A DNA stretch of 62,623 nucleotides, the filler included, from an uncultured bacterium (lineage in GTDB: Bacteria > UBA8481), in assembly GCA_964499705.1 (NCBI GenBank). It is 5 parts of 5 records of this genome, joined end to end, with 100 filler letters (N's around TTAATTAATTAA, not from the genome) between each part and the next. Parts side by side here need not be neighbours in the genome. Positions count along the whole stretch, not along the records: positions 61,120 to 62,623 come from CAZCME010000045.1; 4 more parts are not named here. The stretch is one strand, 5' to 3'. The notes under the pieces are model-generated. The model was not told the DNA's origin and did no database searches. It saw only the letters and a program-made list of their open reading frames with translations. The first letter of the stretch is position 1. Every line of letters begins with the position of its first letter. Positions 1-62,623 of this stretch are shown piece by piece. Both the position numbers and the translations under genes were made by a program.

Positions 1-2
1 TA

Positions 3-3000
3 TCGCTTGCAGGAGTGCGAACGCTATCGGCGAACGACACATATTTCTGGCGCGTTCTTGCCGTCGACAGCGCGACGAACTCGACTGTAACTGTAAGCCG
101 GCAGCTTCGTATCGACACCACAGCGCCGACCGCGGTCGTGCTCGTTACGCCGACATCGAACACAGATACGAATGTCACGACGATCACGTTCACATGGACG
201 GCTTCGACCGACAACGTTGCGATCTCCGGATATCGGCTTCAGATCGATACGGCGAATACGTTCGTCTCGCTCGTTGCTGATTCGGCGACAGGGCTTTCTC
301 TCGCCGGGACGCGAACGCTCATAGCTAACGACACGTATTTCTGGCGCGTGCTCGCGATCGACAGCGCGACGAACTCAACCGCGTTGGTGAGCCGCCAGCT
401 TCGAATTGACACGACGGCGCCGACGGCGGTCGGGCTCGTTGCGCCGACATCGAACACAGATACGAATGTCACGACGATCACGTTCACATGGACGGCTTCG
501 ACCGACAACGTTGCGATCTCCGGATATCGGCTTCAGATCGATACGGCGAATACGTTCGTCTCGCTCGTTGCTGATTCGGCGACAGGGCTTTCTCTCGCCG
601 GGACGCGAACGCTCATAGCTAACGACACGTATTTCTGGCGCGTGCTCGCGATCGACAGCGCGACGAACTCGACGGCGTCGGTATCGCGACGATTTCATGT
701 CGACACGGCACCGCCGACGCGCCCGATACTGGGCACAAAAAACGGCAATTTCTCGACGACGCTTGTGACGGAAACGTGGTTGCCATCGAATGATTCGGTA
801 ACGGCGCTCGCCTTTTACATCGTCCAGATTGACACAGCAGGCACCTTTACTTTCCTGGTTGAGTCCACCACAATCGCTTACAACGTCACCAGCTACCTGA
901 GCGCTGTCATCAATATCGACACGTATTACTGGAGAGTTCTTGCCTATGATAGCGCCGGAAACTTCTCGATATCGAGTCCGATCGTCGACAGTTTCCGAAT
1001 CATAAGTTCGGACACGACGCCGCCGAGCGCATTTGCGTTGACGGCGCCTCAGGATCTCGCCGAGACCCTCACTACGACGATCACGCTGCGGTGGGCCGAT
1101 TCGCTCGATTCTTCTCCGCCTGTGCGATACCAAGTGCAGGTTGATACAGTCGGCACGTTCTTCTCCAACATTATCGATACCACGAATCTGCTCGATACTT
1201 TCCTCGTGGCCACCTTCCCGGCCAATGATACGTTCTTCTGGCGCGTCATTGCGAAGGACAATGCGGGCAATACCGTCGCCGCCGGTTCGACTCGGCGCAT
1301 CGTGGTCGATACGGCCTCTCCTGTCGCCGGCTCACTGATCGCGCCGACAACCCCGACGGATACAATGCTGACCTCCATTACGTTCCGCTGGAATACGTCA
1401 ACGGACACCGGCGCCGGAGTCGCGAGCTATCGGTTGCAGGTCGATACGGCGAACACGTTCGTTCTCCTCGTCGCCGACTCTTCGACCGGCGTCGCGACGT
1501 CGCAGGTTCTGGCTCTCGCGGCCAACGACACTTACTACTGGCGGATTATCACGGCGGACGACGCAGGGAATACGGTTGCGTCGTCAAGCTTTACGCTTTT
1601 AGTGGACACAACTCCGCCGACGACGGCTGCGCCTCTGACGCCGGTGGCAGGACACGAGACGCGCGCGACATTGATAAGCTTCACGTGGTCTTCTTCGATC
1701 GACGCGCTCTCGGGCGTGATCGGATATCGGATACAGGTCGATACTTCGAATACTTTCACGAACCTCCGCGCCGACTCGGCGACGGGCCTGGCGACGGCGG
1801 AGACTCTCGCGCTTGCGGCTAATGACACATATTACTGGCGAATCGTCACGGCCGACGACGCGGGAAATACCGTGACTATCGCGGGTACCCGGCTCGTCGT
1901 CGATACTCGTCCGCCCAATGCCGCGACGAACATCGCTCCCGTTAGCGGCACGGAGACACGATCGACGACGATAACTTTTATGTGGACTTCCGGATCCGAC
2001 ACCGGCACTGGCGTGAACAGTTATAGGCTTCAGATCGATACAAGCGGGTTCTTCGCGTCGCCGCTTCTCGATTCATCGACCGGTTTGTTGACGAGCGGGA
2101 CAGTGACACTTGCGGCGAACGACACATATTTCTGGCGCATGATTACGGTTGACGATGCGGGGAACACGGCGGCGGCGGCGTCATCGACGATTCTTGTGGA
2201 CACCATGCCTCCAGGGGTTCCTGTGATCGACACGCCCGCGCGCGGCGCGGACACGGTTTCTCCGGTTGCGTTACAGTGGATCGGAACCACGGACTCGCTC
2301 TCGGGACTCTCCGGGTATCGCATCGAGATCGACACGACCGGAACATTCGCGGGCCCTCTGGTGAAAAGTTTCTTCGACACCGGGACCGAGACGACGATCG
2401 CGCTGGCGATCGACACATATTTCTGGCGCGTCATCGCGATCGACGATGTCGGCAACTCGACAGTGGCTTCATCCGAGAGCTTCCGAGTTCTGTCCGGCGA
2501 CACGACTCGACCGGAGAGCTTCCCACTGACGGCGCCGGCGCATGGTACGGAGACCACTTCGACTACTGTGACGTTCCGGTGGGGCAACTCGAAAGATTCC
2601 TCGCCGCCGATCACATACAGGCTGTTCGTGGATACGGATTTCGCGGGAAGCTATGCGATCGATACGATGGTTACCGATACGTTCGTAACCGTGACGCTCC
2701 CGGCGAACGACACGCTCTTCTGGCGCGTCATCGCGATCGACGTGGCGGGCAATACGACCGTGATCGGCGATTCGCGCGTCGTGGTGGACACGCGCCCGCC
2801 GACATTGGCCGGTCTCGTTTCGCCGATCAGCGGAGCTTCCGCCGTTTATCTGACACCCGTGCCGTTCGATTGGAATGCCTCTTTTGATTCGATCGCGGGA
2901 CTCTCGCGGTATCGCTTGCAGATTGATCGCAATACGACATATGCCGCGCCGGTATACGATGCGTATCTTTCTGCTCCGGATACATCCGTGAATCTGGCGA

Positions 3001-5120
3001 TCGATACGTATTATTGGAGAGTGCTGGCCGAGGACGAGCTGGGAAATATCTCCGTGACCAGTTCCGAGTCGTTCCGCGTCATGGCGCCCGCGGAGACCGT
3101 TCCGCCGGAAACATTCGCGCTCCTTGCACCCGCGCAAGGGACGGAGACCAGCGCAACGACGGTAACGTTCACATGGAGCACGGCCAATGACTCGTCACCT
3201 CCGATCACATATCGCCTCATCGTCGATACGGACATGACCGGATCGTACGTCGTCGACACATCGATAGTGACAATCACGACGGCAACGGTGAAGTTGCCCG
3301 CGAACGACACTTATCTCTGGCGAATCATCGCGCGCGATGTGAATGCGAACTCGACGACGGTCGGCGATTCGAGGCTTGCGGTCGATACCTCTCCTCCGGG
3401 CCCCGCGAATCCGATCTTCCCGATAAAGGGAGATCGCGTCTTTTCGCCGACAATGCTGATGTGGAACGCGTCGTCCGATTCCATTTCCGGCATCGTAAGA
3501 TACCGGATCCAGATCGACACGAGCGGATCATTTGTCGCGCCGCGTGTTGACAGTTGGCAGTTCACATCAGCGGATACGACGGCTGCTCTGGAGTCGGGCA
3601 TCTTCTACTGGCGCGTTCTCGCGTACGACGATCTTGGTAACACTTCCGCGAGCGCGACGGAAACCTTCACCATGGCTGGTATGGACACTGTCGCGCCGAT
3701 TGTTCTCGGTTCGCCGATATCATCGCCATCGACAGTCAATAATACGGGAACGACGACTGCGGTCATCACGATCACAGTGGATGATTCGAATGCGGTCAGT
3801 GATGTCTTTGTCAATCTCTCGCCGCTTGGACAGGGCGAATCGACTCCGGCGACGCAGGTGACGGATACAGTCTGGACCATCACCATCATCTTCGATTCGT
3901 CGGTGCTCGGCGATACCTATGATCTGAAAGTGACGATCATCGATCCCGCCAACAACACTTCGACGACGACGGTAAGGATCATCGTGACAGACTTGACGCC
4001 CTCCATGACTGATATTGCCTGGCAGCCTATGCGCCAAGAAGAGATGGCGGGAAATGAAATATCGATCATCTCATCGTACGGCGACTCCTATGCTTCAGTG
4101 CGCTACGAATTCCGTCCATCAACAGGTGGCGCGTGGCAGATCGTTCCATCGAATCGTCCGAACCCGGACACTCAGGCACCCTTCTGGGGCATCTACTGGG
4201 TCGTACCGGATACCTTGCCGGATGGATCGTACGACGTTCGAGCTGTCGGTACCGACAAGCTCGGCAACACCGACGCGAATCCTTCTTATCTGCGCATTGC
4301 CTTGAACCGCACGGACTCGACGGTTCAGGAGTATCGTGAAGGATCGACGCATATCAGGCGGCAGAGGTTCTCGCCGTACGAGTCGGGAACGATCATGATC
4401 GCCGACGGCGGAACGAGATTCGACCTGCCGGTCGGCGGCGTCTCCGAGACAGTCTGGATCCGAGTCGCGATCCTCGATACGGCCCCGGAGACCGCGCCGC
4501 TCGGTCCAGGCGTTCAGGCGCCGCTAGGCGGAGCGTTCAGGCTTTTTGCGCGCGAGGATGGAAAGCGAACCTTCGCCAAGGCGTTCACGCTCCGGATTCC
4601 TTATCAGGACACGGATCTCTTGGCCGACGGAATCGGACAGACATCGATCAATGAAGATCGATTGAATCTGTACTGGTGGGATGATGTGACGCACAGTTGG
4701 ATCAGGGATCAGAACTGCCGGGTCGACGCGGTCAACAATGTCGTCATCTGCCAGGTGAACCACTTCACGCTCTTCGCGGTGCTGGCGGGCCAGGATACGA
4801 AGCCGAACCTGCAGAGCCTCATCGTATACCCGAACCCGTTCGTCCCGAACGACGGGCGCGCGGCCAACGGCATGCCGTTCCAGGCGGGCGACCAAACGAG
4901 CGGAATCATCTTCGATGGTCTGACGGCGCAGGCGACAATTACGATCTACAGCGCGGCGGGCCGGCGCGTCGCGGAGATGTCGAAGAACTCAGCGGAAGGC
5001 CGGTTCCACTGGGATGCGCGGGGGGATGATGGAAGAGAGCTGGCGTCCGGCGTGTACATGGCGGTCGTGAAATCCGGTTCCGTCGAGACATCAGTGAAGA
5101 AGATCATGATCATCCGATGA
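3..5120 (+). CDS. Giant Fn3/Ig-like repeat surface protein with ZU5/GPS-like region and C-terminal T9SS-type-A/FlgD-Ig-like sorting domain (5' truncated)
   Basis: Frame is open from position 3 (SLAGVRTL matches the repeat). About 13 repeats of ~95-98 aa (DTTAP...ITFTW...YRLQID...TYFWRVLAxD). C-terminus has YPNPF...ITIYSAAGRRV...WDARGDDGRELASGVY...KKIMIIR. Confidence 0.8.
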   Translation, partial: SLAGVRTLSANDTYFWRVLAVDSATNSTVTVSRQLRIDTTAPTAVVLVTPTSNTDTNVTTITFTWTASTDNVAISGYRLQIDTANTFVSLVADSATGLSLAGTRTLIANDTYFWRVLAIDSATNSTALVSRQLRIDTTAPTAVGLVAPTSNTDTNVTTITFTWTASTDNVAISGYRLQIDTANTFVSLVADSATGLSLAGTRTLIANDTYFWRVLAIDSATNSTASVSRRFHVDTAPPTRPILGTKNGNFSTTLVTETWLPSNDSVTALAFYIVQIDTAGTFTFLVESTTIAYNVTSYLSAVINIDTYYWRVLAYDSAGNFSISSPIVDSFRIISSDTTPPSAFALTAPQDLAETLTTTITLRWADSLDSSPPVRYQVQVDTVGTFFSNIIDTTNLLDTFLVATFPANDTFFWRVIAKDNAGNTVAAGSTRRIVVDTASPVAGSLIAPTTPTDTMLTSITFRWNTSTDTGAGVASYRLQVDTANTFVLLVADSSTGVATSQVLALAANDTYYWRIITADDAGNTVASSSFTLLVDTTPPTTAAPLTPVAGHETRATLISFTWSSSIDALSGVIGYRIQVDTSNTFTNLRADSATGLATAETLALAANDTYYWRIVTADDAGNTVTIAGTRLVVDTRPPNAATNIAPVSGTETRSTTITFMWTSGSDTGTGVNSYRLQIDTSGFFASPLLDSSTGLLTSGTVTLAANDTYFWRMITVDDAGNTAAAASSTILVDTMPPGVPVIDTPARGADTVSPVALQWIGTTDSLSGLSGYRIEIDTTGTFAGPLVKSFFDTGTETTIALAIDTYFWRVIAIDDVGNSTVASSESFRVLSGDTTRPESFPLTAPAHGTETTSTTVTFRWGNSKDSSPPITYRLFVDTDFAGSYAIDTMVTDTFVTVTLPANDTLFWRVIAIDVAGNTTVIGDSRVVVDTRPPTLAGLVSPISGASAVYLTPVPFDWNASFDSIAGLSRYRLQIDRNTTYAAPVYDAYLSAPDTSVNLAIDTYYWRVLAEDELGNISVTSSESFRVMAPAETVPPETFALLAPAQGTETSATTVTFTWSTANDSSPPITYRLIVDTDMTGSYVVDTSIVTITTATVKLPANDTYLWRIIARDVNANSTTVGDSRLAVDTSPPGPANPIFPIKGDRVFSPTMLMWNASSDSISGIVRYRIQIDTSGSFVAPRVDSWQFTSADTTAALESGIFYWRVLAYDDLGNTSASATETFTMAGMDTVAPIVLGSPISSPSTVNNTGTTTAVITITVDDSNAVSDVFVNLSPLGQGESTPATQVTDTVWTITIIFDSSVLGDTYDLKVTIIDPANNTSTTTVRIIVTDLTPSMTDIAWQPMRQEEMAGNEISIISSYGDSYASVRYEFRPSTGGAWQIVPSNRPNPDTQAPFWGIYWVVPDTLPDGSYDVRAVGTDKLGNTDANPSYLRIALNRTDSTVQEYREGSTHIRRQRFSPYESGTIMIADGGTRFDLPVGGVSETVWIRVAILDTAPETAPLGPGVQAPLGGAFRLFAREDGKRTFAKAFTLRIPYQDTDLLADGIGQTSINEDRLNLYWWDDVTHSWIRDQNCRVDAVNNVVICQVNHFTLFAVLAGQDTKPNLQSLIVYPNPFVPNDGRAANGMPFQAGDQTSGIIFDGLTAQATITIYSAAGRRVAEMSKNSAEGRFHWDARGDDGRELASGVYMAVVKSGSVETSVKKIMIIR
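148..670 (+). repeat. Near-identical intragenic tandem duplication, 294-nt period
   Basis: 148-376 and 442-670 read identical at DNA level (cgccgacatcgaacacag...gacagcgcgacgaactc). Confidence 0.85.
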
Positions 5121-6616
5121 GATCGCGGAATCCTCAACCGAATGTGGATGCAGGGGGGGCACGCACCACGGCGGCTCGAAGACGCGACCGTACGATAAGG
5201 GGTTGCTGCATGTGCCTGGTGTTGATTTGTGTTACTGATGCTCATGCATCCGGTTCCAGCGGAGCCGGAACTACAGGCGCGACATTTCTGGAGATCGGCA
5301 CAGGGGCCCGGGCGGCAGCGATGGGAGAAGCAAACGCGGCGTGGGCCGACGATGTGTACGGCATGCATTTCAATCCTGCAGGCATCGCGGCGGTCCGGCG
5401 TCAGGAAGTCGGCTTTGCGCATAACACGCTCTTCCTGGACCTCGACTACGACTACGTCGGATATTTGCATCCGCTGGGCGACGCCTCGTCGCTCGCGGTC
5501 AGCGGAACATACGTCGACCTGGGAACATTCGAGCGACGCGAGATTGTCGCGGGCGGAGGATCGTCCGCCGTTCTCGGGAGCGCCTCCGCATACGATCTCT
5601 CCTTCTCCGTCACCTACGCGAGGACTCTTTCCGAAATCATCGATCTGGGCGGCAGCGTGAAGGTGATTCACGAGACGCTGGACAATTACAGCGCCAGCGC
5701 CGTCGCGGTAGACCTCGGCGCGAAGTGGCGTCCTCCGATCGAAGGCCTGACGGTCGGCCTCTCCGTGTTGAATCTCGGCTCCTCCCTGAAATTCGTTTCG
5801 GCCGGCGACGAACTGCCGATCACGGTCAGAGCCGGCGCCGGATACAGATCGATTAACGGCCGATGGGGGCTTAATTCGGATATCGTGTATGTCAAGAACC
5901 AGGATATCGAAGGCGGGATCGGCGGCGAATTATGGGTCTGGCCGGATCATGTCGCATTCCGGGCGGGCGCGAATTCGGCGAACGACGCGGGCAGCGGGTT
6001 CACGGTCGGCGCGGGTTTCAAGTGGAATGACATTATTCTGGATTACGCCTATGTGCCTTTCGGAGATCTGGGCGATCAGAATCTCATTTCGCTGTCGTAT
6101 CAATTCGGTTCCACGCATGGCGCGCAGCCGAAGCGAAGCAAGTCGACCGAGCGAACGAATATGGAACACACAAGTGTGGAACGCGGACGCATGGATCAAA
6201 CTGTCGCGGAACCCGCCGGCGCGGGTCACGCAAGGACGGATGATGTACGCCCGGCAGCGAATCGAATGCCGGAGGACGTATTGCCGATGCCGGCGCCGTG
6301 GGGGATCGCCCTTTCGCCCTTCGTCTACCGGTCGGGACCGTCGGAATTCGAGTGGATCGGCGGCGCGACTTCGGAAGTGCTCGCAAAGGGATGGAAGGCG
6401 CGCGGATGGGTGAATCCCGTTGCGAGATCCGCGCGTTTCACCGTGGACGGCGAATGTTGGGTCGTGGGCCGGGCTCTGATCCTGGCCGCGAGGCTGTCGG
6501 GACCGGGATTTCTGTTTGAGGCGAGCGTCGGAGGCGACGTGGGTAAGCCGTTTCTCGCATGGCGCGAGCTTCAGGAAAAGATTAATGTAGCTCTTCATGA
6601 TCGCGGCCTCCCTTGA
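5117..6616 (+). CDS. PorV/PorQ-family outer-membrane beta-barrel with C-terminal extension (true start may be downstream, near 5210)
   Basis: GATFLEIGTGARAAAMGEA...DDVYGMHFNPAGIA motif, alternating beta-strands ending LSYQF, AHA signal-peptidase site, directly after a CTD-bearing protein. Confidence 0.75.
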   Translation: MRSRNPQPNVDAGGARTTAARRRDRTIRGCCMCLVLICVTDAHASGSSGAGTTGATFLEIGTGARAAAMGEANAAWADDVYGMHFNPAGIAAVRRQEVGFAHNTLFLDLDYDYVGYLHPLGDASSLAVSGTYVDLGTFERREIVAGGGSSAVLGSASAYDLSFSVTYARTLSEIIDLGGSVKVIHETLDNYSASAVAVDLGAKWRPPIEGLTVGLSVLNLGSSLKFVSAGDELPITVRAGAGYRSINGRWGLNSDIVYVKNQDIEGGIGGELWVWPDHVAFRAGANSANDAGSGFTVGAGFKWNDIILDYAYVPFGDLGDQNLISLSYQFGSTHGAQPKRSKSTERTNMEHTSVERGRMDQTVAEPAGAGHARTDDVRPAANRMPEDVLPMPAPWGIALSPFVYRSGPSEFEWIGGATSEVLAKGWKARGWVNPVARSARFTVDGECWVVGRALILAARLSGPGFLFEASVGGDVGKPFLAWRELQEKINVALHDRGLP

Positions 6617-6631
6617 ATATCAATCAACAGG

Positions 6632-7429
6632 ATGGACAGGATGAATAGGATGAGTCCTGCATCTGTCATGGTCGTCCGCGAGCTCGTGAAAGAGTATCGG
6701 ATCGACCGTCGAAAATTCGTGAAGGCGGTCGATGGGATTTCGTTCGAGGTGCGAAGAGGGGAGACGCTCGCTCTTGTCGGGCCCAACGGCGCGGGCAAGA
6801 CGACGACGCTGAAGATCATCGCGGGCATACTCGCGCCCACGAGCGGGCGGTCGGAGATGGCCGGGATCGGAACCGAGGCCGGAGCGAAGATCGGCTATCT
6901 GCCGGAGATTCCCGCCCTGTACCCGTTCCTGACGGGCAGGCAGCACCTCGAATATTTCCTGCGTCTGCTGACCCCCGGCCGGAACGGCTCGGCGGGTGCC
7001 GCCGCGGGCTCAGCGGGCGGCAGGATCGAATCTTTCCTCGATCGCGTCGGCTTGGCGGATGCGGCGTGTCGTCGCGCCGACGGCTATTCCCGCGGCATGC
7101 GGGTCCGGCTGGGACTGGCCATTGCTTTGCTCCGAGACCCGGAGCTTCTTCTGTTGGACGAGCCGTTCTCGGGAATCGACCCGCTGGGACGAATACAGAT
7201 CAGGGATCTGCTGAAGGAACTCCGCGCGGAGGGAAAGTCGATTCTTATCTCCACGCATGACCTAGATGAAGCGGGGCGGCTGAGCGATCGCATCGGTCTG
7301 ATGGTCGAGGGAAGGATGCGACGTATCGGTTCACCCACGGACGTGGCGGGTCGCGGTACTTTGGAAGAGGCATTTCTCGCGGAAGCCATGCCGAGTGCGG
7401 CATCGTCCCGACCGACGGCGCGCTCATGA
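6632..7429 (+). CDS. ABC transporter ATP-binding protein (PilH-like)
   Basis: Walker A GPNGAGKT, signature YSRGM, Walker B LLLDEP, H-loop STH. Confidence 0.9.
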   Translation: MDRMNRMSPASVMVVRELVKEYRIDRRKFVKAVDGISFEVRRGETLALVGPNGAGKTTTLKIIAGILAPTSGRSEMAGIGTEAGAKIGYLPEIPALYPFLTGRQHLEYFLRLLTPGRNGSAGAAAGSAGGRIESFLDRVGLADAACRRADGYSRGMRVRLGLAIALLRDPELLLLDEPFSGIDPLGRIQIRDLLKELRAEGKSILISTHDLDEAGRLSDRIGLMVEGRMRRIGSPTDVAGRGTLEEAFLAEAMPSAASSRPTARS

Positions 7430-8187
7430 GGCAAACGCTTGTCATCGCTTCGAACACATGGAAGGACGCCGAACAATACCGGCTCTTCTGGCCATTCCTG
7501 GGCTTCGCGGGAATGCTGCTGCTTGTGGCCATAACGATCAAGGATCTCACGCTTGTCGACGACATCCGCGTATTCGAGGACATGGGTTTTTTCGGAATCG
7601 CGTTCTGCGGCAATCTGCTCGCCGTTTTCCTGGCCGCCGATCTGTTGCTGTCGGAAACGGAGAGAGGAACGCTGGACTTGCACGTCGCGTTCGGTGTGTC
7701 GCGGACGGCGATTCTGGCCGGACGATACCTGGGTGTCGTGTCCGTCATCGCCTATGCGTTCGGATTGATGGGCGCGACGTTCCTGACCATGGATTCCGTT
7801 CTAGCGGGCCGATTCGAGCCGGCTCTTGGGGCTGCAGCGATTCTTCTGGCGGGCGAGGGAATCGTTCTTGCGTCGCTCTCCATGGCGTTCGCGACGTTTC
7901 TCCCGCGCGCGCCGGCCATGATCCTCGCCTTCGGTTTTTTTCTTGTCGGCCATTTCGGGCATGAAGTTCTGGTTCTGACGACAAGCGGCAACCTGGTCCT
8001 GGCGACGCTCGGGAACGCAGCATACTTTCTTCTGCCGCATCTGGAGCTCTTCAATCTGTACGGCGCGTGGATCATGGGGGATCCGCGCACGCCGACGGAA
8101 ACCATGTTGATCGGGCTCTACTCGCTGGTGTACGCGGGCGGTGTGTTCTCCGTGGCGGTACTGACGTTCGGCTCGAAGCGGAAATGA
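7426..8187 (+). CDS. ABC-2 type permease (PilI-like)
   Basis: About six hydrophobic helices, ETERGTL motif, ATGA overlap with the ATPase gene. Confidence 0.8.
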   Translation: MRQTLVIASNTWKDAEQYRLFWPFLGFAGMLLLVAITIKDLTLVDDIRVFEDMGFFGIAFCGNLLAVFLAADLLLSETERGTLDLHVAFGVSRTAILAGRYLGVVSVIAYAFGLMGATFLTMDSVLAGRFEPALGAAAILLAGEGIVLASLSMAFATFLPRAPAMILAFGFFLVGHFGHEVLVLTTSGNLVLATLGNAAYFLLPHLELFNLYGAWIMGDPRTPTETMLIGLYSLVYAGGVFSVAVLTFGSKRK

Positions 8188-8849
8188 TCGCGCGCACGTA
8201 TCGGGCCGCGATCATGTTGGCGCCGGCGAGCTTAATGGCGGCATACGCTATCGCGGCACATCTCGATCGTCCGCTGCGGGACGATCTTCCGCTGGGAGGC
8301 CGGTTCCCCGCCTCTCGTCGTGCCGTCGCCAATTTCCTCTGGATCGCCGCCGTTCACGATTTCCCGTATAATGCACGCGATCTGGGAGCGAGGCGCATCG
8401 CCGGAAATCGCTCCAGGATTCTCCTCGCGCTGAAGCTCGATCCGCGCTTCCGAGAGATCTATCCGTTCGCGCCGGCCGCTCTCATTCTCTGGAACGACAC
8501 CGCCACGGCGCGGCGATTGGTCGACGAGGGGATCTCCCGTTTTCCGGATTACGGCTGGCTGAGGCTCCTGCGAGGTGGCTACATGGCCATCGTCATGGAC
8601 AAGAAACCCGCCGAGGCGATCCCGCACCTCGAAGCGGCTTCGGCTCTGCCGGGCGCTCCCCCAGTCACGCTCCAGCTTCTCGCCCTCGCCCACCACCAGG
8701 CCGGCGACGACGAGAAGGCGCGCGTGGTCCTGGAAGCTCTCGACCGGCTCGGCGGAGAATATGCCGAGTGGGCAGCGGCGGCGCGAAGGGGCGATTGGCC
8801 GGGCGAGGTGCCGAAACAACTTGACGGGAGAGGTAAAAATGGTGTATAA
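8184..8849 (+). CDS. Membrane-anchored TPR-like protein (PilG-like)
   Basis: ATGA overlap at 8184, N-terminal TM segment, ANFLWI...LDPRFREIY motif, helical repeats. Confidence 0.55.
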   Translation: MIARTYRAAIMLAPASLMAAYAIAAHLDRPLRDDLPLGGRFPASRRAVANFLWIAAVHDFPYNARDLGARRIAGNRSRILLALKLDPRFREIYPFAPAALILWNDTATARRLVDEGISRFPDYGWLRLLRGGYMAIVMDKKPAEAIPHLEAASALPGAPPVTLQLLALAHHQAGDDEKARVVLEALDRLGGEYAEWAAAARRGDWPGEVPKQLDGRGKNGV

Positions 8850-8850
8850 G
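8821..8850 (+). promoter_or_regulatory. Putative sigma70 promoter for the next, truncated gene
   Basis: TTGACG-N18-TATAAG. Confidence 0.4.
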
Positions 8851-8904
8851 CAAGATGTAAGCGGTTACAACGATATTATTGGAGATGAAGAGGGAGTGTG
8901 CCGC

Positions 8905-8942
8905 ATGGCGGGTGAAACGACGATTCACAGGAGCGGGAGAGG
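8905..8942 (+). CDS. 5' fragment MAGETTIHRSGRG, possible prepilin leader
   Basis: GGGAG SD-like motif upstream; short basic leader ending in Gly at the contig edge; follows pilHIG-like genes. Confidence 0.3.
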
Positions 8943-9042
8943 NNNNNNNNNNNNNNNNNNNNNNNNNNNNNNNNNNNNNNNNNNNNTTAATTAATTAANN
9001 NNNNNNNNNNNNNNNNNNNNNNNNNNNNNNNNNNNNNNNNNN
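8943..9042. other. Artificial contig spacer
   Basis: N-run + TTAATTAATTAA (stops in six frames) + N-run. Confidence 0.98.
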
Positions 9043-9043
9043 C

Positions 9044-9208
9044 GAAGGTCGCAAGCAGTCGCGCCTTCGCATCGTCGCGCACTCCGTCGAGTTCCTCGCG
9101 CGTAAGGGCGGCAACGGTCACGACACGGACGCGGAACACGCTGACACACAGAACGCGCCGACGGCGGCACACACGGCGGAAGCTCTCGAAGAAGAGATTC
9201 CGTTCTGA
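9044..9208 (+). CDS. ssb: Single-stranded DNA-binding protein, 3' fragment (absent from ORF track)
   Basis: Manual translation EGRKQSRLRIVAHSVEFL...AEALEEEIPF*: last OB strand plus acidic IPF tail. Confidence 0.85.
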   Translation, partial: EGRKQSRLRIVAHSVEFLARKGGNGHDTDAEHADTQNAPTAAHTAEALEEEIPF

Positions 9209-9278
9209 CGACTCGAAGCCGTGGCTCGCTCACGCGAAGCCACGGCTTCTCATTTCTCACATCAAGGAGGTTAAGAAC

Positions 9279-9506
9279 ATGGTCGCAGTCACGCATGCAA
9301 CACCCGGTTTTCTCTCGCTCGATCGTCCGGCGCAGAACGCCGCCGTGAACGCACTCGCACGCCTCTGCATCGCTAAAACGGATGACTGGCTCTACTCGGT
9401 ACCGGCGGAGGAGATCCCCGGCGGACTTCCCGACGGATCGCTCTACGTTTTCTTCGCTCAGAACGAGACCGGCAATTTCACGGCAATGCTCGGAAGCGAG
9501 TACTGA
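9279..9506 (+). CDS. Small hypothetical mobile-element protein
   Basis: AAGGAGG SD; C-terminal TAMLGSEY resembles the T-x-L-L-P-x-E-Y ending of small plasmid/ICE proteins. Confidence 0.65.
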   Translation: MVAVTHATPGFLSLDRPAQNAAVNALARLCIAKTDDWLYSVPAEEIPGGLPDGSLYVFFAQNETGNFTAMLGSEY

Positions 9507-9545
9507 TCGCCCCGCAGAACGGGGCACACCCCAAGGAGGTGGAAC

Positions 9546-10595
9546 ATGACATCGGCAATTTCAGGAACCATCGTCGCCGTTCAGCACAGCGACGAGCGCA
9601 CGGTGCTGCAGGTAGCATCGGGCGGCAACGGAAGCAAGCGGCAGGACAGCGTCGTCCTGCCCGGACGACGTGAATCGCTCACGTCGGGCAAGGCGGTGCG
9701 GCTCGTCAACTTCGTCCGCTCGCAGGATGGATCGCTCGTTCCAGGCGAGAGCGCCAAGCTCTCCGTCACAAAGCTCGACCCGCCCGCACCGATCGCGGAG
9801 CCCGCGATCGCGCGACCCGAGCCTGCGGAGCAGGAGCAAACTGTCGTCGAGGATCCGGCGCAGACGGCTAACCTCGCACCCGCAAAGTCGGCGGCGATCC
9901 GTCAACACACCGGCGGCCTCATGATATTCAGCGACAAGAAGACACGACGCTCCGTTTTCAATCGCGCCGTCGAAGTCGCTCGCGAGTTCGAAGAGCACAT
10001 CCGCAAGTCCGGTCAGATCATCAAGATTCAGGGCCGCGATTACGTCACCGTCGCAGGATGGTCCCTTCTGCCTGCGTTCGAGTGCGCGAACTGCTACACA
10101 GTCAGCCACACGATCCAGCCCGACGGCACGATCATCGCCGAAGCGATCGTCGAGCGAAACGAGCAGATGGTCTCCCGAGGATTCGGCGCGTGCTCGCAAC
10201 AGGATCGGCCGAAGATCAACGACCGCCTCGCGATGGCGCAGACACGCGCACGAGGATCCGCGCTCAAGGCGCGGTATTCGGTTCTCGTCACTCTCGCAGG
10301 ATACGAGGCGAGTCTCGCGGATGAAGTGGAAGCCGCCGTCGCGCCGGCGCGAGCAGCAACTGCGCCAGTTCACCCGGCACCGGCACCGCAGAAGCCGACC
10401 GCGAAGCAGATCGAGTTCGCTCTGAGCATCTTCGACAACGACCGGTCCGTTCTTCTCCAGGAGGTCGCCAAGACCGGACTCCTCGTCTTCCAGATCGAGG
10501 ACGTCCCCGTCCCGATCCTCAAGGCCATCGTCGAGCGACGCGTTAACGATCGGAAGCGGCAGCGAGCCGAAGCCGCCGCCGCTCAAGCCGCATAG
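9546..10595 (+). CDS. Putative ssDNA-annealing/recombination protein (Rad52/Sak-like core, tentative)
   Basis: AAGGAGG SD; core IKIQGRDYVTVAGW...AMAQTRARGSAL...AGYEASLADEV; Pro/Ala linker and PTAKQI tail motif; lies between ssb and an exonuclease. Confidence 0.5.
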   Translation: MTSAISGTIVAVQHSDERTVLQVASGGNGSKRQDSVVLPGRRESLTSGKAVRLVNFVRSQDGSLVPGESAKLSVTKLDPPAPIAEPAIARPEPAEQEQTVVEDPAQTANLAPAKSAAIRQHTGGLMIFSDKKTRRSVFNRAVEVAREFEEHIRKSGQIIKIQGRDYVTVAGWSLLPAFECANCYTVSHTIQPDGTIIAEAIVERNEQMVSRGFGACSQQDRPKINDRLAMAQTRARGSALKARYSVLVTLAGYEASLADEVEAAVAPARAATAPVHPAPAPQKPTAKQIEFALSIFDNDRSVLLQEVAKTGLLVFQIEDVPVPILKAIVERRVNDRKRQRAEAAAAQAA

Positions 10596-10615
10596 CTCGG
10601 CGAGAAAGGAAGGAG

Positions 10616-10816
10616 GTGATGACCATGTACTCGCCGAGCATCGCGGATGAACACGTCCGCAAGCTCTACCGTATCGCGCGCGTTCGAGGAGTGCCGATGA
10701 CCCGGCTCGTGGACGAGATCGTCGCGGAGTATCTGACGCAATGCGCACAGGAACTCGCCAGCTACGACCCCTCGCTCCACGACCGGCAGTCATCAAAGCT
10801 CAAGCGCGCGGCATAG
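10616..10816 (+). CDS. Small ribbon-helix-helix-like DNA-binding protein
   Basis: GGAGG SD; MYSPSIADEHVRKLYRIARVRGVPMTRLVDEIVAEYL strand-helix-helix pattern. Confidence 0.6.
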   Translation: MMTMYSPSIADEHVRKLYRIARVRGVPMTRLVDEIVAEYLTQCAQELASYDPSLHDRQSSKLKRAA

Positions 10817-10896
10817 AAACAGTCGGCATCGGCCACGCCTCGGCTCTGCTTTTAGCAGAGAGCCGAGGCTCTTACATCTCACAAGGAGGAATCACC

Positions 10897-11658
10897 ATGG
10901 AAACCATGATTCTGCGACCCACGGGCGTTCAGACCTATCTAAGCTGCCCGAGAAAATATTTCTTCGGCTACGTCGAGAACGCCCCGAGACTCGTCTCGGC
11001 CGCGCTCGCGATCGGTAGCGCGTTTCACAAGGCGACCGAGGTCCTCGTCGGCGCGCTCAAAGCCCGCCGGCGTCTGACCGAAGTTCTGCAGGAAGCCGAA
11101 ATCACCCTCGAGGAATCCATCGCCCTCGAGCAGACCCTCGGCGACGCGGATCCCGACGACGACAAGTTCGACACCGCGAAGGATGTCGGCATCAGCCTTC
11201 TCCGCACCGCAGCAACCGCGATCCCCGAAACCTGGGAGCCTGCGATCGTTGAAGGAACCGCAGTGTGCCCGATCACCAATGACATCTCGATCCGCGGCAC
11301 GACCGACCTCGTTCTCACCGACGGCACGATCATCGACTTCAAGACGAGAGCGAGAAAATCCAGCGCCGGCGACATCCGCCGCGATCTTCAGTTCACCGCC
11401 TACGCAATGATCCGCAACCACGCGGACGGTAAGCATGATCAACCGCGCAACCTCGCGATCGTCGAGCTCACCAAGACCAAGATCCCGGCCGTGCACATCC
11501 AGCCGACAAGCCGCACCGCTGAGGACTTCGCTACCTACAAGCAGATCGCCACGAACGTTGCTACCGCGATCAGGGCGGGATTGGATCACCCTTCACCTGG
11601 AATTTTCTGTGGATGTTGCGGTCACCGCAGGCTTTGCCCAATGTGGCGTTGTTCGTAG
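10897..11658 (+). CDS. Standalone Cas4/RecB-like PD-(D/E)XK exonuclease with predicted 4Fe-4S cluster
   Basis: AAGGAGG SD before ATG 10897; SCPRKY, GSAFH, GTTDL, IIDFKT, QFTAY and C-terminal CxxCxxxxxC. Confidence 0.8.
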   Translation: METMILRPTGVQTYLSCPRKYFFGYVENAPRLVSAALAIGSAFHKATEVLVGALKARRRLTEVLQEAEITLEESIALEQTLGDADPDDDKFDTAKDVGISLLRTAATAIPETWEPAIVEGTAVCPITNDISIRGTTDLVLTDGTIIDFKTRARKSSAGDIRRDLQFTAYAMIRNHADGKHDQPRNLAIVELTKTKIPAVHIQPTSRTAEDFATYKQIATNVATAIRAGLDHPSPGIFCGCCGHRRLCPMWRCS

Positions 11659-11772
11659 TCAGTTTGAGATAACGGCGGCCAAAATGGTCACAACACGCCG
11701 GCGCTGAAGACAGCGCGTCAACGATTGCGCCGCCTAAAATGACAGTCGCTCACCCGAAGGCATGATTCGACC

Positions 11773-13485
11773 ATGCTGGCACCAAGGCGGGGAAATATGT
11801 ATCGAGAAAACTTTCCACCTTTCCAACATCACCATTTTACGCCACCATCTTTCACAAACTCTATGAAACACGTCGGCGACATACTGGGTGCGTTCGGTGA
11901 TTTTCCCGGCTACAAAATATTCGACATCAAGCGCGGCGGCTTCGGTATCGTCTACCTCACGTATGAACTTCGTAGATACGCGCTCGACGAAAAGCAATTC
12001 TATGAGCGTCGCGAACGCCTAGGTTGGGGAGCCGATCGCGAATGGCAACCAAAGCCCTGGTGTGTATCAGTCCACAAAACCTTCCGAGAGGATCTTTTGA
12101 CGGAGAGTCTTGCTGAAGAATTTATCAAAGAAGGAAGTATTTGGCTCCGTTTGCCGCAGATTCCTAATGTCGTCGAATTGGAGTTCGTTCAGCGGTTTGA
12201 TGGGACTCCCTATTTAACATGTGAATATGTTCCACCCTCCGGACCAGGGAATAGTCTTCGTGATTGGATTCGGCGAGGTAAAACTGAGGCGAGGCCGGAC
12301 CTTGCCTATCAGATCGCAGTGGGCATGGCTGATATTTCTGCTGCAATGAATACAAAATACGGATTGGAATTCGTCCATTGCGACTTGAAGCCGGACAATG
12401 TTCTGATCAAAAGGAGTTCAGAGCGAATTGGTCCCAAAGTATTGGCGCTAATAAATGATTTTGGACTTTCGAGGCTTGCATACACACACTTTGTGAAAGG
12501 AAAACCGCTCGACTTTCCATTAGGGAACCAGGTTGTCGGAACTCCACACTATATGTCCCCGGAGCAGTGGCTCGGCAGACCATTGTCGAGCCGATCGGAC
12601 ATATATTCTTATGGATGCATGCTTTTTGAAATGTTTACAGGTGGTCCGCCTTTTGAAGGTAGAAACATGGAAGAATTATCGCGCAAGCATTTACTGAAGA
12701 ACTTTGCGCTTCCGAGTGAACTCAACCCATCAGTTCCTCGATACCTCGAAAATATTATCGTAAGATGCCTGTCGAAAGAGCCTTCCGAGCGTTTCTCGGC
12801 GTTCGAAGAGATAGCACGCGAACTTGAAACGGGGGCTTGCGGAGCGCTGGAAAATACACGCAATGGCCTGGCGGCACTCTCGAAACTCTATTCGGAGAGG
12901 CGACACTATACGACACCGAATGGTGAAAGCACGCTTGGTTTTGAGAAATTGATCTCGCAGGCGTGTGGTTTCATCAACCTGCGTTTATTCTCGGAGGCAT
13001 TGACATTCGCTCAGGATGCATTGAACGAGTACCCAAAGATCTGGCTTAGAGGCGAAGGTTATGTGCTTTCTGCTATTGCCTATAGACAATTGAATCAACC
13101 CGAAGAGGAACTTGGCGCACTTGTCGCCGGATCCGCATGGCTCGACTCTAAAATACCGATTGTAATACGGTGGGCGCGCCGGCGCCGCAAATCCACCGAG
13201 CCATGGGAAGATATGCAGTTTTGGTGCTACAAAACGATTCGGCTAATTGAGTCCATGTTCGATATCTATCTCAGAATTCTTCGTTGCTGTGAACAGAGGA
13301 AAGATCGCGATGCGTGCCTAGAGTATTTCTCTGACTTATGCGCACGTCACAAGAATATTTCCGAGGCAATGCTTATCCTCGCAGAATGCCACACGACACA
13401 GTTGGCCCAGCGCATCAAACTGGTCGATCATGTCAGCGAGTCAATGAAAACCGCTCGAGAAATCGTCGGAAAAGTTTCTCTCTAA
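11773..13485 (+). CDS. Hanks-type Ser/Thr protein kinase with C-terminal helical/TPR-like region
   Basis: GGFGIVY, VHK, HCDLKPDN, DFG, GTPHYMSPEQ, SDIYSYG. Start uncertain (11773, 11797 or later). Confidence 0.9.
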   Translation: MLAPRRGNMYRENFPPFQHHHFTPPSFTNSMKHVGDILGAFGDFPGYKIFDIKRGGFGIVYLTYELRRYALDEKQFYERRERLGWGADREWQPKPWCVSVHKTFREDLLTESLAEEFIKEGSIWLRLPQIPNVVELEFVQRFDGTPYLTCEYVPPSGPGNSLRDWIRRGKTEARPDLAYQIAVGMADISAAMNTKYGLEFVHCDLKPDNVLIKRSSERIGPKVLALINDFGLSRLAYTHFVKGKPLDFPLGNQVVGTPHYMSPEQWLGRPLSSRSDIYSYGCMLFEMFTGGPPFEGRNMEELSRKHLLKNFALPSELNPSVPRYLENIIVRCLSKEPSERFSAFEEIARELETGACGALENTRNGLAALSKLYSERRHYTTPNGESTLGFEKLISQACGFINLRLFSEALTFAQDALNEYPKIWLRGEGYVLSAIAYRQLNQPEEELGALVAGSAWLDSKIPIVIRWARRRRKSTEPWEDMQFWCYKTIRLIESMFDIYLRILRCCEQRKDRDACLEYFSDLCARHKNISEAMLILAECHTTQLAQRIKLVDHVSESMKTAREIVGKVSL

Positions 13486-13676
13486 GCGACTCGCTGGGCG
13501 CTCGTCGGGTCCGGCGGAAGAACAGGCGGAATCAGCTGTAACTGATCGTCTGGATGCCGTCCCTATCTCATGTGGCAGGGTTCATTCCTTTGTGGGATAA
13601 TGTTGTTCCATGCGTTCCGCACTCGGCAACAGGATATTACAAGATCCGATTTGGTTCGGATTTGAATGCTTACGCG

Positions 13677-16031
13677 ATGAGTGATCTTTCCCCGGGTATG
13701 CATGTCGCATGGTCAATCGCCGCCTCAGAGGCTACCGCGGCCGGCCATGAGTTCATCGAGCTAGCACATTTGCTTGTCGGGCTACTGAGCTTCGACAAGA
13801 TTCGTGATCGCGATCTTGAGGCGCTGGAACTCGTGGAAGATGATCGCGTCGCTTTTAAAATGGAGCGTACCAAACTTAATGAGTTTCTCATGTCCGTCGG
13901 CGTCGAACCCACGTTACTGCGCCGCCGCGTTCGCAGTGAACTCGGACGCGGCAACGTCGATCGTCGTTCTGCAGGCAAACATCGCAGCAAGGAATGCAGG
14001 TCAGTGTTTTCAGAGGTCGAGTCGCGCGAAATATCTCCGGACGAGGGTACAGCTTGCCTCGTTCTGTGGTCCGCGATCATATTGCATCCAGATGCCTCGA
14101 CCGTGCGCGCCCTTCTAGGATTAAATCTCGCACCAGCAGCACTTCTGTTTGAAGCTACTCCCGTAAGTGACTCTTCGGGTGCTGAGACCCCGCCTCATAT
14201 TGTGGCACCTACTCTCATGAAATACGGTCGCGACCTAACCAAGCTGGCCCTTGCGGGAACCCTTCGACCGTTCGTTGGACGCCGCGATGTGATTCTTCAG
14301 GTCATACAGACGCTCGCCCGGGAGTCGAAGAATAATCCTCTATTAGTGGGCGAACCCGGAGTGGGGAAAACCGCCATCGTAGAGGCAATTGCCCGCAGGG
14401 CTGCTGAGGGTCGTGATCCAGCCGTCCTGGGCGGTAAAAGGATCATAGAGATTAGTATGGGGACACTCGTGTCCGGCACGAAATACCGCGGCGAGTTTGA
14501 GAAAAGAATGACGATGTTGCTGAAGGAGCTGAAAGATAATCCGCATGTTCTTCTCTTCATCGATGAAATTCATACGCTTATCGGAGCAGGTCAGGGTGCC
14601 GGAAACATGGACGCCGCAGATATCTTCAAGCCAGCTCTAGCGCGCGGCGAGATATCTTGCATTGGCGCTACTACCTTAGACGAGTATCGAAAGCACATCG
14701 AAAAAGATCCGGCTCTCGAGCGACGTTTTGAGAAAATTATAGTGCCTGAGCCCTCTCGCGATGAAACGGTGAATATTTTGCAGGGGATACGCGATAAATG
14801 GGAGACGCATCACAACGTCACCATTACGGACGAAGCGATCGAGGCTGCAGTCGACCTCTCTCTAGAATTCGACGCGGATCATCAGCTTCCGGATAAAGCG
14901 ATTGACCTCATTGATCGAGCCTCATCGCGGACGAGAGTGCCGATGCTCTCTTTACGCGCAAATCAGGAGAATGTGATTTCGGAAAAGGCCACTGTCACCG
15001 CCGAGGCCGTCGCTCATGTTCTTGCTGAGAAATGCTCTATCCCACCGGAACTAGTGTCGTCTCATCTTGTGGGAAGCGCCCAGACACGCGTTCTTGGGCT
15101 TGAATTCTTTCTCAAAGCGCGTGTTATTGGTCAAAATCTCGCGATCGAGACGATATGCAATAGCTTGAAAGTAGCGCACGTTGGACTTGGCCGGCGCGCT
15201 GGCCCGCTGGCAGTATTCTTGTGCATCGGTCCGACAGGAGTGGGCAAGACCGAAGTCGCGCGCAAAATGGCTGCGCATCTATTCGGTGATGCCAGCCGCC
15301 TCATCCGATTTGACATGTCGGAGTACATGGAAAAGCACGCGGTATCTCGTCTCATTGGATCACCACCAGGATACATTGGCCATGAGGATGAGGGCCAGCT
15401 AACGGGGTGCCTACGCGCTCACCCATACTCGGTTATCCTCCTCGACGAGATCGAAAAGGCGCACCCGGAGATTTGCGACATCTTTCTTCAACTCTTCGAC
15501 GCCGGTCGTTTAACTGACGCGAAGGGCAGGACGGTAAGCGCACGAAACGCCATCTTCATGATGACGTCTAATATTAGCTCGCGTTCCGAACCTGTTCGCG
15601 CGTTAGGATTCCTCAATGCTGAGCCGAAGGATGAAGTCGCGGAACCCCGAAACGCGCGCGATGGTGACGCTCTCCGTCAACATTTCCGACCTGAGTTTCT
15701 AAACCGCATTACAGAGGTCGTTTGCTTTGGCCCTCTTAACGAAGAATCCACGCGACTGATTCTTCGAATGAATCTGCAGGGTATCCTGGATGTTGCGAAG
15801 AATGATCACGGAATTACATTGCAAATCGACTCCGATGTTGAAGATCTTCTTATGCGAGAGGGGTTCGATTCCCGATACGGCGCTCGCGAGCTTCACCGGG
15901 CGATCGATCGCCTTCTTCGACAACCTCTCGCCGACTTCATCCTTTCCGGACAGAACCGAGAGGCGAAATCGTGCCGCATGACACTGCGGGAAGATCGAAT
16001 CCATCTGATGATTGACCACGGCGGGCGTTAG
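13677..16031 (+). CDS. ClpA/ClpC-type double AAA+ ATPase (Clp N-domain, D1, D2)
   Basis: [74 protein letters not shown] loop. Start inferred at ATG 13677. Confidence 0.9.
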
Positions 16032-16114
16032 TTTGTACGGGTTGATTCTTCCGCGCAGAATTCAGATCCCACGTCCATTATTCAACGATCTTCTCGCGCT
16101 TATTTCGTATCGAA

Positions 16115-19100
16115 GTGACTATGGGCCGCGAATACCAATCTCTCGCTGACGTTCCACATAATTGGGAAGTCGGCGATGTGATTCTCGGCCGCTATGAGGT
16201 TCTCGATGTTTTCACAGGTGGCATGGGCAAAGTTTATCGCGTGTTCAGCCGAGATTGGCGTACCGAGCTGGCTGTAAAATCACCGCGTCCAGAACTCTTT
16301 TCGAGCCTGAATGATCGAAACATGTTCGAGAATGAATGCGCCACTTGGATCCGACTCGGGCTGCATCCCAATATCGTTACCTGCTATTTCGTTACTACGA
16401 TCGGTGACGTGCCGCGCGTCTTTTCAGAATTCGTGGCGGGTGGAAGTCTACATGAGTGGATCACCTCGCGACGGCTGTATGCAGGTAGTAATGATGCCAT
16501 TCTGAACAGAGTTCTGGACATCTCTACTCAAACCGCGAGAGGACTTGGCTATGCACATTCCAAGGGCGTCGTTCATCTTGACGTAAAGCCAGCCAATTTT
16601 CTCATAGCGCAAGACATGACTGCCATGGTGAGTGATTTCGGACTTGCGAAAGCACGTGGCATCCAGTCTTCAGGTCATGGGGTGTCAGCTAAGTCTCACG
16701 ACAGCATACTCCTAAGCTCCGGAGGACGAACTCCAGCCTATAACTCTCCAGAGCAGGCCGCTGGATTGCCTGTAACTCGCCGCTCGGACATCTGGAGTTG
16801 GGCAGTATCAGTCATGGAGATGATAGCCGGGCAGGTGTTTTGGAAAGACGGTCGACACGCGGATCAAGCGTTGCAGCATCTCATCAACGGAGGCTTTCTT
16901 GAATCTCAGATTTCCCCGAGGAGAATTCCGCCAGAAGTATGGACACTAGTGAAGAGCTGCTTAGCCTTGAACGAGACCGATAGACCCCACGACTTCGGTG
17001 TTGTCGTCGATTCTCTTGAGAGTATTTACGCCAAATTATCAGGTGCTCCCTATTTCAGATTGCGGCCTACCCAGCCGGAACTGGATGCCTCAACTCTTAA
17101 TAACAAAGCTCTATCCCTATTAGAAATTGGAGGTCTTTTTGCAACGTCAGACCAGTCTGCCTTCTCGACGATCAGCGAGCTCAGGGATCTTTATCCTGAT
17201 TACCGAATCGGCGAATTGAATGAGATTCTAATGCGGTGGCGTCACCTTAGCATGCCGATTGAAGATCTGAACCGACGTATTGATAATGCGATATGTGATT
17301 CTGGAGATGGCGAACTTCTGGACTGGAGAGTTGCGTTAGAATTAGAGACGCACAACACCAAACGGGCAAATCAGTTTCTATCTGAGTCAGATGCGCCGGC
17401 AGAGCGACGGAACGAACTAGCTCAAGAAATCAGTGACCATTCTCTCTATATACGCCGTGCGCTTGAATCTTTCTTCAATGAGCCCATTGAACTTGATGCT
17501 TCTCACGTAGAAGCATTAATAAAGCGCGTTTTGAATTTCGATGAAGAAGAGGACTTTGATTCACCGCACGCGTTTGCAGCCACTGCTATCGGACTCGCTG
17601 TTATACTTGATTGGCGCAATAAGCAGGTCGCACTAGTTGACCTTCGGCGTGCGGCTTGCCTGCGCCGCATTCAGTTGGAACGCAACTACCAAGTAGTCGG
17701 CATCTCTGAAAACGCGCAGCTGTTTGCAATGGCAGGCATCGTGCCTTCCGATGAAAATGATAGCGGATTGTCGCAATATCGACTTGCCGTCCATTCTGGA
17801 CACGATGGTAGATTGCTCGGCAGTATTGACCATGTTTATCTAAACGTCGGCATCCACGAAATCAAGATCGACGCGGTGACGATAGACGACTTTGGCATTC
17901 GGATCAGCTTGTGGTTGAGCCGCGGCAATGATATTTATGAGGCTGTTCATAATTATGACGACGGTGCACTTACACCATACCGAGTCGATTTCAGAGACAC
18001 GGCTCATTTCCAGTATTTCGATAAAGTAGCGATTGATGGATCGGGCAAGTCAATTCTCTTCGTCCAAGGTTCTCGCTGTTCCGTATGGAGTAATCGGTCA
18101 TCGCAGTCGCATAGTGACGCCTTGGTCAATCTATTGGACACCGACTTATCTGATTTTGCGATTGTCGATTCGTGTACGGATGGATATTTCCCGGGCATGG
18201 AGCCGCCGGTAGATATCGAATCGGCCATCACGCCGGCCCGAGTATTCGATCTCCTCAAGCTACTGATCGACTTGAAGCCTGCTCGATCTACTCATTATCT
18301 TATTTGTCGCCCCGCCAGTATGAATCTGCTTCTCCAACGTCGCCGCGAGCGGGACATTCTTCTCGTTCGTGCGCATGAGGCAGAGCTTAGCAATGACACG
18401 CGAGCGGCTATCGACTACTTATCGCAATGCGCCAGACTTGGGGACAAAGACAGGGAACAGATCTTGGCCAGGCGCCATGCCTTGTTGCGCAAAAAGCAGC
18501 CCATTCGCCTCTCGAATGCCTGGCATGAATCCAGCCACGACGAATATTGGCGCGGCAATATCTTTGGCTTGGATACCACACCTCATAATACGATGGTGTT
18601 TCAATGTTTGCGCGGATTAGAGACTCGTCCACTGCCTTCGCTGCAAGCAAGGAGCGAAATCGCGTTGCCGTTTCACAAAGAGCTACTGATAGGCATTGCG
18701 AAGCTTCCGAATGGAGAGATTCTCGTTTATCGGCATCAACAAGAGGAGCCGTATAGAAATTGGATCTCAGCAACTTCCTTGAATGATGCGCATGAACTTC
18801 ATCACGCTTGGGAGATCGAGCTTGGGGCTGGCCCGGGATGGAATTGGCCGCGCCGAAAGACCTTGCTTATCCGAAATCGACTATTCGTCGAGATAGGGGC
18901 AGGCGTTGTGTGCCTTATCGATCCCGAGGATGGTCGCATTAGACAATCGATTCCGGCCAAAGGCGCAACCGCGAACTTTCTGAAACAGGTTTCGGGGCCT
19001 CGCGGCGAAATCCTCGTTTTCATTTCCTACTCGCCCTGCGGCTTCGAGATTGTCGACTTAGAAGGGCGAGCATTCACTATCCCGGGAACTGCCGTTGAAT

Positions 19101-19528
19101 TACTTAATCGAGACGGATGGATGATCGAGGATATTTCACCTGATATGTCCGCGACTGTGGTCCAACAGAAGGACACCGGTAACCTGCGGGTTTTGCGTTC
19201 ATCGGCGGAGGAATCGCTTGATTTATGGACCATTGATGATTTTACCAAGCATTCGAGAGGTTTTCTGCGGGCTATACCCTATTACGTGTCTATTTCTCCG
19301 TGCGGACGAGCGGTCGCATTCATTTTCTCATGCACCCTTCGAATTGTGAACGCTGTTTCCGGCGCTACGATATTGGACTGGAATTATCCGTGGGGAAAGA
19401 ACGGGCCGCTAATGTTCGACCGCACAAGTCGATGGCTGACGTGTGTTCATAGCGACAACAAATTCGAACTATTTCAGCTCTACTGGGACATCGCTGAGAA
19501 GGAAGAACGAGCTGTCAAGAAGGGGTAA
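16115..19528 (+). CDS. Large Ser/Thr kinase with TPR segment and beta-propeller-like C-terminal region
   Basis: GGMGKVY, AVK, HLDVKPAN, DFGLAK, TPAYNSPEQ, SDIWSW; LNNKALSL TPR-like segment; beta-rich repeats (VAIDGSG, DISPD, SISPCG, FDRTS) ending LYWD. Confidence 0.85.
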   Translation: MTMGREYQSLADVPHNWEVGDVILGRYEVLDVFTGGMGKVYRVFSRDWRTELAVKSPRPELFSSLNDRNMFENECATWIRLGLHPNIVTCYFVTTIGDVPRVFSEFVAGGSLHEWITSRRLYAGSNDAILNRVLDISTQTARGLGYAHSKGVVHLDVKPANFLIAQDMTAMVSDFGLAKARGIQSSGHGVSAKSHDSILLSSGGRTPAYNSPEQAAGLPVTRRSDIWSWAVSVMEMIAGQVFWKDGRHADQALQHLINGGFLESQISPRRIPPEVWTLVKSCLALNETDRPHDFGVVVDSLESIYAKLSGAPYFRLRPTQPELDASTLNNKALSLLEIGGLFATSDQSAFSTISELRDLYPDYRIGELNEILMRWRHLSMPIEDLNRRIDNAICDSGDGELLDWRVALELETHNTKRANQFLSESDAPAERRNELAQEISDHSLYIRRALESFFNEPIELDASHVEALIKRVLNFDEEEDFDSPHAFAATAIGLAVILDWRNKQVALVDLRRAACLRRIQLERNYQVVGISENAQLFAMAGIVPSDENDSGLSQYRLAVHSGHDGRLLGSIDHVYLNVGIHEIKIDAVTIDDFGIRISLWLSRGNDIYEAVHNYDDGALTPYRVDFRDTAHFQYFDKVAIDGSGKSILFVQGSRCSVWSNRSSQSHSDALVNLLDTDLSDFAIVDSCTDGYFPGMEPPVDIESAITPARVFDLLKLLIDLKPARSTHYLICRPASMNLLLQRRRERDILLVRAHEAELSNDTRAAIDYLSQCARLGDKDREQILARRHALLRKKQPIRLSNAWHESSHDEYWRGNIFGLDTTPHNTMVFQCLRGLETRPLPSLQARSEIALPFHKELLIGIAKLPNGEILVYRHQQEEPYRNWISATSLNDAHELHHAWEIELGAGPGWNWPRRKTLLIRNRLFVEIGAGVVCLIDPEDGRIRQSIPAKGATANFLKQVSGPRGEILVFISYSPCGFEIVDLEGRAFTIPGTAVELLNRDGWMIEDISPDMSATVVQQKDTGNLRVLRSSAEESLDLWTIDDFTKHSRGFLRAIPYYVSISPCGRAVAFIFSCTLRIVNAVSGATILDWNYPWGKNGPLMFDRTSRWLTCVHSDNKFELFQLYWDIAEKEERAVKKG

Positions 19529-19560
19529 GAAATGATTCGGGATCACGTATTGTTCTCTCA

Positions 19561-20271
19561 ATGAGCAATCCATCATGGAAGAAGATCATCATCAAGCCGA
19601 ATGCGCTCCAGCACACCGCCTATGCCGACTGGTACCGGTATGGAACCAGTGATCCGGCGGGCGTCCCCATGGTGGTCTACGTTGGTGGCGCGATCCCGAA
19701 GAATACGTACTCCGAAAGGCAAGCCACGCGCCCCGACATTATCGCCGTGGAGTTCGAAAATGCGCGCGAGCTGAATCCGATGGCATGCGTCGATCTTCTC
19801 ATCATTCCGTGCCCACTCAGCATCATGGAGCGCCGCAGCGTGTGGCGCTCTGAATTCCGCGAGCACTTTACGCGGGAACTGCTGCCGGCGATAGAGAACC
19901 GTGAGCCGCTCCGCATGTCCGTTGTCGGATACTCCTTGGGGAGCTATTTCGCAATGTGCCTGTTGGCGGAACGTGCCACTGCTTGCGGTCTTGCAACGGT
20001 CGGGGGAGCCGGTATGCCGGAGGCGCTTCTCGAGAGCGATCCACCCGATCTGCACAAGAAGCGCATCATTTCGTTCTGTAACGAGAACGATCATCTCTTC
20101 GAGATTACGGAAAAATTCAGGAACACTCTGCTTTCGCGGGGCATCCATCTCGAAACAACGAGGCGCGCCGGCGGGCATCCCTTCCGCAATTATGCAGAAA
20201 ACGGCTCGGTGCGAGACGCATTCGCATTTGCCCTCCAGTGCTTACAGAAACGCGGAACGTGGATCGCGTGA
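19561..20271 (+). CDS. Alpha/beta-hydrolase (esterase-like)
   Basis: GYSLG nucleophile elbow, candidate acid residue in NEND, His in GGHPF. Confidence 0.65.
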   Translation: MSNPSWKKIIIKPNALQHTAYADWYRYGTSDPAGVPMVVYVGGAIPKNTYSERQATRPDIIAVEFENARELNPMACVDLLIIPCPLSIMERRSVWRSEFREHFTRELLPAIENREPLRMSVVGYSLGSYFAMCLLAERATACGLATVGGAGMPEALLESDPPDLHKKRIISFCNENDHLFEITEKFRNTLLSRGIHLETTRRAGGHPFRNYAENGSVRDAFAFALQCLQKRGTWIA

Positions 20272-20333
20272 TGCGAATCCAGATCTCGGATTAGAGCGGC
20301 CGTTCACGTAGACAACGCAAACAGGAAATTAAA

Positions 20334-20398
20334 AAGGGTGAAAGAAGGGTGAAAGTCACCTGCGTTTAATGCGTCTGATGGCTTTTATGCGTTCTGAT
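20334..20398. repeat. Tandem direct repeats near the element end (possible integrase arm-type sites)
   Basis: AAGGGTGAAAG x2 (20334-20355) and ATGCGT(T)CTGAT x2 (20369-20398), 50-115 nt from the tRNA junction. Confidence 0.55.
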
Positions 20399-20447
20399 AA
20401 TTCGTAACTTACGCAGTAGCAGGGCACTGGCTAGCCCCGAACTCACA

Positions 20448-20486
20448 TTTACAGCCCGCCCCATTTGGCCGCTTTGGTATCCCTCC
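20448..20486 (-). tRNA. 5' half of tRNA-Tyr(GTA), truncated immediately after the anticodon loop
   Basis: Minus strand GGAGGGA-TA-CCAAAGCGGCCAAATGG-G-GCGGG-CTGTAAA; the expected CCCGC stem partner is replaced by TGTGAG. Confidence 0.85.
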
Positions 20487-20549
20487 GGGTGAGATAAAAC
20501 CAATCCACTATGGTGTTCACTTCGCGCGTTCCGCGAATATGTGGAAGAC

Positions 20550-20578
20550 ATCATACTCATCGCCGGGCATTCTGTCAT
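20550..20578 (-). promoter_or_regulatory. Putative sigma70 promoter of the tRNA-Tyr locus
   Basis: Minus strand ATGACA-N17-TATGAT about 65 nt upstream of tRNA G1. Confidence 0.55.
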
Positions 20579-20608
20579 CATCCGGATGAGATCCGGGTGA
20601 CTAAGGAG

Positions 20609-20637
20609 TTGCATTCCCTCCTGCAAACCATGATAAT
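20609..20637 (+). promoter_or_regulatory. Putative sigma70 promoter, near-leaderless
   Basis: TTGCAT-N17-GATAAT, 8 nt before ATG 20646. Confidence 0.5.
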
Positions 20638-20645
20638 TCTCCGCC

Positions 20646-21434
20646 ATGAATTCCAACCGTTCAGGACAGTCTGACAGCGAACGCGCGCATTTCGACCGGT
20701 TGATCGAGGAACACGGCAGCGTCTGGTGGGGCTCCCGAACGCATTCCGGCAAGAGGCGGTTTGAACTGCGCGCGCGGACGATCGAATCTCTTCTTCGCCC
20801 CCTTGCGAAGCCGGATTCGGTCGCCGGTCCGCTTGTGCTGGAAGTCGGCTGCGGGGCGGCGGCCTTCACGATTCCCCTGTTGCGCGTCATGCCGAATCTG
20901 CGTCTCGTGGGGACCGATATTTCCGAAAAATGTCTCGATCTCGCGCGTCGTGATTGCGCGGAATTTCCGCATGCCCGCTTCTCCTGCGTGGACGCGGAGG
21001 CGATGACTACGGCGGAGCCGTTGGCGGCGGATCGGGGACATTTCGATGCGGTGATCGGCAACGGGAGCCTTCATCATCTCCCGGAGCGCAAGATTCTCCA
21101 GCAGTCATGGGAGATGCTTCGGCCGGGCGGCCTCGTCATCTTCTTCGAACCGAACATGATGAATCCGCAGGTGGCCCTGCAGAAAAACGTTCCTTTTATC
21201 AAGCGGATGCTCGGCGATTCGCCGACGGAGACCGCGTTCTTCCGTTGGCGGCTCAGGAATCTTCTGAAGGAGCTCGGCTACATCGGGATCGTGGTGGAGC
21301 CGATCGACTTCCTTCATCCGCTCATTCCGAGATTCCTGACGGGAGTCGTCGAAAAGATTAGCGCCGGCCTTGAACGCGTTCCGGGCGTCCGCGAATTCGG
21401 CGGCTCGCTCTTAATTAAAGCCGAGAAACGGTGA
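20646..21434 (+). CDS. Class I SAM-dependent methyltransferase
   Basis: VLEVGCGAA, GTDIS, FDAVIG...LHHL, LRPGG. Confidence 0.85.
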   Translation: MNSNRSGQSDSERAHFDRLIEEHGSVWWGSRTHSGKRRFELRARTIESLLRPLAKPDSVAGPLVLEVGCGAAAFTIPLLRVMPNLRLVGTDISEKCLDLARRDCAEFPHARFSCVDAEAMTTAEPLAADRGHFDAVIGNGSLHHLPERKILQQSWEMLRPGGLVIFFEPNMMNPQVALQKNVPFIKRMLGDSPTETAFFRWRLRNLLKELGYIGIVVEPIDFLHPLIPRFLTGVVEKISAGLERVPGVREFGGSLLIKAEKR

Positions 21435-23311
21435 GCGGCGCTCTCTCGTCCGGCATGCCCGATTCGGACGAGTCCCCGGGGCGGCGGCGGCTCCTGGTTT
21501 TCCTGCTGCTCGTTCTCCTCGTCTTCCTCGGCAGTTATCACAATCTCGTCAAATCCTGGATGTATGACCTGCCCCTGGGCACGGAGCATTATTTTCCGAC
21601 GGCCACCATCGAGGTGTTCCATAAGATGTCCGAAGTCGATGCGGCGATGAAGGGCTATTACCTCGTCGGCAATCCGTTTCACTTCGAGGAGCGTTTCATC
21701 ACGGCTTCGAACACGCCCGGCGGACCCGCGTTCTTCGGTATTTTCCTGAGGCTGATCCGCATGAACCTGGCGACCACCACGTGGTTCTTCGATCTCCTGA
21801 TGCCGGTGATCGTTTTCGCTCTCTTCATGCTCATGCTGCGCCGCCTGGAAGTCTCCTCCTCGACGACCCATCTCGCCATCGCCTCCTTCCTCTTCACGCT
21901 CGTCCTCATGATGGCACCGCAGCAGCGATTGCTGTATCGCTATCTGTCGCCGCAGATGAGCCTGCCTCTATATCTCTATCTCTTCATGGCCACCGCGCTC
22001 CTGGAACGCCGCAAGGTCGAAGTCGTGGAATACGGATTCATGCTGGCTCTCAACGCGATCAACTTCATCATCGATCCCTGGATGGCGGTTCTTGTGGTCG
22101 GAACCCAGTCGCTGCTGGTGTTGAAATTCATCTGGCGCAGGGATCATGAATACGCGGCGCGGGTCTTCATGCTGGTCTTGTCGGGCATGCTGGGAGGAGC
22201 GGCTGAAATATTACGCCTCTCGTCGCTGCATAAGGAGGATGGTTTCCAGATCCTGGCCGCCCGGATGGGCCAGATGGACACCTTCGTGCCCAGCTATCCG
22301 GTCTTCCTGGTGTGGGTCGTCCTCCTGGGGGTTCTCTGCTTCATCGCCTGGCGGTTCAGGTGCCTGACTTCGGATCGTTTTCTTATGACATTCGGCTGGA
22401 TGGCCATGATCGTCTGCGTCGCCATCTTCGGCCAGAATGTGGTGACCGGGAAGCGCGTCTATTTCCAGGGCGAGCACATCGCGTCGACGTCGCTTATCGC
22501 GATGGGGCTCGTGGCCGCGGACTCGTTCTTCGGACTCATGGCGCGCCTGAAATCGCGCGGTATCCGGCATGCGGTTCTCCTTACGATGATTCTCGCGGCG
22601 ACGCTTCATCACGTGGCATCGGCGCGCGGCGAGCTACAACTGGCGATCCCGACCAATCGGTTCGACGAGCTCTTCGGGTACGATCCGATGCGCATGCAGG
22701 TCATCTACGGTAAATCCTTCCGATGGCTTCGCGAGAATGCTCCGGAAACCAACGTCGTGCTCTGCGACCCTGTCGTCGCGCTGCCCATGCGGCTCATCGC
22801 GAACAAATACGGCTATTTCGTGCAGTCGGCGATTCACATCTCGCGGAACCAGCAGCAGATCTACGAGCGTTATTTTCCCTTTATCTGGATGCGCAGGCAG
22901 GTGCGGATCCCGACGCCGCCGGATCCCATATGGCACACGGACGAAAAGCTCCATAACTATAATCCGCGCGACTACGGCATGGTCTACGCCAGCGCGGGCA
23001 GCAGGATCGCGCATATCGGCCTCGTGAACGCGGCTCTGAAGCGTCGCGGTCTGTCTCCGGTTTTCGACGAGGAGCCCGAGCGGTTGAAGGTCCAGAGTTT
23101 CGTGGATGCGATCTACGATGGGTATGATTCCTTCGTCCACGGACGGGATATCCGCGGCCTGAAAGACATGCTGGATTATCGTTGCGACATGGTGCTGTGG
23201 GGGCCGCAGGAGCGACGCATGTATCCGGATTATCAGCCTGAATCGGACGCGACGCTGGTTCCGATCCACCGTGACGAGGAAAATCAGGTCACGATCTTCG
23301 GCTGGCGCTGA
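21431..23311 (+). CDS. Multi-pass membrane protein, probable GT-C-fold glycosyltransferase
   Basis: Ten or more TM helices followed by a soluble domain with WLRENAPETNVVLCDP; operon with deacetylase and formyltransferase. Confidence 0.5.
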   Translation: MSGALSSGMPDSDESPGRRRLLVFLLLVLLVFLGSYHNLVKSWMYDLPLGTEHYFPTATIEVFHKMSEVDAAMKGYYLVGNPFHFEERFITASNTPGGPAFFGIFLRLIRMNLATTTWFFDLLMPVIVFALFMLMLRRLEVSSSTTHLAIASFLFTLVLMMAPQQRLLYRYLSPQMSLPLYLYLFMATALLERRKVEVVEYGFMLALNAINFIIDPWMAVLVVGTQSLLVLKFIWRRDHEYAARVFMLVLSGMLGGAAEILRLSSLHKEDGFQILAARMGQMDTFVPSYPVFLVWVVLLGVLCFIAWRFRCLTSDRFLMTFGWMAMIVCVAIFGQNVVTGKRVYFQGEHIASTSLIAMGLVAADSFFGLMARLKSRGIRHAVLLTMILAATLHHVASARGELQLAIPTNRFDELFGYDPMRMQVIYGKSFRWLRENAPETNVVLCDPVVALPMRLIANKYGYFVQSAIHISRNQQQIYERYFPFIWMRRQVRIPTPPDPIWHTDEKLHNYNPRDYGMVYASAGSRIAHIGLVNAALKRRGLSPVFDEEPERLKVQSFVDAIYDGYDSFVHGRDIRGLKDMLDYRCDMVLWGPQERRMYPDYQPESDATLVPIHRDEENQVTIFGWR

Positions 23312-23312
23312 C

Positions 23313-23341
23313 TTGCCCGCTCGCGCCGCATTCGCTATTCT
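23313..23341 (+). promoter_or_regulatory. Putative leaderless promoter
   Basis: TTGCCC-N17-TATTCT, 7 nt before ATG 23349. Confidence 0.5.
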
Positions 23342-23348
23342 CTGAGCC

Positions 23349-24155
23349 ATGGCTGAGAAACTCTGCTGTCTGACATGCGACATCGAGATGGATTACGGCT
23401 GGCGCGTGCGCCAGTTCAACATCCTGAAGGAGAATCGCCGCGAGATCGCGGAGCTGGGTGATCTCGCCCGCATGCTCGATGTTCCCCTCTCGCTCTTCAT
23501 CGTCACCCGTCTTCTCGACGATTATCCCGAATTGAACCAGGTGGTCCGCGAGCTGGGGAAGGACTGGCACACGCATTCGCATACGCACAACCTCAATGCC
23601 TTCAACAGCAGGAACGAATTCACATCCATGGTGGAATCGTTCAAAACGCATTTCGGATATCATCCGCTGGGTTATCGCGCGCCCCTGGGGGTGCTTCGCG
23701 ACGGCGAGATCGATCTGTTGAAGGAGTGCGGGTTATCTTTTTCCGCCAGCGTCTTTCCCAGTTATCGTCCGGGGCAGTTCAACTACATGGATAAGCCGAC
23801 GCAGCCTTTTCGCTACGAGAACGGGCTCCTCGAACTTCCTTTCGCCACATTCCCGAAGGTTCGAGCGATCCTATCGCTCAGCTACCTGAAGCTCTATGGC
23901 TGGCCTCTTTTCCGCCTTCTCGCCGCCGGCGCCGGTCTTCCGGAGATACTTGTCCTCGATTCGCATCTCCACGATTACTTCATCAATGAGACCAGTTTCC
24001 GGCAGCTTCCGCTGAAGCTGCGGCTCGCCTGGGGCCGCAACGGCGGGCGCGGCAACGAGTTGTTCACGCGTTTCGTGCACTTCCTGCGCGAACGCGATTA
24101 CCGATTCCTCACAATGACCGAGCTCTATGAGCATGTGAAGCAGCGGGCCGGGTGA
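23349..24155 (+). CDS. Polysaccharide deacetylase family protein
   Basis: LTCDIE, HSHTH, GYRAP NodB-like motifs. Confidence 0.85.
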   Translation: MAEKLCCLTCDIEMDYGWRVRQFNILKENRREIAELGDLARMLDVPLSLFIVTRLLDDYPELNQVVRELGKDWHTHSHTHNLNAFNSRNEFTSMVESFKTHFGYHPLGYRAPLGVLRDGEIDLLKECGLSFSASVFPSYRPGQFNYMDKPTQPFRYENGLLELPFATFPKVRAILSLSYLKLYGWPLFRLLAAGAGLPEILVLDSHLHDYFINETSFRQLPLKLRLAWGRNGGRGNELFTRFVHFLRERDYRFLTMTELYEHVKQRAG

Positions 24156-24919
24156 AGCTGCTCCTCCTGACGCAGGACGCGCCCGTCTATCTCGCGCCTT
24201 TCATCGACCGATGGCTGGAACTCATACGGGGCCGCCACGATGTCGTGGGCGCCGCAGTCTTGAAGGCGCATGGACCGCGGCGCCCTCTGGCGGCCTTGGC
24301 GGAACGTTACACTTTGTACGGCCCGATCGCGTTCGCGCGCATGTTGTGTTACATCGCGTGGAACAAGGGGCTCGCTTTCCTCGGTCGTCCTTATTCCGTC
24401 CGCAACGCGCTCCGCCGGCACGGTGTCCGGATTCTGGTGGAGGGTGACGTCAACCGGCCGGAATTCATCTGTCGCATCGGCGAGCTCGGAGCGGACGTCG
24501 TGGTTTCCATCGCCTGCCCGAAAATCCTGAAGGCCGCGATTCTCGCCGCGCCGCCGCGCGGCGTGATCAACTATCACACCGCGCTCCTTCCTCGTTACCG
24601 CGGCCGCATGCCCCTCTACTGGGCGCTCTTCCATGGCGAGCAGGAAGTCGGCATGACGGTCCACGAGATCGACACCGGAATCGATACGGGGCCGATCATC
24701 GTCCAGGATCGCGTGCCCGTTCAGCCGCAGGATTCGCTGCATGACCTCTATCTGAAAACCACGGAGGCCGGTCCGGCCACGCTTGCCCGCGCGCTGGATC
24801 GCCTGGCCGCCGGAGAAACGTCGCGGCTGCCGAATCCCGCGGATCAGGGCGCCTATTTCGGCTTTCCCACTCCGGAACAATGCCGCGAATTCAGGCGGCG
24901 CGGGCGCCGATTTTTCTAG
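24152..24919 (+). CDS. Formyltransferase (N10-formyl-THF dependent, probably sugar N-formylation)
   Basis: INYHTALLPRYRG, GMTVHEIDTGIDTGPII; lacks the Fmt C-terminal domain. Confidence 0.85.
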   Translation: MKLLLLTQDAPVYLAPFIDRWLELIRGRHDVVGAAVLKAHGPRRPLAALAERYTLYGPIAFARMLCYIAWNKGLAFLGRPYSVRNALRRHGVRILVEGDVNRPEFICRIGELGADVVVSIACPKILKAAILAAPPRGVINYHTALLPRYRGRMPLYWALFHGEQEVGMTVHEIDTGIDTGPIIVQDRVPVQPQDSLHDLYLKTTEAGPATLARALDRLAAGETSRLPNPADQGAYFGFPTPEQCREFRRRGRRFF

Positions 24920-24928
24920 CGAGGTTTC

Positions 24929-24957
24929 TTGACAGATTCGTCCGCCGTTCATAGCGT
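24929..24957 (+). promoter_or_regulatory. Putative near-leaderless promoter
   Basis: TTGACA-N17-TAGCGT, 8 nt before ATG 24966. Confidence 0.6.
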
Positions 24958-24965
24958 GACTTCCG

Positions 24966-25451
24966 ATGCTGACATCCACGCAGGAAGATTATATCGAGAT
25001 CGTGTTCCGCCGGCAGGAGGAGACGGGCGGAGAGGGAGTGCGCGTGACGGATCTCGCCGACGCCCTTGGTTGCCGGCTCCCCACCGTCACACGCACGGTC
25101 CAGGCCCTGGCCGATGCCGGATATTTCTCGCACAAATCCCGGGGGTTGGTCCGCCTCACCCGCAAGGGGCATTCGCTCGCGCGCGATATCGCGCACCGTC
25201 ACGATGATGTCGTCGCTTTCCTTCATCTCATCCTCGGGCTTTCCTCCGATGACGCGGAAGCGGACGCGTGCCAGATCGAGCACGGGCTTTCGCCGCTGGC
25301 GTCGGAAAGGCTGCATGCGTTTCTGAATCATGTCGAGCAGCTCCCCGCGCGTGTCCGGAAAACCATGAGCGACGCGGTGCGGCGAGGGATCCGGAAGGAA
25401 ACCGCATTTCCTCACCTGCTCGACATCAAGGTTCCGGGCTGGAGGAGTTAG
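24966..25451 (+). CDS. DtxR/MntR-family metal-dependent transcriptional regulator
   Basis: EDYIE, winged HTH, RH, DACQIEH. Confidence 0.9.
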   Translation: MLTSTQEDYIEIVFRRQEETGGEGVRVTDLADALGCRLPTVTRTVQALADAGYFSHKSRGLVRLTRKGHSLARDIAHRHDDVVAFLHLILGLSSDDAEADACQIEHGLSPLASERLHAFLNHVEQLPARVRKTMSDAVRRGIRKETAFPHLLDIKVPGWRS

Positions 25452-25458
25452 AACGCCG

Positions 25459-26403
25459 TTAAAGGGCCGCGGCGAGCTCCTTCGGAAGCGAAAATGTGAC
25501 GTGCTCCTCCTTCAGGATGAAGGGTTCCGTCGTGCCGCCGTAGCGCGCGATGAGCGAGTCGGCGGTGGCCTTGACGATCGATTCCGGAGCGGACGCGCCG
25601 GCTGTCAGTCCTACGGTCGTCACTCCTTCGAACCAGGCGGGATCCATTTCATCCGGCTGATCGAAGAGATACGCGGGGACTCCATGGAGCTTGGCAACGT
25701 CGACCAGCCGGTTCGAGTTGGAGGAATTCTTGGAGCCGATGACCAGGAGCAGATCGATCTGGGGAATGAGCGCCTTGATGGCGTTCTGACGGTTCTGCGT
25801 GGCGTAGCAGATGTCGTCCTTCGCCGGCTCGTGGATCCGCGGAAAGCGCCGCTTGAGAACGGAGACGATGCCGGCTGTTTCATCCAGCGACAGGGTCGTC
25901 TGCGTGACGTAGGCGACTTTTTCCGGATCGCGGACTTCGATCGCTTCCGCTTCCTTCGGATTCTGCACGAGGCGCATGCGCCCCGCGGGGATCTGGCCCA
26001 TGGTGCCGATGACTTCCACATGGCCCGCATGCCCGATGAGGAGAATATCGTAACCTTCGTGATCGAGCTTATGAACTTCGAGATGGACCTTGGTCACGAG
26101 AGGGCATGTGGCGTCAATGACGCGGAGCGGCCGCGCACCGGCTTCGGCGATCACTTCTCTCGAAACGCCGTGCGCCGAGAAGATCGCCACGGCATGATCC
26201 GGAATTTCGGATATCTCCTCCACGAAAACGACTCCCTTTCTGCGGAGCCCGTCGACGACATGCTTGTTGTGCACGATTTCGTGCTTGACGTAGATCGGAG
26301 CTCCGAAAATATCCAGGGCTTTCTCCACGATGTCGATCGCCCGGTCGACGCCGGCGCAGAAGCCGCGTGGCGCGGCCATGAGGATGCGGAGAGGGTGGAG
26401 CAT
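25459..26403 (-). CDS. ispH: 4-hydroxy-3-methylbut-2-enyl diphosphate reductase
   Basis: PRGFCAGVDRA, EIVHN, SAHG, DATCPLV, DICYATQNRQ, SSNS, TAGASAP. Start placed at 26403 because TATAAT lies 6 nt upstream. Confidence 0.97.
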   Translation of the reverse strand: MLHPLRILMAAPRGFCAGVDRAIDIVEKALDIFGAPIYVKHEIVHNKHVVDGLRRKGVVFVEEISEIPDHAVAIFSAHGVSREVIAEAGARPLRVIDATCPLVTKVHLEVHKLDHEGYDILLIGHAGHVEVIGTMGQIPAGRMRLVQNPKEAEAIEVRDPEKVAYVTQTTLSLDETAGIVSVLKRRFPRIHEPAKDDICYATQNRQNAIKALIPQIDLLLVIGSKNSSNSNRLVDVAKLHGVPAYLFDQPDEMDPAWFEGVTTVGLTAGASAPESIVKATADSLIARYGGTTEPFILKEEHVTFSLPKELAAAL

Positions 26404-26486
26404 GAGCGTATTATACGGGCATTTGGATTCCGGCAACAGGCAAGATTATTCATGATGAATCGTCCGGAAACCGCTAGAGTGCTCGC

Positions 26487-27422
26487 ATGAAAACGATGCG
26501 ATTCGGAGTGCAGACGGTTCCGCAGAACACCAGCTGGCGGGATTTGAGGGACGTCTGGAGCTTATTGGATGAAGCCGGGTATGATTCGGCCTGGACCTTC
26601 GATCATTTCTATCCGATCTTTTCCGATCCGAAAGGACCCTGCCTGGAAGGATGGGTCGCGCTGACGGCGCTGGCCGCGTCGACGAAACGGATCAGGCCGG
26701 GCGTCCTCGTCACGGGTAACACGTATCGCCATCCCGCGATTCTCGCGAACATGGCCGCAACGCTCGATCATACGTCCGGCGGTCGCCTTAATCTCGGGAT
26801 GGGCGCCGCCTGGTTCGAGCTCGAACACGAGGCGTATGGGATCGCGTTTCCGCCCGTGGGAGAAAGAATCGAGCGTCTCGAAGAGGCGTGCCACGTCGTC
26901 AAAAGTCTCCTGACACAGGAAACGACGAACTTCGACGGGCGCTATTACACGCTACGGGATGCATGCTGCGAGCCGAAACCGCTGCAGCAGCCGCATCCGC
27001 CGATCATGATCGGCGGCGGCGGAGAGAAGAAGACGCTCCGCGTCGTCGCGAAGCACGCGGACATGTGGAACTGGTTCGGATCGATCGAGAGCATGCGGGA
27101 CAAGATCGCGGTGCTCCGTTCGCGATGCGAGGAAATCGGGCGTCCGCTCGACTCCATCGACCTCACGTGGTGCGGAGAATTTCGCGTTGTCTCGTCGCGC
27201 GATGCCAGGCGCGAGGCGCTCGACGAGATGGCGAAACGACGCCAGCAATCGCCCGAGGAAGTCGAATCGCTCTGTCTTGTGGGCGAGCCTTCCGAGATCG
27301 AGGACCGCATCCGAGCCTATGCCGCGGTAGGTGTCGGCCACATGATCCTGTCCGCCAGCGCTCCATTCGATCACGTTTCGCTCCGGCGCTTTGCGGAGGA
27401 AGTCATCCCCCGCCTGAGGTGA
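26487..27422 (+). CDS. LLM-class (luciferase-like) oxidoreductase, probable F420-dependent type
   Basis: AWTFDHFYP, VTGNTYRHPAILANMAATLDH, PPIMIGGGGEKKTLR. Confidence 0.85.
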   Translation: MKTMRFGVQTVPQNTSWRDLRDVWSLLDEAGYDSAWTFDHFYPIFSDPKGPCLEGWVALTALAASTKRIRPGVLVTGNTYRHPAILANMAATLDHTSGGRLNLGMGAAWFELEHEAYGIAFPPVGERIERLEEACHVVKSLLTQETTNFDGRYYTLRDACCEPKPLQQPHPPIMIGGGGEKKTLRVVAKHADMWNWFGSIESMRDKIAVLRSRCEEIGRPLDSIDLTWCGEFRVVSSRDARREALDEMAKRRQQSPEEVESLCLVGEPSEIEDRIRAYAAVGVGHMILSASAPFDHVSLRRFAEEVIPRLR

Positions 27423-27427
27423 TCGGC

Positions 27428-29434
27428 TTATTTCTTCTTCCGCTTCGCCTTGTTCCCGCCCTCGCCCAGCACGTCCGTGAGAACGCGCAGCGCTTCGGCG
27501 ACGGACCAGGCCTGAGCGGGACAACCTTTCGGGTGATGGGGCGCGTCGCCGTCGGCGATCTCGGATATATGCCCGAGCCCGGCAGTCATGACGTGCGCTT
27601 CGAGTGCGCCGAGAAATTTTCGAGCCTGTTTCTTCGCCGACGCCGATGAACCGCGCACGCGGACCCAGGCCTCGATGAAGGGGCCGAGTAGCCAGGGCCA
27701 GACCGTGCCGTTGTGATAGCTCGCGTCGCGGTCCCGGCGTGAACCGGTGTAGATTCCGATATACCCCGGCTCCCAGGCGGCCAGCGTTCTCAAGCCGAGC
27801 GGCGTCAGGAGATGTTTCTCCACGGCGTCCACGACGGCGCGCGCCTGCGCCTTGCCGAGGATCGGTTCCGGCAGCGAGACGGCGAAGATCTGGTTCGGGC
27901 GCATGCGGTCGTCGTCTCCCTCCGGCCCGCCCACGACATCCAGGAGGCATTTGCGATCGGCGTTCCAGAATTTCTTCCGGAAGGACACAAGCGCCCTCTT
28001 ATGAAGAACGCTCCATTCCGCCACGGATTTTCCCCGGGTGAGATTCTTCATGGCCGCCAGAGCGTTGATCCAGAGCGCCTGGATCTCGACGGGCTTGCCG
28101 ATCCTCGGCGTGTACGTCTCCTCCTCATACTTGGCGTCCATCCAGGTGAGTTGCGAACCCGGTTCGCCGGCGTGAATGAGGCCGTCCTCGTCGAGGCGGA
28201 TGCCGAATCGGGTGCCGTCGCGATATCCGCGCATGATGGCTTCCGCGGCCGTCAGCAGCGCCGCGCCGCCCTTTCCTCCGCGGTCGATGTATTCCTTAAC
28301 GACGACCACGTACCACAGGGATGCATCGACGCTGTTGTAGTGCGGCGTTTCTCCCTCGTCGGGAAAGTGGTTGGGAAGCATGCCTTCGCTGACGACGCTC
28401 GACCATTCCGTCAGAATTTTCCTCGCGATATCCATCCGGCCGCGCGCAAGGCAGATGCCGCGCATGGAGATGAAGGTGTCGCGTCCCCAGTCCGTGAACC
28501 ACGGATAGCCGGCGACGATGGTTAAACCCTTGTTGCGGCGCACGAGATAATCTTCCGCGGCCCGATCGAGCACCTGCACCAGATCCGCCGGTTCCGAACC
28601 GATCCTGGCCCGGCGGTTCCTTTCCGACTTCTTCATCGCCGCGATCTTCTTGTTCGTCACGGGTTCGTCGGAAGCCGTCAGGGAGAAGAGAACGGCGGCC
28701 GTTTCGCCGGGAGCGAGATCGAAACAGATCGCTCCGGGTGTCCAGAGATCCTCCAGCCAGTCGAGACCCCGTTCTCTTTCCGCGTCGTAGGCGAACTGCA
28801 TGTACCAGTCCGGTGAATGCTGGTAGGTTCCTGTATGGCGCGCATGGATTGTCGGAACGCCGGGATAGGGATGCCACGCGACTCTCCCGGCGGAGGATTC
28901 GAAGCGCGGGTCGATGAGGTTGTTCCTGCGGGCGATGGTGTGATGGTCGCGGCAGGACAGGAGCGGCCGGACGAAAAAGCGCGCGGGCGATGAACCGCGG
29001 AGCGTCCATGTGATGACGACGGTCGGCTCGTCCCGCGGAACGAAGATCTCCTTATCGACCATGATCCGTGCTCCATCGTCTCCCTCGAACTCATACGTCC
29101 ACGTCGGCCACGGATACAGGTGGAAGCGCGTCAGGTGATCGAGACCGCGCGGGTAGACGGCATCGGGCGCGTAACGGTGCGCCGAAAGCGAAAAGCGGGA
29201 GGCTCCCGCTATGAAGTCCTCCTCGATATCCTGCACGAAGACGCGGCGTTCTGTCGGCGGCTTCATCGCGGCCAGCAGCAGCCCGTGGTAACGCCGCGTG
29301 CGGATGCCTCCTATCGTGCCGGACGCGAAGCCGCCCAGTCCGTCCGTCTCGAGCCATTCATGCGCGGCCGATGCGACCGGATCGCGCAGCACGTCGGGGC
29401 CGAAGGTGCCACGGGTCGTCGTTGATTTTTTCAT
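27428..29434 (-). CDS. Glycogen debranching enzyme (amylo-alpha-1,6-glucosidase, archaeal-type)
   Basis: EWLETDGLGGFASGT, TRRYHGLL, AGYPWFTDWGRDT, TWMDA, YHNGTVWPWL, CPAQAWS. Confidence 0.92.
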   Translation of the reverse strand: MKKSTTTRGTFGPDVLRDPVASAAHEWLETDGLGGFASGTIGGIRTRRYHGLLLAAMKPPTERRVFVQDIEEDFIAGASRFSLSAHRYAPDAVYPRGLDHLTRFHLYPWPTWTYEFEGDDGARIMVDKEIFVPRDEPTVVITWTLRGSSPARFFVRPLLSCRDHHTIARRNNLIDPRFESSAGRVAWHPYPGVPTIHARHTGTYQHSPDWYMQFAYDAERERGLDWLEDLWTPGAICFDLAPGETAAVLFSLTASDEPVTNKKIAAMKKSERNRRARIGSEPADLVQVLDRAAEDYLVRRNKGLTIVAGYPWFTDWGRDTFISMRGICLARGRMDIARKILTEWSSVVSEGMLPNHFPDEGETPHYNSVDASLWYVVVVKEYIDRGGKGGAALLTAAEAIMRGYRDGTRFGIRLDEDGLIHAGEPGSQLTWMDAKYEEETYTPRIGKPVEIQALWINALAAMKNLTRGKSVAEWSVLHKRALVSFRKKFWNADRKCLLDVVGGPEGDDDRMRPNQIFAVSLPEPILGKAQARAVVDAVEKHLLTPLGLRTLAAWEPGYIGIYTGSRRDRDASYHNGTVWPWLLGPFIEAWVRVRGSSASAKKQARKFLGALEAHVMTAGLGHISEIADGDAPHHPKGCPAQAWSVAEALRVLTDVLGEGGNKAKRKKK

Positions 29435-29473
29435 GGGGTATATCCTTTTCTCATTCAGGGCGGTTGATGGGCG

Positions 29474-29977
29474 TCAGGTTCCGGGTTCCTCGGCGCGGGC
29501 GCCGAGCTGGTTGTCGAGGAAGAGCAGGCCGGCGCCATCCTTGCCGACCATCTTCAGCTTCTTCACCATCTTGTCCATCGAGGATTCCTCCTCGACCTGC
29601 TCGTCGACGAGCACGCGGAGGAAGCTGATCGTGGCGTATTCCTTTTCCTCGTGCGCGAGATCCATCAACCCGTAAATCCGTTTCGTCACGAACTTCTCGT
29701 GTTCCAGGGAAAGCTCGAAGGTTTCCAGGAGGGATTTGAAATCTCTCTTCGGTGCCTCGATGGTCTTCAGTTCGACCTGGCCGCCCTGGTCGCAGATGTA
29801 CGTGTAGAATTTCATGGCGTGACCGCACTCTTCGCGCGCCTGCTGCTTGAAAAAGTTGGACGCGCCCGACAGATGCTCCGTTTCACACCAGGAGGCCATC
29901 GATAGATAGTAGTAGGCCGAATAAAATTCGAATTTGATCTGTTCGTTCAACTCGCTCACGAGCTTCGCGGATATCAT
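29474..29977 (-). CDS. ftnA: Non-heme ferritin
   Basis: LNEQIKFEFYSAYYYLSM, EECGHAMK, EHE, EQVEEE ferroxidase residues. Confidence 0.92.
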   Translation of the reverse strand: MISAKLVSELNEQIKFEFYSAYYYLSMASWCETEHLSGASNFFKQQAREECGHAMKFYTYICDQGGQVELKTIEAPKRDFKSLLETFELSLEHEKFVTKRIYGLMDLAHEEKEYATISFLRVLVDEQVEEESSMDKMVKKLKMVGKDGAGLLFLDNQLGARAEEPGT

Positions 29978-30093
29978 TTTCTGTTCCTCCCATGCGGCTC
30001 GCTGGCATTCGAGCCTTGATTCTTATTTTAATCATATCCCCGGAGATGTCTGTTCGCAACTCGCGTTCGCGGAAGCGGATGTCTCCCCGGATG

Positions 30094-30122
30094 TTTACTT
30101 TCCGGCGTCCGGGCATTATAAA
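30094..30122 (+). promoter_or_regulatory. Putative leaderless promoter
   Basis: TTTACT-N17-TATAAA, 6 nt before ATG 30129. Confidence 0.5.
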
Positions 30123-30128
30123 TGACGC

Positions 30129-30881
30129 ATGGCCGCGCCCGTCAACACACGCCGGATGGACCGGTTCAAGCCGGACAGCCGTTCGCTCATCACGATCGCG
30201 CCCTCGGGTTCTTATACCCAGGTCTCCGCGACGCTCCTGGATCTCAACAAGTTCGGAGGGCTCGGACTCTTCGTGCCGGCGCGCACGGCCTTTGACCGTA
30301 TGTCCGTGGCCACTCTCCTCGATCAGTGGATCATGAACAGATCCAGCACGCAGGGCGATATCAGCATGACGATCCGGTTTTTCCATGCCATTCCCAGGAT
30401 CGAGGATGGTCGCAAGGGAATTCGCGTTTCCGCCATGCTGGTGCAGAAGGACTTGAGGACCGAATCCTCGAAATTCCTCACGAGCACGCGCCGTCGCTCA
30501 AAGAGAGTTCCCAAGGACAGGGATCCCGCGAAACTGGTGCGGTCCGGGCTCAAGATCGACACGCGCGTCATGAATGTCGGGGATGACGACGGCGTCGGCG
30601 TGCTCGTCGACGCGGACGCGCTCGCGAAGATCACGTGGGGCGAGCTTTTTCAGGATGGATGGGAATTCGCGCAGGACGGTTTTTCGCTGACGTGTTTCGT
30701 CCAGCGCATCAGCCTCCAGGATAAGCTGGTGATCATCGGCGGCGCCGTGCCGGGCGTCAACAAGGCGAGGCAATGGGCGGAGACGGCCGGCAAATCGGCT
30801 CCGGCGGAGAAGGTCGCTTCCGAGGCCGACGATGCGTCGCTCATGGATCTGCTGGACCAGGTTCTTTCGAAGAAAAAATAA
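30129..30881 (+). CDS. Hypothetical protein with tandem PilZ-like domains
   Basis: Two RxxxR motifs (RRMDR, RRSKR), each followed by D/N-x-x-x-x-G-x-G (DLNKFGGLG, NVGDDDGVG). Confidence 0.45.
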   Translation: MAAPVNTRRMDRFKPDSRSLITIAPSGSYTQVSATLLDLNKFGGLGLFVPARTAFDRMSVATLLDQWIMNRSSTQGDISMTIRFFHAIPRIEDGRKGIRVSAMLVQKDLRTESSKFLTSTRRRSKRVPKDRDPAKLVRSGLKIDTRVMNVGDDDGVGVLVDADALAKITWGELFQDGWEFAQDGFSLTCFVQRISLQDKLVIIGGAVPGVNKARQWAETAGKSAPAEKVASEADDASLMDLLDQVLSKKK

Positions 30882-30912
30882 GGCGCGGGATCAAACCGAG
30901 AGATGAGGCAAC

Positions 30913-31149
30913 ATGAAAGCGGATGATATCAGGAGGAGAATCGAGGAGGGGATCGCGGGATCGGTCGCGGAAGTGAGCGACCTGACGGGAACGGGGGACC
31001 ATTTCGAAGCCGCCGTCACGGCGTCCGCGTTCGAAGGAAGAGGACTGGTGGAACGGCATCAGATGGTGTTCGGATTATTCAAACCGGAGCTGGCCACGGG
31101 CGAGTTGCATGCCTTCACGCTGAAGACAAAAGCTCCGGCGGAGGCTTGA
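30913..31149 (+). CDS. bolA: BolA/IbaG family protein
   Basis: GDHF, FEG..LVERHQMV, ELHA. Confidence 0.9.
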   Translation: MKADDIRRRIEEGIAGSVAEVSDLTGTGDHFEAAVTASAFEGRGLVERHQMVFGLFKPELATGELHAFTLKTKAPAEA

Positions 31150-31176
31150 GAGAGAACGGGAGAAGAGGAGAGAACC

Positions 31177-31321
31177 ATGGATATGCGGGCGAAGATCGCC
31201 GAAGAAGTCGGAAAGAATCAGGTCATGATCTACATGAAGGGCACGCCCAATTTCCCACAATGCGGTTTTTCCGCGGCCGTGGTGGAGATTTTCAGGGAAC
31301 TGGGCGTGAAATTCGGAGCCG
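31177..31321 (+). CDS. grxD: Monothiol glutaredoxin (3' truncated)
   Basis: YMKGTPNFPQCGFS; adjacent to bolA. Confidence 0.92.
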
Positions 31322-31421
31322 NNNNNNNNNNNNNNNNNNNNNNNNNNNNNNNNNNNNNNNNNNNNTTAATTAATTAANNNNNNNNNNNNNNNNNNNNNNN
31401 NNNNNNNNNNNNNNNNNNNNN
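31322..31421. other. Artificial contig spacer
   Basis: N-run + TTAATTAATTAA + N-run. Confidence 0.98.
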
Positions 31422-31422
31422 T

Positions 31423-32373
31423 CCGGATTACGATGCCGGCCGCAGGATCGAATTCATGAAGGGCCATGTGGACCAGGGTTCGCGCATTCTGGAAATCGGC
31501 GCCAATCGCGGAGATTTCTGTCGCGACCTGGAGAGTGCTGGATTTGAGGCGACGGGAGTGGACCCGCTGGAACGGCGGGACCAGGCTGTGGTGGAAGGCG
31601 GATTCATAGCCTCGGAGCAGACGGCAACCGGAGTATTCGACGTTGTGGCAAGTTACTACGTCCTGGAGCATGTGACGGACGCGCGCGCCTGGCTGGCGGC
31701 TGTTTCCAGGAATCTCAAGACCGGAGGAATCCTGATCACCGAGGTGCCGAATTTTGAGCGCGATCCCGCGGCCTCGCTGAACCATGAACATTTTCTGCAC
31801 TTTACTCCTTACCATCTGGAACGGCTTCTTCAGTCCTGCGGATATTCGGTGCTCGGAACGGATGCTTCGCCAGCCAGTCGTCACTTCGGCTTCGCCATGG
31901 CGGCCCGGAAAGTCGATGTGATGGCGCCCGCATCAGGCGCCATAATGCCCGATACGGCCGCGATATATGCACGCGGAATGGACGAGAAAAGGCGCCGGCT
32001 TTCGCAGGAAAACGCGGTGGCGGATGATGTGGCTCGTCTTGTTGACGCCGTGGGCGGAGCGGATAGCGCGCATATCTATTTCTGGGGCGCCAATGAAATT
32101 GCCACGTCCATTGCTGTCTTGCTGTCCGGGAAAACCCCGGTCGTGCCTTTCGTCCTTGATAATTCGTCGCAGAAAAAAGGGCTCCGCCACGAGGGGTTTT
32201 CAAGCCCGGTTGCGACGCCCGATGGTGTGAGGTTTGGCGCCGGGAATCATATCTTTGTTCTCTGTTCGCCGTCATGGAACGCCCAGATCCGCGAGCAGGT
32301 TGAAGCCCTGGCCGTGACTCGCGCGCATTTTGTCGACGTGCGCGATCATGGTATCGGGGAGCCTCGCCCATGA
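31423..32373 (+). CDS. SAM-dependent methyltransferase, sugar C-methyltransferase-like (5' truncated)
   Basis: ILEIGANRG, VLEHV, EVPN, HEHFLHF, C-terminal FWGA...DNSSQKKG...WN. Confidence 0.75.
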   Translation, partial: PDYDAGRRIEFMKGHVDQGSRILEIGANRGDFCRDLESAGFEATGVDPLERRDQAVVEGGFIASEQTATGVFDVVASYYVLEHVTDARAWLAAVSRNLKTGGILITEVPNFERDPAASLNHEHFLHFTPYHLERLLQSCGYSVLGTDASPASRHFGFAMAARKVDVMAPASGAIMPDTAAIYARGMDEKRRRLSQENAVADDVARLVDAVGGADSAHIYFWGANEIATSIAVLLSGKTPVVPFVLDNSSQKKGLRHEGFSSPVATPDGVRFGAGNHIFVLCSPSWNAQIREQVEALAVTRAHFVDVRDHGIGEPRP

Positions 32374-32518
32374 AGCCGCGCACAGTGTGGATATGATGGG
32401 AATCGGAAAAATGAGGATGCGGAACATTCGAAGAACGGCCGGGCCTGTCCGCGCAAATCGTTGCCGCGCCGGTTTGTCGTGTCATATGCGGCCGGACATG
32501 CTATTTTTCTCGTGACAC

Positions 32519-33358
32519 ATGAGCGTCCTTCCGAAGAACGTGCCCGTCATCGAAATTCGCTGCGATCGGAAATGGGCTCCGCTTTCGCTCACTGAGCTCT
32601 GGCAATTCCGCTTTCTTTTTTACGCGCTCGTCTGGCGAGACATAACGATCCGTTACAAGCAGACTCTGATAGGAGTGCTCTGGGCGGTGATCCAACCCGC
32701 CTTCATGATGATTCTCTTCACGGTGATTTTCGGCAGGCTGATGAAGTTTGATACCGGCGGCGTCGCTTATCCGGTTTTTTCCTACTGCGCCCTTCTTTCA
32801 TGGATCTTTTTCGCCAGAGGCCTGGGATCCGCGTCCATGAGCCTCGTTACGAATGAAGCCATCATCACGAAGGTCTATTTTCCGCGCATCCTTGTTCCGA
32901 CGGCGGCCGTCATGACGGCGTTTGTCGATTTTCTGATCGCTTTCGTCGTGCTGATACCTCTTCTTGTCTGGTACGATGTCTCCATCCACCCGCCGCATCT
33001 TCTTTATCCATTATTTGTCCTGATCAATGTGATCGCCGCGCTTGGAGTCGCCTATATATTTTCTATTCTCGATGCGCTCTATCGCGACGTGCGGCTTGTT
33101 CTGCCGTTCCTGACGCAGTTGATTTTTTTCGCCACCCCCGTCATTTACAGTTCGCAGATCGTCCCCGCCCGGTACGAGGCGGTTTTCTGGATCAATCCCA
33201 TGGTGGGGGTCATCGAAGGGGTCCGCTGGTCCCTGCTCAATTATCCCCAGCCGCCTCTCCGGAATATGGCGTATTCCTGCCTGGGCGCTGTCATACTTTT
33301 CCTGTTTGGAATTCTCTTCTTCCAGAAAATGGAGCGGAAAATTGTCGATCGGATCTGA
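32519..33358 (+). CDS. wzm: ABC-2 polysaccharide export permease
   Basis: RDITIRYKQTLIGVLWAVIQP, KVYFPR, YRDV, TPVIY, NPM. Confidence 0.92.
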   Translation: MSVLPKNVPVIEIRCDRKWAPLSLTELWQFRFLFYALVWRDITIRYKQTLIGVLWAVIQPAFMMILFTVIFGRLMKFDTGGVAYPVFSYCALLSWIFFARGLGSASMSLVTNEAIITKVYFPRILVPTAAVMTAFVDFLIAFVVLIPLLVWYDVSIHPPHLLYPLFVLINVIAALGVAYIFSILDALYRDVRLVLPFLTQLIFFATPVIYSSQIVPARYEAVFWINPMVGVIEGVRWSLLNYPQPPLRNMAYSCLGAVILFLFGILFFQKMERKIVDRI

Positions 33359-33365
33359 GCCGGGC

Positions 33366-34139
33366 GTGAATGCTTCGGCGATCGAGGTTCGCGGGATTGG
33401 CAAGCGCTACCAACTGGGGCAGCACGCGAATTACTCGACCATGCGGGACAACATCGTCGAAACATTCCGCTCATGGTTCCAGAAGAAGGATGAGGCGGAA
33501 GGCGCGGATATTCTCTGGGCGATTCGAGACATTTCCTTCAACGTCAGACGAGGAGAAATCGTTGGAGTGATCGGTCGCAATGGCAGCGGCAAGTCCACGC
33601 TCTTGAAGATTCTCTCGCGCATCGTCGATCCGACCGAGGGCTCGGCCAGCATCTGCGGTCGTGTGGCGGCGCTCCTGGAAGTGGGCACCGGTCTTCATCC
33701 GGAACTCACCGGCGAGGAGAACATCTACCTGAGCGGTTCCATCCTGGGGCTCACGCGCGGGGAGATCCGCGAGAAATACAAGGAGATTGTCGAATTCGCG
33801 GAACTCGACCGCTTTCTCGATACCCCGATCAAGCGGTATTCATCCGGTATGAGGGTGCGGCTTGCCTTCTCCGTATCCGTGCACCTCGATCCGGAAATCC
33901 TCCTGATTGACGAAGTCCTTGCCGTCGGGGATGCCGCGTTTCAGAAGAAGTGCGTGCGAAAGATGGAGCAGGTGGCGGGCGGAGGGCGCACCATTCTCTT
34001 CGTCAGTCACGATTCCAACACCATGAAGTCCTTTTGCAACCGCGCCATCTGGCTTAAAGAGGGCCATGTTGAGGAGGACGGTCATGCGGGCAAGGTTGTG
34101 GACTTGTATCTGTCCTGGCTTGATCGATTGCCTCAATAG
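33366..34139 (+). CDS. wzt: ABC polysaccharide export ATPase, without C-terminal CBM
   Basis: GRNGSGKST, YSSGM, IDEVLAVGD, VSH; GTG start inferred at 33366. Confidence 0.92.
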   Translation: MNASAIEVRGIGKRYQLGQHANYSTMRDNIVETFRSWFQKKDEAEGADILWAIRDISFNVRRGEIVGVIGRNGSGKSTLLKILSRIVDPTEGSASICGRVAALLEVGTGLHPELTGEENIYLSGSILGLTRGEIREKYKEIVEFAELDRFLDTPIKRYSSGMRVRLAFSVSVHLDPEILLIDEVLAVGDAAFQKKCVRKMEQVAGGGRTILFVSHDSNTMKSFCNRAIWLKEGHVEEDGHAGKVVDLYLSWLDRLPQ

Positions 34140-34144
34140 CCGCC

Positions 34145-35161
34145 TTGAAAATTCGGTCCGTCGATGTCGTCATACCGACTTATAACGGCGCCGATCTTCT
34201 CCTGAAATTTCTTCCGTCCGTCGTCGAAGCCTGCGTTGCGTGGGTTCGCGCCGAGGCGGACGGAGTCAGGCATGCCCGGATCTATGTTGTCGATGATGCC
34301 TCCACGGACAGGACGGCCGACAAACTCCATGGCCTGTTTCCCGAATCGGTCGCTGTCGTGCGTTCCACGGTACACGGAGGAGTCGGCCGCGCGATCCATC
34401 GGGGCGCGGTCGCCGGATCCGCCGAAACCATTCTCTCGCTGAATAACGATATCCGGGTCGAAAAGGATTTCCTGGAGCCGCTTCTCATGCCATTCGATGA
34501 TCCGGGTGTTTTCGCCGTAAGCGCCCGGATACTGCGGAGGGATGCCTCGGGAACGAAGTGGATCAACCAGAGCGGCCAATGCCTGTTCCATGCGGAAGGC
34601 CGCATCCGGACGCGAACGCTGGACCATGACGTCATGGAACGAGTGACCGAGCTTGTGGAAATTCCGGGAGGGTGCGCGACCTGCGCCGTGTTGCGCCGCG
34701 CGACGTATGAGCAGTTGGGCGGAATCGATCCCCTGTATTCTCCGTTTTATTGGGAGGATGTGGATCTTTTCTATCGGGCCATGAAGCGGGGATACCGCAT
34801 CATGTATCAGCCGCGCAGCACTGTGTATCACGAGCATAGCGTCACGGTAAAACGGGAATACTCGCCCAAGCAGGTGGAACGGATATTCTGGAGAAACTTC
34901 CTGCTCTTTAATGGAATCAACATTTCCGACGACCGTTATGCGAAGGAGTTTCGAGGATATATGTTTGGGCTCTTCGCCCGCAGCGTCGTTCATGGAGAAT
35001 GGGGGCGGCTTGCGGGGATTGCCGACGCGATTCGCCAAAGGCGCGGCGTCGCTGAAAAACGGGCCGCCGAGCGGGCGAATCTCGTCGTTGGCGATGAAGC
35101 GCTTTGGCGAAAATTTACCGCGTGGGAGGAGCGGATCCTCCGATGGGGCGAGGCGACCTGA
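34145..35161 (+). CDS. GT2-family glycosyltransferase
   Basis: VVIPTYNG, VDDASTD, LNND, YWEDVDL. Confidence 0.9.
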   Translation: MKIRSVDVVIPTYNGADLLLKFLPSVVEACVAWVRAEADGVRHARIYVVDDASTDRTADKLHGLFPESVAVVRSTVHGGVGRAIHRGAVAGSAETILSLNNDIRVEKDFLEPLLMPFDDPGVFAVSARILRRDASGTKWINQSGQCLFHAEGRIRTRTLDHDVMERVTELVEIPGGCATCAVLRRATYEQLGGIDPLYSPFYWEDVDLFYRAMKRGYRIMYQPRSTVYHEHSVTVKREYSPKQVERIFWRNFLLFNGINISDDRYAKEFRGYMFGLFARSVVHGEWGRLAGIADAIRQRRGVAEKRAAERANLVVGDEALWRKFTAWEERILRWGEAT

Positions 35162-36323
35162 CCGGGGAACGTTCGGCCATGCGATAAAAGGCCTCGAAAA
35201 AATCCGATGGCACGATGCAATCTCTCATGAAGATCCTCCGCCACTCGGGGAGAACGGGATAGCTGACCCGTTCGAGAATGATTCGATCGAACGGAATCTT
35301 CGTCTTGTTCCAGCATTTGAAGTAGATGCCGTCCGCCATGTCGTCAGCCGTTTCGAAATAGTGGAGAATTCTCTCTGGTCGCATCTCGTGCAGGCAATCC
35401 ACCGCCAGAAAGAGATCGCAATGAACGAGGTGCCGGATCCGTTCCAATTGGTGCGGCATCAGGAAGGCGATGCGCGATTCCTGGAATTCGACCTGCACTT
35501 CGTCCCACGACGAGAACGGTCGAAACCTGAATATCTTCTCGTCCGGAAATAGCGCGGAAAGATAGCGCTGGGAGACGTAAAGCGCGGGAGGAGTGTCGAC
35601 GAGGACGTATTTCCGGAGCCGACTCGCCGACTTCAGAAATGCATACGCGGTTCGCCCGGAACCCGGTCCGATCTCGATGACCGATTGAATATCCTGAATC
35701 CTGGCGCCTTCGTCGATGGAGCAGAGTTCAAGAAGTGAGTTCAGATTATCCTGGGAAATGTTGATCCCTCCGATAGGAATGCAGGGAGGATTGCCGATGT
35801 CAGGCTCGGAATAGAGATCGATGCCGCGCTCGGCCAGCCGCGGCCTGACAAATCGCTCCAGCAGAAGCGTGACCAGGTTGCATTGCAGGGACTCTTCCGA
35901 TGTGAAGTGCTCATGCGGAGTCAACAGGATCCTGAGATCCGCCGGCTCCTTCAGCAGCTCGGGGTCGGCGAGCATATTCTTCGCGAATCCTCCGTCCAGG
36001 TCTCCAACCCATGTGAAGTAATTGCGCGCGATGGTCTGCTTGAAATTCTCATACCCGGACTCGTTGATCTGCGTCGTGTTTCCTTTGTTCAGCCAGTTCC
36101 AGTAGGCCGAGGAATGATCCAGGTCCTCGCTAGTCGAATAGCATTCCAGCATCTTCAGGAGAATCGGATCGGTCTTTCGGGAGTCGAGGTTTTTCACCCA
36201 CTTGCGAAAGTCGCCGGCCGTGACCCGTTCTTTTTTCAGGCGAAATTTCTGAAGGGAATTTCGGAGCGCCTCCCTGGCCATTTGAGGAACCGCGCTCCTG
36301 AACAGATCCCTGATCGTCATCAA
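35115..36323 (-). CDS. Putative sugar O-methyltransferase
   Basis: GYENFK, EPDIGNP, IEIGPGSGR, LVDTPPALYVSQRYL, CLHEM. Confidence 0.75.
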   Translation of the reverse strand: MMTIRDLFRSAVPQMAREALRNSLQKFRLKKERVTAGDFRKWVKNLDSRKTDPILLKMLECYSTSEDLDHSSAYWNWLNKGNTTQINESGYENFKQTIARNYFTWVGDLDGGFAKNMLADPELLKEPADLRILLTPHEHFTSEESLQCNLVTLLLERFVRPRLAERGIDLYSEPDIGNPPCIPIGGINISQDNLNSLLELCSIDEGARIQDIQSVIEIGPGSGRTAYAFLKSASRLRKYVLVDTPPALYVSQRYLSALFPDEKIFRFRPFSSWDEVQVEFQESRIAFLMPHQLERIRHLVHCDLFLAVDCLHEMRPERILHYFETADDMADGIYFKCWNKTKIPFDRIILERVSYPVLPEWRRIFMRDCIVPSDFFEAFYRMAERSPVRSPRPIGGSAPPTR

Positions 36324-36511
36324 CGAAGCGCCCTGTTCGCGGGATCTGGGCAGACACGGTCCGGATGAGCGTTCGCGCGCATGGGACGATCATCTTATCG
36401 GAAACCCCACGCCTTCTCCGAGAAATCTTTTGAGTTACGGTCGAGGCGACAGGTAGGAATTGAAAACGACATCTTCGAATGATAGGATTTTCTAAATCAC
36501 GGGAGGACGTC

Positions 36512-37414
36512 ATGTTGAATAGGATCACGAGGCGTATATCGAGCGCGATAGTGAATCGCAATAGTCTGATTTTCAATCTCTGGTATGACAAGATGGCTCA
36601 ACCTGTCGTCTCTCATGCGGCAACTGATCCTGAAATCGATCTCATTGTCGGCGAAATCCGGAAGAATGGCGTCGCGGTCATGAAAAACGTTTTTCCCGCG
36701 GAATTCGTCGAGGAGGTCAAAGCGGAACTGGAGAAAGGCATCGCCGGATCCGATGCGGCGTTCCAGAACGCTCCCCCGGACCTGCTCCGTGTCGATCGCC
36801 CCGAAGAGGGGATCATTTTTTCTCAGAATTTCAAGGATTGCGGTCGGCAGATGATCGATTGGATCGATCTCGCGACCATGCCCGCGCCTATCCGCAAGTT
36901 CGCGTCGGAGCCTCGGTTTATGGAAATCGTCCGCCGATACTGGCATGTGGATCCCAGCACGATTCATGTGGGCGGAGTCCGCTTGACGCCCTGCCCCACC
37001 GACGATGCCTGGCACATCGACAGCATCTGCGATCAGATGAAAGTGATGCTCTGCGTATCGGAAGTCACAAGCGACAACGGACCGATGATCTACAAGCTGA
37101 AGACACATGATCACCCGCGCGTCCTTCATGACTGGTACTTCAATGCGTACCGCTATGGCAAGTCCGATGCCTACGGAAAGAAGAGCGCCGAGAATAGGAA
37201 GGGCAGCGATTATGCCGGTTTGGGCAATATCCAGGCGGAATCGATCTGCCTGGCGGGTAAACCGGGGGACTGCTTCGTCTTCGACACACGCGGAGTTCAC
37301 ATGGCCTCGGCATGCAAGCAGGGGACGCGGTGGGTCGCCATCGCCGGTTATGCCCTCGAGACAAGGCGAAATCGCGCCCTTGTGAGCCTCAAGAAGCCTG
37401 GTAACGCATTCTAG
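36512..37414 (+). CDS. PhyH-like Fe(II)/2-oxoglutarate dioxygenase
   Basis: WHID, DNGPM, GKPGDCFVFDTRGVH, R; GGAGG SD. Confidence 0.75.
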   Translation: MLNRITRRISSAIVNRNSLIFNLWYDKMAQPVVSHAATDPEIDLIVGEIRKNGVAVMKNVFPAEFVEEVKAELEKGIAGSDAAFQNAPPDLLRVDRPEEGIIFSQNFKDCGRQMIDWIDLATMPAPIRKFASEPRFMEIVRRYWHVDPSTIHVGGVRLTPCPTDDAWHIDSICDQMKVMLCVSEVTSDNGPMIYKLKTHDHPRVLHDWYFNAYRYGKSDAYGKKSAENRKGSDYAGLGNIQAESICLAGKPGDCFVFDTRGVHMASACKQGTRWVAIAGYALETRRNRALVSLKKPGNAF

Positions 37415-37460
37415 CCCCGCATTATTCCTCGGACCTCGCCGACGCTACTGGACAGGAATA

Positions 37461-38507
37461 ATGTCCGATTCCCGTGAGCGAAGCACCATTGTAACTCTGG
37501 CGAAAACTCTGGAGGCCCAGAAGAATCTCGATCTGCTCTGTTCCAGGAAGCCGCTTGAAGTTACGGAACTCTACACGCCCAACGAAATGTACGGCACCGC
37601 GAAAATCCTGAAGGACTACGCGGGACTGCCGCGCGACCGGTCCCTGAAGGTCGTCGTGCAGCATGGGCCGGACATGTCGGACGGAACCGTCTGGGACGTG
37701 GAGCGAGATTTCACGCTGCCGGCTGTCATGGTGTTTTCGAGGAATCGCGAGCAGGCATACGGGACAATCACGCGAAAGAAAATTATCCGGAGCGCTTCTC
37801 CCTATTTGTACGCGTTGGATATGATGAAAGACCAGGCCCCGCCCGAACGCAAGGGGACTCTCTTTTTTCATTCTCATTCCACGGAAACCATCACGGTCGG
37901 CGCTGATTTCGAGCGACAGGCGGATGATCTGGCCGCTCTCGATGAGCGTTTCCAACCTGTCACGGTCTGCGTCTATTGGCAGGATTACCTCTTCGGTCAC
38001 CACCTGCCTTTCGCGCATCGCGGCTTGCCCGTCGTCTCTGCGGGCCACATCCACGATGACGCATTTATTGCGCGCCTACACCATCTGCTCTCCTGCCATG
38101 AATATGCCATGTCGAACGTCATCGGCACTTTCATTCAATACTCCATCGCGTCCGGTTGCCGATTCCATTTCTACGGGCTTCACTGGAGAGATGAATTCGC
38201 CCATCCGGAAGAATACTGGAAGAAAAATCCGAGCCGGCTCAGTCCCGAATATGTGGATCAATTGAAAAAGAAGTTTCACTGGGACGGAGCGGTGACGGGT
38301 GAAGAGCAGCGAACGTGGGCCGATTACTATCTCGGAAGGGAGTGGTTTTTATCGCCGGAAAAGCTGCGCAGGGAGCTCCTGTGGGCCGAATGGCTGGACG
38401 GGACCGGAGTCCGTATTCGAAATCCGGGCTTTCGTTCCCATTGGATCATACCGCCGCTGGCGCGAAGAACTTACAGAAAACTGAAACGTCTCCTGCCCGG
38501 AACCTAG
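37461..38507 (+). CDS. Hypothetical protein of glycan locus (possible GT-B-like)
   Basis: Long ORF with host-like codon use inside the polysaccharide cluster; no decisive motif. Confidence 0.5.
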   Translation: MSDSRERSTIVTLAKTLEAQKNLDLLCSRKPLEVTELYTPNEMYGTAKILKDYAGLPRDRSLKVVVQHGPDMSDGTVWDVERDFTLPAVMVFSRNREQAYGTITRKKIIRSASPYLYALDMMKDQAPPERKGTLFFHSHSTETITVGADFERQADDLAALDERFQPVTVCVYWQDYLFGHHLPFAHRGLPVVSAGHIHDDAFIARLHHLLSCHEYAMSNVIGTFIQYSIASGCRFHFYGLHWRDEFAHPEEYWKKNPSRLSPEYVDQLKKKFHWDGAVTGEEQRTWADYYLGREWFLSPEKLRRELLWAEWLDGTGVRIRNPGFRSHWIIPPLARRTYRKLKRLLPGT

Positions 38508-38510
38508 AGA

Positions 38511-39293
38511 TTACTTCGGGGGCGTGGCGGTCGGCTTGTCGATGAACAGCGCCGAATTGATTTCACGGGTCTTGCCCTTGCCGGATGCGCGATCCTTGTA
38601 ATGAGCTTCCCTGAGGTCACCCTTGGAAACGCCGTTGAACGTGAAGTAGACCGTGCGGCGAGGCTTGATGCTCGTGTTCAGTGCGCTCCTGTGTGGAACG
38701 TAGCAGTTGAAGATCAGGACCGTTCCCGGCGTGGCGTTTACCGGAATCCAGTCGAGCGATCCCGCGATTTCCTCCACGATGGATCCGTTCGGATTCCGGT
38801 CGAGCACCTTGCCCTCGAAACCCGGAACGACCTCGAAACATCCATTCTCCAGAGTGGCTTCGTCCAGGAAGAGCGCGGCGTTGATGTGATAGTGCTGAAA
38901 GGCCAGGGGCGATGTGTCGAACGCGTGGATATCCTGATGGGGCGCGTAACAACCCGTCCCGGGATATTTGTAGTTGATCTTTTCCTTGAACAGCAACACC
39001 GGTTCGCCGACGATCTCTTCCAGCATTCCGAATAGCCGGGATTCCTGTATCAATTGCCGGAATCCGGGATGAAAGGGGAGAAAATTTTCCGTGCGGGACA
39101 AGGTTTTTTTTCCATCCACCAGCTCGTAATAGTTCAAGTGCTGTCCCTCGACGGAGGGCCAGTCGCGGATTTCCTCCGCCCACCCGGCCAATTGCGCGAC
39201 CTCTTTCGTCGAGAAGAACGACGGCAGGACCAGATACCCGTTTTTCTTCCACGTCTGCATTTGTTCGTGATTTAGTACAGGATTTTCCGCCAT
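38511..39293 (-). CDS. PhyH-family dioxygenase, PhnY-like
   Basis: FKEKINYKYPG...APHQD, ENGCFEVVPG, PHRS...R; GGAGG SD before ATG 39293. Confidence 0.8.
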   Translation of the reverse strand: MAENPVLNHEQMQTWKKNGYLVLPSFFSTKEVAQLAGWAEEIRDWPSVEGQHLNYYELVDGKKTLSRTENFLPFHPGFRQLIQESRLFGMLEEIVGEPVLLFKEKINYKYPGTGCYAPHQDIHAFDTSPLAFQHYHINAALFLDEATLENGCFEVVPGFEGKVLDRNPNGSIVEEIAGSLDWIPVNATPGTVLIFNCYVPHRSALNTSIKPRRTVYFTFNGVSKGDLREAHYKDRASGKGKTREINSALFIDKPTATPPK

Positions 39294-39452
39294 GATGACA
39301 CACCCTCCCGCGTTCGCTTGAGCGATCATAGATTCGACATCCTTCCCGGGCAAGGGAAAACACCCGCGCCCCCGGGTTTCGGGACTCTATTCGAAGCTCT
39401 GGTTGATAAAAAATCGGTTGAACTTCGAGGGAAAGGTGAGAATATCTCCGCG

Positions 39453-40466
39453 ATGACGATGCTCGATATTCGCCGCTACAGGCCGTTCCCCATCCAGGAT
39501 CGAAGTTACCAGGTCGCCTCCATCAGGAAGATCCGTCAGAATCATCTCGATAAGATCGATCCTGCGACGGGCCTCATCAAGAGCGAATGGATGGAATCCT
39601 GCTGCTGCGCGTTCTGCTCCGAAACACGTTCCACGGAACATGCGGTGCGCTGGGGCGTTCGTTTCGTGCGATGCGCGCATTGCGGACTCATCTACCAGAA
39701 TCCTCGTCCGCGCCCCGGCGTGGTCCTCATCGAGGGCGGAACGTTGACGGTGGACGGGCTCTATAAGGAAGAAACCCGGGAGAAGCGCGCTTCGGGCTTC
39801 ATGGTCGACCGATGGAAGTGGGTGCGCGAGACCGTCAACAAACCCAAAGCAAGATTATTGGATGTCGGGTGTCATTATGGAACGTTTTCCCGCCAGGCCA
39901 TCGACGCAGGTTGGGAAGTCGTCGGGCTCGAACCGGAACCCCAATCCGCCGAGATCGCGCGGAAAGCGGGCTTGACCGTCATGGAGGCCATGCTGGAGGA
40001 AGCGGACCTGCCGGAGCAGTCATTCGACGCCGCCTGTGTCTGGGATGTTTATTGGGCGCCGACCGATCTGAAACTTTTTCAGGCGCGGTTGCACAGGGCT
40101 TTGAAGCCGGGCAGTTCCGTTTTCCTGTCGGATCCGAATCAGGAGTCTTTTGAGAGCCGGTATCTGGGGGGCCTATCCGGCTTCCCCGCTCATTCCACCT
40201 GCATCCACAACAATGGAGCCTCCGTTCTGAGGCGTGTCTTTGAAGAGACGGGATTCGAAGTGATCGAGCACTGGACCGCCGGAAATGACCTGATTCATCT
40301 TCGAGAGTGGATCGAGGCATTCGGAGAAGAGACGCTGGCCGGACACGAAGATCCCGCGGTGATGGCGGGATTGCGCCATGCGATCGCGAACATGGACATG
40401 GTTCAGCCGATCATCGATGCCGCCGGACTCGGCGCTTATCAGAAGATGCTCGCGAAGCGAATCTAG
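39453..40466 (+). CDS. SAM-dependent methyltransferase with N-terminal Zn-binding Cys pairs
   Basis: CAFC...CAHCGLIYQNPR, LLDVGCHYG, LKPGS. Start uncertain. Confidence 0.8.
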   Translation: MTMLDIRRYRPFPIQDRSYQVASIRKIRQNHLDKIDPATGLIKSEWMESCCCAFCSETRSTEHAVRWGVRFVRCAHCGLIYQNPRPRPGVVLIEGGTLTVDGLYKEETREKRASGFMVDRWKWVRETVNKPKARLLDVGCHYGTFSRQAIDAGWEVVGLEPEPQSAEIARKAGLTVMEAMLEEADLPEQSFDAACVWDVYWAPTDLKLFQARLHRALKPGSSVFLSDPNQESFESRYLGGLSGFPAHSTCIHNNGASVLRRVFEETGFEVIEHWTAGNDLIHLREWIEAFGEETLAGHEDPAVMAGLRHAIANMDMVQPIIDAAGLGAYQKMLAKRI

Positions 40467-40487
40467 AGTTCGGAAGCCAACACGGTT

Positions 40488-41363
40488 TCAGTCAGACTTT
40501 GGCCTCTGAGATTCCGCCGAGGACCCCTTGTCGTAAACTTTCCGCATCGGTCCGGTGAGGCCATCGCACGGCATTTCTCCAGTCCTGAATTTCGGCGGAC
40601 GCGACAGAAAGGCGTACCGGTCTTCCCTGAGAAGCTCGATACCGGTCCGGATCGCATCTTCCGATCCTACGGACTGCACGAATGTCATGCCGATCGGAAC
40701 TTCCTTCGCCAGCCCCTTTTCCAGCAGGATTTTCTCCACGCGGGATGTGTTCAGCTCGATGTCGTAGTCGAGGTACCGGACTGACATCGTAAATAGCCCG
40801 GGAATTTCCTCTCCGCCTGAATAGACCGGCGCGGAGAAAAGCTTCGTGTATTGATAGGGCACGCCGTAGAGGCGTTCGATATGATGAGCGAAGGAGAAGG
40901 CCCGCCCCAGATCTATGCCGAGGCAGACGAGCCTGGCGGACAAGACGTGCATCCGATGCCAGGGGGAATCGATGCCGAATCCGTCGTAATGAGGACCATC
41001 GGCGATTTCAGCCGCCCGGGCGCCCAGAGCGGTTACGGAAACGATCGGATGAAGAGAACGTCGCGCGCCGGGCCTGGTGCGGACATACTCGCTGAAGGGC
41101 CCTCCGCGGGACGGGGATTCTTCCAGGATATACGGCGTGCCGAAGCGCGCATAGTCCTCGAAAGGGGTATGCACAACGAGCGTGCCTTCCGGCCCCAAGG
41201 CATCCTGGAAAGCGCTCAAGACGATCGAAAGCGACTCCTCGTTGTTGCCGGCGCCCTCGATCGGTCCCAGCACGAGCCGGCTCTGGACGAATACCACGTC
41301 TCCCGAGTGCACGCCCACCCGGCGGAGAGAGTCGGCGATCTCCTCCCGGGTGACGGCCTTCAT
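40488..41363 (-). CDS. AAC(3)/YokD-family N-acyltransferase
   Basis: LGPEGTLV, SEYVR, RRSLHPIVS, FGIDSP, HHIE; start overlaps the ACP stop codon. Confidence 0.85.
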   Translation of the reverse strand: MKAVTREEIADSLRRVGVHSGDVVFVQSRLVLGPIEGAGNNEESLSIVLSAFQDALGPEGTLVVHTPFEDYARFGTPYILEESPSRGGPFSEYVRTRPGARRSLHPIVSVTALGARAAEIADGPHYDGFGIDSPWHRMHVLSARLVCLGIDLGRAFSFAHHIERLYGVPYQYTKLFSAPVYSGGEEIPGLFTMSVRYLDYDIELNTSRVEKILLEKGLAKEVPIGMTFVQSVGSEDAIRTGIELLREDRYAFLSRPPKFRTGEMPCDGLTGPMRKVYDKGSSAESQRPKSD

Positions 41364-41620
41364 CGAGAAGATCGGGATTCTTCGATGATGTCCGCCATGC
41401 CGCCGATCGTCGAAAATCTGCGGTCGCGCAATTGAGGTTGTTCCAGCGTGATGCCGAAGCGCTTCTCCACTTCGCCAATCAGCTCCACCACGCCGAAGGA
41501 ATCGACGAGCCCCGCTTCGAAATAGTCCGTCGCCAGGATATCCTCCTCGGACTTCGATTCCAGAGAGTCTCCTCCGCGCCCGCGGAGATACTCGACAATC
41601 CACCGGCTTGTTTCATTCAT
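41360..41620 (-). CDS. Acyl carrier protein (DltC-like)
   Basis: GLVDSFGVVELI phosphopantetheine site; 86 aa, acidic. Confidence 0.88.
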   Translation of the reverse strand: MNETSRWIVEYLRGRGGDSLESKSEEDILATDYFEAGLVDSFGVVELIGEVEKRFGITLEQPQLRDRRFSTIGGMADIIEESRSSR

Positions 41621-42444
41621 GAGCCACCGCCTTGCTTGAGAGGTTCAACAAGTTCCAGGATTTCTCCGCCCGTACCTCTGAAGAACACGATCCTAAGGCA
41701 GGAGCCATTCATGACAAGTTCAAAAACATCGGAAAATTCCCGCGCTCCCAATAGCCGCAGCCGTTCCATGTCGCGATCCACCGATGTCGACGTGAAGGCC
41801 AGGCAGGGAAAACCCCGGCAGTCCAGAGAGGAACCGCTTGATGATGCGGGATTCTCGATGATATGGATATCGCACCGTCCTTTCTGGAAGGGGCTGGAGA
41901 AAGACCCGGCCGCATGGCGAACGCCTCCGCGGTCCTGGCTCGTCAGCGAAAATCCCAGACCCTTCTGCCACAGTCGCATCGCCGGTTCCAGGTGCGGAAC
42001 CTCGAAGGCGAGAGCTTTGATGCCGTGATCCATCCCGGCGGTCGATATGCAGGCGCGATCATACACGCCTTCGATGTCCAGCGCCGGAATTCGGAACCGC
42101 GCGGCATCATCGCCACAGTAGAGCCGGCTCGTCCCGTCTTCGGTGCCGGGTTCGGCATCGACGGCCGATTTCGGCCTGCCGGTCCAGAGGCTCCTGTAGG
42201 TTGCCACGGGATCATGGAGCACGGATCCCTCGACGAGCACCTCGACGGGAATGAAAGGGCCTATGGGAATGAGAAAAGCGCAGGCAAGAGTGGGGGACCA
42301 GGAATTCAGAAAGAGGCGTTTCGTTTCGGGGTTCTGAACCCGGCGGTCGAGGAAATGGAGCTTGTAGCCGCAGTTCTGCAAGCATGCCGTCGCGCGATCC
42401 AGATCAAGCGCGGTGAGCGCCAGGTGATCGATGCCGATAATCAT
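41617..42444 (-). CDS. VOC/glyoxalase-fold protein
   Basis: IDHLAL, ALAFEV, FFRGTGGEILELVE. Confidence 0.7.
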   Translation of the reverse strand: MIIGIDHLALTALDLDRATACLQNCGYKLHFLDRRVQNPETKRLFLNSWSPTLACAFLIPIGPFIPVEVLVEGSVLHDPVATYRSLWTGRPKSAVDAEPGTEDGTSRLYCGDDAARFRIPALDIEGVYDRACISTAGMDHGIKALAFEVPHLEPAMRLWQKGLGFSLTSQDRGGVRHAAGSFSSPFQKGRCDIHIIENPASSSGSSLDCRGFPCLAFTSTSVDRDMERLRLLGAREFSDVFELVMNGSCLRIVFFRGTGGEILELVEPLKQGGGS

Positions 42445-42539
42445 GCGCGGTCAGTATAAGCGGCATGGACTCGAGCTTCAATCTCTAACGCCTGCCGCTT
42501 CATTTAAACGCCAAAAACTGTTGCATCAGAAGGGCAAGA

Positions 42540-43565
42540 GTGAAAATATTTGCGTCGATGGTAAGTCCCTATGTGCTGGAACCTTTCGACCCTTCTCCCC
42601 TGAGACAGAAAAAAGACCCTGATCCGGGCCAGCCGTCAACCACCTCGGCGGATCACCAGGCATTCTGGTCGGAATGCAAGTATCAGTTTCAGGATGAATC
42701 GGGACGAATCGTTCATGAATACAAGATGCCCAGCCATGTTGAAATTTCGCAGTTCGGCGGCTACGTCGGCAAGGTGGCCAAGTATCGTGATCCCGCTCTC
42801 CTGGACCACCTGACGAAGAACGGGATCTCGAAGGCTTCCTTCGCCAGCACGCGTTTCCCCATTCTCGCAACCCGATCGCCCCAGATCGATCTCATTCTCT
42901 TCGATATGATTCAGCATTTGAGAAAAGCGGCGGGATTGCCGCGCGTGAAGATCCTCGATCATGGCTGTTCGGTCGGCGAACATTACGATCTCCTGGACAC
43001 GATGCTGCGGGCCGCGTCCGGAGGGCGGGAAGGAGCGGCCGACGTTCTCGACTACACCGGCATCGATTGCTCGGAAATTCTCACGAATGCGGGGCGTTTT
43101 CTTCACAGCCGGTCCCATTCCTCCGGATTCCGGTTGATCGAGGAGGAAGGTTCGGAATCGGTGGCCTACAAGACTCCGCACGACATCTCTCTTTCGATCG
43201 GCGTCATCAATCACGTGCTCGATCCCTTGAACGGGCTACGGAGGCTCCTGGAAGCTTCCCGCCATGCGTGCGTCCTGGCGCTCTGGATGACTCCGGAACC
43301 TGCGGGCCGATGGTCCGTCGGCCATGGCGGCTCGCCCTTCTATCATTTCTGCCGGGCCGATCTGAAACCGCTTCAATCGCTCCATGGAGGCTATCATTTC
43401 TGGGTCGCCGACTTCATTCCCGATACGCAATCGACACAGCCGCGAAGTTACGTCGGTGTCAGCATGGAGGAACTCGCGGAGTTGGGATGCTATATCCTGA
43501 TCGGCACGACGCAGACGCAACTGCCGTTTCCTGTATCGCCCTTGTTCCCGGAGGCGCAGTCGTGA
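42540..43565 (+). CDS. SAM-dependent methyltransferase-like protein
   Basis: ILDHGCSVG, YTGIDCS, GVINHV. Confidence 0.65.
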   Translation: MKIFASMVSPYVLEPFDPSPLRQKKDPDPGQPSTTSADHQAFWSECKYQFQDESGRIVHEYKMPSHVEISQFGGYVGKVAKYRDPALLDHLTKNGISKASFASTRFPILATRSPQIDLILFDMIQHLRKAAGLPRVKILDHGCSVGEHYDLLDTMLRAASGGREGAADVLDYTGIDCSEILTNAGRFLHSRSHSSGFRLIEEEGSESVAYKTPHDISLSIGVINHVLDPLNGLRRLLEASRHACVLALWMTPEPAGRWSVGHGGSPFYHFCRADLKPLQSLHGGYHFWVADFIPDTQSTQPRSYVGVSMEELAELGCYILIGTTQTQLPFPVSPLFPEAQS

Positions 43566-44440
43566 CAAAGAAACTTCGCTGGGCTGCAGGCCGGTTTGTC
43601 TACCCGAAGGGGAAATCCGATCATCCGGTTCACTACAGCCCCTTCCAGGATTTTCAACTCGACGATGGGCCCGACTTCGCACATCTCTTTCTCGTCCGAG
43701 CCCGCCGATATGGCAATATGTCTCTCTCCGAGGAACCCGTTGCGGAGGCGATCGTTTGCTCGGCCGCGCCCCTGATCGCCGAACTGGCAGGGCATCTGGC
43801 CGGGAATTTTGCCGGGGGAAAGCCCCCCTTGTCCATCATGGAATTTTACCCGGGGGTTGGAGTCACATTCGAGCGGATCAAGCAATCTCTGGAATCCCGC
43901 CCGCCGGATCCGCCGGGGCCGGGGCGCGCTCGCTTCGCTTATTGCGCTTGTGGCGAAGAGTCCTTCAAGCTCAGGTTCGATATTGTCCACGGGGAAGACG
44001 CTTATCCCGTCGAATACATCACGGACGGATTGGGCGACAGCGCCGCGATCCTGAAGCGCGCTGAAAAGTCCGACCTTGTGATTTACAACGCGGATGAGGC
44101 CGTCCATCATCGTTGCGACCAGAATATCGATCTCGAAAAAGTCATCGCCGCGAGCGAGCATTCGATCCTGATTGCTTCGCGCGTGCTTTCTCCGGAGTCC
44201 GATGGCGAATCCGAATCGCTCATGACCGTTCGAGGCCGTACCGTGACGATTCCCGGCTTGAAGCATTTTCTGAATACGTTGAGGATGAACGGTCCTGAAT
44301 GGCGTTACCGGTTTTATCCGGACTTCGACGCGAATCTCTTTCTGCCGGGCAAGGCCTCCTCCACGGGGGTATGTCTGGCGTTCAGATCGTCCCGGGACAT
44401 ATCCGTTCCGGAATACCGGTCGATCTCAAGTGTATCGTGA
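43562..44440 (+). CDS. Hypothetical protein (possibly degenerate methyltransferase fold)
   Basis: GTGA overlaps at both ends; IMEFYPGVG resembles motif I. Confidence 0.5.
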   Translation: MTKKLRWAAGRFVYPKGKSDHPVHYSPFQDFQLDDGPDFAHLFLVRARRYGNMSLSEEPVAEAIVCSAAPLIAELAGHLAGNFAGGKPPLSIMEFYPGVGVTFERIKQSLESRPPDPPGPGRARFAYCACGEESFKLRFDIVHGEDAYPVEYITDGLGDSAAILKRAEKSDLVIYNADEAVHHRCDQNIDLEKVIAASEHSILIASRVLSPESDGESESLMTVRGRTVTIPGLKHFLNTLRMNGPEWRYRFYPDFDANLFLPGKASSTGVCLAFRSSRDISVPEYRSISSVS

Positions 44441-45261
44441 CGATCGACCACGCGCAGCTCGCCGATCAACTGAGACGCCTGGGCTATGCGATCATTCCGG
44501 GCGTATTGACCGACGCTGAATGCGGACGGTATAAGCAACTATTGGAGGAAATCTGGAGCAAATTCGCGGGGCGTTACACCGCCGCGGTCAATCCTGAAAA
44601 ATTGAACAACCAGGGCAAGGAGAAGATGTGTTTCAATCTGCATAACAAGGATATTTCCTTCTGCAGGTTGATCGATCATCAGGACGTCACCCGCGTCATC
44701 TATCCGGTCATGCAGAAAGGTTCCTACAAAAATTCCGTCCCGATAACCTGTCATGCCTGCAATGCCCGCACGCCGCTTAAAAACGCCGGATATCAGCAGT
44801 TGCATGTGGACGCGAGAACCCCGGTCTGCGATCCGCCCCAGTTGATCGGCGTTTTCTGGCTGATCGACGACTATACGGAGGATAATGGCGCCACGCGTGT
44901 CGTCCCGGGCAGCCATCTCTATTCCCACTTTCCCGAATCGGGCAAAATCTATCCTGAAGAGATCAAGCTCTGCGCTCCTAAAGGATCGGTGGTTCTGTAT
45001 GACGCGCATATCTGGCATGGCGGGGGTGAGAACACGACGGCAGACACGCGTTGGGCTCTGCTCATCCAATACACCCCCTGGTTTTACAAGTCCATGTTCG
45101 ATTTCAACCGGAACATGCCGAGGGAAATTCATGATCAGTTGAACGATGAACAGAAACGCTTGTTCGGTTACTTCAGCGTTCCGCCCCGGGATGAATTCGA
45201 ACGCATCGATGGCCTGTCGAACACGCCGTCCATTCCGGAAGATTACCTGCTCACAAAATAG
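44437..45261 (+). CDS. PhyH-family Fe(II)/2-oxoglutarate dioxygenase
   Basis: QQLHVD, DNGATRVVPGSH, WHGGG, R. Confidence 0.88.
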   Translation: MTIDHAQLADQLRRLGYAIIPGVLTDAECGRYKQLLEEIWSKFAGRYTAAVNPEKLNNQGKEKMCFNLHNKDISFCRLIDHQDVTRVIYPVMQKGSYKNSVPITCHACNARTPLKNAGYQQLHVDARTPVCDPPQLIGVFWLIDDYTEDNGATRVVPGSHLYSHFPESGKIYPEEIKLCAPKGSVVLYDAHIWHGGGENTTADTRWALLIQYTPWFYKSMFDFNRNMPREIHDQLNDEQKRLFGYFSVPPRDEFERIDGLSNTPSIPEDYLLTK

Positions 45262-45273
45262 CTCGGCGTCCCC

Positions 45274-45945
45274 TCACTCATCATACCAGGCGACCACCCG
45301 CCCCGGAGCGCCGTCGGCTCCCTCGAACGGCAGCGGGAGCGCCGCCAGGAACACTTCGGATCGCTGCAGGCGATCGAGGCCGCGGAGGTATTCGACGAGG
45401 ATGACCCCTTGTCCCAGCAGGAGCTTATGGCAGGGAGAATCCGGGGACGTCGTGTCGAAACGCGGCGCGTCCGGCGATGGAACGTCCATCCCGATCAGTT
45501 TGACGCCCTCGTCCAGAAGCCATTGGCAGGCCTCCAGTGAGAGCGCCGGCGCCTTGGAATAGAACGTCGGATCGCCGAACCGGGTCGACCAGTCGAAACG
45601 CAACAGAACACGTTCTCGAGGTTTCCCCCCGGGAATCGCCCGCGCCAGTTCTTCGGGCGATACGACCCACAGCTCAGGGGCCGGGATGAGGGGTACCACG
45701 GTCGCGGGGCCGACGAGGATTTCAAGCGGCAATGAGTCGATGCCCGCTCCCCCGGAAATAAAGTGCCGCGGCGCGTCAAAGTGTGTTCCGGTATGTGTCC
45801 CCAGAACAACACGCCGCGTCTCCCGTCCCTCCTGCTCGATCCGACCGAGCTGCGTTATTTCGAACGGAGGATGATTGGGGCTGGGATAGGTCATCATTCC
45901 TCCGCGAAGCGGATGGGAAAGATCGATGATGCGACGGATCGTCAT
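45274..45945 (-). CDS. Cyclase family protein (kynurenine formamidase-like metal hydrolase)
   Basis: DLSHP, HTGTHFDAPRH, GMD, H..LL, E, GADGAPGR. Confidence 0.9.
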   Translation of the reverse strand: MTIRRIIDLSHPLRGGMMTYPSPNHPPFEITQLGRIEQEGRETRRVVLGTHTGTHFDAPRHFISGGAGIDSLPLEILVGPATVVPLIPAPELWVVSPEELARAIPGGKPRERVLLRFDWSTRFGDPTFYSKAPALSLEACQWLLDEGVKLIGMDVPSPDAPRFDTTSPDSPCHKLLLGQGVILVEYLRGLDRLQRSEVFLAALPLPFEGADGAPGRVVAWYDE

Positions 45946-48143
45946 TTCCAGGCGGCCACGAGATCGCTGGCGTTCACGCGGCCATGATCGAAGAGTTCCG
46001 CATGCGCGTGCCCTCTCCGCACCTCCTTGAATTGATGGAATAGAGACTCGAGATCCTTGGCATCGTCGGAGACGAACCAGCGGAGCCCCTGCCTGTTATC
46101 GAGTGACGATGGATCTTCGATCCGATAGCTGCCGTTTCCGATGGGCCTGCAGCGGTGGAATTCCGAGCAATCGCGGGAGACGGTGGAAAGAAGCAGCAGT
46201 CCCTGCGGTCGGAGGCAACGATGAAATTCCGAGAGGACGGCAGAGACGTTTTCACGGGTGGCATTATAATGAATGGAGTTCCAGGAGACAATGAGGTCGA
46301 AGTAGTTGTCCTCGTAAGGGAGACGCGCACCATCGATCAGGCGGAGATCGGCGCGGAGCCCGGCTTTTTCGAGATCCTGGGCGATGTAACCCAGAAGCGT
46401 TTGGGAGATTTCCATCCCGGTGCATGTGAATCCCTTCCTCGAAAGAAAGATAAGATTGTTCCCGCTGCCGCAGCCGTGATCGAGCGCGCGGGCCGGCGTC
46501 GCCGGAATCGGGATGTAGCGACCGGAGATCAGGCGCACAAGATTTTCATCCGGGTATTCGATCGCCTGCGTGCGAATGCGGCTGGCGGCATCCCAGATCT
46601 CGACGTTCTGAGCCAGCGGAGCCTGGAATGCGGATGGGAGATGCAGTTTTTCGCGGACGAGCTCGCGCACGCGGTCTTTCAGGATCTTTCCGGCGGGATT
46701 TCTCGGAAACACATCGATTTCCAGGAATCTTGATGGCCTCTGAAACGGGCTTAATTGCTCGCGACAGAGCGCTTCCAGCTCGTGCTGCACGAGTATCCAT
46801 TCCGCGCCGGACTTCAATCGGACAACCGCGATGACCTCCTCTCCGACGACATCGTGCGGCTGACCGACGACGGAAGCCTCCGCCACGTGCTGGGATCCAA
46901 GCAGCACTTCCTCCACGGCGGCCGGGCTGATATTGAAACCTCCGCGGATGATCAGATCCTTTTTCCTTCCGACGAGAAAGATATTTCCTTCCGCGTCCGT
47001 GTGGCCGATGTCGCCCGTCGCGAGGAAACCATCCTGCAGGGGAGGGGAATCGATCGTTCCCGTTTCGGAGAGATATCCCTCCATGATATACGAGGTCTTC
47101 ACCAGGACTTCGCCGTCCTTAGGATCGATCCGGATCTCCACACCATGAAGCGGTTGACCGGCGCATCCGTCGAGGACGGGACGCGAAGAGGCGTTGGTTG
47201 CGAGCAGAAATGTTTCCGAAAGGCCGTAGCTCTCGTGAATCCGGATGCCGTATTTCTTCTCGAAATTGTGACGAAGCTGAGGGGCAAGAGGCGCGGTGCC
47301 GCACAGCGCCAGAAGGACGTTCTGACGGCAGTAGTGCGCTCCTGTTTCGCCCCGGTCCAGTTCCATCAGTATGGAGAGAATGGTGGGAACGAACCAGAAA
47401 GTGTTGACGCCCTCCGCCATGGGCGTGCTCCAGAAATCAATGGCCTGGCGTCCACTGAAGGGTTGCGCGATGACAATGCTCGCGCCCGATAGGTACGGGA
47501 TGAGAAAAAGATTCAACGTTCCCGGTATGGACCCCATGGCGAGATTGCCGTAAAAGCGGTGTTCCGGGCGTATTCCCAGATCGTGCGCGAAAGCCTTGCC
47601 GTTTCCGATCAGGGAGGCCAGGCGATGCACGACACCCTTGGGCCGGGCTGTGGTGCCGGATGTGTAGAAGATGGCCGCGATTTCATGGCCCTCCAATGAG
47701 CGCGCCTCGCCTGCCGAACGCGGGTTTGCTGCGACCGCATCCAGCCATGCCTTGCCGGCCAGGATCCGCCGATCCGCGGGTATGTCGAGAGGAAGCGCCT
47801 GGATACGCCCTGCGAACTGTGACGAATGAAAGAGGGCGCGCGCGCCGGATTGTCGCGCCAGGTAGATGATGTCCCGATCGCTCAGGAGCGGATGGATCGG
47901 CACGAAGGTGATTCCGGCGCGCATGCATCCCATGAAGAGAGCGGCGCATTCGATGCTGTTTTCGAGCAGGAGCGCGACTCGATCTCCCCGAGCCAGGTTT
48001 CGGCGAATGAGATCGGAGGCGACCTCCTGCACGAGCCGGTTGAATTCCCGATACGAGATGTGTCGCCCTGTCGAAGGCTCCGACAGGAGCATCGCGTCTC
48101 CGTGCCGCTCGGTGGCTTCAGCCATCACCTCCTGCAGATTCAC
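45942..48143 (-). CDS. Adenylate-forming acyl ligase fused to C-terminal SAM methyltransferase
   Basis: YTSGTTARPKG, YGLSE, TGDIG, GRKKD, GKI; then YPDE, LDHGCGSGNN, LRPQG. Confidence 0.88.
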   Translation of the reverse strand: MNLQEVMAEATERHGDAMLLSEPSTGRHISYREFNRLVQEVASDLIRRNLARGDRVALLLENSIECAALFMGCMRAGITFVPIHPLLSDRDIIYLARQSGARALFHSSQFAGRIQALPLDIPADRRILAGKAWLDAVAANPRSAGEARSLEGHEIAAIFYTSGTTARPKGVVHRLASLIGNGKAFAHDLGIRPEHRFYGNLAMGSIPGTLNLFLIPYLSGASIVIAQPFSGRQAIDFWSTPMAEGVNTFWFVPTILSILMELDRGETGAHYCRQNVLLALCGTAPLAPQLRHNFEKKYGIRIHESYGLSETFLLATNASSRPVLDGCAGQPLHGVEIRIDPKDGEVLVKTSYIMEGYLSETGTIDSPPLQDGFLATGDIGHTDAEGNIFLVGRKKDLIIRGGFNISPAAVEEVLLGSQHVAEASVVGQPHDVVGEEVIAVVRLKSGAEWILVQHELEALCREQLSPFQRPSRFLEIDVFPRNPAGKILKDRVRELVREKLHLPSAFQAPLAQNVEIWDAASRIRTQAIEYPDENLVRLISGRYIPIPATPARALDHGCGSGNNLIFLSRKGFTCTGMEISQTLLGYIAQDLEKAGLRADLRLIDGARLPYEDNYFDLIVSWNSIHYNATRENVSAVLSEFHRCLRPQGLLLLSTVSRDCSEFHRCRPIGNGSYRIEDPSSLDNRQGLRWFVSDDAKDLESLFHQFKEVRRGHAHAELFDHGRVNASDLVAAWK

Positions 48144-50020
48144 TGATTCCTCCTCAACAGGTGCTCATAAGAGCGGAAGAGATTGAGGACGATGGCAGGA
48201 CGCTCGAAGAATCCAGCCGCCTCTTCCGCGGAGGGAGCCTCTCTCGACCAAAGGAGAACGGCCTCGGCCGAGGATCCCAGCATGGAGAGAGCGGATCGTT
48301 CGTCCGGATGGGGTTTTCGAGTCATCAGAATCACCGACGGACGAATGTCGAGAGTGCGCAGGTCTTCACGAAGCGGAAGCGGTATGAGCCCCGGAGCGCC
48401 CCCTTCGCCACCCGCCCTGTAGAGAGTCCGATACACGCCCGCGAGCTCATCCCAACGTCCCGCCATTTCCGGAAGGTTCCCCAGGAGAAGAAGCTCCGCC
48501 GGCCGTTCTCTTCTCGGCGTATTCAACAGGACATCGAGCAGATACTCGCTGGTAAGGCGCCGTGAATCATAGAGGATGGCCGGGGGATTCGAAATGATTT
48601 GATGGATAAGCCGCAATGCTTCATTGGGATCGGCCCAGGAGTGGGAGCCGATATCCAGAAGAATGCGAGGATGCATATCCGCGGCAAGCTCCAATGCCTG
48701 ACCGAAGCCGGGCCAGCCTCCATAGGTGATTCTTCCCACGACGGCCCAATCCAGCTCGCCCAGAACCTCGCATAGAAGTGTCTCCTCGTCGTTGTCCGCG
48801 GACGGCGTGAGATCGAGGGCGATCTCGATGCGTTTTTTGGCGGCGTTCGATTGAAGGGCGAGAAGCATCTCTCGAATGGAATCCGGCTCGCGCCGAATCT
48901 GTTCGGGCCCGAAACGCTCGTTCGTGAAATCGGCGAGAGCGCGCGGCATGGTTCCTCCCGGATGGGGCTTGGGAATCGACCTGGCCAAACCCGCCAGCAT
49001 CGCCTCGTCCACCTTGACGGGATTCGACTGTCCGGTCTTGACGATGAGTCGCCGCACATCGACTCCGTTCACCTTCGCGGCATGCTCCACCTTGGAGAGG
49101 AAACTTGAATGGAACTTGCCGAAACCGCAGGCCACGGATGTCATATCGTGAAGGCGAATATTGTTCATGAGGGGATGCACATGTTTTTCCGCCGCCTCCA
49201 TGAGGATAAAGAGATCCACTCCAGTATGATGGTTCTCCATTTCCAGAGCGGCCACCAGGGTTTCTGTGGGCGCATTACCCGCGCTGCGGCCCAGCCCATA
49301 GAGACTGCCGTCGATCATGCCGGCGCCGGCCTTGAATGCGGCTATGGAATTGGCTGTCGCGAGTTGAAGGTTATTATGGCCGTGAAAGCCGAGGTTCACA
49401 GGAGTCGTTTTTCGAGCCTCTATCACATACTTGGAAACCTCGTCGGGCATCATGCCGCCGGCGGAATCCACGATGTAAACGGCGTCGGCGCCTGCATTCG
49501 CGATGGACGGCGCCCTGGCTCCGAATTCCTCCGGCGACAGCGCATAGGTTTTCATGAGATTGACGCAGACCATAAGTCCGAGATCCTTGGCGATTTTCAC
49601 GGAAGGAAATGCTTTTTCGATTTCCGTCGCGTCGTATCCGATGCGGACGAAATCGAGCCCTACCGCGGCGGCTTGCTTCAGATCCGATTCCCTTCCGATT
49701 CCGGGTATGAAGAAAACACCGATGCGGGCGTCGCCCGCGACGGACTTCGCGGCGCGGATGCAATCCATATTTTCGCCGCGTCTTCCCCCTTTTCCAGACT
49801 CGGAAGCTCCGAGTCCCAGGCCGTGGCCTACTTCGATGAATCGGAGCCCGGCGATGGAAAGCGCCTCGACCAGGATGGCCGTATCCCGCGGCGTGAAAAA
49901 ATGGTCGACTGCGTAGCTTCCGTCCCGAAGCGTGCAATCGAGAATATGAACCGAACGCTCGTCATCCTCGACGCCGGTCCTGAAGACCGGGGCACCGACG
50001 GTATCTTTCTGATCGAGCAC
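48140..50020 (-). CDS. DRE-TIM aldolase (4-hydroxy-2-oxovalerate aldolase-like) with long C-terminal extension
   Basis: LDCTLRDG, EVGHG, VDSAG, FHGHNN, GRSAGN, HSSF. Confidence 0.85.
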   Translation of the reverse strand: MLDQKDTVGAPVFRTGVEDDERSVHILDCTLRDGSYAVDHFFTPRDTAILVEALSIAGLRFIEVGHGLGLGASESGKGGRRGENMDCIRAAKSVAGDARIGVFFIPGIGRESDLKQAAAVGLDFVRIGYDATEIEKAFPSVKIAKDLGLMVCVNLMKTYALSPEEFGARAPSIANAGADAVYIVDSAGGMMPDEVSKYVIEARKTTPVNLGFHGHNNLQLATANSIAAFKAGAGMIDGSLYGLGRSAGNAPTETLVAALEMENHHTGVDLFILMEAAEKHVHPLMNNIRLHDMTSVACGFGKFHSSFLSKVEHAAKVNGVDVRRLIVKTGQSNPVKVDEAMLAGLARSIPKPHPGGTMPRALADFTNERFGPEQIRREPDSIREMLLALQSNAAKKRIEIALDLTPSADNDEETLLCEVLGELDWAVVGRITYGGWPGFGQALELAADMHPRILLDIGSHSWADPNEALRLIHQIISNPPAILYDSRRLTSEYLLDVLLNTPRRERPAELLLLGNLPEMAGRWDELAGVYRTLYRAGGEGGAPGLIPLPLREDLRTLDIRPSVILMTRKPHPDERSALSMLGSSAEAVLLWSREAPSAEEAAGFFERPAIVLNLFRSYEHLLRRNQ

Positions 50021-50112
50021 GGTTCATTATGGATAGGGGCGGTTGCGGAGGTCAACGAAAAACGTGTCGGGAAGATCTCACATCGACACAGCGTTGTCGG
50101 GTGTCGCCCGCT

Positions 50113-51486
50113 TCAATAGCCCCACATGCGCGAAGGGGTACGCCGGCTGAATGTCGTCGAGCCGTACCGGTCGAAGGAACCCGGATGCGAAAGTTCCACC
50201 AGGTTCTTTTCCTGAAACCTTCCGATCCATTCCCGCAAGGTATCAAAGGGGATGTCGAATTCGTCCGCGATCTGAAAGATGGTGAGTCGGCCGTCGAAAT
50301 AGCGGGGTAGCAAATCCTGGAGCTGCCCCAGCTTCAGATCCAGCTCCGTGATCCGCTTGCGGATGTTCGGTTCCGGCCTCTCCACGTACAGGTCATATTT
50401 CGGATTCGATAATGCCACGAGCCCCTCGAAATTCCTGCGGATCATCCTGTCGTTTTCGAAAACGCCGATCATTTTCTTCAAGAGTTCGAGAGTCTCTTCC
50501 AGGCGTGTCCTGGAGATGATCCCCGTGTTATCTTCGCTGGTGTGATACTGCGGATAGGGAAAGCGCGAGATCGAGATCATGGGAATCTCGATGCCCGGCG
50601 CTTCCCAGACCGTTTCGTCGTTTCCGACGATCGTGCGGAACGAGCCGACTCTGCATCCCGGATGAGACTCCTTCAGGATGTGCTCGGCGGCGCGGTCGAT
50701 GAGCGTGTCGCCCGAGAAGCTTTTCTGGAGGACGAGCGGCGTATCGCTTCCCGGCATCTCGACGAAACAACCGAGCTTGAATCGCCGCAATTCCTCCGCG
50801 TCGAGACCGGCTATGTAGAAGACCGTGCCAAGATGCTCCGGCGCCAGAACGGCTCGATAGGAATAATGCGTCTTCTGTTCGCGCAGCCATTTGAAAAGTT
50901 CCAATATCACCATGCAGCCCGCCATGTCGTCGTTGGCCTGGCAGGGATGACACGTGTGTGCGTTGAACACGACCGTCTCCGGATGCTCGCCTTCATGAAG
51001 GCATTCCCCCACGAGCATCCTGCCCGGCGTCAGCTCCGTTTCGAGCTCGATCTTGTATGTCCCGCCCCCCCACTTCCTGTATTCGGCGTAAGGAATGCAA
51101 AATCCCCAGTGTTTCGCCCACGGTCGATAATTGAACGTGCTGTGAAAAGCGTAAGCCTCCGGAAAATCCCTGTTGTAATAGACGTGCCGGTCCAATTCCT
51201 CTTTCGAAACGGTTCCGGTGAATGATGTCGAGTAACCTGCGACGGCCATCGGATGAATCGTTCCGTCGAAGAGAAGTCCGTCGTCTCCGCTGATTCGCGC
51301 GCGCGATACGATCCAGTTATGGGGAACGACCCAGCCGTTGTGCTCCTGGCCGGACGGATATTCGCGCATCCGCAGGGGATGAATTTCCCGGAGGAGCTCG
51401 AAGGCGCGCCTGTTATCGTCCTGAGAAACGCCGAGATTCAAAGTCAGAATCTTCTCGAGGATATCCATCCGGAATGTATCGTTCAT
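50113..51486 (-). CDS. DUF4910-type M28 aminopeptidase-like protein of polysaccharide loci
   Basis: WVVPHNW, WGFCI, HTCHPCQANDD, GNDE, YHTSED, C-terminal wHTH. Confidence 0.8.
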   Translation of the reverse strand: MNDTFRMDILEKILTLNLGVSQDDNRRAFELLREIHPLRMREYPSGQEHNGWVVPHNWIVSRARISGDDGLLFDGTIHPMAVAGYSTSFTGTVSKEELDRHVYYNRDFPEAYAFHSTFNYRPWAKHWGFCIPYAEYRKWGGGTYKIELETELTPGRMLVGECLHEGEHPETVVFNAHTCHPCQANDDMAGCMVILELFKWLREQKTHYSYRAVLAPEHLGTVFYIAGLDAEELRRFKLGCFVEMPGSDTPLVLQKSFSGDTLIDRAAEHILKESHPGCRVGSFRTIVGNDETVWEAPGIEIPMISISRFPYPQYHTSEDNTGIISRTRLEETLELLKKMIGVFENDRMIRRNFEGLVALSNPKYDLYVERPEPNIRKRITELDLKLGQLQDLLPRYFDGRLTIFQIADEFDIPFDTLREWIGRFQEKNLVELSHPGSFDRYGSTTFSRRTPSRMWGY

Positions 51487-51507
51487 GCGCTTTTCATCGA
51501 GGCGTAA

Positions 51508-51537
51508 ATTATAGAAGGGACGCGTCGTTCGATGCAA
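51508..51537 (-). promoter_or_regulatory. Putative internal sigma70 promoter
   Basis: Minus strand TTGCAT-N18-TATAAT. Confidence 0.5.
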
Positions 51538-51558
51538 AGTCAATTTCAAAGCGATACC

Positions 51559-53301
51559 TCACCCGAACCACCGCCTCCACCATGCCTCGACCGCGGCGAA
51601 TTGCCAGAGAAACATCGAATGATCCGCCTGTCCGGCCCGGTGTTCCGCCGCGATGCGCGCCAGAACGTTTGCGTCGTAGAGGGACTTCGTCATCCATTCG
51701 GATGAGTGCAGATGAGCTTCCAGTTTGTCGAGCGCGGCGCCTCGGAACATCTGGTCGGCCGGCGATGCCCAGCCCATCTTGCGCGCGCGGTTCAAGACGT
51801 TGTCGGGCAGCACGCCCCGCATCGCGCGTCGCAGGACGCGCTTGGTGATTCCGTCGCGGATCTTCCAGGGGCCCGGCAGCGGCATCGCCAGTTCGACGAC
51901 ACGATGATCCAGAAATGGAAATCTGATCTCCATTCCGTGAGCGCCCGCGTTCAAGGTGGCGGCGCGGAGACAGGGGAGAGTCGTTTCGGCGCGCAGATCC
52001 TGCCAGAGGCGATTTTTCAGATAGGAGACCCAGGGATTATCGAGGACGGGCGCCGACCCGGCCGCCTTCCGCATTTCCATGGAAAGAGCCGGGATGTAGC
52101 GGCCGTGCCGTTCGGGGTCCGTTCTGACTCGGCCTCCGGGATCCCGCATTCTCGACCATATCTTTTCCACGAGATCCCGGCTTTTCCGGTGAACGGGATG
52201 ATCGTGCAGCTTCACCCACTCCTCGATTTCGTGCCGCAGCGCTTCTTGTTCGCCCGCCTCATCGAGATCCGCGAAGTGGAAGAAGAAGTGCTCGAATTCG
52301 CCGGCAAAAAGCTCGTCTCCGCCCAGTCCTCCGAAAAACAATCGGCAGCCCCGACGCGAGACTTCCTTCTGCATCATATAATCCCAAAGCCACGTGACCG
52401 TGACGACGGGTTCGTCATGAACCGATTGCAATTCGGTGGCGGCCTCCAGGAAATCCGGGATCGTGTCGATGATGATCGGATTCCAAGTTCCGAAATGCGC
52501 CGCGGTCTCCTTTGCTTCGATCGCTTCGTCATCCTTCCAGCCCGCGAAGGATGTTGTGAAGATCGGCGGCCTCGCATTCTCCGCCGAGGCGGCGAGAGCC
52601 AGGATGCTCGAGGAATCCATGCCCGACGAAAGCGCGAATCCCGCCTGGGTCATGCGTCCGGCGGAGCGTCGCCGGACAGCGTCGGCAAGCAGGGAGCGCA
52701 GGCTGTCGGCCGCTTCCTGTTCATCTTTGTACGGCGATTGTTCAACGATGTTGCGCTCGTCCCAGTAGGATTCCTCGTGGAATCCGTCCGCGGTGACGCG
52801 GAGCAGCGTGCCTCCAGGTAATTGTTCCACGCCGGCAAATGCGGTCGTCCGGCGGTTGCCCTCGACATGCCTGTAGTGCGTCCCGATGAACCGGGCCAGC
52901 GTTTCATGGCACGGAGCGCGGGGGATTTCCGGCAGAGACAGAAGCAGATGGATCGAAGTGGCGAAATAGGTCTTCTCGCGCTGTCGGACGACGAAAAGCG
53001 GGTAGAATCCGATCCGGTCCCGAATCAGCGTGAGCCCTTTGTCTCGACCGTCGTAGATGGCGGCGACGTATTCGCCCCAGATGAGGTTCATCCAATTCTT
53101 CTCATGGTGATGCAAGTGCGAGATCAAGCCGGCGGCGCCAGCCGGAGCGTCGGGATGGTCGCGTCTCAGCTCGGTTTCGTTGGCGAGAAAGCCTGAGAAT
53201 GCGGCGATGACGTCTCCGCTCCGATATACTTCACTGCCCTGCAGGAATTTGAAGCAAGGCAACCCGCCCGGATCGAAGACGCCTAGGAAAGGGGATATCA
53301 C
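51559..53301 (-). CDS. Asparagine synthase-like amide ligase lacking the catalytic N-terminal Cys
   Basis: RDRIG, LSSGMDSS, GLGGDELF, EIRFPFLD, RKMGW; N-terminus MISPFLG. Confidence 0.85.
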   Translation of the reverse strand: MISPFLGVFDPGGLPCFKFLQGSEVYRSGDVIAAFSGFLANETELRRDHPDAPAGAAGLISHLHHHEKNWMNLIWGEYVAAIYDGRDKGLTLIRDRIGFYPLFVVRQREKTYFATSIHLLLSLPEIPRAPCHETLARFIGTHYRHVEGNRRTTAFAGVEQLPGGTLLRVTADGFHEESYWDERNIVEQSPYKDEQEAADSLRSLLADAVRRRSAGRMTQAGFALSSGMDSSSILALAASAENARPPIFTTSFAGWKDDEAIEAKETAAHFGTWNPIIIDTIPDFLEAATELQSVHDEPVVTVTWLWDYMMQKEVSRRGCRLFFGGLGGDELFAGEFEHFFFHFADLDEAGEQEALRHEIEEWVKLHDHPVHRKSRDLVEKIWSRMRDPGGRVRTDPERHGRYIPALSMEMRKAAGSAPVLDNPWVSYLKNRLWQDLRAETTLPCLRAATLNAGAHGMEIRFPFLDHRVVELAMPLPGPWKIRDGITKRVLRRAMRGVLPDNVLNRARKMGWASPADQMFRGAALDKLEAHLHSSEWMTKSLYDANVLARIAAEHRAGQADHSMFLWQFAAVEAWWRRWFG

Positions 53302-53316
53302 GAAGGAAGCCGCTTT

Positions 53317-54057
53317 CTAGCGGACGGCATAGACGGCCCACATGCCTTGTTTGTAACTTTCATATCCTCGCCTGCGAGCTTCCTCTTCGGGCAGATCGTA
53401 GTCCACGCGGCAGGGGTCCACGATCTGAAATCCGCGGAGCAATTCCAGCAGTTCTTCGCGCCTGTAAAAATGGGCCAGCCCGATGTTCGTCAGGTAGAGC
53501 TTTGACTTCCCTTCGGTGAGCGTCAAAGTTCCCGGATCATCGGGAACCTGGTTCTCCCCCTTTTCAAGAAACAGGGAGTGATGTTCGCTCAGCATGTAGC
53601 CCGCGAAAATTCCGCCGGGCTTCAGGAGCCGTCGGACCTCCTGAAACGCTTTCATGCGTTCGTCCCTCGATAAATGCTGGAAGACGCAGGCTTCCACGAT
53701 GCCGTCGAATGAAGCGTCCGGGAATGGCACGGCATCGGCGCCGGCCTCGCGCAGTTCTCCGATCCGTTCATCGAATCCTCGATGTGCCAGATGGGTTCGG
53801 CACAGGTCCAGCGCCGTCGTGGAAATATCGATCCCGCTGACGCGCACGCCCTTTTCAGCGAGCCATACCAGGTTCGGTCCGGCGCCGCAGCCGATCTCGA
53901 GAAAGTGAAGATTGCCATATTCGGACGGGTCTCTGCGGCCGCGCAGATAGTAGGCGATATTTCTGATGAGCGCCTCGACGGGCGCGGTGTTGAACGCGTG
54001 TCGCGCGATCTGTTCCTGGAAGGATGCTTCCCATAATGCCTTGGTATCCTGTTTCAT
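53317..54057 (-). CDS. Class I SAM-dependent methyltransferase
   Basis: LEIGCGAG, GIDIS, LKPGG. Confidence 0.85.
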   Translation of the reverse strand: MKQDTKALWEASFQEQIARHAFNTAPVEALIRNIAYYLRGRRDPSEYGNLHFLEIGCGAGPNLVWLAEKGVRVSGIDISTTALDLCRTHLAHRGFDERIGELREAGADAVPFPDASFDGIVEACVFQHLSRDERMKAFQEVRRLLKPGGIFAGYMLSEHHSLFLEKGENQVPDDPGTLTLTEGKSKLYLTNIGLAHFYRREELLELLRGFQIVDPCRVDYDLPEEEARRRGYESYKQGMWAVYAVR

Positions 54058-55262
54058 TCCTGTGTCTCCTTGATAGATCCCGCCGACAAAAATGCCCTCA
54101 ATGTGAATTTTCCGCTCGGCTCACGCAGTCGCTCGAGGCAATCGACTCGAAATCCCGCCTTCTGGGCCGTCAACGCCAGGGACGCGGCGCTGTAGACATG
54201 CCAGTGCTCGATGAAGAACTCTTCGCGCTCCGGTCCGTGCTCCGCGGCGGCTTCGCCGTCGGGAACTTCGACGTACACGACTCCGTCCGGTTTGAGATGC
54301 CTGCGCGCGAGCGCCAGGAAGGAAATCGGTTCGAGAACATGCTCCGCGACTTTATTGAACGTGATGAGGTGGAATCTCCGATCGAAGGATGCGGTCGCGA
54401 AATCGGCGCAGACCGCGCTGACGCCGACTTGCCTGCGCGCGTGCTCGACCGCCCTTGGATCCGGATCCAGCGCCGTGGCGTCCCATCCCGCTTCTTTCAT
54501 CACGGCTGGGAAAACGCAGAGACCGGACCCGACGTCCAGCAGCGTCCGGGAACCGGCGTCCATGGCCCGACGATCCTGGACGTATTCCAGGATGCGTTTT
54601 GCGCGCCCCCTGTTGTCCGATTTCTCAGGTGGCATGTCCATGATGCGCCGAAAATTCTTCAGGACGCCTTCTTCATCGCGGTATGTCGCGCTGACGTAAT
54701 CATCCTTGTAGAGACCGGATAAATCCAGGGTGTGCCGCGAGACGAAATGTCCCGTGACGGCCGAGCGGAGGATTTCGCGGCGATAGTGGCCTTCGGTGAT
54801 CGGAAAGCGCGTTTCACCGGCCGGAGGTTCCGTGTAGAGAAAGACGCGCTCCCATTCTTCCAGCCCGGACGGGCATCCAGGCTGGTTCTTCGCGACCGAG
54901 GGATAGGGGCGGGAGAGAGGTTCTTTCTGATCGAGCCATGAGACGAGCGAAATCCCTTCGTCCGCCATGTACTTCTCCATCACAGGTTCGCAGCCCCGTT
55001 CCACGAGCCAGATAAAGTGCGTCCCGTCATGACTCCGGATGAGCGCCGCGCGCAGACCGAAATGTACGAGCCTGCGATTCAGAGAAGGCGTGGCGTAGAA
55101 TCCCCATTCTTTTCTCGTGATGTCCCATTCTCCGCCGCCTGGAAGACATACCGTGACCTGTTCGTCTGGATCGAGGCGGAGCCGGCCGCAATCCTTCAGG
55201 ACGATTCTGCCGCCCGCTCCCACGGAAAACTCGCGGGGAGGTTGAATCGCTTCAAATTTCAT
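54054..55262 (-). CDS. SAM-dependent methyltransferase with distinct N-terminal domain
   Basis: N-terminal PPREFSVG...WGFYATPSLN domain; LLDVGSGL, NKVAEHV, YVEVPD. Confidence 0.8.
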   Translation of the reverse strand: MKFEAIQPPREFSVGAGGRIVLKDCGRLRLDPDEQVTVCLPGGGEWDITRKEWGFYATPSLNRRLVHFGLRAALIRSHDGTHFIWLVERGCEPVMEKYMADEGISLVSWLDQKEPLSRPYPSVAKNQPGCPSGLEEWERVFLYTEPPAGETRFPITEGHYRREILRSAVTGHFVSRHTLDLSGLYKDDYVSATYRDEEGVLKNFRRIMDMPPEKSDNRGRAKRILEYVQDRRAMDAGSRTLLDVGSGLCVFPAVMKEAGWDATALDPDPRAVEHARRQVGVSAVCADFATASFDRRFHLITFNKVAEHVLEPISFLALARRHLKPDGVVYVEVPDGEAAAEHGPEREEFFIEHWHVYSAASLALTAQKAGFRVDCLERLREPSGKFTLRAFLSAGSIKETQE

Positions 55263-56397
55263 AAGCGGCCCAGTTCCATTCCGGCAATATGAAGTCCTTC
55301 AACTTCCATACTCCGGCATCCTTGCTCCAGATATCGGGATTCCGATACCGCTCATGGATCTCCCGGAATTCCGAGATCTCCATTCCCAGATACGAGCAGA
55401 GCCGCTCGGTATCTTTTCGCGGCGCGCCGGAAGTGTTTCGCGCGAGTATGTCGAGCGCCTCTCCGCGTGTGAGGCGCCCGTTCCTGATCTCGATCGAAAG
55501 GTTGTCGAATTCCCGGAGGATTCCGAATTTAGGCCACTTCAGATAATGATGAACGGAGATGAAATCGTCGTCGATATCCGCGAAGTCATAATGACCCGTG
55601 ATCGGTCCTTCCGCGCGGGCGCGGAACCCGTGCTGTCTCGCGACCTCGAATGTGTGCTGGGGGTCCCAGGCGAAGTAGTATCCCAGAAAGACGGCAAGGA
55701 GCCCGGCTTCCTCGAGTTCTTCCTCCGCCGGTCCGAAATACGGCGTCAATTCCTTTTCCGTCAATTCCGCCCCGATCCATTCGACCGCGGTCGTCCCGTG
55801 CGTGACGCCGTGCTTGCGGAGCCAATTGGAATTCAAGCGGAAACCAAGCCGTTCCTCGCCGGAACCTCCGTATTCGAAGGCCGAGTTTTCACCCCAGACC
55901 ACCAGGGGGATTCGCATCATGATCGCGATCTTCAAGGGGATCTGAAACAGGGCCATGTGCATGGGGATGGCGGGGGATCCGAAGCGGTGCAGAGCTTGAC
56001 GCATGAATTTCCGCTCCACGTCAGGAGCGATTCGATAATCGATGTGGTCGACGCCTAGCGAGATGAGATTTTCAAGATTCTTGCGACCGATTTCGGTGCG
56101 CGAAGGAGGAGCCCACGTGACGGTCAACGGCTTGAGGCCGTATTCGAGGCATGTGACGACCTGCCAGGTGCTGTCCTTGCCGCCGGAGACGGGAATCAGA
56201 CAATCGTAACCGGTAGAGCCTCTCGTCGCGACACGCCGCTTCGCGTTTTCGACGACGGATCGGAATGCGGACTCTCTTTCCTTCCAGTCGATCCGATCCC
56301 TCAGATCGTGAGTGTGGCAGGCGTTGCAGATACCGTCATCGTGGAGAAACAGGTGTGGTCTCGTGTCGGGCAGAATGCATCGCCTGCAGTACTTCAC
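55252..56397 (-). CDS. N-acetyl sugar amidotransferase (WbuX/PseA-like, PP-loop)
   Basis: KYCRRCILPDTRP, CNAC, YDCLIPVSGGKDS, WGEN, KWPKFG, IRNG; GTG start overlaps the asnB stop. Confidence 0.9.
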   Translation of the reverse strand: MKYCRRCILPDTRPHLFLHDDGICNACHTHDLRDRIDWKERESAFRSVVENAKRRVATRGSTGYDCLIPVSGGKDSTWQVVTCLEYGLKPLTVTWAPPSRTEIGRKNLENLISLGVDHIDYRIAPDVERKFMRQALHRFGSPAIPMHMALFQIPLKIAIMMRIPLVVWGENSAFEYGGSGEERLGFRLNSNWLRKHGVTHGTTAVEWIGAELTEKELTPYFGPAEEELEEAGLLAVFLGYYFAWDPQHTFEVARQHGFRARAEGPITGHYDFADIDDDFISVHHYLKWPKFGILREFDNLSIEIRNGRLTRGEALDILARNTSGAPRKDTERLCSYLGMEISEFREIHERYRNPDIWSKDAGVWKLKDFILPEWNWAAYEI

Positions 56398-58223
56398 GAA
56401 GTGAACTCCTCGAGAAACATGCGGGCGTTGATGAAGTTGAAGAGAAACTTGCTTTCGCTGTTCAACAGTTCGGGCTTGTTCAGCAGGGAATCGATCCGAT
56501 CCCTCCGCACATGCTCGAAGATCGGGCTGTCGGCGAGGAGTTCGCCGCGGACCTCGGGCGCTTTCGTATCCAGACAGGAGTGCAAGGCGAGATTGAATCC
56601 CACTTTCCGCGCGCTGTCCAGAACGCAATCCGGCGCGAGGCCTCTCATGGCGTCCCGCAGGAGAGCTTTGGCGACGCCGTTTCTGATGAGGTGTCGCGTG
56701 GGAATGCGGAGGCAGAATTCGCAAAGGGCCCGGTCCAGGAAAGGAGATCGATTCTCAATGGAAAAGGACATGGCATTGAGATCGTCCTCGTGAAGGATCA
56801 CAGGAACGCTCTCGTGCAGGAGCTCGTTGAGCATCCGATTTCGGAGAAGATGCCCGGAGTAATGTTCCTCCGCGAACGGCTCATGCCATGGTTCTCGCAG
56901 ATAGGATGCGAATTCGTCCGCGTTCAGATAAATGTGGTCTCGACGGGACGCGTCCTTCAAAAAGTAGTCCGGGTCGGACAGAAATGGATTTCTTACCCAC
57001 GGCTGAACCGTCCGACGCCATGACTCCACGGATTGATCCAGCAATTCCCGGTCATTCCTGATCTCCGAAAAATACGCGAGGTGATGATCGTAATATCCGG
57101 ACATGAGCTCGTCCGCCCCCGTTCCCGACAGCGAGACGCGGTAGCCGCTCGCGGCGATCTCCTTCATGATCAACCAGTGCGCGTAGTAAGTGATGGTGTA
57201 TACAGGAGCGTCATGCTGGCGCACCAGATCTCGGAGACGCGGCAGAAAGTCGTGAGGATCGGCGGGTATGAGGGTATGCCGGAGACCCTGTTCTTTCACC
57301 GCGCGGAGCACGATCTCCTCTTCGTCGTAGCGCTGATCGTCGGACGTGATCGTGAAGCCATGAACGTCGTATCCATGCACTTTCCTCGCGATGGATATGA
57401 GCGCGTTGGAATCCACGCCGCCGCTCATGCAGAATGCCAGGGGCACATCCGATCGCAGGCGGATATCCACGGCGCGCAGGAGGCTCGCGCGGATTCCATC
57501 GAGAGCGTTTTCATAAGTGAGGGCGTCATCCGGTTGAAACCGCGGGCTCCAGTAACGCTTCGTCGAAACTTCCGCGTCAACCCGGAAACGGCTCCACGTG
57601 GCCGCGGGCAGCTCCCGGATATCTTCGAAGAAAGTCTCGTTCCGCTTGTACAAGGACTTGTATCCGTTCACGAGATAGCGTTTCAGATGGCCGATGTTCA
57701 CGGGAGAGGGCCCGCGGAGAGCGAAGAGGCATTTGATCTCCGAGGCGAAATAGACGCCGTCGGGCATGACCGAGATATAAAGAGGTTTTTCGCCGAATCG
57801 ATCCCGGCAGAGCACCAATTCTCCGGAGGCTTCGTCGTAAAGCGCGAACGCCCACATTCCTTCGCAACGGTCCAGACCGTCCAGGCCACGGGCCCGGAGT
57901 TGCTCGATCAAAACCTCCGTGTCGCATCTGGTCTTGAAAGATGTTCCTTCCGATTCAAGCTCCGCGCGCAGCTCCACATAGTTGTAGAGCTCGCCGTTGA
58001 AGGCGATCCACTGGCGGCCGCTCTGAAAGGGCTGGTTCGCTCTCGGATCCAGATCGATGATCGAGAGTCGTGTGTGAAGCAGGTAGGCATTATGTCCAGA
58101 GGGGTGATGCCACTGCTTCACTCCCGCCGCGTCCGGGCCGCGGTGGCGCATGAGATCCAGGCATCGGCGGATCCGATCATCTTCAATCGTGCCGGCTCCC
58201 CAGTAACCCGCGATACCGCACAC
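56394..58223 (-). CDS. asnB: Asparagine synthase (glutamine-hydrolysing) family amidotransferase
   Basis: MCGIAG, HRGPD, RLSIID, NGELYN, SGGVDS, GADE, ENRSPFLD. Confidence 0.92.
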   Translation of the reverse strand: MCGIAGYWGAGTIEDDRIRRCLDLMRHRGPDAAGVKQWHHPSGHNAYLLHTRLSIIDLDPRANQPFQSGRQWIAFNGELYNYVELRAELESEGTSFKTRCDTEVLIEQLRARGLDGLDRCEGMWAFALYDEASGELVLCRDRFGEKPLYISVMPDGVYFASEIKCLFALRGPSPVNIGHLKRYLVNGYKSLYKRNETFFEDIRELPAATWSRFRVDAEVSTKRYWSPRFQPDDALTYENALDGIRASLLRAVDIRLRSDVPLAFCMSGGVDSNALISIARKVHGYDVHGFTITSDDQRYDEEEIVLRAVKEQGLRHTLIPADPHDFLPRLRDLVRQHDAPVYTITYYAHWLIMKEIAASGYRVSLSGTGADELMSGYYDHHLAYFSEIRNDRELLDQSVESWRRTVQPWVRNPFLSDPDYFLKDASRRDHIYLNADEFASYLREPWHEPFAEEHYSGHLLRNRMLNELLHESVPVILHEDDLNAMSFSIENRSPFLDRALCEFCLRIPTRHLIRNGVAKALLRDAMRGLAPDCVLDSARKVGFNLALHSCLDTKAPEVRGELLADSPIFEHVRRDRIDSLLNKPELLNSESKFLFNFINARMFLEEFTS

Positions 58224-58251
58224 CGGATTTATCGACCTGTCGTGGGAATCG

Positions 58252-58989
58252 TCATCTGGAATTGTTCACATGCATGTGAAGGACGTAAGAGGCGTGATCC
58301 CACCTGAAACCAAGGCCCTCGTACAATCGGATCGACGGGGCATTGGCCGCCTGCGTGCCGACCTCGAGCCGGCTTGCGCGGCCGAATTCCTGCATGAAAA
58401 AAGCGGTCAGCGCCCGGCCCACGCCCTGACGTTCCATCCCGCGCTTCACGCCGATGAGGTCGATTCGATGGATCGAGGAATCATTCCCCTGGGATTTGTG
58501 TACCGCAAGGAAGCCGGCTGGTTCTCCGTGCGCGAGGGCGATCAGGACTTTCTCGCCGCGCGCGCCGCTCCGGTAGCTCTCCATCCAGCTCCGCTTGATG
58601 AGATTCGCGAGAGTGTCGGGTATGAGCGGATCCAGATGGAAACGGGAAAATCGGAAGGTGGAGCCGGCGATATCAAGGACCGCGTCCCATTCCGATCCGC
58701 TAGGTTCGCGGATTTCATGGAGCGCCGGCTGAGAGGTGGATGCTTGCCCGATCTCGCAGCATAGATTGACGTGGACATCCACGGCATAGAAACCCGCTCC
58801 GGCGAGCCCCCGCACTGTCTCAACATCCGCAACCGGCACCTTGGTGAAATAGAATGCCCGGTCCTGGAGTCGCGCGTGCTCGGCGATCATTTCCGTCCGC
58901 GATTCGGAATTTCGGACGGATCGGGCGTTCATGGAAAATACCGGATAGCCGAATAAAGCGCTGAACCACTCGTCTTTCCGGATGGTCAT
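58252..58989 (-). CDS. GNAT acetyltransferase (WecD/RffC-like)
   Basis: FSRFHLDP, RQGVG, VGTQAAN..SIRLYEGLGF. Confidence 0.82.
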   Translation of the reverse strand: MTIRKDEWFSALFGYPVFSMNARSVRNSESRTEMIAEHARLQDRAFYFTKVPVADVETVRGLAGAGFYAVDVHVNLCCEIGQASTSQPALHEIREPSGSEWDAVLDIAGSTFRFSRFHLDPLIPDTLANLIKRSWMESYRSGARGEKVLIALAHGEPAGFLAVHKSQGNDSSIHRIDLIGVKRGMERQGVGRALTAFFMQEFGRASRLEVGTQAANAPSIRLYEGLGFRWDHASYVLHMHVNNSR

Positions 58990-59396
58990 CGAGCAGGAGC
59001 GACGGAAGAACTCTTGGTGATGAATTGACGATACCAGTCGATGTATTTGGGCATACCGAGATCGATCGGATGCGCAGGAGTGTATCCAAGGCGTGTGCGC
59101 GCCGCGCTGATATCCAGAGTGCCTCGAACAGGTCGCAAAGCATCCCGGGTTGTGTGCTCAATATTAACGCCGGGGAAATATTGTTGGATGATGGAGACGA
59201 GATCGCGGATGGATCGGGATTCCCCATATGTCATATTGAAGGTGCGATTCATCGCGGAGGGGTTCATGACAGCCAGGCAGATCCCGTCGACCAGATCGTC
59301 CACAAAGGTGAAGTCCAGCTTCTCTTCGCCGTCGCCCTCGAACTTCAGCGGAATATTGTCGAAGGCGTCTTCGACGAAGATCTGGCCGACCCGGCG
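58986..59396 (-). CDS. NAD-dependent sugar epimerase/dehydratase, 3' fragment
   Basis: GDGEEKLDFTFVDD, FNMTYG, LGYTP...YIDWY. Confidence 0.85.
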   Translation of the reverse strand, partial: RRVGQIFVEDAFDNIPLKFEGDGEEKLDFTFVDDLVDGICLAVMNPSAMNRTFNMTYGESRSIRDLVSIIQQYFPGVNIEHTTRDALRPVRGTLDISAARTRLGYTPAHPIDLGMPKYIDWYRQFITKSSSVAPAR

Positions 59397-59496
59397 NNNN
59401 NNNNNNNNNNNNNNNNNNNNNNNNNNNNNNNNNNNNNNNNTTAATTAATTAANNNNNNNNNNNNNNNNNNNNNNNNNNNNNNNNNNNNNNNNNNNN
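59397..59496. other. Artificial contig spacer
   Basis: N-run + TTAATTAATTAA + N-run. Confidence 0.98.
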
Positions 59497-59780
59497 GCTT
59501 CCTCGATGCTGTTCTCGATCCGCCAGCGCTTGGCATAGCGTAGGATGATGCCGGCCGTTGATGTCTCCTCGTCGTTCGTGATGAAGAAGGCGGGCTCTTC
59601 CCGACCGTTGCCCTTCATGATCAGCTGCCGGAGCTCGCCGTACCCATTGAGCACGGTCTTGGCGTCATGCACGACGGGATTCCTGTATCGGCGCCTGGCC
59701 GAGTCAATCGTGACGCGCTTCCAGTCTTCCGCCGGGATCGCTTCCGCGTCGCGCACGAGGTTTTTCCCTCTGCGCCGCAG
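59497..59780 (-). pseudogene. Internal fragment of an IS4-like DDE transposase
   Basis: LRRRGKNL...FFITND...RYAKRWRIENSIEE (YxxRWxIE signature); no start, abuts the region downstream of istB. Confidence 0.7.
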
Positions 59781-59902
59781 GGCTTCGGCGCTCGGATAAA
59801 TTCCCCCACCTGCGCTCAGTTAAACTGGACCAGCGAGCGCACGCGTGAGTTCGCTGGGCGCGGACGCGCGGTGCGACCTGCGGACCATGACCGCGACCCG
59901 GT

Positions 59903-60676
59903 CTACACGTCCTGCGTGGCGTGACGTACGTTCTTCGGGCGGATGCTGATGCACTTCCGCATGTTGAATACGGCGCAGTTCTCGGTCATCCGGTCGAGCA
60001 GCGCCGCCGTGAGGTGCTTGTTCTGAAGAAAGTCAGCCCATTCCTCGTAGCCGAGTTGGGTCGTGATCAGTGTCGTCTTTTTCAGATGACGCCGTTTCAT
60101 GAGATCGAAGAAGAGTCCGGCCTGCTCCTTGTGGATGGCCGTATATCCTAATTCGTCAATGACAAGGCAATCGTAGCTGGAGAAACGCTTGACCAGCTTT
60201 TTCTCTGTGCGATCGCCGATGGAGCGCCAGAGGCGATCGAGCAGGTCCTTGAAGTCGATCCAGCAGCCACGATAGCCGTGGTTGAGGGCGTGAATGAGAT
60301 AGCTCGTTGCGAGCCCTGTTTTTCCGCAGCCGGTCGGCCCCATGAAGATGAGATCCTGCGGCTTCTTCATGAATTCGAGCGTCTCGTAGAGTTCGAGCAC
60401 GAACCGTTTTTTCAAGGCCGGCTGGCGGTCAAATGGAAAGGTCTCCATGATCCAGGCTTCCGGGATCTTGGCCCGGCGAATGCGCGAGAGACGAAGCCGC
60501 TCCCGCTTATCGGATGCCTCGGCGGTGATGGCCTCGCGCAGGAAGCGATCGTAGGAAGGCTTCTCTTGTCTTGCGGACGCGAGAAGCTTGTCCCAGTTCT
60601 CGCCGACAAAGCGCAGGCCGAGCAGAGCGAGCGCCGCCTGCAGCAGTTCATCCGACGGGAGGGTCTTGGTCGTCAT
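59903..60676 (-). CDS. istB: IS21-family helper ATPase
   Basis: FPFDRQP, GPTGCGKTGLA, IDELGY, TTQL, ALLDR. Confidence 0.9.
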   Translation of the reverse strand: MTTKTLPSDELLQAALALLGLRFVGENWDKLLASARQEKPSYDRFLREAITAEASDKRERLRLSRIRRAKIPEAWIMETFPFDRQPALKKRFVLELYETLEFMKKPQDLIFMGPTGCGKTGLATSYLIHALNHGYRGCWIDFKDLLDRLWRSIGDRTEKKLVKRFSSYDCLVIDELGYTAIHKEQAGLFFDLMKRRHLKKTTLITTQLGYEEWADFLQNKHLTAALLDRMTENCAVFNMRKCISIRPKNVRHATQDV

Positions 60677-61019
60677 CCTTTTTCTCCGTGTTCATGAGTC
60701 GGGCGTACCCGGCGAGGTCCGGCTCGTCCGAGAAGGCGCCCTCGGCGTAGGTTTCGCGTTGACGGTACCCGTCGCTGGCCAGCGCCTCGAATCCCCAGTC
60801 GGAAGCGGCATCGGGGGGTTCGCGCAGGAGCAGCGACGCGATTCGCTCGATCGAGTCGATCTCGGCGATTCCGTAGTGAAGCGCCTGGGAGAGGGTGGCC
60901 AGAAACAGGGCTGGCGTGATCCGGCCCGAGAGCGAGTAGAGTTCGCGAACGAACCGGTGGCGATACCTCACACGCCCTGGGTTTGCCGTCAACCAGTCGA
61001 GATAGCGGGCAGCCTCCGG
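60648..61019 (-). CDS. istA: Probable IS21 transposase, C-terminal fragment
   Basis: Open to the contig edge, overlaps the istB start, ends DLAGYARL as typical IstA tails do. Confidence 0.6.
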   Translation of the reverse strand, partial: PEAARYLDWLTANPGRVRYRHRFVRELYSLSGRITPALFLATLSQALHYGIAEIDSIERIASLLLREPPDAASDWGFEALASDGYRQRETYAEGAFSDEPDLAGYARLMNTEKKDDDQDPPVG

Positions 61020-61119
61020 NNNNNNNNNNNNNNNNNNNNNNNNNNNNNNNNNNNNNNNNNNNNTTAATTAATTAANNNNNNNNNNNNNNNNNNNNNNNNN
61101 NNNNNNNNNNNNNNNNNNN
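61020..61119. other. Artificial contig spacer
   Basis: N-run + TTAATTAATTAA + N-run. Confidence 0.98.
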
Positions 61120-61404
61120 GTGAGTGGCGGCCACTTCGGAGACGGTGATTACTCGCAGGAAGAATTGGTCGCGGAGTTCGCGTCTGCTTTCCTTTGTACC
61201 CACGTCGGCATAGAGAACGAGATCGAGCAGAGCGCGGCGTATCTTCAAGGCTGGCTCGCGGTGCTTCGTGACGACAAGAAGATGCTCGTCCAGGCCGCTG
61301 GTCTCGCGCAACGGGCGGCGGACTATGTTCTGAATATTCGATTCGACGAGGCGGAACACAGCGAGCCTATCGCGCCCGCTGAGGATCTCGCGATCGCGGC
61401 GTGA
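61120..61404 (+). CDS. ardC: ArdC-like antirestriction protein, C-terminal zincin-like fragment
   Basis: FGDGDYSQEELVAEFASAFLC...SAAYLQGWL..L...AAGLAQRAADYVL. Confidence 0.85.
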   Translation: MSGGHFGDGDYSQEELVAEFASAFLCTHVGIENEIEQSAAYLQGWLAVLRDDKKMLVQAAGLAQRAADYVLNIRFDEAEHSEPIAPAEDLAIAA

Positions 61405-61449
61405 TCATTGCGACTTCGTTCTGCGTCGTTGAAATCCGTTTTGTGAGTA

Positions 61450-61911
61450 GAGTTCCACCCTGCCGCCGCTTACCGGCGGTGCAAGGGCCGCGCCGGCGCT
61501 GGGGTGTGGCGGAGCAATGGTCGCGCCCGCCCCGCCTGAACTCGTCGATGCTCATCGAAGAGTGATCGGTTGATTCCTTCTTCAAGGTAGGCGGGGCGGT
61601 CACGCCCATTGCAGACGCACTCCGGTCGCTCCCTTCCGCTGCCGGTGTCCAAAAATCGGAGCATCCTGTCCTGATTCTGGACACAAAAAGACGTGTCCAG
61701 AATCAGGACAGGACTCCTCGTCGCACTCGGCGTGCTCGCCCTTGCCGCTGCGCGGCAGCGGGCTCCGCTCGCCGGCGCTCCTCGTCGCCCTTCGGGTGTC
61801 CATTTTTGGATCACCGTCCGCTTCAGTCCGCGCCCTGCGTGCTTCCGCCCCACCCGATCGCCGTCACGTCCCTTGCACCTACCTCCAGTAAGCGGCGGCA
61901 GGGTGGAACTC
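61450..61911. repeat. Large nested inverted-repeat element (structured ssDNA or RNA)
   Basis: Perfect 24-bp IR 61450-61473/61888-61911, perfect 21-bp IR 61664-61684/61693-61713, plus several inner helices. Confidence 0.9.
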
Positions 61912-61957
61912 CCCAACAGGGACAGCCCAAATCAAACCACCGCAACGGAGGCAACAA

Positions 61958-62623
61958 ATGAATATCGCTGTTATCGGCAGCAGGGACTTTCCTCAACTCA
62001 ACTACGTCGCGGCATACGTCGCCGGACTTTCACCGGAAACGGTCATCGTCTCCGGTGGCGCGCGCGGCGTCGATCGGACAGCAGCGGCAACGGCACGCGC
62101 AACCGGCAAGCAGGTCCGTGAATTTCTTCCGAATTGGGATCGGGACGGAAAATCCGCCGGCTTCAAACGGAATGCGGAAATCGTCGCCGCGGCTGATCGG
62201 CTCGTTGCTTTCTGGGACGGCAAGTCACGCGGCACGGCGGATACCATCGAAAAAGCCCGACAGGCGGAACTTACCATCACGGTCATCAATCCCGACGGCT
62301 CGCGATACGAACCCGAACCCATCGACGCGGATTCATTCGACGACAGCGACCCGCAGGACGGCGCGACGCGGGAAGAATACGAAGACGCCAAGGCGCGCGA
62401 TGAAGTCACTGATTTCACTTTTCCGAAATCAGACCACGAAGGCAGACCCATGGTGAAGCTACTTACGACGGCCCTCCGGTGGATCTGCGCCGCGAAGGCG
62501 AAGACACGCACAACCAAGGACGGCCGCGCGCTCGAATATTTCACGCAAGCCTGTTTCACCGCCCGGGGAAATCGCCTCATTCTCACCTACGACGCCGGCA
62601 CGCACCCGATGAAGGAAGGCGCC
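61958..62623 (+). CDS. SLOG-family (YspA/DUF2493-like) protein with C-terminal extension, 3' truncated (absent from ORF track)
   Basis: GGAGG SD; manual translation MNIAVIGSRDF...IVSGGARGVD...WDRDGKSAGFKRNAEIV...AFWDGKSRGT; open to the window end. Confidence 0.85.
   Translation, partial: MNIAVIGSRDFPQLNYVAAYVAGLSPETVIVSGGARGVDRTAAATARATGKQVREFLPNWDRDGKSAGFKRNAEIVAAADRLVAFWDGKSRGTADTIEKARQAELTITVINPDGSRYEPEPIDADSFDDSDPQDGATREEYEDAKARDEVTDFTFPKSDHEGRPMVKLLTTALRWICAAKAKTRTTKDGRALEYFTQACFTARGNRLILTYDAGTHPMKEGA

Follow-up and report, generated by a model that had tools for sequence, protein, structure and literature searches.

Gene content and setting of the locus

The window, that is, the whole stretch of 62,623 nt that was analyzed, is a concatenation in which N44-TTAATTAATTAA-N44 spacers stand at 31322-31421, 59397-59496 and 61020-61119, in addition to the one listed in Table 1. 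Because these spacers join separate contigs, the contig at 9043-31321, which carries the module described here, is the sole part of the window that is contiguous with it. The four ORFs proposed in the first-pass annotation, all on the same strand, were recovered together with their domain assignments. The left GC junction is spanned by contigs of two studies (11534-12142 and 11694-12361), and further contigs span the end of ORF4 (19779-20355 and 20053-21143).

Table 1. Coordinates of the features at the locus, counted from the first nucleotide of the window
Feature	Position	Strand	Basis or remark
Artificial contig spacer N44-TTAATTAATTAA-N44	8943..9042	.	DNA to its left not necessarily adjacent to the module
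Flanking PD-(D/E)XK (Cas4/RecB-type) nuclease gene	10741..11658	+	Pfam PDDEXK_1, E 7e-25; weak PADLOC Cas4 match
P0001 (ORF1), 570-aa Hanks-type Ser/Thr kinase with helical, TPR-like C-terminal half	11773..13485	+	Pfam Pkinase, E 2e-30
P0002 (ORF2), double-AAA+ Clp/Hsp100 ATPase of a distinct subfamily	13554..16031	+	Pfam AAA, AAA_lid_9, AAA_2 and ClpB_D2-small
ALGF loop of P0002 (aa 683-686), ClpP-docking type	15600..15611	+	Alignment with ClpC, conservation in the family
P0003 (ORF3), 1137-aa sensor kinase	16115..19528	+	Pfam Pkinase, E 2e-34
P0004 (ORF4), 236-aa esterase-family alpha/beta hydrolase (GYSLG Ser125, His206)	19561..20271	+	Fold, Foldseek

All four genes had been described as AT-richer than their surroundings, which is the case for ORF1 to ORF3 (GC3 of 0.49, 0.55 and 0.52), but not for ORF4 (0.70; flanks 0.65-0.79). 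The deviant GC3 marks genes 1-3 as foreign to the present genome, and the segment from 11773 to 19528 looks imported, that is, horizontally acquired. The nuclease gene upstream is host-like in composition (GC3 0.72) and is at most a putative member of the module. The suggestion that the genes fill the cargo slot of an integrated element was not borne out: no tRNA was found, none of the flanking ORFs was assigned to an integrase or recombinase family, and the search for bordering repeats gave nothing convincing.

The product of ORF4 is indeed an alpha/beta hydrolase, of the esterase type. Its fold matches such enzymes with TM scores of 0.76-0.80 (Foldseek E 1e-8), the match to the Pfam esterase family PF00756 is sub-threshold (16.5, cut-off 22), and Ser125 of the GxSxG motif and His206 are invariant in 4 of 4 sequences. 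As a component of the system, however, the hydrolase did not hold: its GC3 is host-like, only three relatives were found, and none of the related loci searched contained a homologue. Thus, P0004 is probably a resident bystander outside the module.

Two sensor-type kinases and a distinct Clp subfamily

The catalytic motifs are intact in both kinases. P0001, which was aligned to PknB across HRD/DFG/SPE, has its G-loop at 55-61, Lys102, an HCD motif with Asp204, and DFG at 229, and its N-lobe carries an insert of about 20 residues. Of the earlier label "kinase-TPR" for this protein, the kinase part stood, based on Pfam, whereas the TPR part comes from a single sub-threshold Pfam match (TPR_14, 18.6 bits, cut-off 23.5) and from the likeness of P0001 to a genuine kinase-TPR protein, that of L142 described below. 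In P0003, the kinase domain (about residues 20-310, with Lys55, the HLD Asp156 and DFG at 174) is followed by helical repeats (325-473), a beta-rich region (485-677), helices (701-793) and a beta-propeller-like region (797-1126). The C-terminus had no Pfam match. The AlphaFold model (pLDDT 84, pTM 0.83) comprises the kinase, the helical repeats and two beta-rich domains, and its best Foldseek matches were tandem WD40 propellers and PknB, in agreement with the initial description as a kinase-repeat-propeller protein. Among 1.84 billion representatives, the C-terminus had 28 relatives, mostly of about 1100 aa and with the same architecture.

P0002 has the features of class I two-ring Clp/Hsp100 proteins, namely, two AAA+ modules with Walker A and B motifs, pore loops, and a D2-small domain. 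The Clp ATPase had been called intact, and both nucleotide-binding modules are complete: D1 contains Walker A at 266-273, Walker B D337/E338 and a pore loop at 310-316, and D2 contains Walker A at 559-566, Walker B D631/E632 and a pore loop at 604-609. The N-domain, about residues 42-215, is specific to the family, and the real start of the protein is probably the ATG at 13677 (Met42). The Pfam model Clp_N did not match P0002; PF02861 is present in most family members, which align with P0002 over the N-domain, and ClpC aligns weakly there. The N-domain includes an invariant basic patch, RRxxR...HRS, for which any role is purely conjectural. The ALGF loop, which we take to be a ClpP docking site, was aligned to the FAGF loop of Staphylococcus aureus ClpC. 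G685 and F686 of this loop are strictly conserved among all 14 family members compared, and the form [AP][IL]GF is retained in the kinase-linked Clps of three other loci (L139, L140 and L149).

P0002 shares two AAA+ rings, pore loops and D2-small with ClpA, ClpC and ClpB, with about 41-44% identity to generic members, and its single-stretch alignment with ClpA gives it a ClpA-like layout. Unlike these proteins, it has its own N-domain, stays below every NCBIfam equivalog cut-off (ClpB, ClpA, ClpV, ClpK and ClpG) and is separated from them in the tree by a branch with support 97, with P0002, 19 family matches and the three kinase-linked Clps on one side and all 36 generic Clps on the other. P0002 is thus a member of a distinct Clp subfamily, separate from ClpA, ClpB and ClpC. 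Specifically, it is not a ClpB disaggregase (684.9 bits, cut-off 1232.1), having no M-domain insert, at which point the ClpB alignments break. It was also rejected as ClpA (638.6 bits, cut-off 993.15; separate branch), despite the ClpA-like layout and the GF loop, and as ClpC, whose residues 431-469 (the M-domain) lack a counterpart, although the loops of the two proteins align.

Recurrence of the kinase-Clp pairing

The N-domain of P0002 served as the query against 802 genomes from two phyla, and 12 of the 13 neighbourhoods of the resulting matches were examined; the sample of subfamily neighbourhoods is small, comprising four, the window included, plus one inferred. Full-length subfamily members were present in 2 of 401 and 1 of 401 genomes (n = 3), all of them beside Ser/Thr kinases in co-oriented runs. 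The gene order is kinase-TPR, FHA-kinase, Clp in L139 and L140, and Clp, WD40 protein, PP2C, FHA-kinase, kinase-WD40 in L149. A further locus, L142, encodes a kinase-TPR protein, a ClpN-like protein, an AAA_2-AAA-M41 protease, a rhomboid and an FHA-kinase. The 345-aa ClpN-like protein matches the family profile with its N-domain and a dead D1 (hhalign probability 99.3%, E 1.5e-20), and therefore ties together the system types with a full Clp and with an AAA_2-AAA-M41 protease. The kinase-TPR protein encoded ahead of this ClpN-like gene shares 29% identity with P0001 over 412 aa (E 1e-35). In addition, for P0248, a kinase of the P0003 family, and P0105, a Clp of the subfamily, the source is in each case an 11,158-base JGI contig, probably one and the same. 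In two other relatives from the N-domain search (L141 and L148), no kinase was found within 20 kb.

As controls, 80 generic Clp loci (988 kb) yielded a kinase match in three cases, all weak and on the opposite strand, and none of six generic ClpB/C loci from weak N-domain matches had a kinase. The kinase-Clp synteny, for which a search had been suggested earlier, thus recurs, in three of three full-length members versus 3 of 80 generic loci, and the kinase-Clp link is real. Its recurrence in unrelated phyla and the dedicated Clp subfamily agree with the original view of kinases and Clp as a functional unit.

The association was also seen from the kinase side. Of 39 loci that encode a P0003-like kinase domain (36-47% identity), 18 contain a Clp-D2-like AAA_2 segment, which in 17 of these 18 lies on the same strand at a distance of 3-6 kb; within the DNA searched, the remaining 21 loci had no AAA+ partner. 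In one locus (L010), the segment is part of an AAA_2-AAA-Peptidase_M41 fusion, and the AAA_2 modules of such hybrid-protease loci are 34-42% identical to P0002. At least two copies of the sensor kinase, as tandem paralogues, occur in 13 of the 39 loci, and on plasmids of Streptomyces and Nostoc, P0003-like kinases also occur by themselves.

These data bear on the simplest alternative, that P0002 is an extra Clp paralogue of general proteostasis whose gene ended up by chance between those of two signalling kinases on a fragment of imported DNA. Kinases of the P0003 clade are often alone, promoter and terminator scans of the locus gave chance-level results, and interaction between the proteins is a matter of inference. 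However, the pairing turns up again, with varying gene order, in three additional settings at the phylum level, P0002 falls in a Clp subfamily of its own, and the control loci are nearly devoid of kinases, all of which makes a chance neighbourhood very improbable.

Proposed mechanism and comparison with known systems

Taken together, we consider genes 1-3 to be an acquired module that pairs two sensor-type Hanks kinases with a dedicated Clp unfoldase for kinase-directed, ClpP-dependent degradation, and put the probability of this reading at roughly one half. The trigger would be a protein signal that the kinases bind through their helical repeats and tandem propellers. Once activated, the kinases would place Ser/Thr phosphates, the presumed targeting signal, on a target, an adaptor or the N-domain of the unfoldase itself. 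The Clp hexamer, with its LGF loop and RRxxR...HRS N-domain and without an M-domain, would then engage the marked protein through interactions within the module and pass it to the host ClpP, with degradation as the likely output. The sense, phosphorylate, unfold/degrade sequence put forward at the outset is compatible with this scheme and fits because a self-contained AAA+/M41 protease takes the place of the Clp in relatives; in these sister systems, a ClpN-like protein and an AAA_2-AAA-M41 protease stand in for it. The window has neither the FHA-kinase nor the PP2C phosphatase that accompany relatives, and therefore its circuit may differ from theirs.

A more specific version, which we consider speculative and rather unlikely, is that the N-domain of the family, via RRxxR...HRS, reads phospho-Ser/Thr marks set by ligand-gated propeller/TPR kinases and passes the marked proteins to ClpP, forming a Ser/Thr phospho-degron machine. 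If so, the machine would be a mobile bacterial equivalent, free of ubiquitin, of kinase-triggered proteolysis in eukaryotes; it may serve as an immune or suicide switch, and the AAA_2-AAA-M41 hybrid systems would be its self-contained form.

Alternatively, the Clp could be a kinase-regulated remodelling chaperone that, without proteolysis, builds, takes apart or resets either the large complexes of kinase and propeller or the targets of these complexes, in the manner of MoxR or ClpB-type machines. An Hsp70 gene in the related locus L141 fits this possibility, as do the AAA+ chaperones paired with propeller sensors in systems covered by passages of PMC7159879. It is nevertheless quite unlikely, given the conserved GF loop typical of ClpP partners, the missing ClpB-type M-domain and the fusion of the AAA_2 module to an M41 protease in the sister systems.

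The first-pass annotation favoured anti-phage defence, in which propeller/TPR sensors would detect an invader protein, the kinases would fire, and the Clp would degrade phage proteins or, in abortive infection, essential host proteins. Several features are suggestive of conflict: the sporadic spread of the full-length subfamily Clp, the foreign composition of genes 1-3, the tandem paralogues of the sensor kinases, and their occurrence on plasmids. PADLOC models also matched at the domain level, both for kinases (mad6, E 3e-43 and 9e-48; PD-T4-6, E down to 9e-43 on the kinase core, as for any Hanks kinase) and for ClpB-like proteins (PDC-M37B, E 1e-31; DolB, E 1e-27). A passage of PMC11514479 assigns a ClpB domain to DolB of Dodola, and passages of PMC7159879 describe conflict systems that combine an AAA+ chaperone with a beta-propeller and with kinase/FHA/PP2C parts. 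Nevertheless, PADLOC found no complete named system, consistent with the earlier impression that the four-gene set resembles none. For MADS, MAD6 scored 67.8 and 85.6 bits, far short of its NCBIfam cut-off of 460, and the mad2 and mad8 matches were partial and domain-level. For Dodola, the DolB model covered only profile positions 137-289 of 375, with no DolA match. For PDC-M37, only the B model matched, partially and on D2, and no A model was among the matches listed (for the kinases, the best 25 of 30-34 families). Moreover, the adjoining genes, both at this locus and at related ones, have metabolic or signalling functions, no recognised defence genes were found in the flanks of related loci, the reversible parts of the relatives (PP2C, FHA) look regulatory, and kinases in phage records are weak and generic only. 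A defence role against phages is therefore unsupported, and we regard this reading as unlikely.

We return to kinase-directed degradation and compare the module with known systems. The likeness to Stk2, a defence kinase, and to PD-T4-6, MADS MAD6, Dodola DolB and PDC-M37B is at the domain level only: the matches are limited to the kinase core or to 120-150 residues of D2, and partner genes are missing. The MoxR-vWA-beta-propeller and FtsH ternary conflict systems, as presented in passages of Kaur et al. 2020 (PMC7159879), resemble the module in their AAA+ machine, beta-propeller sensors, kinase/FHA/PP2C parts and patchy spread, but there is no MoxR or vWA protein here, and the passages of that paper on Clp, FtsH and protein kinases describe no Hanks kinase-Clp pairing. 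The bpMoxR model reached only 19.9 bits, on a P-loop (cut-off 27).

In the McsB-ClpC(P) system of Bacillus and other Firmicutes, a kinase is encoded beside a ClpP-docking Clp ATPase whose N-domain reads the phosphate mark, and phosphorylation is the degradation tag, reportedly on arginine. The module likewise places protein kinase genes next to the gene of a Clp ATPase of the ClpP-docking type. It differs in that its kinases carry large sensor repeats and are Ser/Thr kinases of the Hanks type instead of guanidino kinases like McsB, in that McsA and CtsR are lacking, and in that P0002 has no ClpC M-domain and an N-domain too divergent for Pfam Clp_N to score. An McsA/McsB/ClpC phospho-arginine system was accordingly rejected, as both kinases are Pfam Pkinase proteins and no other kinase type was found among the neighbours.

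The kinase-coupled clusters of a soluble Clp-D2/FtsH/M41 hybrid protease (L010, L141 and L142) share with the module a large kinase-TPR-WD40 protein of the P0003-like clade (36-47% identity), a kinase-TPR gene directly upstream of the ClpN-type module, and AAA_2 modules that are 34-42% identical. FHA-kinase, PP2C, LRR protein, Hsp70 and rhomboid genes were not found in the window, nor was an M41/FtsH-type module in P0002 or an AAA_2 + AAA + Peptidase_M41 ORF on the contig. Unlike the hybrid proteases, P0002 is a full two-ring Clp that carries a ClpP loop but lacks a protease of its own, and the module would represent a new variant within phospho-directed Clp proteolysis.

Genes and genomic setting of the locus

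The four open reading frames lie on the plus strand, exactly at the positions assigned to them by the first-pass annotation (see table). Because the window consists of several contigs joined by spacers, the contig of this locus comprises positions 9043 to 31321 only, and gene neighborhoods are not readable across the spacer points. A gene for a giant surface protein, which overlaps the start of a PorV-like gene, is located to the left of a spacer; both are on a different contig, so that their adjacency to the module is not established.

Genes 1 to 3, which form the module considered here, have GC3 values of 0.49, 0.55, and 0.52, compared with 0.65 to 0.79 in the flanks (this contig's upstream nuclease gene and the eight genes scored downstream). 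The AT-richness claimed for all four genes thus applies to genes 1 to 3, but not to the hydrolase gene P0004, with a flank-like GC3 of 0.70. The foreign composition of genes 1 to 3 would suit a conflict or defense system, the main rival reading, which we weigh below. The GC step at the left junction is not an assembly artifact: short contigs assembled from the runs of two studies span it. Further contigs span the end of gene 4; among the contig pieces listed, none bridged the P0003-P0004 junction (19528/19561) with 31 letters on each side. Word depth is even over flanks and module, except at one conserved Clp motif common to other organisms. There, over conserved Clp D2 motifs, depth rises about tenfold in four metagenome runs, and, as contigs of other organisms share this segment, depth is uninformative on copy number at this point. 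The public runs containing this DNA are labeled groundwater metagenome, and no RNA run is among those listed.

The proposal that the genes fill the cargo slot of an integrated element was not upheld: the contig yielded no tRNA, its flanking ORFs included no integrase or recombinase families, and the search for att-like flanking repeats gave only short, imperfect matches at chance level. With only 2.7 kb of contig upstream, the left border of the module cannot be judged. Promoter and terminator scans remained at or below shuffle expectation. Among the flanking ORFs, the only PHROGs matches were an exonuclease family (the PD-(D/E)XK gene) and a formyltransferase. Two long ORFs that overlap on opposite strands, in a region with strong positive AT skew, had no match in Pfam, NCBIfam, PADLOC, or PHROGs. 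A MADS-like island (nuclease, kinases, ATPase, and methyltransferase) was considered and rejected, all matches being partial and far below the cut-offs.

P0004 is indeed an alpha/beta hydrolase, with an esterase-family fold and the GxSxG Ser125 and His206 retained. Its gene follows gene 3 after 32 bases and may be co-transcribed with it. Nevertheless, P0004 is probably a resident neighbor, given its host-like composition, the absence of homologs from every related locus searched, and its rarity (only three relatives, 35 to 37% identity).

Positions of the features discussed (in the window, unless a related locus is named)
Feature	Positions	Strand	Description
Gene 1, kinase P0001	11773-13485	+	570 aa; Pfam protein kinase domain
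Gene 2, Clp ATPase P0002	13554-16031	+	825 aa; Pfam AAA, AAA_lid_9, AAA_2, ClpB_D2-small
Gene 3, kinase-propeller P0003	16115-19528	+	1137 aa; Pfam protein kinase domain
Gene 4, hydrolase P0004	19561-20271	+	236 aa
Contig spacers N44-TTAATTAATTAA-N44	8943-9042, 31322-31421, 59397-59496, 61020-61119		stops in all six frames
Surface protein gene	15-6616		>1700 aa; Ig, fn3, SusE-like, FlgD_ig-type C-terminal domains
Overlapping ORFs	9546-10595, 9561-10796	+, -	
Contigs bridging the left GC junction	11534-12142, 11694-12361		
Raised word depth	15101-15566		
L010			FHA-kinase, PP2C, two kinase-TPR-WD40, AAA_2-AAA-Peptidase_M41 fusion (1169 aa), LRR protein, kinase
L139, L140			kinase-TPR, FHA-kinase, Clp (48% identical to P0002)
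L140, ThiF/E1-like gene	9792-10913		
L141, stand-alone protein	9403-10485		
L141, FGE-sulfatase-domain protein	10827-13682		951 aa; domain at the end
L141, Hsp70-family gene	14614-17142		
L142			kinase-TPR, 345-aa protein, AAA_2-AAA-M41, rhomboid, FHA-kinase
L142, 345-aa protein	9894-10931		
L142, rhomboid protease gene	14504-15274		
L149 (G700, 5.8-Mb contig)	9761-19998		Clp (786 aa), WD40 (955 aa), PP2C (269 aa), FHA-kinase (544 aa), kinase-WD40 (>837 aa)
L155 (Nostoc sp. C057 plasmid p057_E; mobilizable, 56.6 kb)	7476-15571		1268-aa P0003-like kinase, second kinase

The Clp ATPase and the two kinases

P0002 proved to be an intact double-AAA Clp ATPase, as annotated, with both Walker A/B pairs and both pore loops. 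Its scores are below the NCBIfam cut-offs of ClpB, ClpA, ClpV, ClpK, and ClpG. It aligns with the solved ClpA structure in one stretch and with the solved ClpC structure in two, skipping ClpC residues 431 to 469, which indicates that P0002 lacks an M-domain. The ALGF motif (683-686) corresponds in the alignment to FAGF of S. aureus ClpC, and this GF loop we take to be the ClpP-docking loop. G685 and F686 are invariant across an alignment of 14 family members, and an [AP][IL]GF loop is kept in all kinase-linked Clps. Family members, about 780 aa long and 46 to 56% identical, come from many uncultured lineages. Since the family alignment starts at Met42 of the ORF, the true start of P0002 is probably the ATG at 13677. 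The N-domain is family-specific, with invariant residues including W53, E59, H72, R123, R124, R127, G133, H143, and R144. In a FastTree analysis of 59 Clps, which drew on 19 family hits and, for the generic loci, on the first 30 whose ORF was complete (the Clp of L148 was dropped by the motif filter), one branch with a support of 97 separated P0002, three kinase-linked Clps, and the 19 family hits from all 36 generic Clps; the tree is rooted at the midpoint only.

P0001 is a Hanks-type kinase, with a glycine loop at 55-61, Lys102, HCD Asp204, DFG 229, and an SPE motif; its alignment with PknB covers the catalytic and activation segments. Residues 26 to 422 align with the kinase-TPR protein of the related locus L142 (29% identity, E 1e-35), and in this alignment P0001 has an N-lobe insert of about 20 residues. 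The earlier label "kinase-TPR" is thus correct for the kinase domain, whereas the TPR part corresponds to one hit below threshold; by analogy only, the C-terminal half may be helical.

In P0003, all kinase motifs are present (GGMGKVY 35, Lys55, HLD Asp156, DFG 174). Beyond residue 420, a word-based search returned no relatives. An exhaustive search of 1.84 billion representatives found 28 relatives of P0003, mostly of about 1100 aa and with the same layout, including one from a Riflebacteria MAG. The AlphaFold model built with these 28 relatives as the alignment (pLDDT 84, pTM 0.83) predicts a kinase domain, helical repeats (325-473), a beta-rich region (485-677), helices (701-793), and a second beta-rich region (797-1126). 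The top Foldseek matches were tandem WD40 propellers (2ymu, Pwp2, Utp21-type, and Apaf-1) and, for the kinase part, PknB/PknA. The model and Foldseek thus bear out the kinase-TPR-propeller architecture proposed previously, although the propellers are not visible to Pfam.

Conservation of the kinase-Clp pairing

The pairing of kinases and Clp is conserved, and it recurs in searches from either side. The scan of species-representative genomes with P0003 yielded 39 loci with a kinase domain 36 to 47% identical. A P0002-D2-like segment was present in 18 of the 39, in 17 cases on the same strand at a distance of 3 to 6 kb; the other 21 had no such segment within the available DNA. From the Clp side, a search with the P0002 N-domain across 401 genomes in each of two phyla gave 9 and 4 matches, and 12 of the 13 neighborhoods were examined. 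All three full-length subfamily members (L139, L140, and L149) are located within co-oriented runs that contain kinases. The fullest Clp-type version among the loci seen is the tight, co-oriented run of L149. In L148, a 901-aa Clp occurs in the absence of kinases, and six further neighborhoods contain ordinary ClpB/C genes without kinases. Pairing is nearly absent from the controls: among 80 generic Clp loci (988 kb), any kinase hit was confined to 3, in each case weak and on the opposite strand. These generic Clps are the output of a metagenome scan with P0005, the closest Clp relative, which returned only generic Clps (33 to 43% identity) and did not recover the contig of P0005 itself. There is also an indirect link: P0248, a P0003-family kinase, and P0105, a subfamily Clp, each stem from a JGI contig 11,158 bases long, probably the same one.

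In sister clusters, exemplified by L010 from the kinase scan and by L141 and L142 from the N-domain search, a hybrid protease (AAA_2-AAA-M41) takes the place of the Clp. Immediately upstream of this protease, L142 and L141 encode a stand-alone protein of 345 to 360 aa. According to hhalign against the Clp family profile, the L142 protein corresponds to the N-domain plus a P-loop-less D1 (probability 99.3%, E 1.5e-20), which indicates that in the hybrid-protease systems this N-domain exists as a protein of its own; the L141 protein has a weak tblastn match to the Clp N-domain only. These proteins look like a receptor, for substrates or adaptors, that was split off. L141, which is of the hybrid type, had no kinase hit within 20 kb. 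Its Hsp70 and FGE-sulfatase-domain genes and the rhomboid protease gene of L142 are variable accessory parts of these clusters. Just downstream of the kinase-kinase-Clp run of L140, on the opposite strand, there are a ThiF/E1-like gene and several small ORFs, which may represent a ubiquitin-like conjugation set.

The clade of P0003-like kinases was seen in Firmicutes, Chloroflexota, Lentisphaerae/Victivallales, Bryobacteraceae, other MAGs, and plasmids of Streptomyces and Nostoc. The kinase on the Streptomyces plasmid stands alone. Beside the two kinases on the Nostoc plasmid, the product annotated as "AAA domain-containing protein" is a convergent 955-aa P-loop protein and not a Clp.

Proposed function and comparison with known systems

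What recurs is a set of large kinases carrying protein-binding repeats, joined in relatives by an FHA-kinase and PP2C, and a motor that is either a two-ring Clp with a ClpP-docking-type loop or a protease-fused AAA+ motor accompanied by a ClpN-like protein. Since a self-contained protease can stand in for the Clp, the module most likely ends in proteolysis, not in disaggregation. Therefore, genes 1 to 3 are probably a sensor-kinase-directed unfold-and-degrade module. In such a pathway, the kinase repeats would bind a protein signal, the kinases would attach phosphate either to a target or adaptor or to the N-domain of the Clp, and Clp would feed the marked protein into the host ClpP. The ClpC N-domain carries phospho-arginine sites and, by analogy, the invariant basic patch of the Clp N-domain is a candidate phosphate reader. 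A complex prediction for P0001 and the Clp N-domain scored 0.00; run without controls, it weighs neither for nor against binding.

A patchy distribution, paralogous sensors, and plasmid-borne kinases would, like the foreign composition, also fit a conflict or defense function of genes 1 to 3, the role originally proposed. However, named defense systems matched at single domains only, and the PP2C and FHA components suggest that the circuit is reversible. Furthermore, no known defense gene was found among the neighbors of the module (nuclease, methyltransferase, deacetylase, formyltransferase, DtxR-type repressor, luciferase-like oxidoreductase, and debranching enzyme) or of the related loci (MFS transporter, SpoIIE phosphatase, ThiF protein, desaturase, PAS-GAF-HD protein, and glycosyltransferases). 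We regard a defense role as unlikely and favor sensor-directed proteolysis.

Full-text literature searches turned up no report of a gene module that pairs a Hanks kinase with a Clp. A term search of Kaur et al., 2020 (PMC7159879) likewise gave no such module, although its source-data neighborhood tables might contain such contexts; PMC13622651, as far as its accessible part goes, concerns the MoxR/vWA-type Esr pathway and not a kinase-Clp module. The module is a defined three-gene cassette with clear point mutants for testing, and either answer, immunity or regulation, would give the giant kinase-propeller protein family a role. A Clp subfamily that travels with sensor Hanks kinases across phyla would argue for a general link between sensing a signal and degrading selected targets; the sister systems, with their interchangeable protease-fused form, point to the same coupling, which we infer to be portable. 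Kinase-tagged Clp proteolysis as such is a known concept (McsB-ClpC), and, to our knowledge, the bacterial cases in which phosphorylation is established as a degradation tag are limited to phospho-arginine (McsB-ClpC) and a handful of individual Ser/Thr-kinase substrates.

Follow-up and report, generated by a model that had tools for sequence, protein, structure and literature searches.

A large fold-back structure between an ardC-like gene and a SLOG gene: a possible single-strand control element of mobile DNA from an uncultured lineage

The sso sequences of rolling-circle plasmids and of ICEBs1 are strand-specific, usually 150-300 nt long and equipped with conserved motifs, and they recruit RNA polymerase to make a primer on single-stranded DNA (ssDNA). 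Single-strand promoters of the Frpo/ssi type were reportedly described by Masai and Arai in 1997. In the leading regions of IncF and IncI plasmids, where Frpo/ssi elements of classes 1-3 occur, a fold of the template strand lies upstream of early anti-defence or establishment genes (PMC11541004, PMC12672017). Frpo-type regulatory regions measure 50-350 bp, and Frpo itself, a single bulged hairpin, is placed in the F-plasmid gap upstream of ssb (PMC11541004). A published screen for ssDNA promoters retains 300-nt windows that fold below -75 kcal/mol with DNA parameters (PMC12672017). [quoted passage not shown] The authors of that work call it 'highly unlikely' that EGeRS1 works as an ssDNA promoter, given that in pLS20 the non-template strand is the one transferred (PMC8708921).

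The locus described here belongs to a stretch of 62,623 nt, the window, made of five contigs joined by linkers of the form N44-TTAATTAATTAA-N44. The region of interest sits on the last contig (61120-62623, 1504 nt), whose membership of the bin is putative. This contig opens inside an ardC-like gene, of which the 3' end is present (61120-61404, + strand, 94 codons and the stop, truncated by the contig start); its C-terminus matches PF18818 MPTase-PolyVal (E 8.8e-19) and PHROG 7245, 'anti-restriction protein' (E 8.4e-20, profile positions 235-309 of 324). On the same strand, and open at the contig end, follows a SLOG/YAcAr gene of the DUF2493 type, DprA-like (61958-62623; PF10686, E 4.8e-08), whose best relatives share 61% identity across 50% of the query and which is without relatives from residue 115 or so onward. 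The PF18818 and PF10686 matches bear out the two flanking genes named in a preliminary description of this DNA. From the ardC stop codon to the SLOG start codon the gap measures 553 nt (61405-61957), most of it occupied by a fold-back of 462 nt (61450-61911). A GGAGG RBS, read from the sequence (61947-61951), stands 6 nt 5' of the SLOG ATG and 35 nt 3' of the closing stem of the fold-back, and the leader between this stem and the RBS is unstructured and C/A-rich.

The fold-back consists of a closing rod that carries two main branches with six tip hairpins, some 180 pairs altogether. Its closing stem joins 61450-61473 to 61888-61911 in 24 perfect base pairs, which with G-T pairs grow to 28 bp on the - strand (61449-61476 / 61885-61912); as terminal inverted repeats, the ends agree perfectly over 24 bp and at 94% over 31 nt. 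The arms of this stem are 414 nt apart and all 462 nt are nested inside, so the stem can pair only within a single strand. The rod continues in an imperfect part (61478-61513 with 61844-61879) of 10-, 5-, 5- and 6-bp helices, with 36-nt arms that are 83% complementary, and it includes the helix GGTGCAAGGG / CCCTTGCACC (61478-61487 / 61870-61879). Branch A (61514-61612), with 24-nt arms that are 88% complementary, is formed by the GCAATGG/CCATTGC and CCGCCCCGCCT/AGGCGGGGCGG stems and ends in three small tip hairpins. Branch B (61615-61840) is a bulged helix, with TCCAAAAAT / ATTTTTGGA (61648-61656 / 61802-61810) as one of its parts, and holds three hairpins. Within its span lie a perfect hairpin of 21 bp with an 8-nt loop (61664-61713; arms 61664-61684 / 61693-61713), one with a TGCCGC/GCGGCA tip (61722-61777; tip 61743-61757), and a small 5-bp hairpin followed by TCCATTTTTGG, which is weakly terminator-like on the + strand (61786-61810). 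Inspection of the hairpin loop motifs by eye gave no clear signal in favour of RNA or DNA.

The fold is confirmed as real and lies far beyond chance. When segment 61440-61920 was folded and compared with 100 shuffles for each strand and each set of parameters, no shuffle was as good in any case. As RNA, the + strand reaches -287.5 kcal/mol (z -17.4), with a centroid identical to the minimum free energy structure, and the - strand -308.2 kcal/mol (z -14.2); as DNA, the - strand reaches -184.3 kcal/mol (z -16.3) and the + strand -157.5 kcal/mol (z -13.9). The template (-) strand of the flanking genes thus folds better than the coding (+) strand both as DNA and as RNA. G-U pairs make up 5 of 180 pairs on the + strand and 8 of 181 on the - strand, which leaves about 97% of pairs strictly Watson-Crick; the DNA folds contain 5 versus 2 G-T pairs, a strand bias that is small and as such counts against an action as ssDNA. 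What the preliminary description had read by eye held up throughout: every helix it named was recovered where it had been placed, its near-strict Watson-Crick pairing was seen on both strands, folding as DNA and as RNA, which it had proposed, gave z-scores of -14 to -17, and its judgement that the segment holds no credible reading frame agrees with an ORF list that explains nothing there.

Compared with EGeRS1, the fold-back is of similar extent, several hundred bases in both cases, and both have many nested inverted repeats that give a very stable, branched predicted fold with a long closing helix, just before the RBS of a gene presumed to act in establishment, near ardC. Neither has a recognisable housekeeping promoter. 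Our own fold of pLS20 45765-46400 gave -237.6 kcal/mol (z -8.0), its long closing helix running up to the RBS, and the template strand of EGeRS1-B outfolds the other (-166.5 versus -136.2), as the template strand does here. There are also differences. Sequence likeness is absent (blastn against the first 50 kb of pLS20, where the copies at 44008, 45760 and 48993 lie, reached E 3.4 at best); EGeRS1 is multi-copy, whereas one copy of the fold-back was seen on its 1.5-kb contig and no second in the contigs of four metagenome runs; the closing helix abuts the RBS in EGeRS1 but stops 35 nt short of it here; and the hosts belong to different phyla. The rise in GC is strong in EGeRS1 (0.507 versus 0.378 for the plasmid) and slight here (0.646 in the 500 nt upstream of SLOG versus 0.616 for the contig).

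The fold-back also passes the DNA-fold screen used for Frpo/ssi elements, with a minimum of -102.3 kcal/mol on the - strand and windows from 61340 to 61959 below -75 kcal/mol, against a background of one in 99 windows of the same stretch. In the gap 5' of ssb on F, the ssb template strand reaches -82.6 and the other strand -75.4, so that the template strand folds better in both systems; from the position of oriT, we take this F strand to be the transferred one. Frpo/ssi elements rebuild -35/-10 boxes in a stem, whereas our scan for sigma-70-type -35/-10 pairs returned none on either strand of the fold-back and none could be seen by eye in its stems, with the qualification that the host promoter consensus may differ. 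The lack of clear boxes had already been remarked upon in the preliminary description. Little weight attaches to it, since the F gap said to hold Frpo gave no site in that scan either. At about 460 nt and branched, the fold-back is larger than the 50-350 bp regions of Frpo type and is not one long hairpin, a difference that speaks against the single-stranded reading discussed below. With sso it shares the character of highly structured non-coding DNA, yet neither a Rep nor a relaxase gene can be seen here. Of the systems described, the Frpo/ssi promoters and EGeRS1 come nearest to the fold-back, which our best guess places with them in kind and which is homologous to neither.

Relatives of the fold-back were sought widely. 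Sensitive blastn of 61405-61957 against 72,556 PLSDB plasmid records, F (NC_002483.1) included, gave no match at E 1e-3 and hence no likeness to Frpo/ssi, and sensitive blastn against phage collections gave none for the fold-back. Neither the 22-nt arm pattern nor the hairpin patterns had an exact match in the GTDB species genomes, IMG/VR or the JGI metagenome contigs. Among the fetched loci, no relative appeared by blastn and nhmmer (first 160) or by blastn alone (240); the homologues upstream of SLOG genes that the preliminary description had hoped to collect were thus not found in 240 loci. The Rfam search that it had also proposed yielded no family at gathering score, the best hit being a miRNA hairpin model on the 21-bp hairpin (30.2 bits versus 70). 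The fold-back is an orphan, a single locus on a short contig, and its value is that of a lead.

The sequence itself is not an assembly artefact, since it recurs near-identically and in the same context in two to three studies. Run X1 has a 1876-nt contig that shows 4 differences across the full 61120-62623, run X2 has one contig for 61120-61600 and another for 61695-62449, the assembly breaking at 61600-61695 around the 21-bp hairpin, and a 293-nt contig of run X5, from a third study, equals 61559-61851 with 0 differences; one of these runs may be the source of the window itself. The differences listed, which leave 26 others aside, have a similarly low density in the fold-back (2 in 462 nt) and in its flanks (3 in about 950 nt). 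One of the two, 61505 T>C in the 5' arm of the imperfect rod, is a population variant and the only stem polymorphism seen in two studies; in place of a T-A pair it leaves a C.A mismatch on the + strand and a G.T wobble on the - strand, and the retention of a wobble on the - strand only may be set down in favour of an action as ssDNA. The second, 61548 A>T, merely destroys a pair and may be set down against it. Run X2 also contains a diverged relative of the SLOG gene (record 11). Its alignment of 296 bases shows 46 differences and 4 gaps, and its upstream DNA does not match the fold-back except for a 22-nt piece.

The host element may be a phage or a conjugative element. The ArdC C-terminal domain has matches in 1161 plasmid records (633 typed as conjugative) versus 42 phage records, and the SLOG family in 208 phage versus 10 plasmid records, all 10 of the latter typed non-mobilizable, and in 570 of 589 candidate stretches in IMG/VR. 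With a SLOG family carried mostly by phages, a leading region is no more than one of the possible settings. The 1.5-kb contig shows no oriT and no gene for a relaxase, T4SS, Rep or partition protein, and the 1876-nt contig of run X1 shows no oriT or relaxase either.

Structured DNA proved rare at other loci of the two families. Upstream of SLOG genes, only two of 223 loci (L003 and L137) fall below -3 sd, as do 0 of 375 controls, and below -2 sd there are 5 of 223 loci versus 1 of 375 controls; this enrichment is weak and confounded, as the upstream windows are more often intergenic. A large fold-back as a general feature upstream of SLOG was rejected on these counts. In L003 and L137, 9-12% of the pairs on the sense strand are G-U (18 on the sense versus 8 on the other strand in L003, 14 versus 4 in L137). 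L003 has a 19-bp hairpin with a T-rich tail immediately 5' of the RBS, and L137 has iteron-like AGTRATATT repeats with a period of 24-25 nt. The ArdC neighbourhood was likewise rejected as a general setting, with no 500-nt window below -2.5 sd in the loci sampled, two annotated 10-kb loci (L241, L242) and about 1.5 kb around the ArdC match in four viral ones (L244-L247). A REP-like family common to the rest of the bin was rejected as well: the fold-back shares 40 11-mers with the other 61 kb, versus a control mean of 46.5.

Tentatively, and ahead of the other readings, we propose that the fold-back acts in cis to control a mobile element and is active as single-stranded DNA. When the DNA of the element enters a cell, or replicates in rolling-circle fashion, the region would become single-stranded and the template (-) strand would snap into the stable, branched fold. 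This fold could then serve as a landing site for the host RNA polymerase or primase, and RNA begun there would lead to early expression of the SLOG/DprA-like gene, to priming of the complementary strand, or to both. In duplex DNA the long-range stems could not form and the site would be silent. The structure, its statistics, its position and its occurrence as a single copy are observations; the action as ssDNA, the identity of the acting strand and an RNA start at the fold-back are what we infer. The preliminary description had suggested a large ssDNA promoter or priming origin, or else an ncRNA; of this, a real and non-chance structure that passes the fold screen stands, while -35/-10 boxes were not found and the structure is larger and more branched than Frpo.

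Several further observations touch on the single-stranded reading. To its credit are the closing stem that only a single strand can form, the almost exclusive Watson-Crick pairing, the extreme z with DNA parameters, the passage through the fold screen, the better fold of the template strand, the build held in common with EGeRS1, and the position of the fold-back, directly after an ArdC-like gene and 35 nt before the strong RBS of a DprA-like gene on the same strand. Against it are the phage-prone SLOG family, given that phage DNA arrives as a duplex, the absence of a relaxase, oriT or T4SS gene from the contig, and the verdict of the pLS20 authors on EGeRS1. The greater share of sense-strand G-U pairs in L003 and L137 also speaks against it, as does the finding that the ArdC C-terminus lies within 3 kb of 0 of 240 SLOG loci.

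A role at the RNA level is nearly as likely, though itself doubtful in absolute terms. The fold-back might be a structured intergenic or 5'-leader RNA, transcribed together with ardC or from a weak promoter lying shortly before it, which insulates SLOG from read-through or is cut by a double-strand-specific RNase, so that the SLOG message is uncoupled and stabilised. Its place between genes of one strand, with an unstructured C/A-rich leader in the 35 nt before the RBS, would suit such an RNA, and so would the z of -17.4 and the agreement of centroid and minimum free energy structure on the + strand as well as the weak terminator-like hairpin and T-run inside it. In pLS20, EGeRS1-B stops read-through from an upstream promoter in its native orientation only (PMC8708921), and the sense-strand G-U pairs of L003 and L137, together with the hairpin and T-rich tail directly before the RBS of L003, count in favour as well. 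On the other side, sense G-U pairs number only 5 of 180, the antisense strand folds better by 21 kcal/mol, perfect helices of 21 and 24 bp are unusual in stable RNA elements, the best Rfam hits are miRNA hairpin models far below gathering scores, and the 61505 variant unpairs the sense strand.

It is improbable that the region works as a binding platform in duplex DNA, that is, as a replication origin, transfer origin or operator array in which palindromes and GTGTCCA copies are protein sites and local cruciforms could form. GTGTCCA is a possible protein-binding motif, judged from its repetition: 4 of the 14 copies in the window fall within 61645-61802 (+ strand at 61645, 61693 and 61796, - strand at 61678-61684; three direct and one inverted in 160 nt), with 3.9 copies expected in the whole 62.6 kb. 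The perfect 21-bp palindrome with its 8-nt spacer could extrude as a cruciform, and the iteron-like repeats of L137 would suit the same idea. Two of the four GTGTCCA copies are, however, the two arms of one palindrome, and the outer stems join arms 330-414 nt apart, which would be meaningless in a duplex. An AT-rich unwinding region is lacking (GC about 0.65), as is any Rep, relaxase or partition gene on the contig.

Slightly less probable still is a MITE (a non-autonomous transposable element) or a DNA segment that inverts as a switch, with the 24-31-bp terminal inverted repeats as its ends. MITEs and invertons likewise carry terminal inverted repeats at both ends of a segment of a few hundred base pairs that lies before a gene, the size is in the range of large MITEs and invertons, and the short contig, broken in several assemblies, would agree with either. 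Yet the flanks, ..GTGAGTA and CCCAACA.., have no common direct repeat that could be a target-site duplication. With up to 3 mismatches, only the two arms match the repeat in the 62.6-kb window, words of the element are not enriched elsewhere, the 22-nt repeat pattern has no exact match in the databases named above, and in four metagenome runs the arms are covered by one contig lineage only (80% likeness; contigs can hide rare forms). The multi-copy MITE with target duplications, which the preliminary description had singled out as the outcome that would speak against its reading, was looked for and nothing of the kind was found; a MITE is unlikely. For an inverton, the window, X1 and X2 all have one orientation (3 of 3) with no strand-change joint listed, bearing in mind that contigs drop rare forms, and the scan gave no promoter-like site inside on either strand. 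The nested inner palindromes would be without purpose under both models.

Least probable is that the fold-back has no function and was left behind by template-switch (quasi-palindrome) mutation in a long non-coding gap of a mobile element that evolves fast. The lack of detectable relatives, the perfect arms that hairpin-templated correction yields and the dissimilar DNA upstream of the diverged SLOG relative in X2 can be cited for this, but at least seven independent helices that nest compactly at a z of about -16 are hard to obtain without selection, and the sequence is near-identical in two to three studies, with a listed SNP density as low as in the flanking genes.

Returning to the ssDNA control element, a more far-reaching and rather unlikely form of the proposal would be an undescribed, unusually large class of such elements in the mobile DNA of an uncultured groundwater lineage, in which the folded template strand would be both the start of RNA and a loading platform for the ssDNA-handling proteins of the element itself, ArdC from upstream and the DprA-like SLOG protein from downstream, with the hairpin-dense DNA before the SLOG genes of L003 and L137 as functional counterparts rather than coincidence. 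Through single-strand promoters and EGeRS1, a plasmid entering a cell turns on its anti-defence genes ahead of any host reaction; work on them has been confined to a few plasmids of Enterobacteria and Bacillus. The fold-back comes from an uncultured lineage and surpasses those examples by far in stability and clearly in regularity, which makes it a clean substrate for learning what such folds recruit. Our folds suggest that the folding bias towards the template strand is a trait common to the Frpo of F, the EGeRS1-B of pLS20 and the fold-back. Should this bias prove widespread, it could allow such elements to be detected independently of homology.

Every helix listed for the fold-back element (61450-61911) in the preliminary description was found at its coordinates. 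A perfect 24-bp closing stem (61450-61473 with 61888-61911) runs on into an imperfect rod whose 36-nt arms are 83% complementary. Inside stem and rod lies branch A (61514-61612), with three small tip hairpins; in branch B (about 61615-61840) a TCCAAAAAT/ATTTTTGGA helix surrounds three hairpins, one of which (61664-61713) is perfect over 21 bp. Folding of 61440-61920 as RNA and as DNA, a check that had been proposed, gave energies of -287.5 kcal/mol (z -17.4) and -157.5 kcal/mol (z -13.9), respectively, for the + strand, and -308.2 kcal/mol (z -14.2) and -184.3 kcal/mol (z -16.3) for the - strand; under both parameter sets and on both strands, none of the 100 dinucleotide shuffles made for each fold was as good. 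The pairing is mostly Watson-Crick, as described earlier: in the RNA folds the + strand has 5 G-U pairs among 180 and the - strand 8 among 181. Because the closing stem pairs arms 414 nt apart, only a single strand can adopt the fold, be it single-stranded DNA (ssDNA) or RNA; no support was found for the alternative that the arms serve as recombination sites.

The window consists of five contigs, and since these are joined by artificial six-frame-stop linkers of the form N44-TTAATTAATTAA-N44 (8943-9042, 31322-31421, 59397-59496 and 61020-61119), neighbouring pieces are not physically linked. The element lies on the last piece (61120-62623; 1504 nt; GC 0.616), a 1.5-kb contig that may have been assigned to the wrong bin. 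This contig opens within an ArdC-like gene on the + strand, whose final 94 codons, ending with the stop at 61404, encode the zincin-like C-terminal domain of ArdC (PF18818, E 8.8e-19; PHROG 7245 'anti-restriction protein', E 8.4e-20). A non-coding gap of 553 nt follows, and near its end a GGAGG ribosome-binding site (61947-61951) precedes a SLOG/YAcAr ORF on the same strand, which runs from 61958 to the contig end and is open there. Residues 1 to ~115 of this ORF form the SLOG/YAcAr (DUF2493-type, DprA-like) domain (PF10686, E 4.8e-08), and its closest relatives share 61% identity over 50% of the query. The at least 107 residues past the domain (62300-62623) gave no relatives and no Pfam match; the protein may be of the polyvalent type, with these residues as its second domain. 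The preceding piece (59497-61019; 1523 nt) carries an IS21-type IstB gene (PF01695, E 2e-45) beside an ORF with no Pfam match, and has zero words in common with the element.

The element is not an assembly artefact. In the public metagenome run X1 a single 1876-nt contig covers the entire piece with 4 differences; in X2, from a second study, two contigs match 61120-61600 and 61695-62449, leaving a gap around the perfect 21-bp palindrome; and in X5, from a third, a 293-nt contig is identical to 61559-61851. The window may itself derive from one of these runs, so that they amount in effect to two or three studies, and orientation and flanks are concordant across all matching assemblies. Two variants touch the fold: 61505 T>C, present in X1 and X2, turns a T-A pair into C.A on the + strand but into G.T on the - strand, and 61548 A>T costs a tip pair on both. 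These population variants weakly favour a fold of the - strand. Record 11 of X2, from the same groundwater sample, contains a diverged SLOG relative over 61958-62253 (46 differences and 4 gaps in 296 bases), whose upstream DNA matches the element only in a 22-nt piece, 61514-61535; if recovered, it could serve for a test of covariation.

Relatives were otherwise not found at the DNA level, neither by sensitive blastn against 72,556 plasmid and 50,697 phage records nor with exact 20-22-nt patterns, for which the closing arm gave 0 matches in GTDB species genomes, IMG/VR and JGI metagenome contigs, and the hairpin arm and branch A 0 matches each in IMG/VR. Homologues upstream of SLOG genes, where it had been suggested to look, did not appear either: among 240 loci with SLOG relatives (80 each from metagenomes, genomes and IMG/VR), blastn over all 240 and nhmmer over the first 160 detected nothing resembling the element, and none of the 240 has an ArdC C-terminus within 3 kb. 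When the folding energy of the 500 nt 5' of each SLOG gene was regressed on GC (223 loci scorable), the window's own SLOG-upstream stretch stood at -4.7 sd, and only two of the scored loci, L003 (-4.8 sd) and L137 (-3.7 sd), lay below -3 sd, a level reached by 0 of the 375 control windows drawn from these loci. As upstream stretches contain coding sequence less often, this argues only weakly for a SLOG-specific link. Neither of the two structures can be aligned with the element, and in both, unlike in the element, G-U pairs are commoner on the sense strand.

These loci have features of their own. L003, a metagenome contig, carries in one region (2725-2971; z -10.9) a perfect 28-bp hairpin inside 10- and 14-bp helices and then, directly 5' of the SLOG ribosome-binding site, a 19-bp hairpin whose tail is rich in T; it also has five same-strand hairpins in 320 nt upstream of SLOG (2379-2699), which have a common GGCRTCSTGCC loop region (expected count 0.04) on different, G+C-rich stems; two of the five form a REP/REPIN-like inverted pair starting GTAG. 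In L137 (Clostridia, 2545-2890; z -11.4) a long closing stem encloses hairpins with differing stems, spaced by AGTRATATT in four direct copies and one inverted with a 24-25-nt period, and an ordinary promoter-like TTGCAT-17-TATACT lies between hairpins and SLOG. In two further Clostridia loci, L090 (461-670) and L046 (1280-1385), SLOG is preceded at a distance of several hundred bases by related perfect 13-21-bp palindromes of the type TTTTTCGAG..CTCGAGCTC.

Our tentative reading is that the element is a control element active in ssDNA, possibly a promoter, a primer site or both. In Frpo/ssi promoters, from the leading regions of conjugative plasmids, the transferred strand folds back on itself and so reconstitutes -35/-10 boxes. 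Samuel et al. looked for them in regulatory regions 50-350 bp long (PMC11541004); later work mined ssDNA promoters free of homology, by taking 300-nt windows whose DNA fold lies below -75 kcal/mol, and obtained three classes, every one a large stem-loop (PMC12672017). By the same screen, energies fall below this threshold over 61340-61959 (minimum -102.3, on the - strand) and in 1 of 99 windows elsewhere. The earlier remark that no clear -35/-10 boxes are visible holds, as a promoter scan of the element finds no pair; this weighs little, because as a control the scan finds none either in the gap that precedes ssb on the F plasmid, for which a Frpo is reported. In size and branching the element exceeds every proven ssDNA promoter.

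The nearest described build is that of EGeRS1, the type 1 establishment gene regulatory sequences of pLS20-family plasmids, which PMC8708921 describes as regions of 420-750 bp, rich in inverted repeats, multi-branched, sited beside the ribosome-binding sites of ardC and other establishment genes, lacking a sigma-A promoter, blocking read-through in one orientation only and acting by a mechanism not known. Folding of the pLS20 region upstream of ardC bears this build out: the energy is -237.6 kcal/mol (z -8.0), and the long helix that closes the structure ends at the ribosome-binding site. The region has zero sequence in common with the element. The pLS20 authors argue against an ssDNA-promoter role for EGeRS1, the transferred strand being the non-template one. 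In three cases folding is stronger for the strand from which the downstream genes are read, the template, than for the coding strand: the element (DNA fold, -184.3 versus -157.5), the EGeRS1-B copy at pLS20 45765-46400 (DNA fold, -166.5 versus -136.2) and, in its best 300-nt window, the F gap at 6165-6643 (-82.6 versus -75.4). EGeRS1-B folded as RNA gives -281.6 for the template and -237.6 for the coding strand, with 18 versus 8 G-U pairs; such a bias was not found stated in the available text of PMC8708921. The G-T bias between the element's own DNA folds is small (5 versus 2) and, with the variants, is a hint of a - strand fold, not proof.

The carrier bears on the ssDNA reading as well. The ArdC-type domain occurs in 1161 plasmid records (633 typed conjugative) versus 42 phage records, whereas the SLOG domain occurs in 208 phage records versus 10 plasmid records, all ten typed non-mobilizable, and was matched in 570 of 589 candidate IMG/VR stretches. 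The top ArdC match lies in a spring-water phage genome (58% identity), and six ArdC neighbourhoods scanned contain no comparable structure. The carrier may be a phage or a conjugative element. The former possibility, together with the lack of visible promoter boxes, the size and branching, and the strand argument of the pLS20 authors, is a weak point of the ssDNA reading.

An insulator or processing element acting as RNA, the other molecule in which the closing stem could form, is slightly less likely. The few wobble pairs, the extreme stability under DNA parameters and the template bias common to Frpo and EGeRS1 tilt the balance slightly to ssDNA. The Rfam search that had been proposed yielded only miRNA hairpin models on the 21-bp hairpin, far below gathering scores. 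A binding platform or origin working as duplex DNA, in which the single-strand fold would not form, is improbable. We give slightly less credence to a MITE or an inverton, despite the perfect inverted arms: the multi-copy MITE with target duplications, named beforehand as the outcome to exclude, showed neither copies nor duplications, as the flanks carry no target duplication, just the two arms match within 62.6 kb at <=3 mismatches, the 40 11-mers shared with the other 61 kb (control mean 46.5) are no enrichment, and a single contig lineage spans the arms in four metagenome runs at 80% likeness, although contigs can hide rare forms; for a switch, one orientation in 3/3 assemblies and zero promoter-like sites on either strand were seen. 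Least probable is a functionless mutational palindrome.

The fold-back is genuine and statistically extreme, an orphan present in a single copy, and its setting is that of a mobile element. It belongs to neither the Frpo nor the EGeRS1 family, and is best filed with their kind of putative establishment-gene control region.
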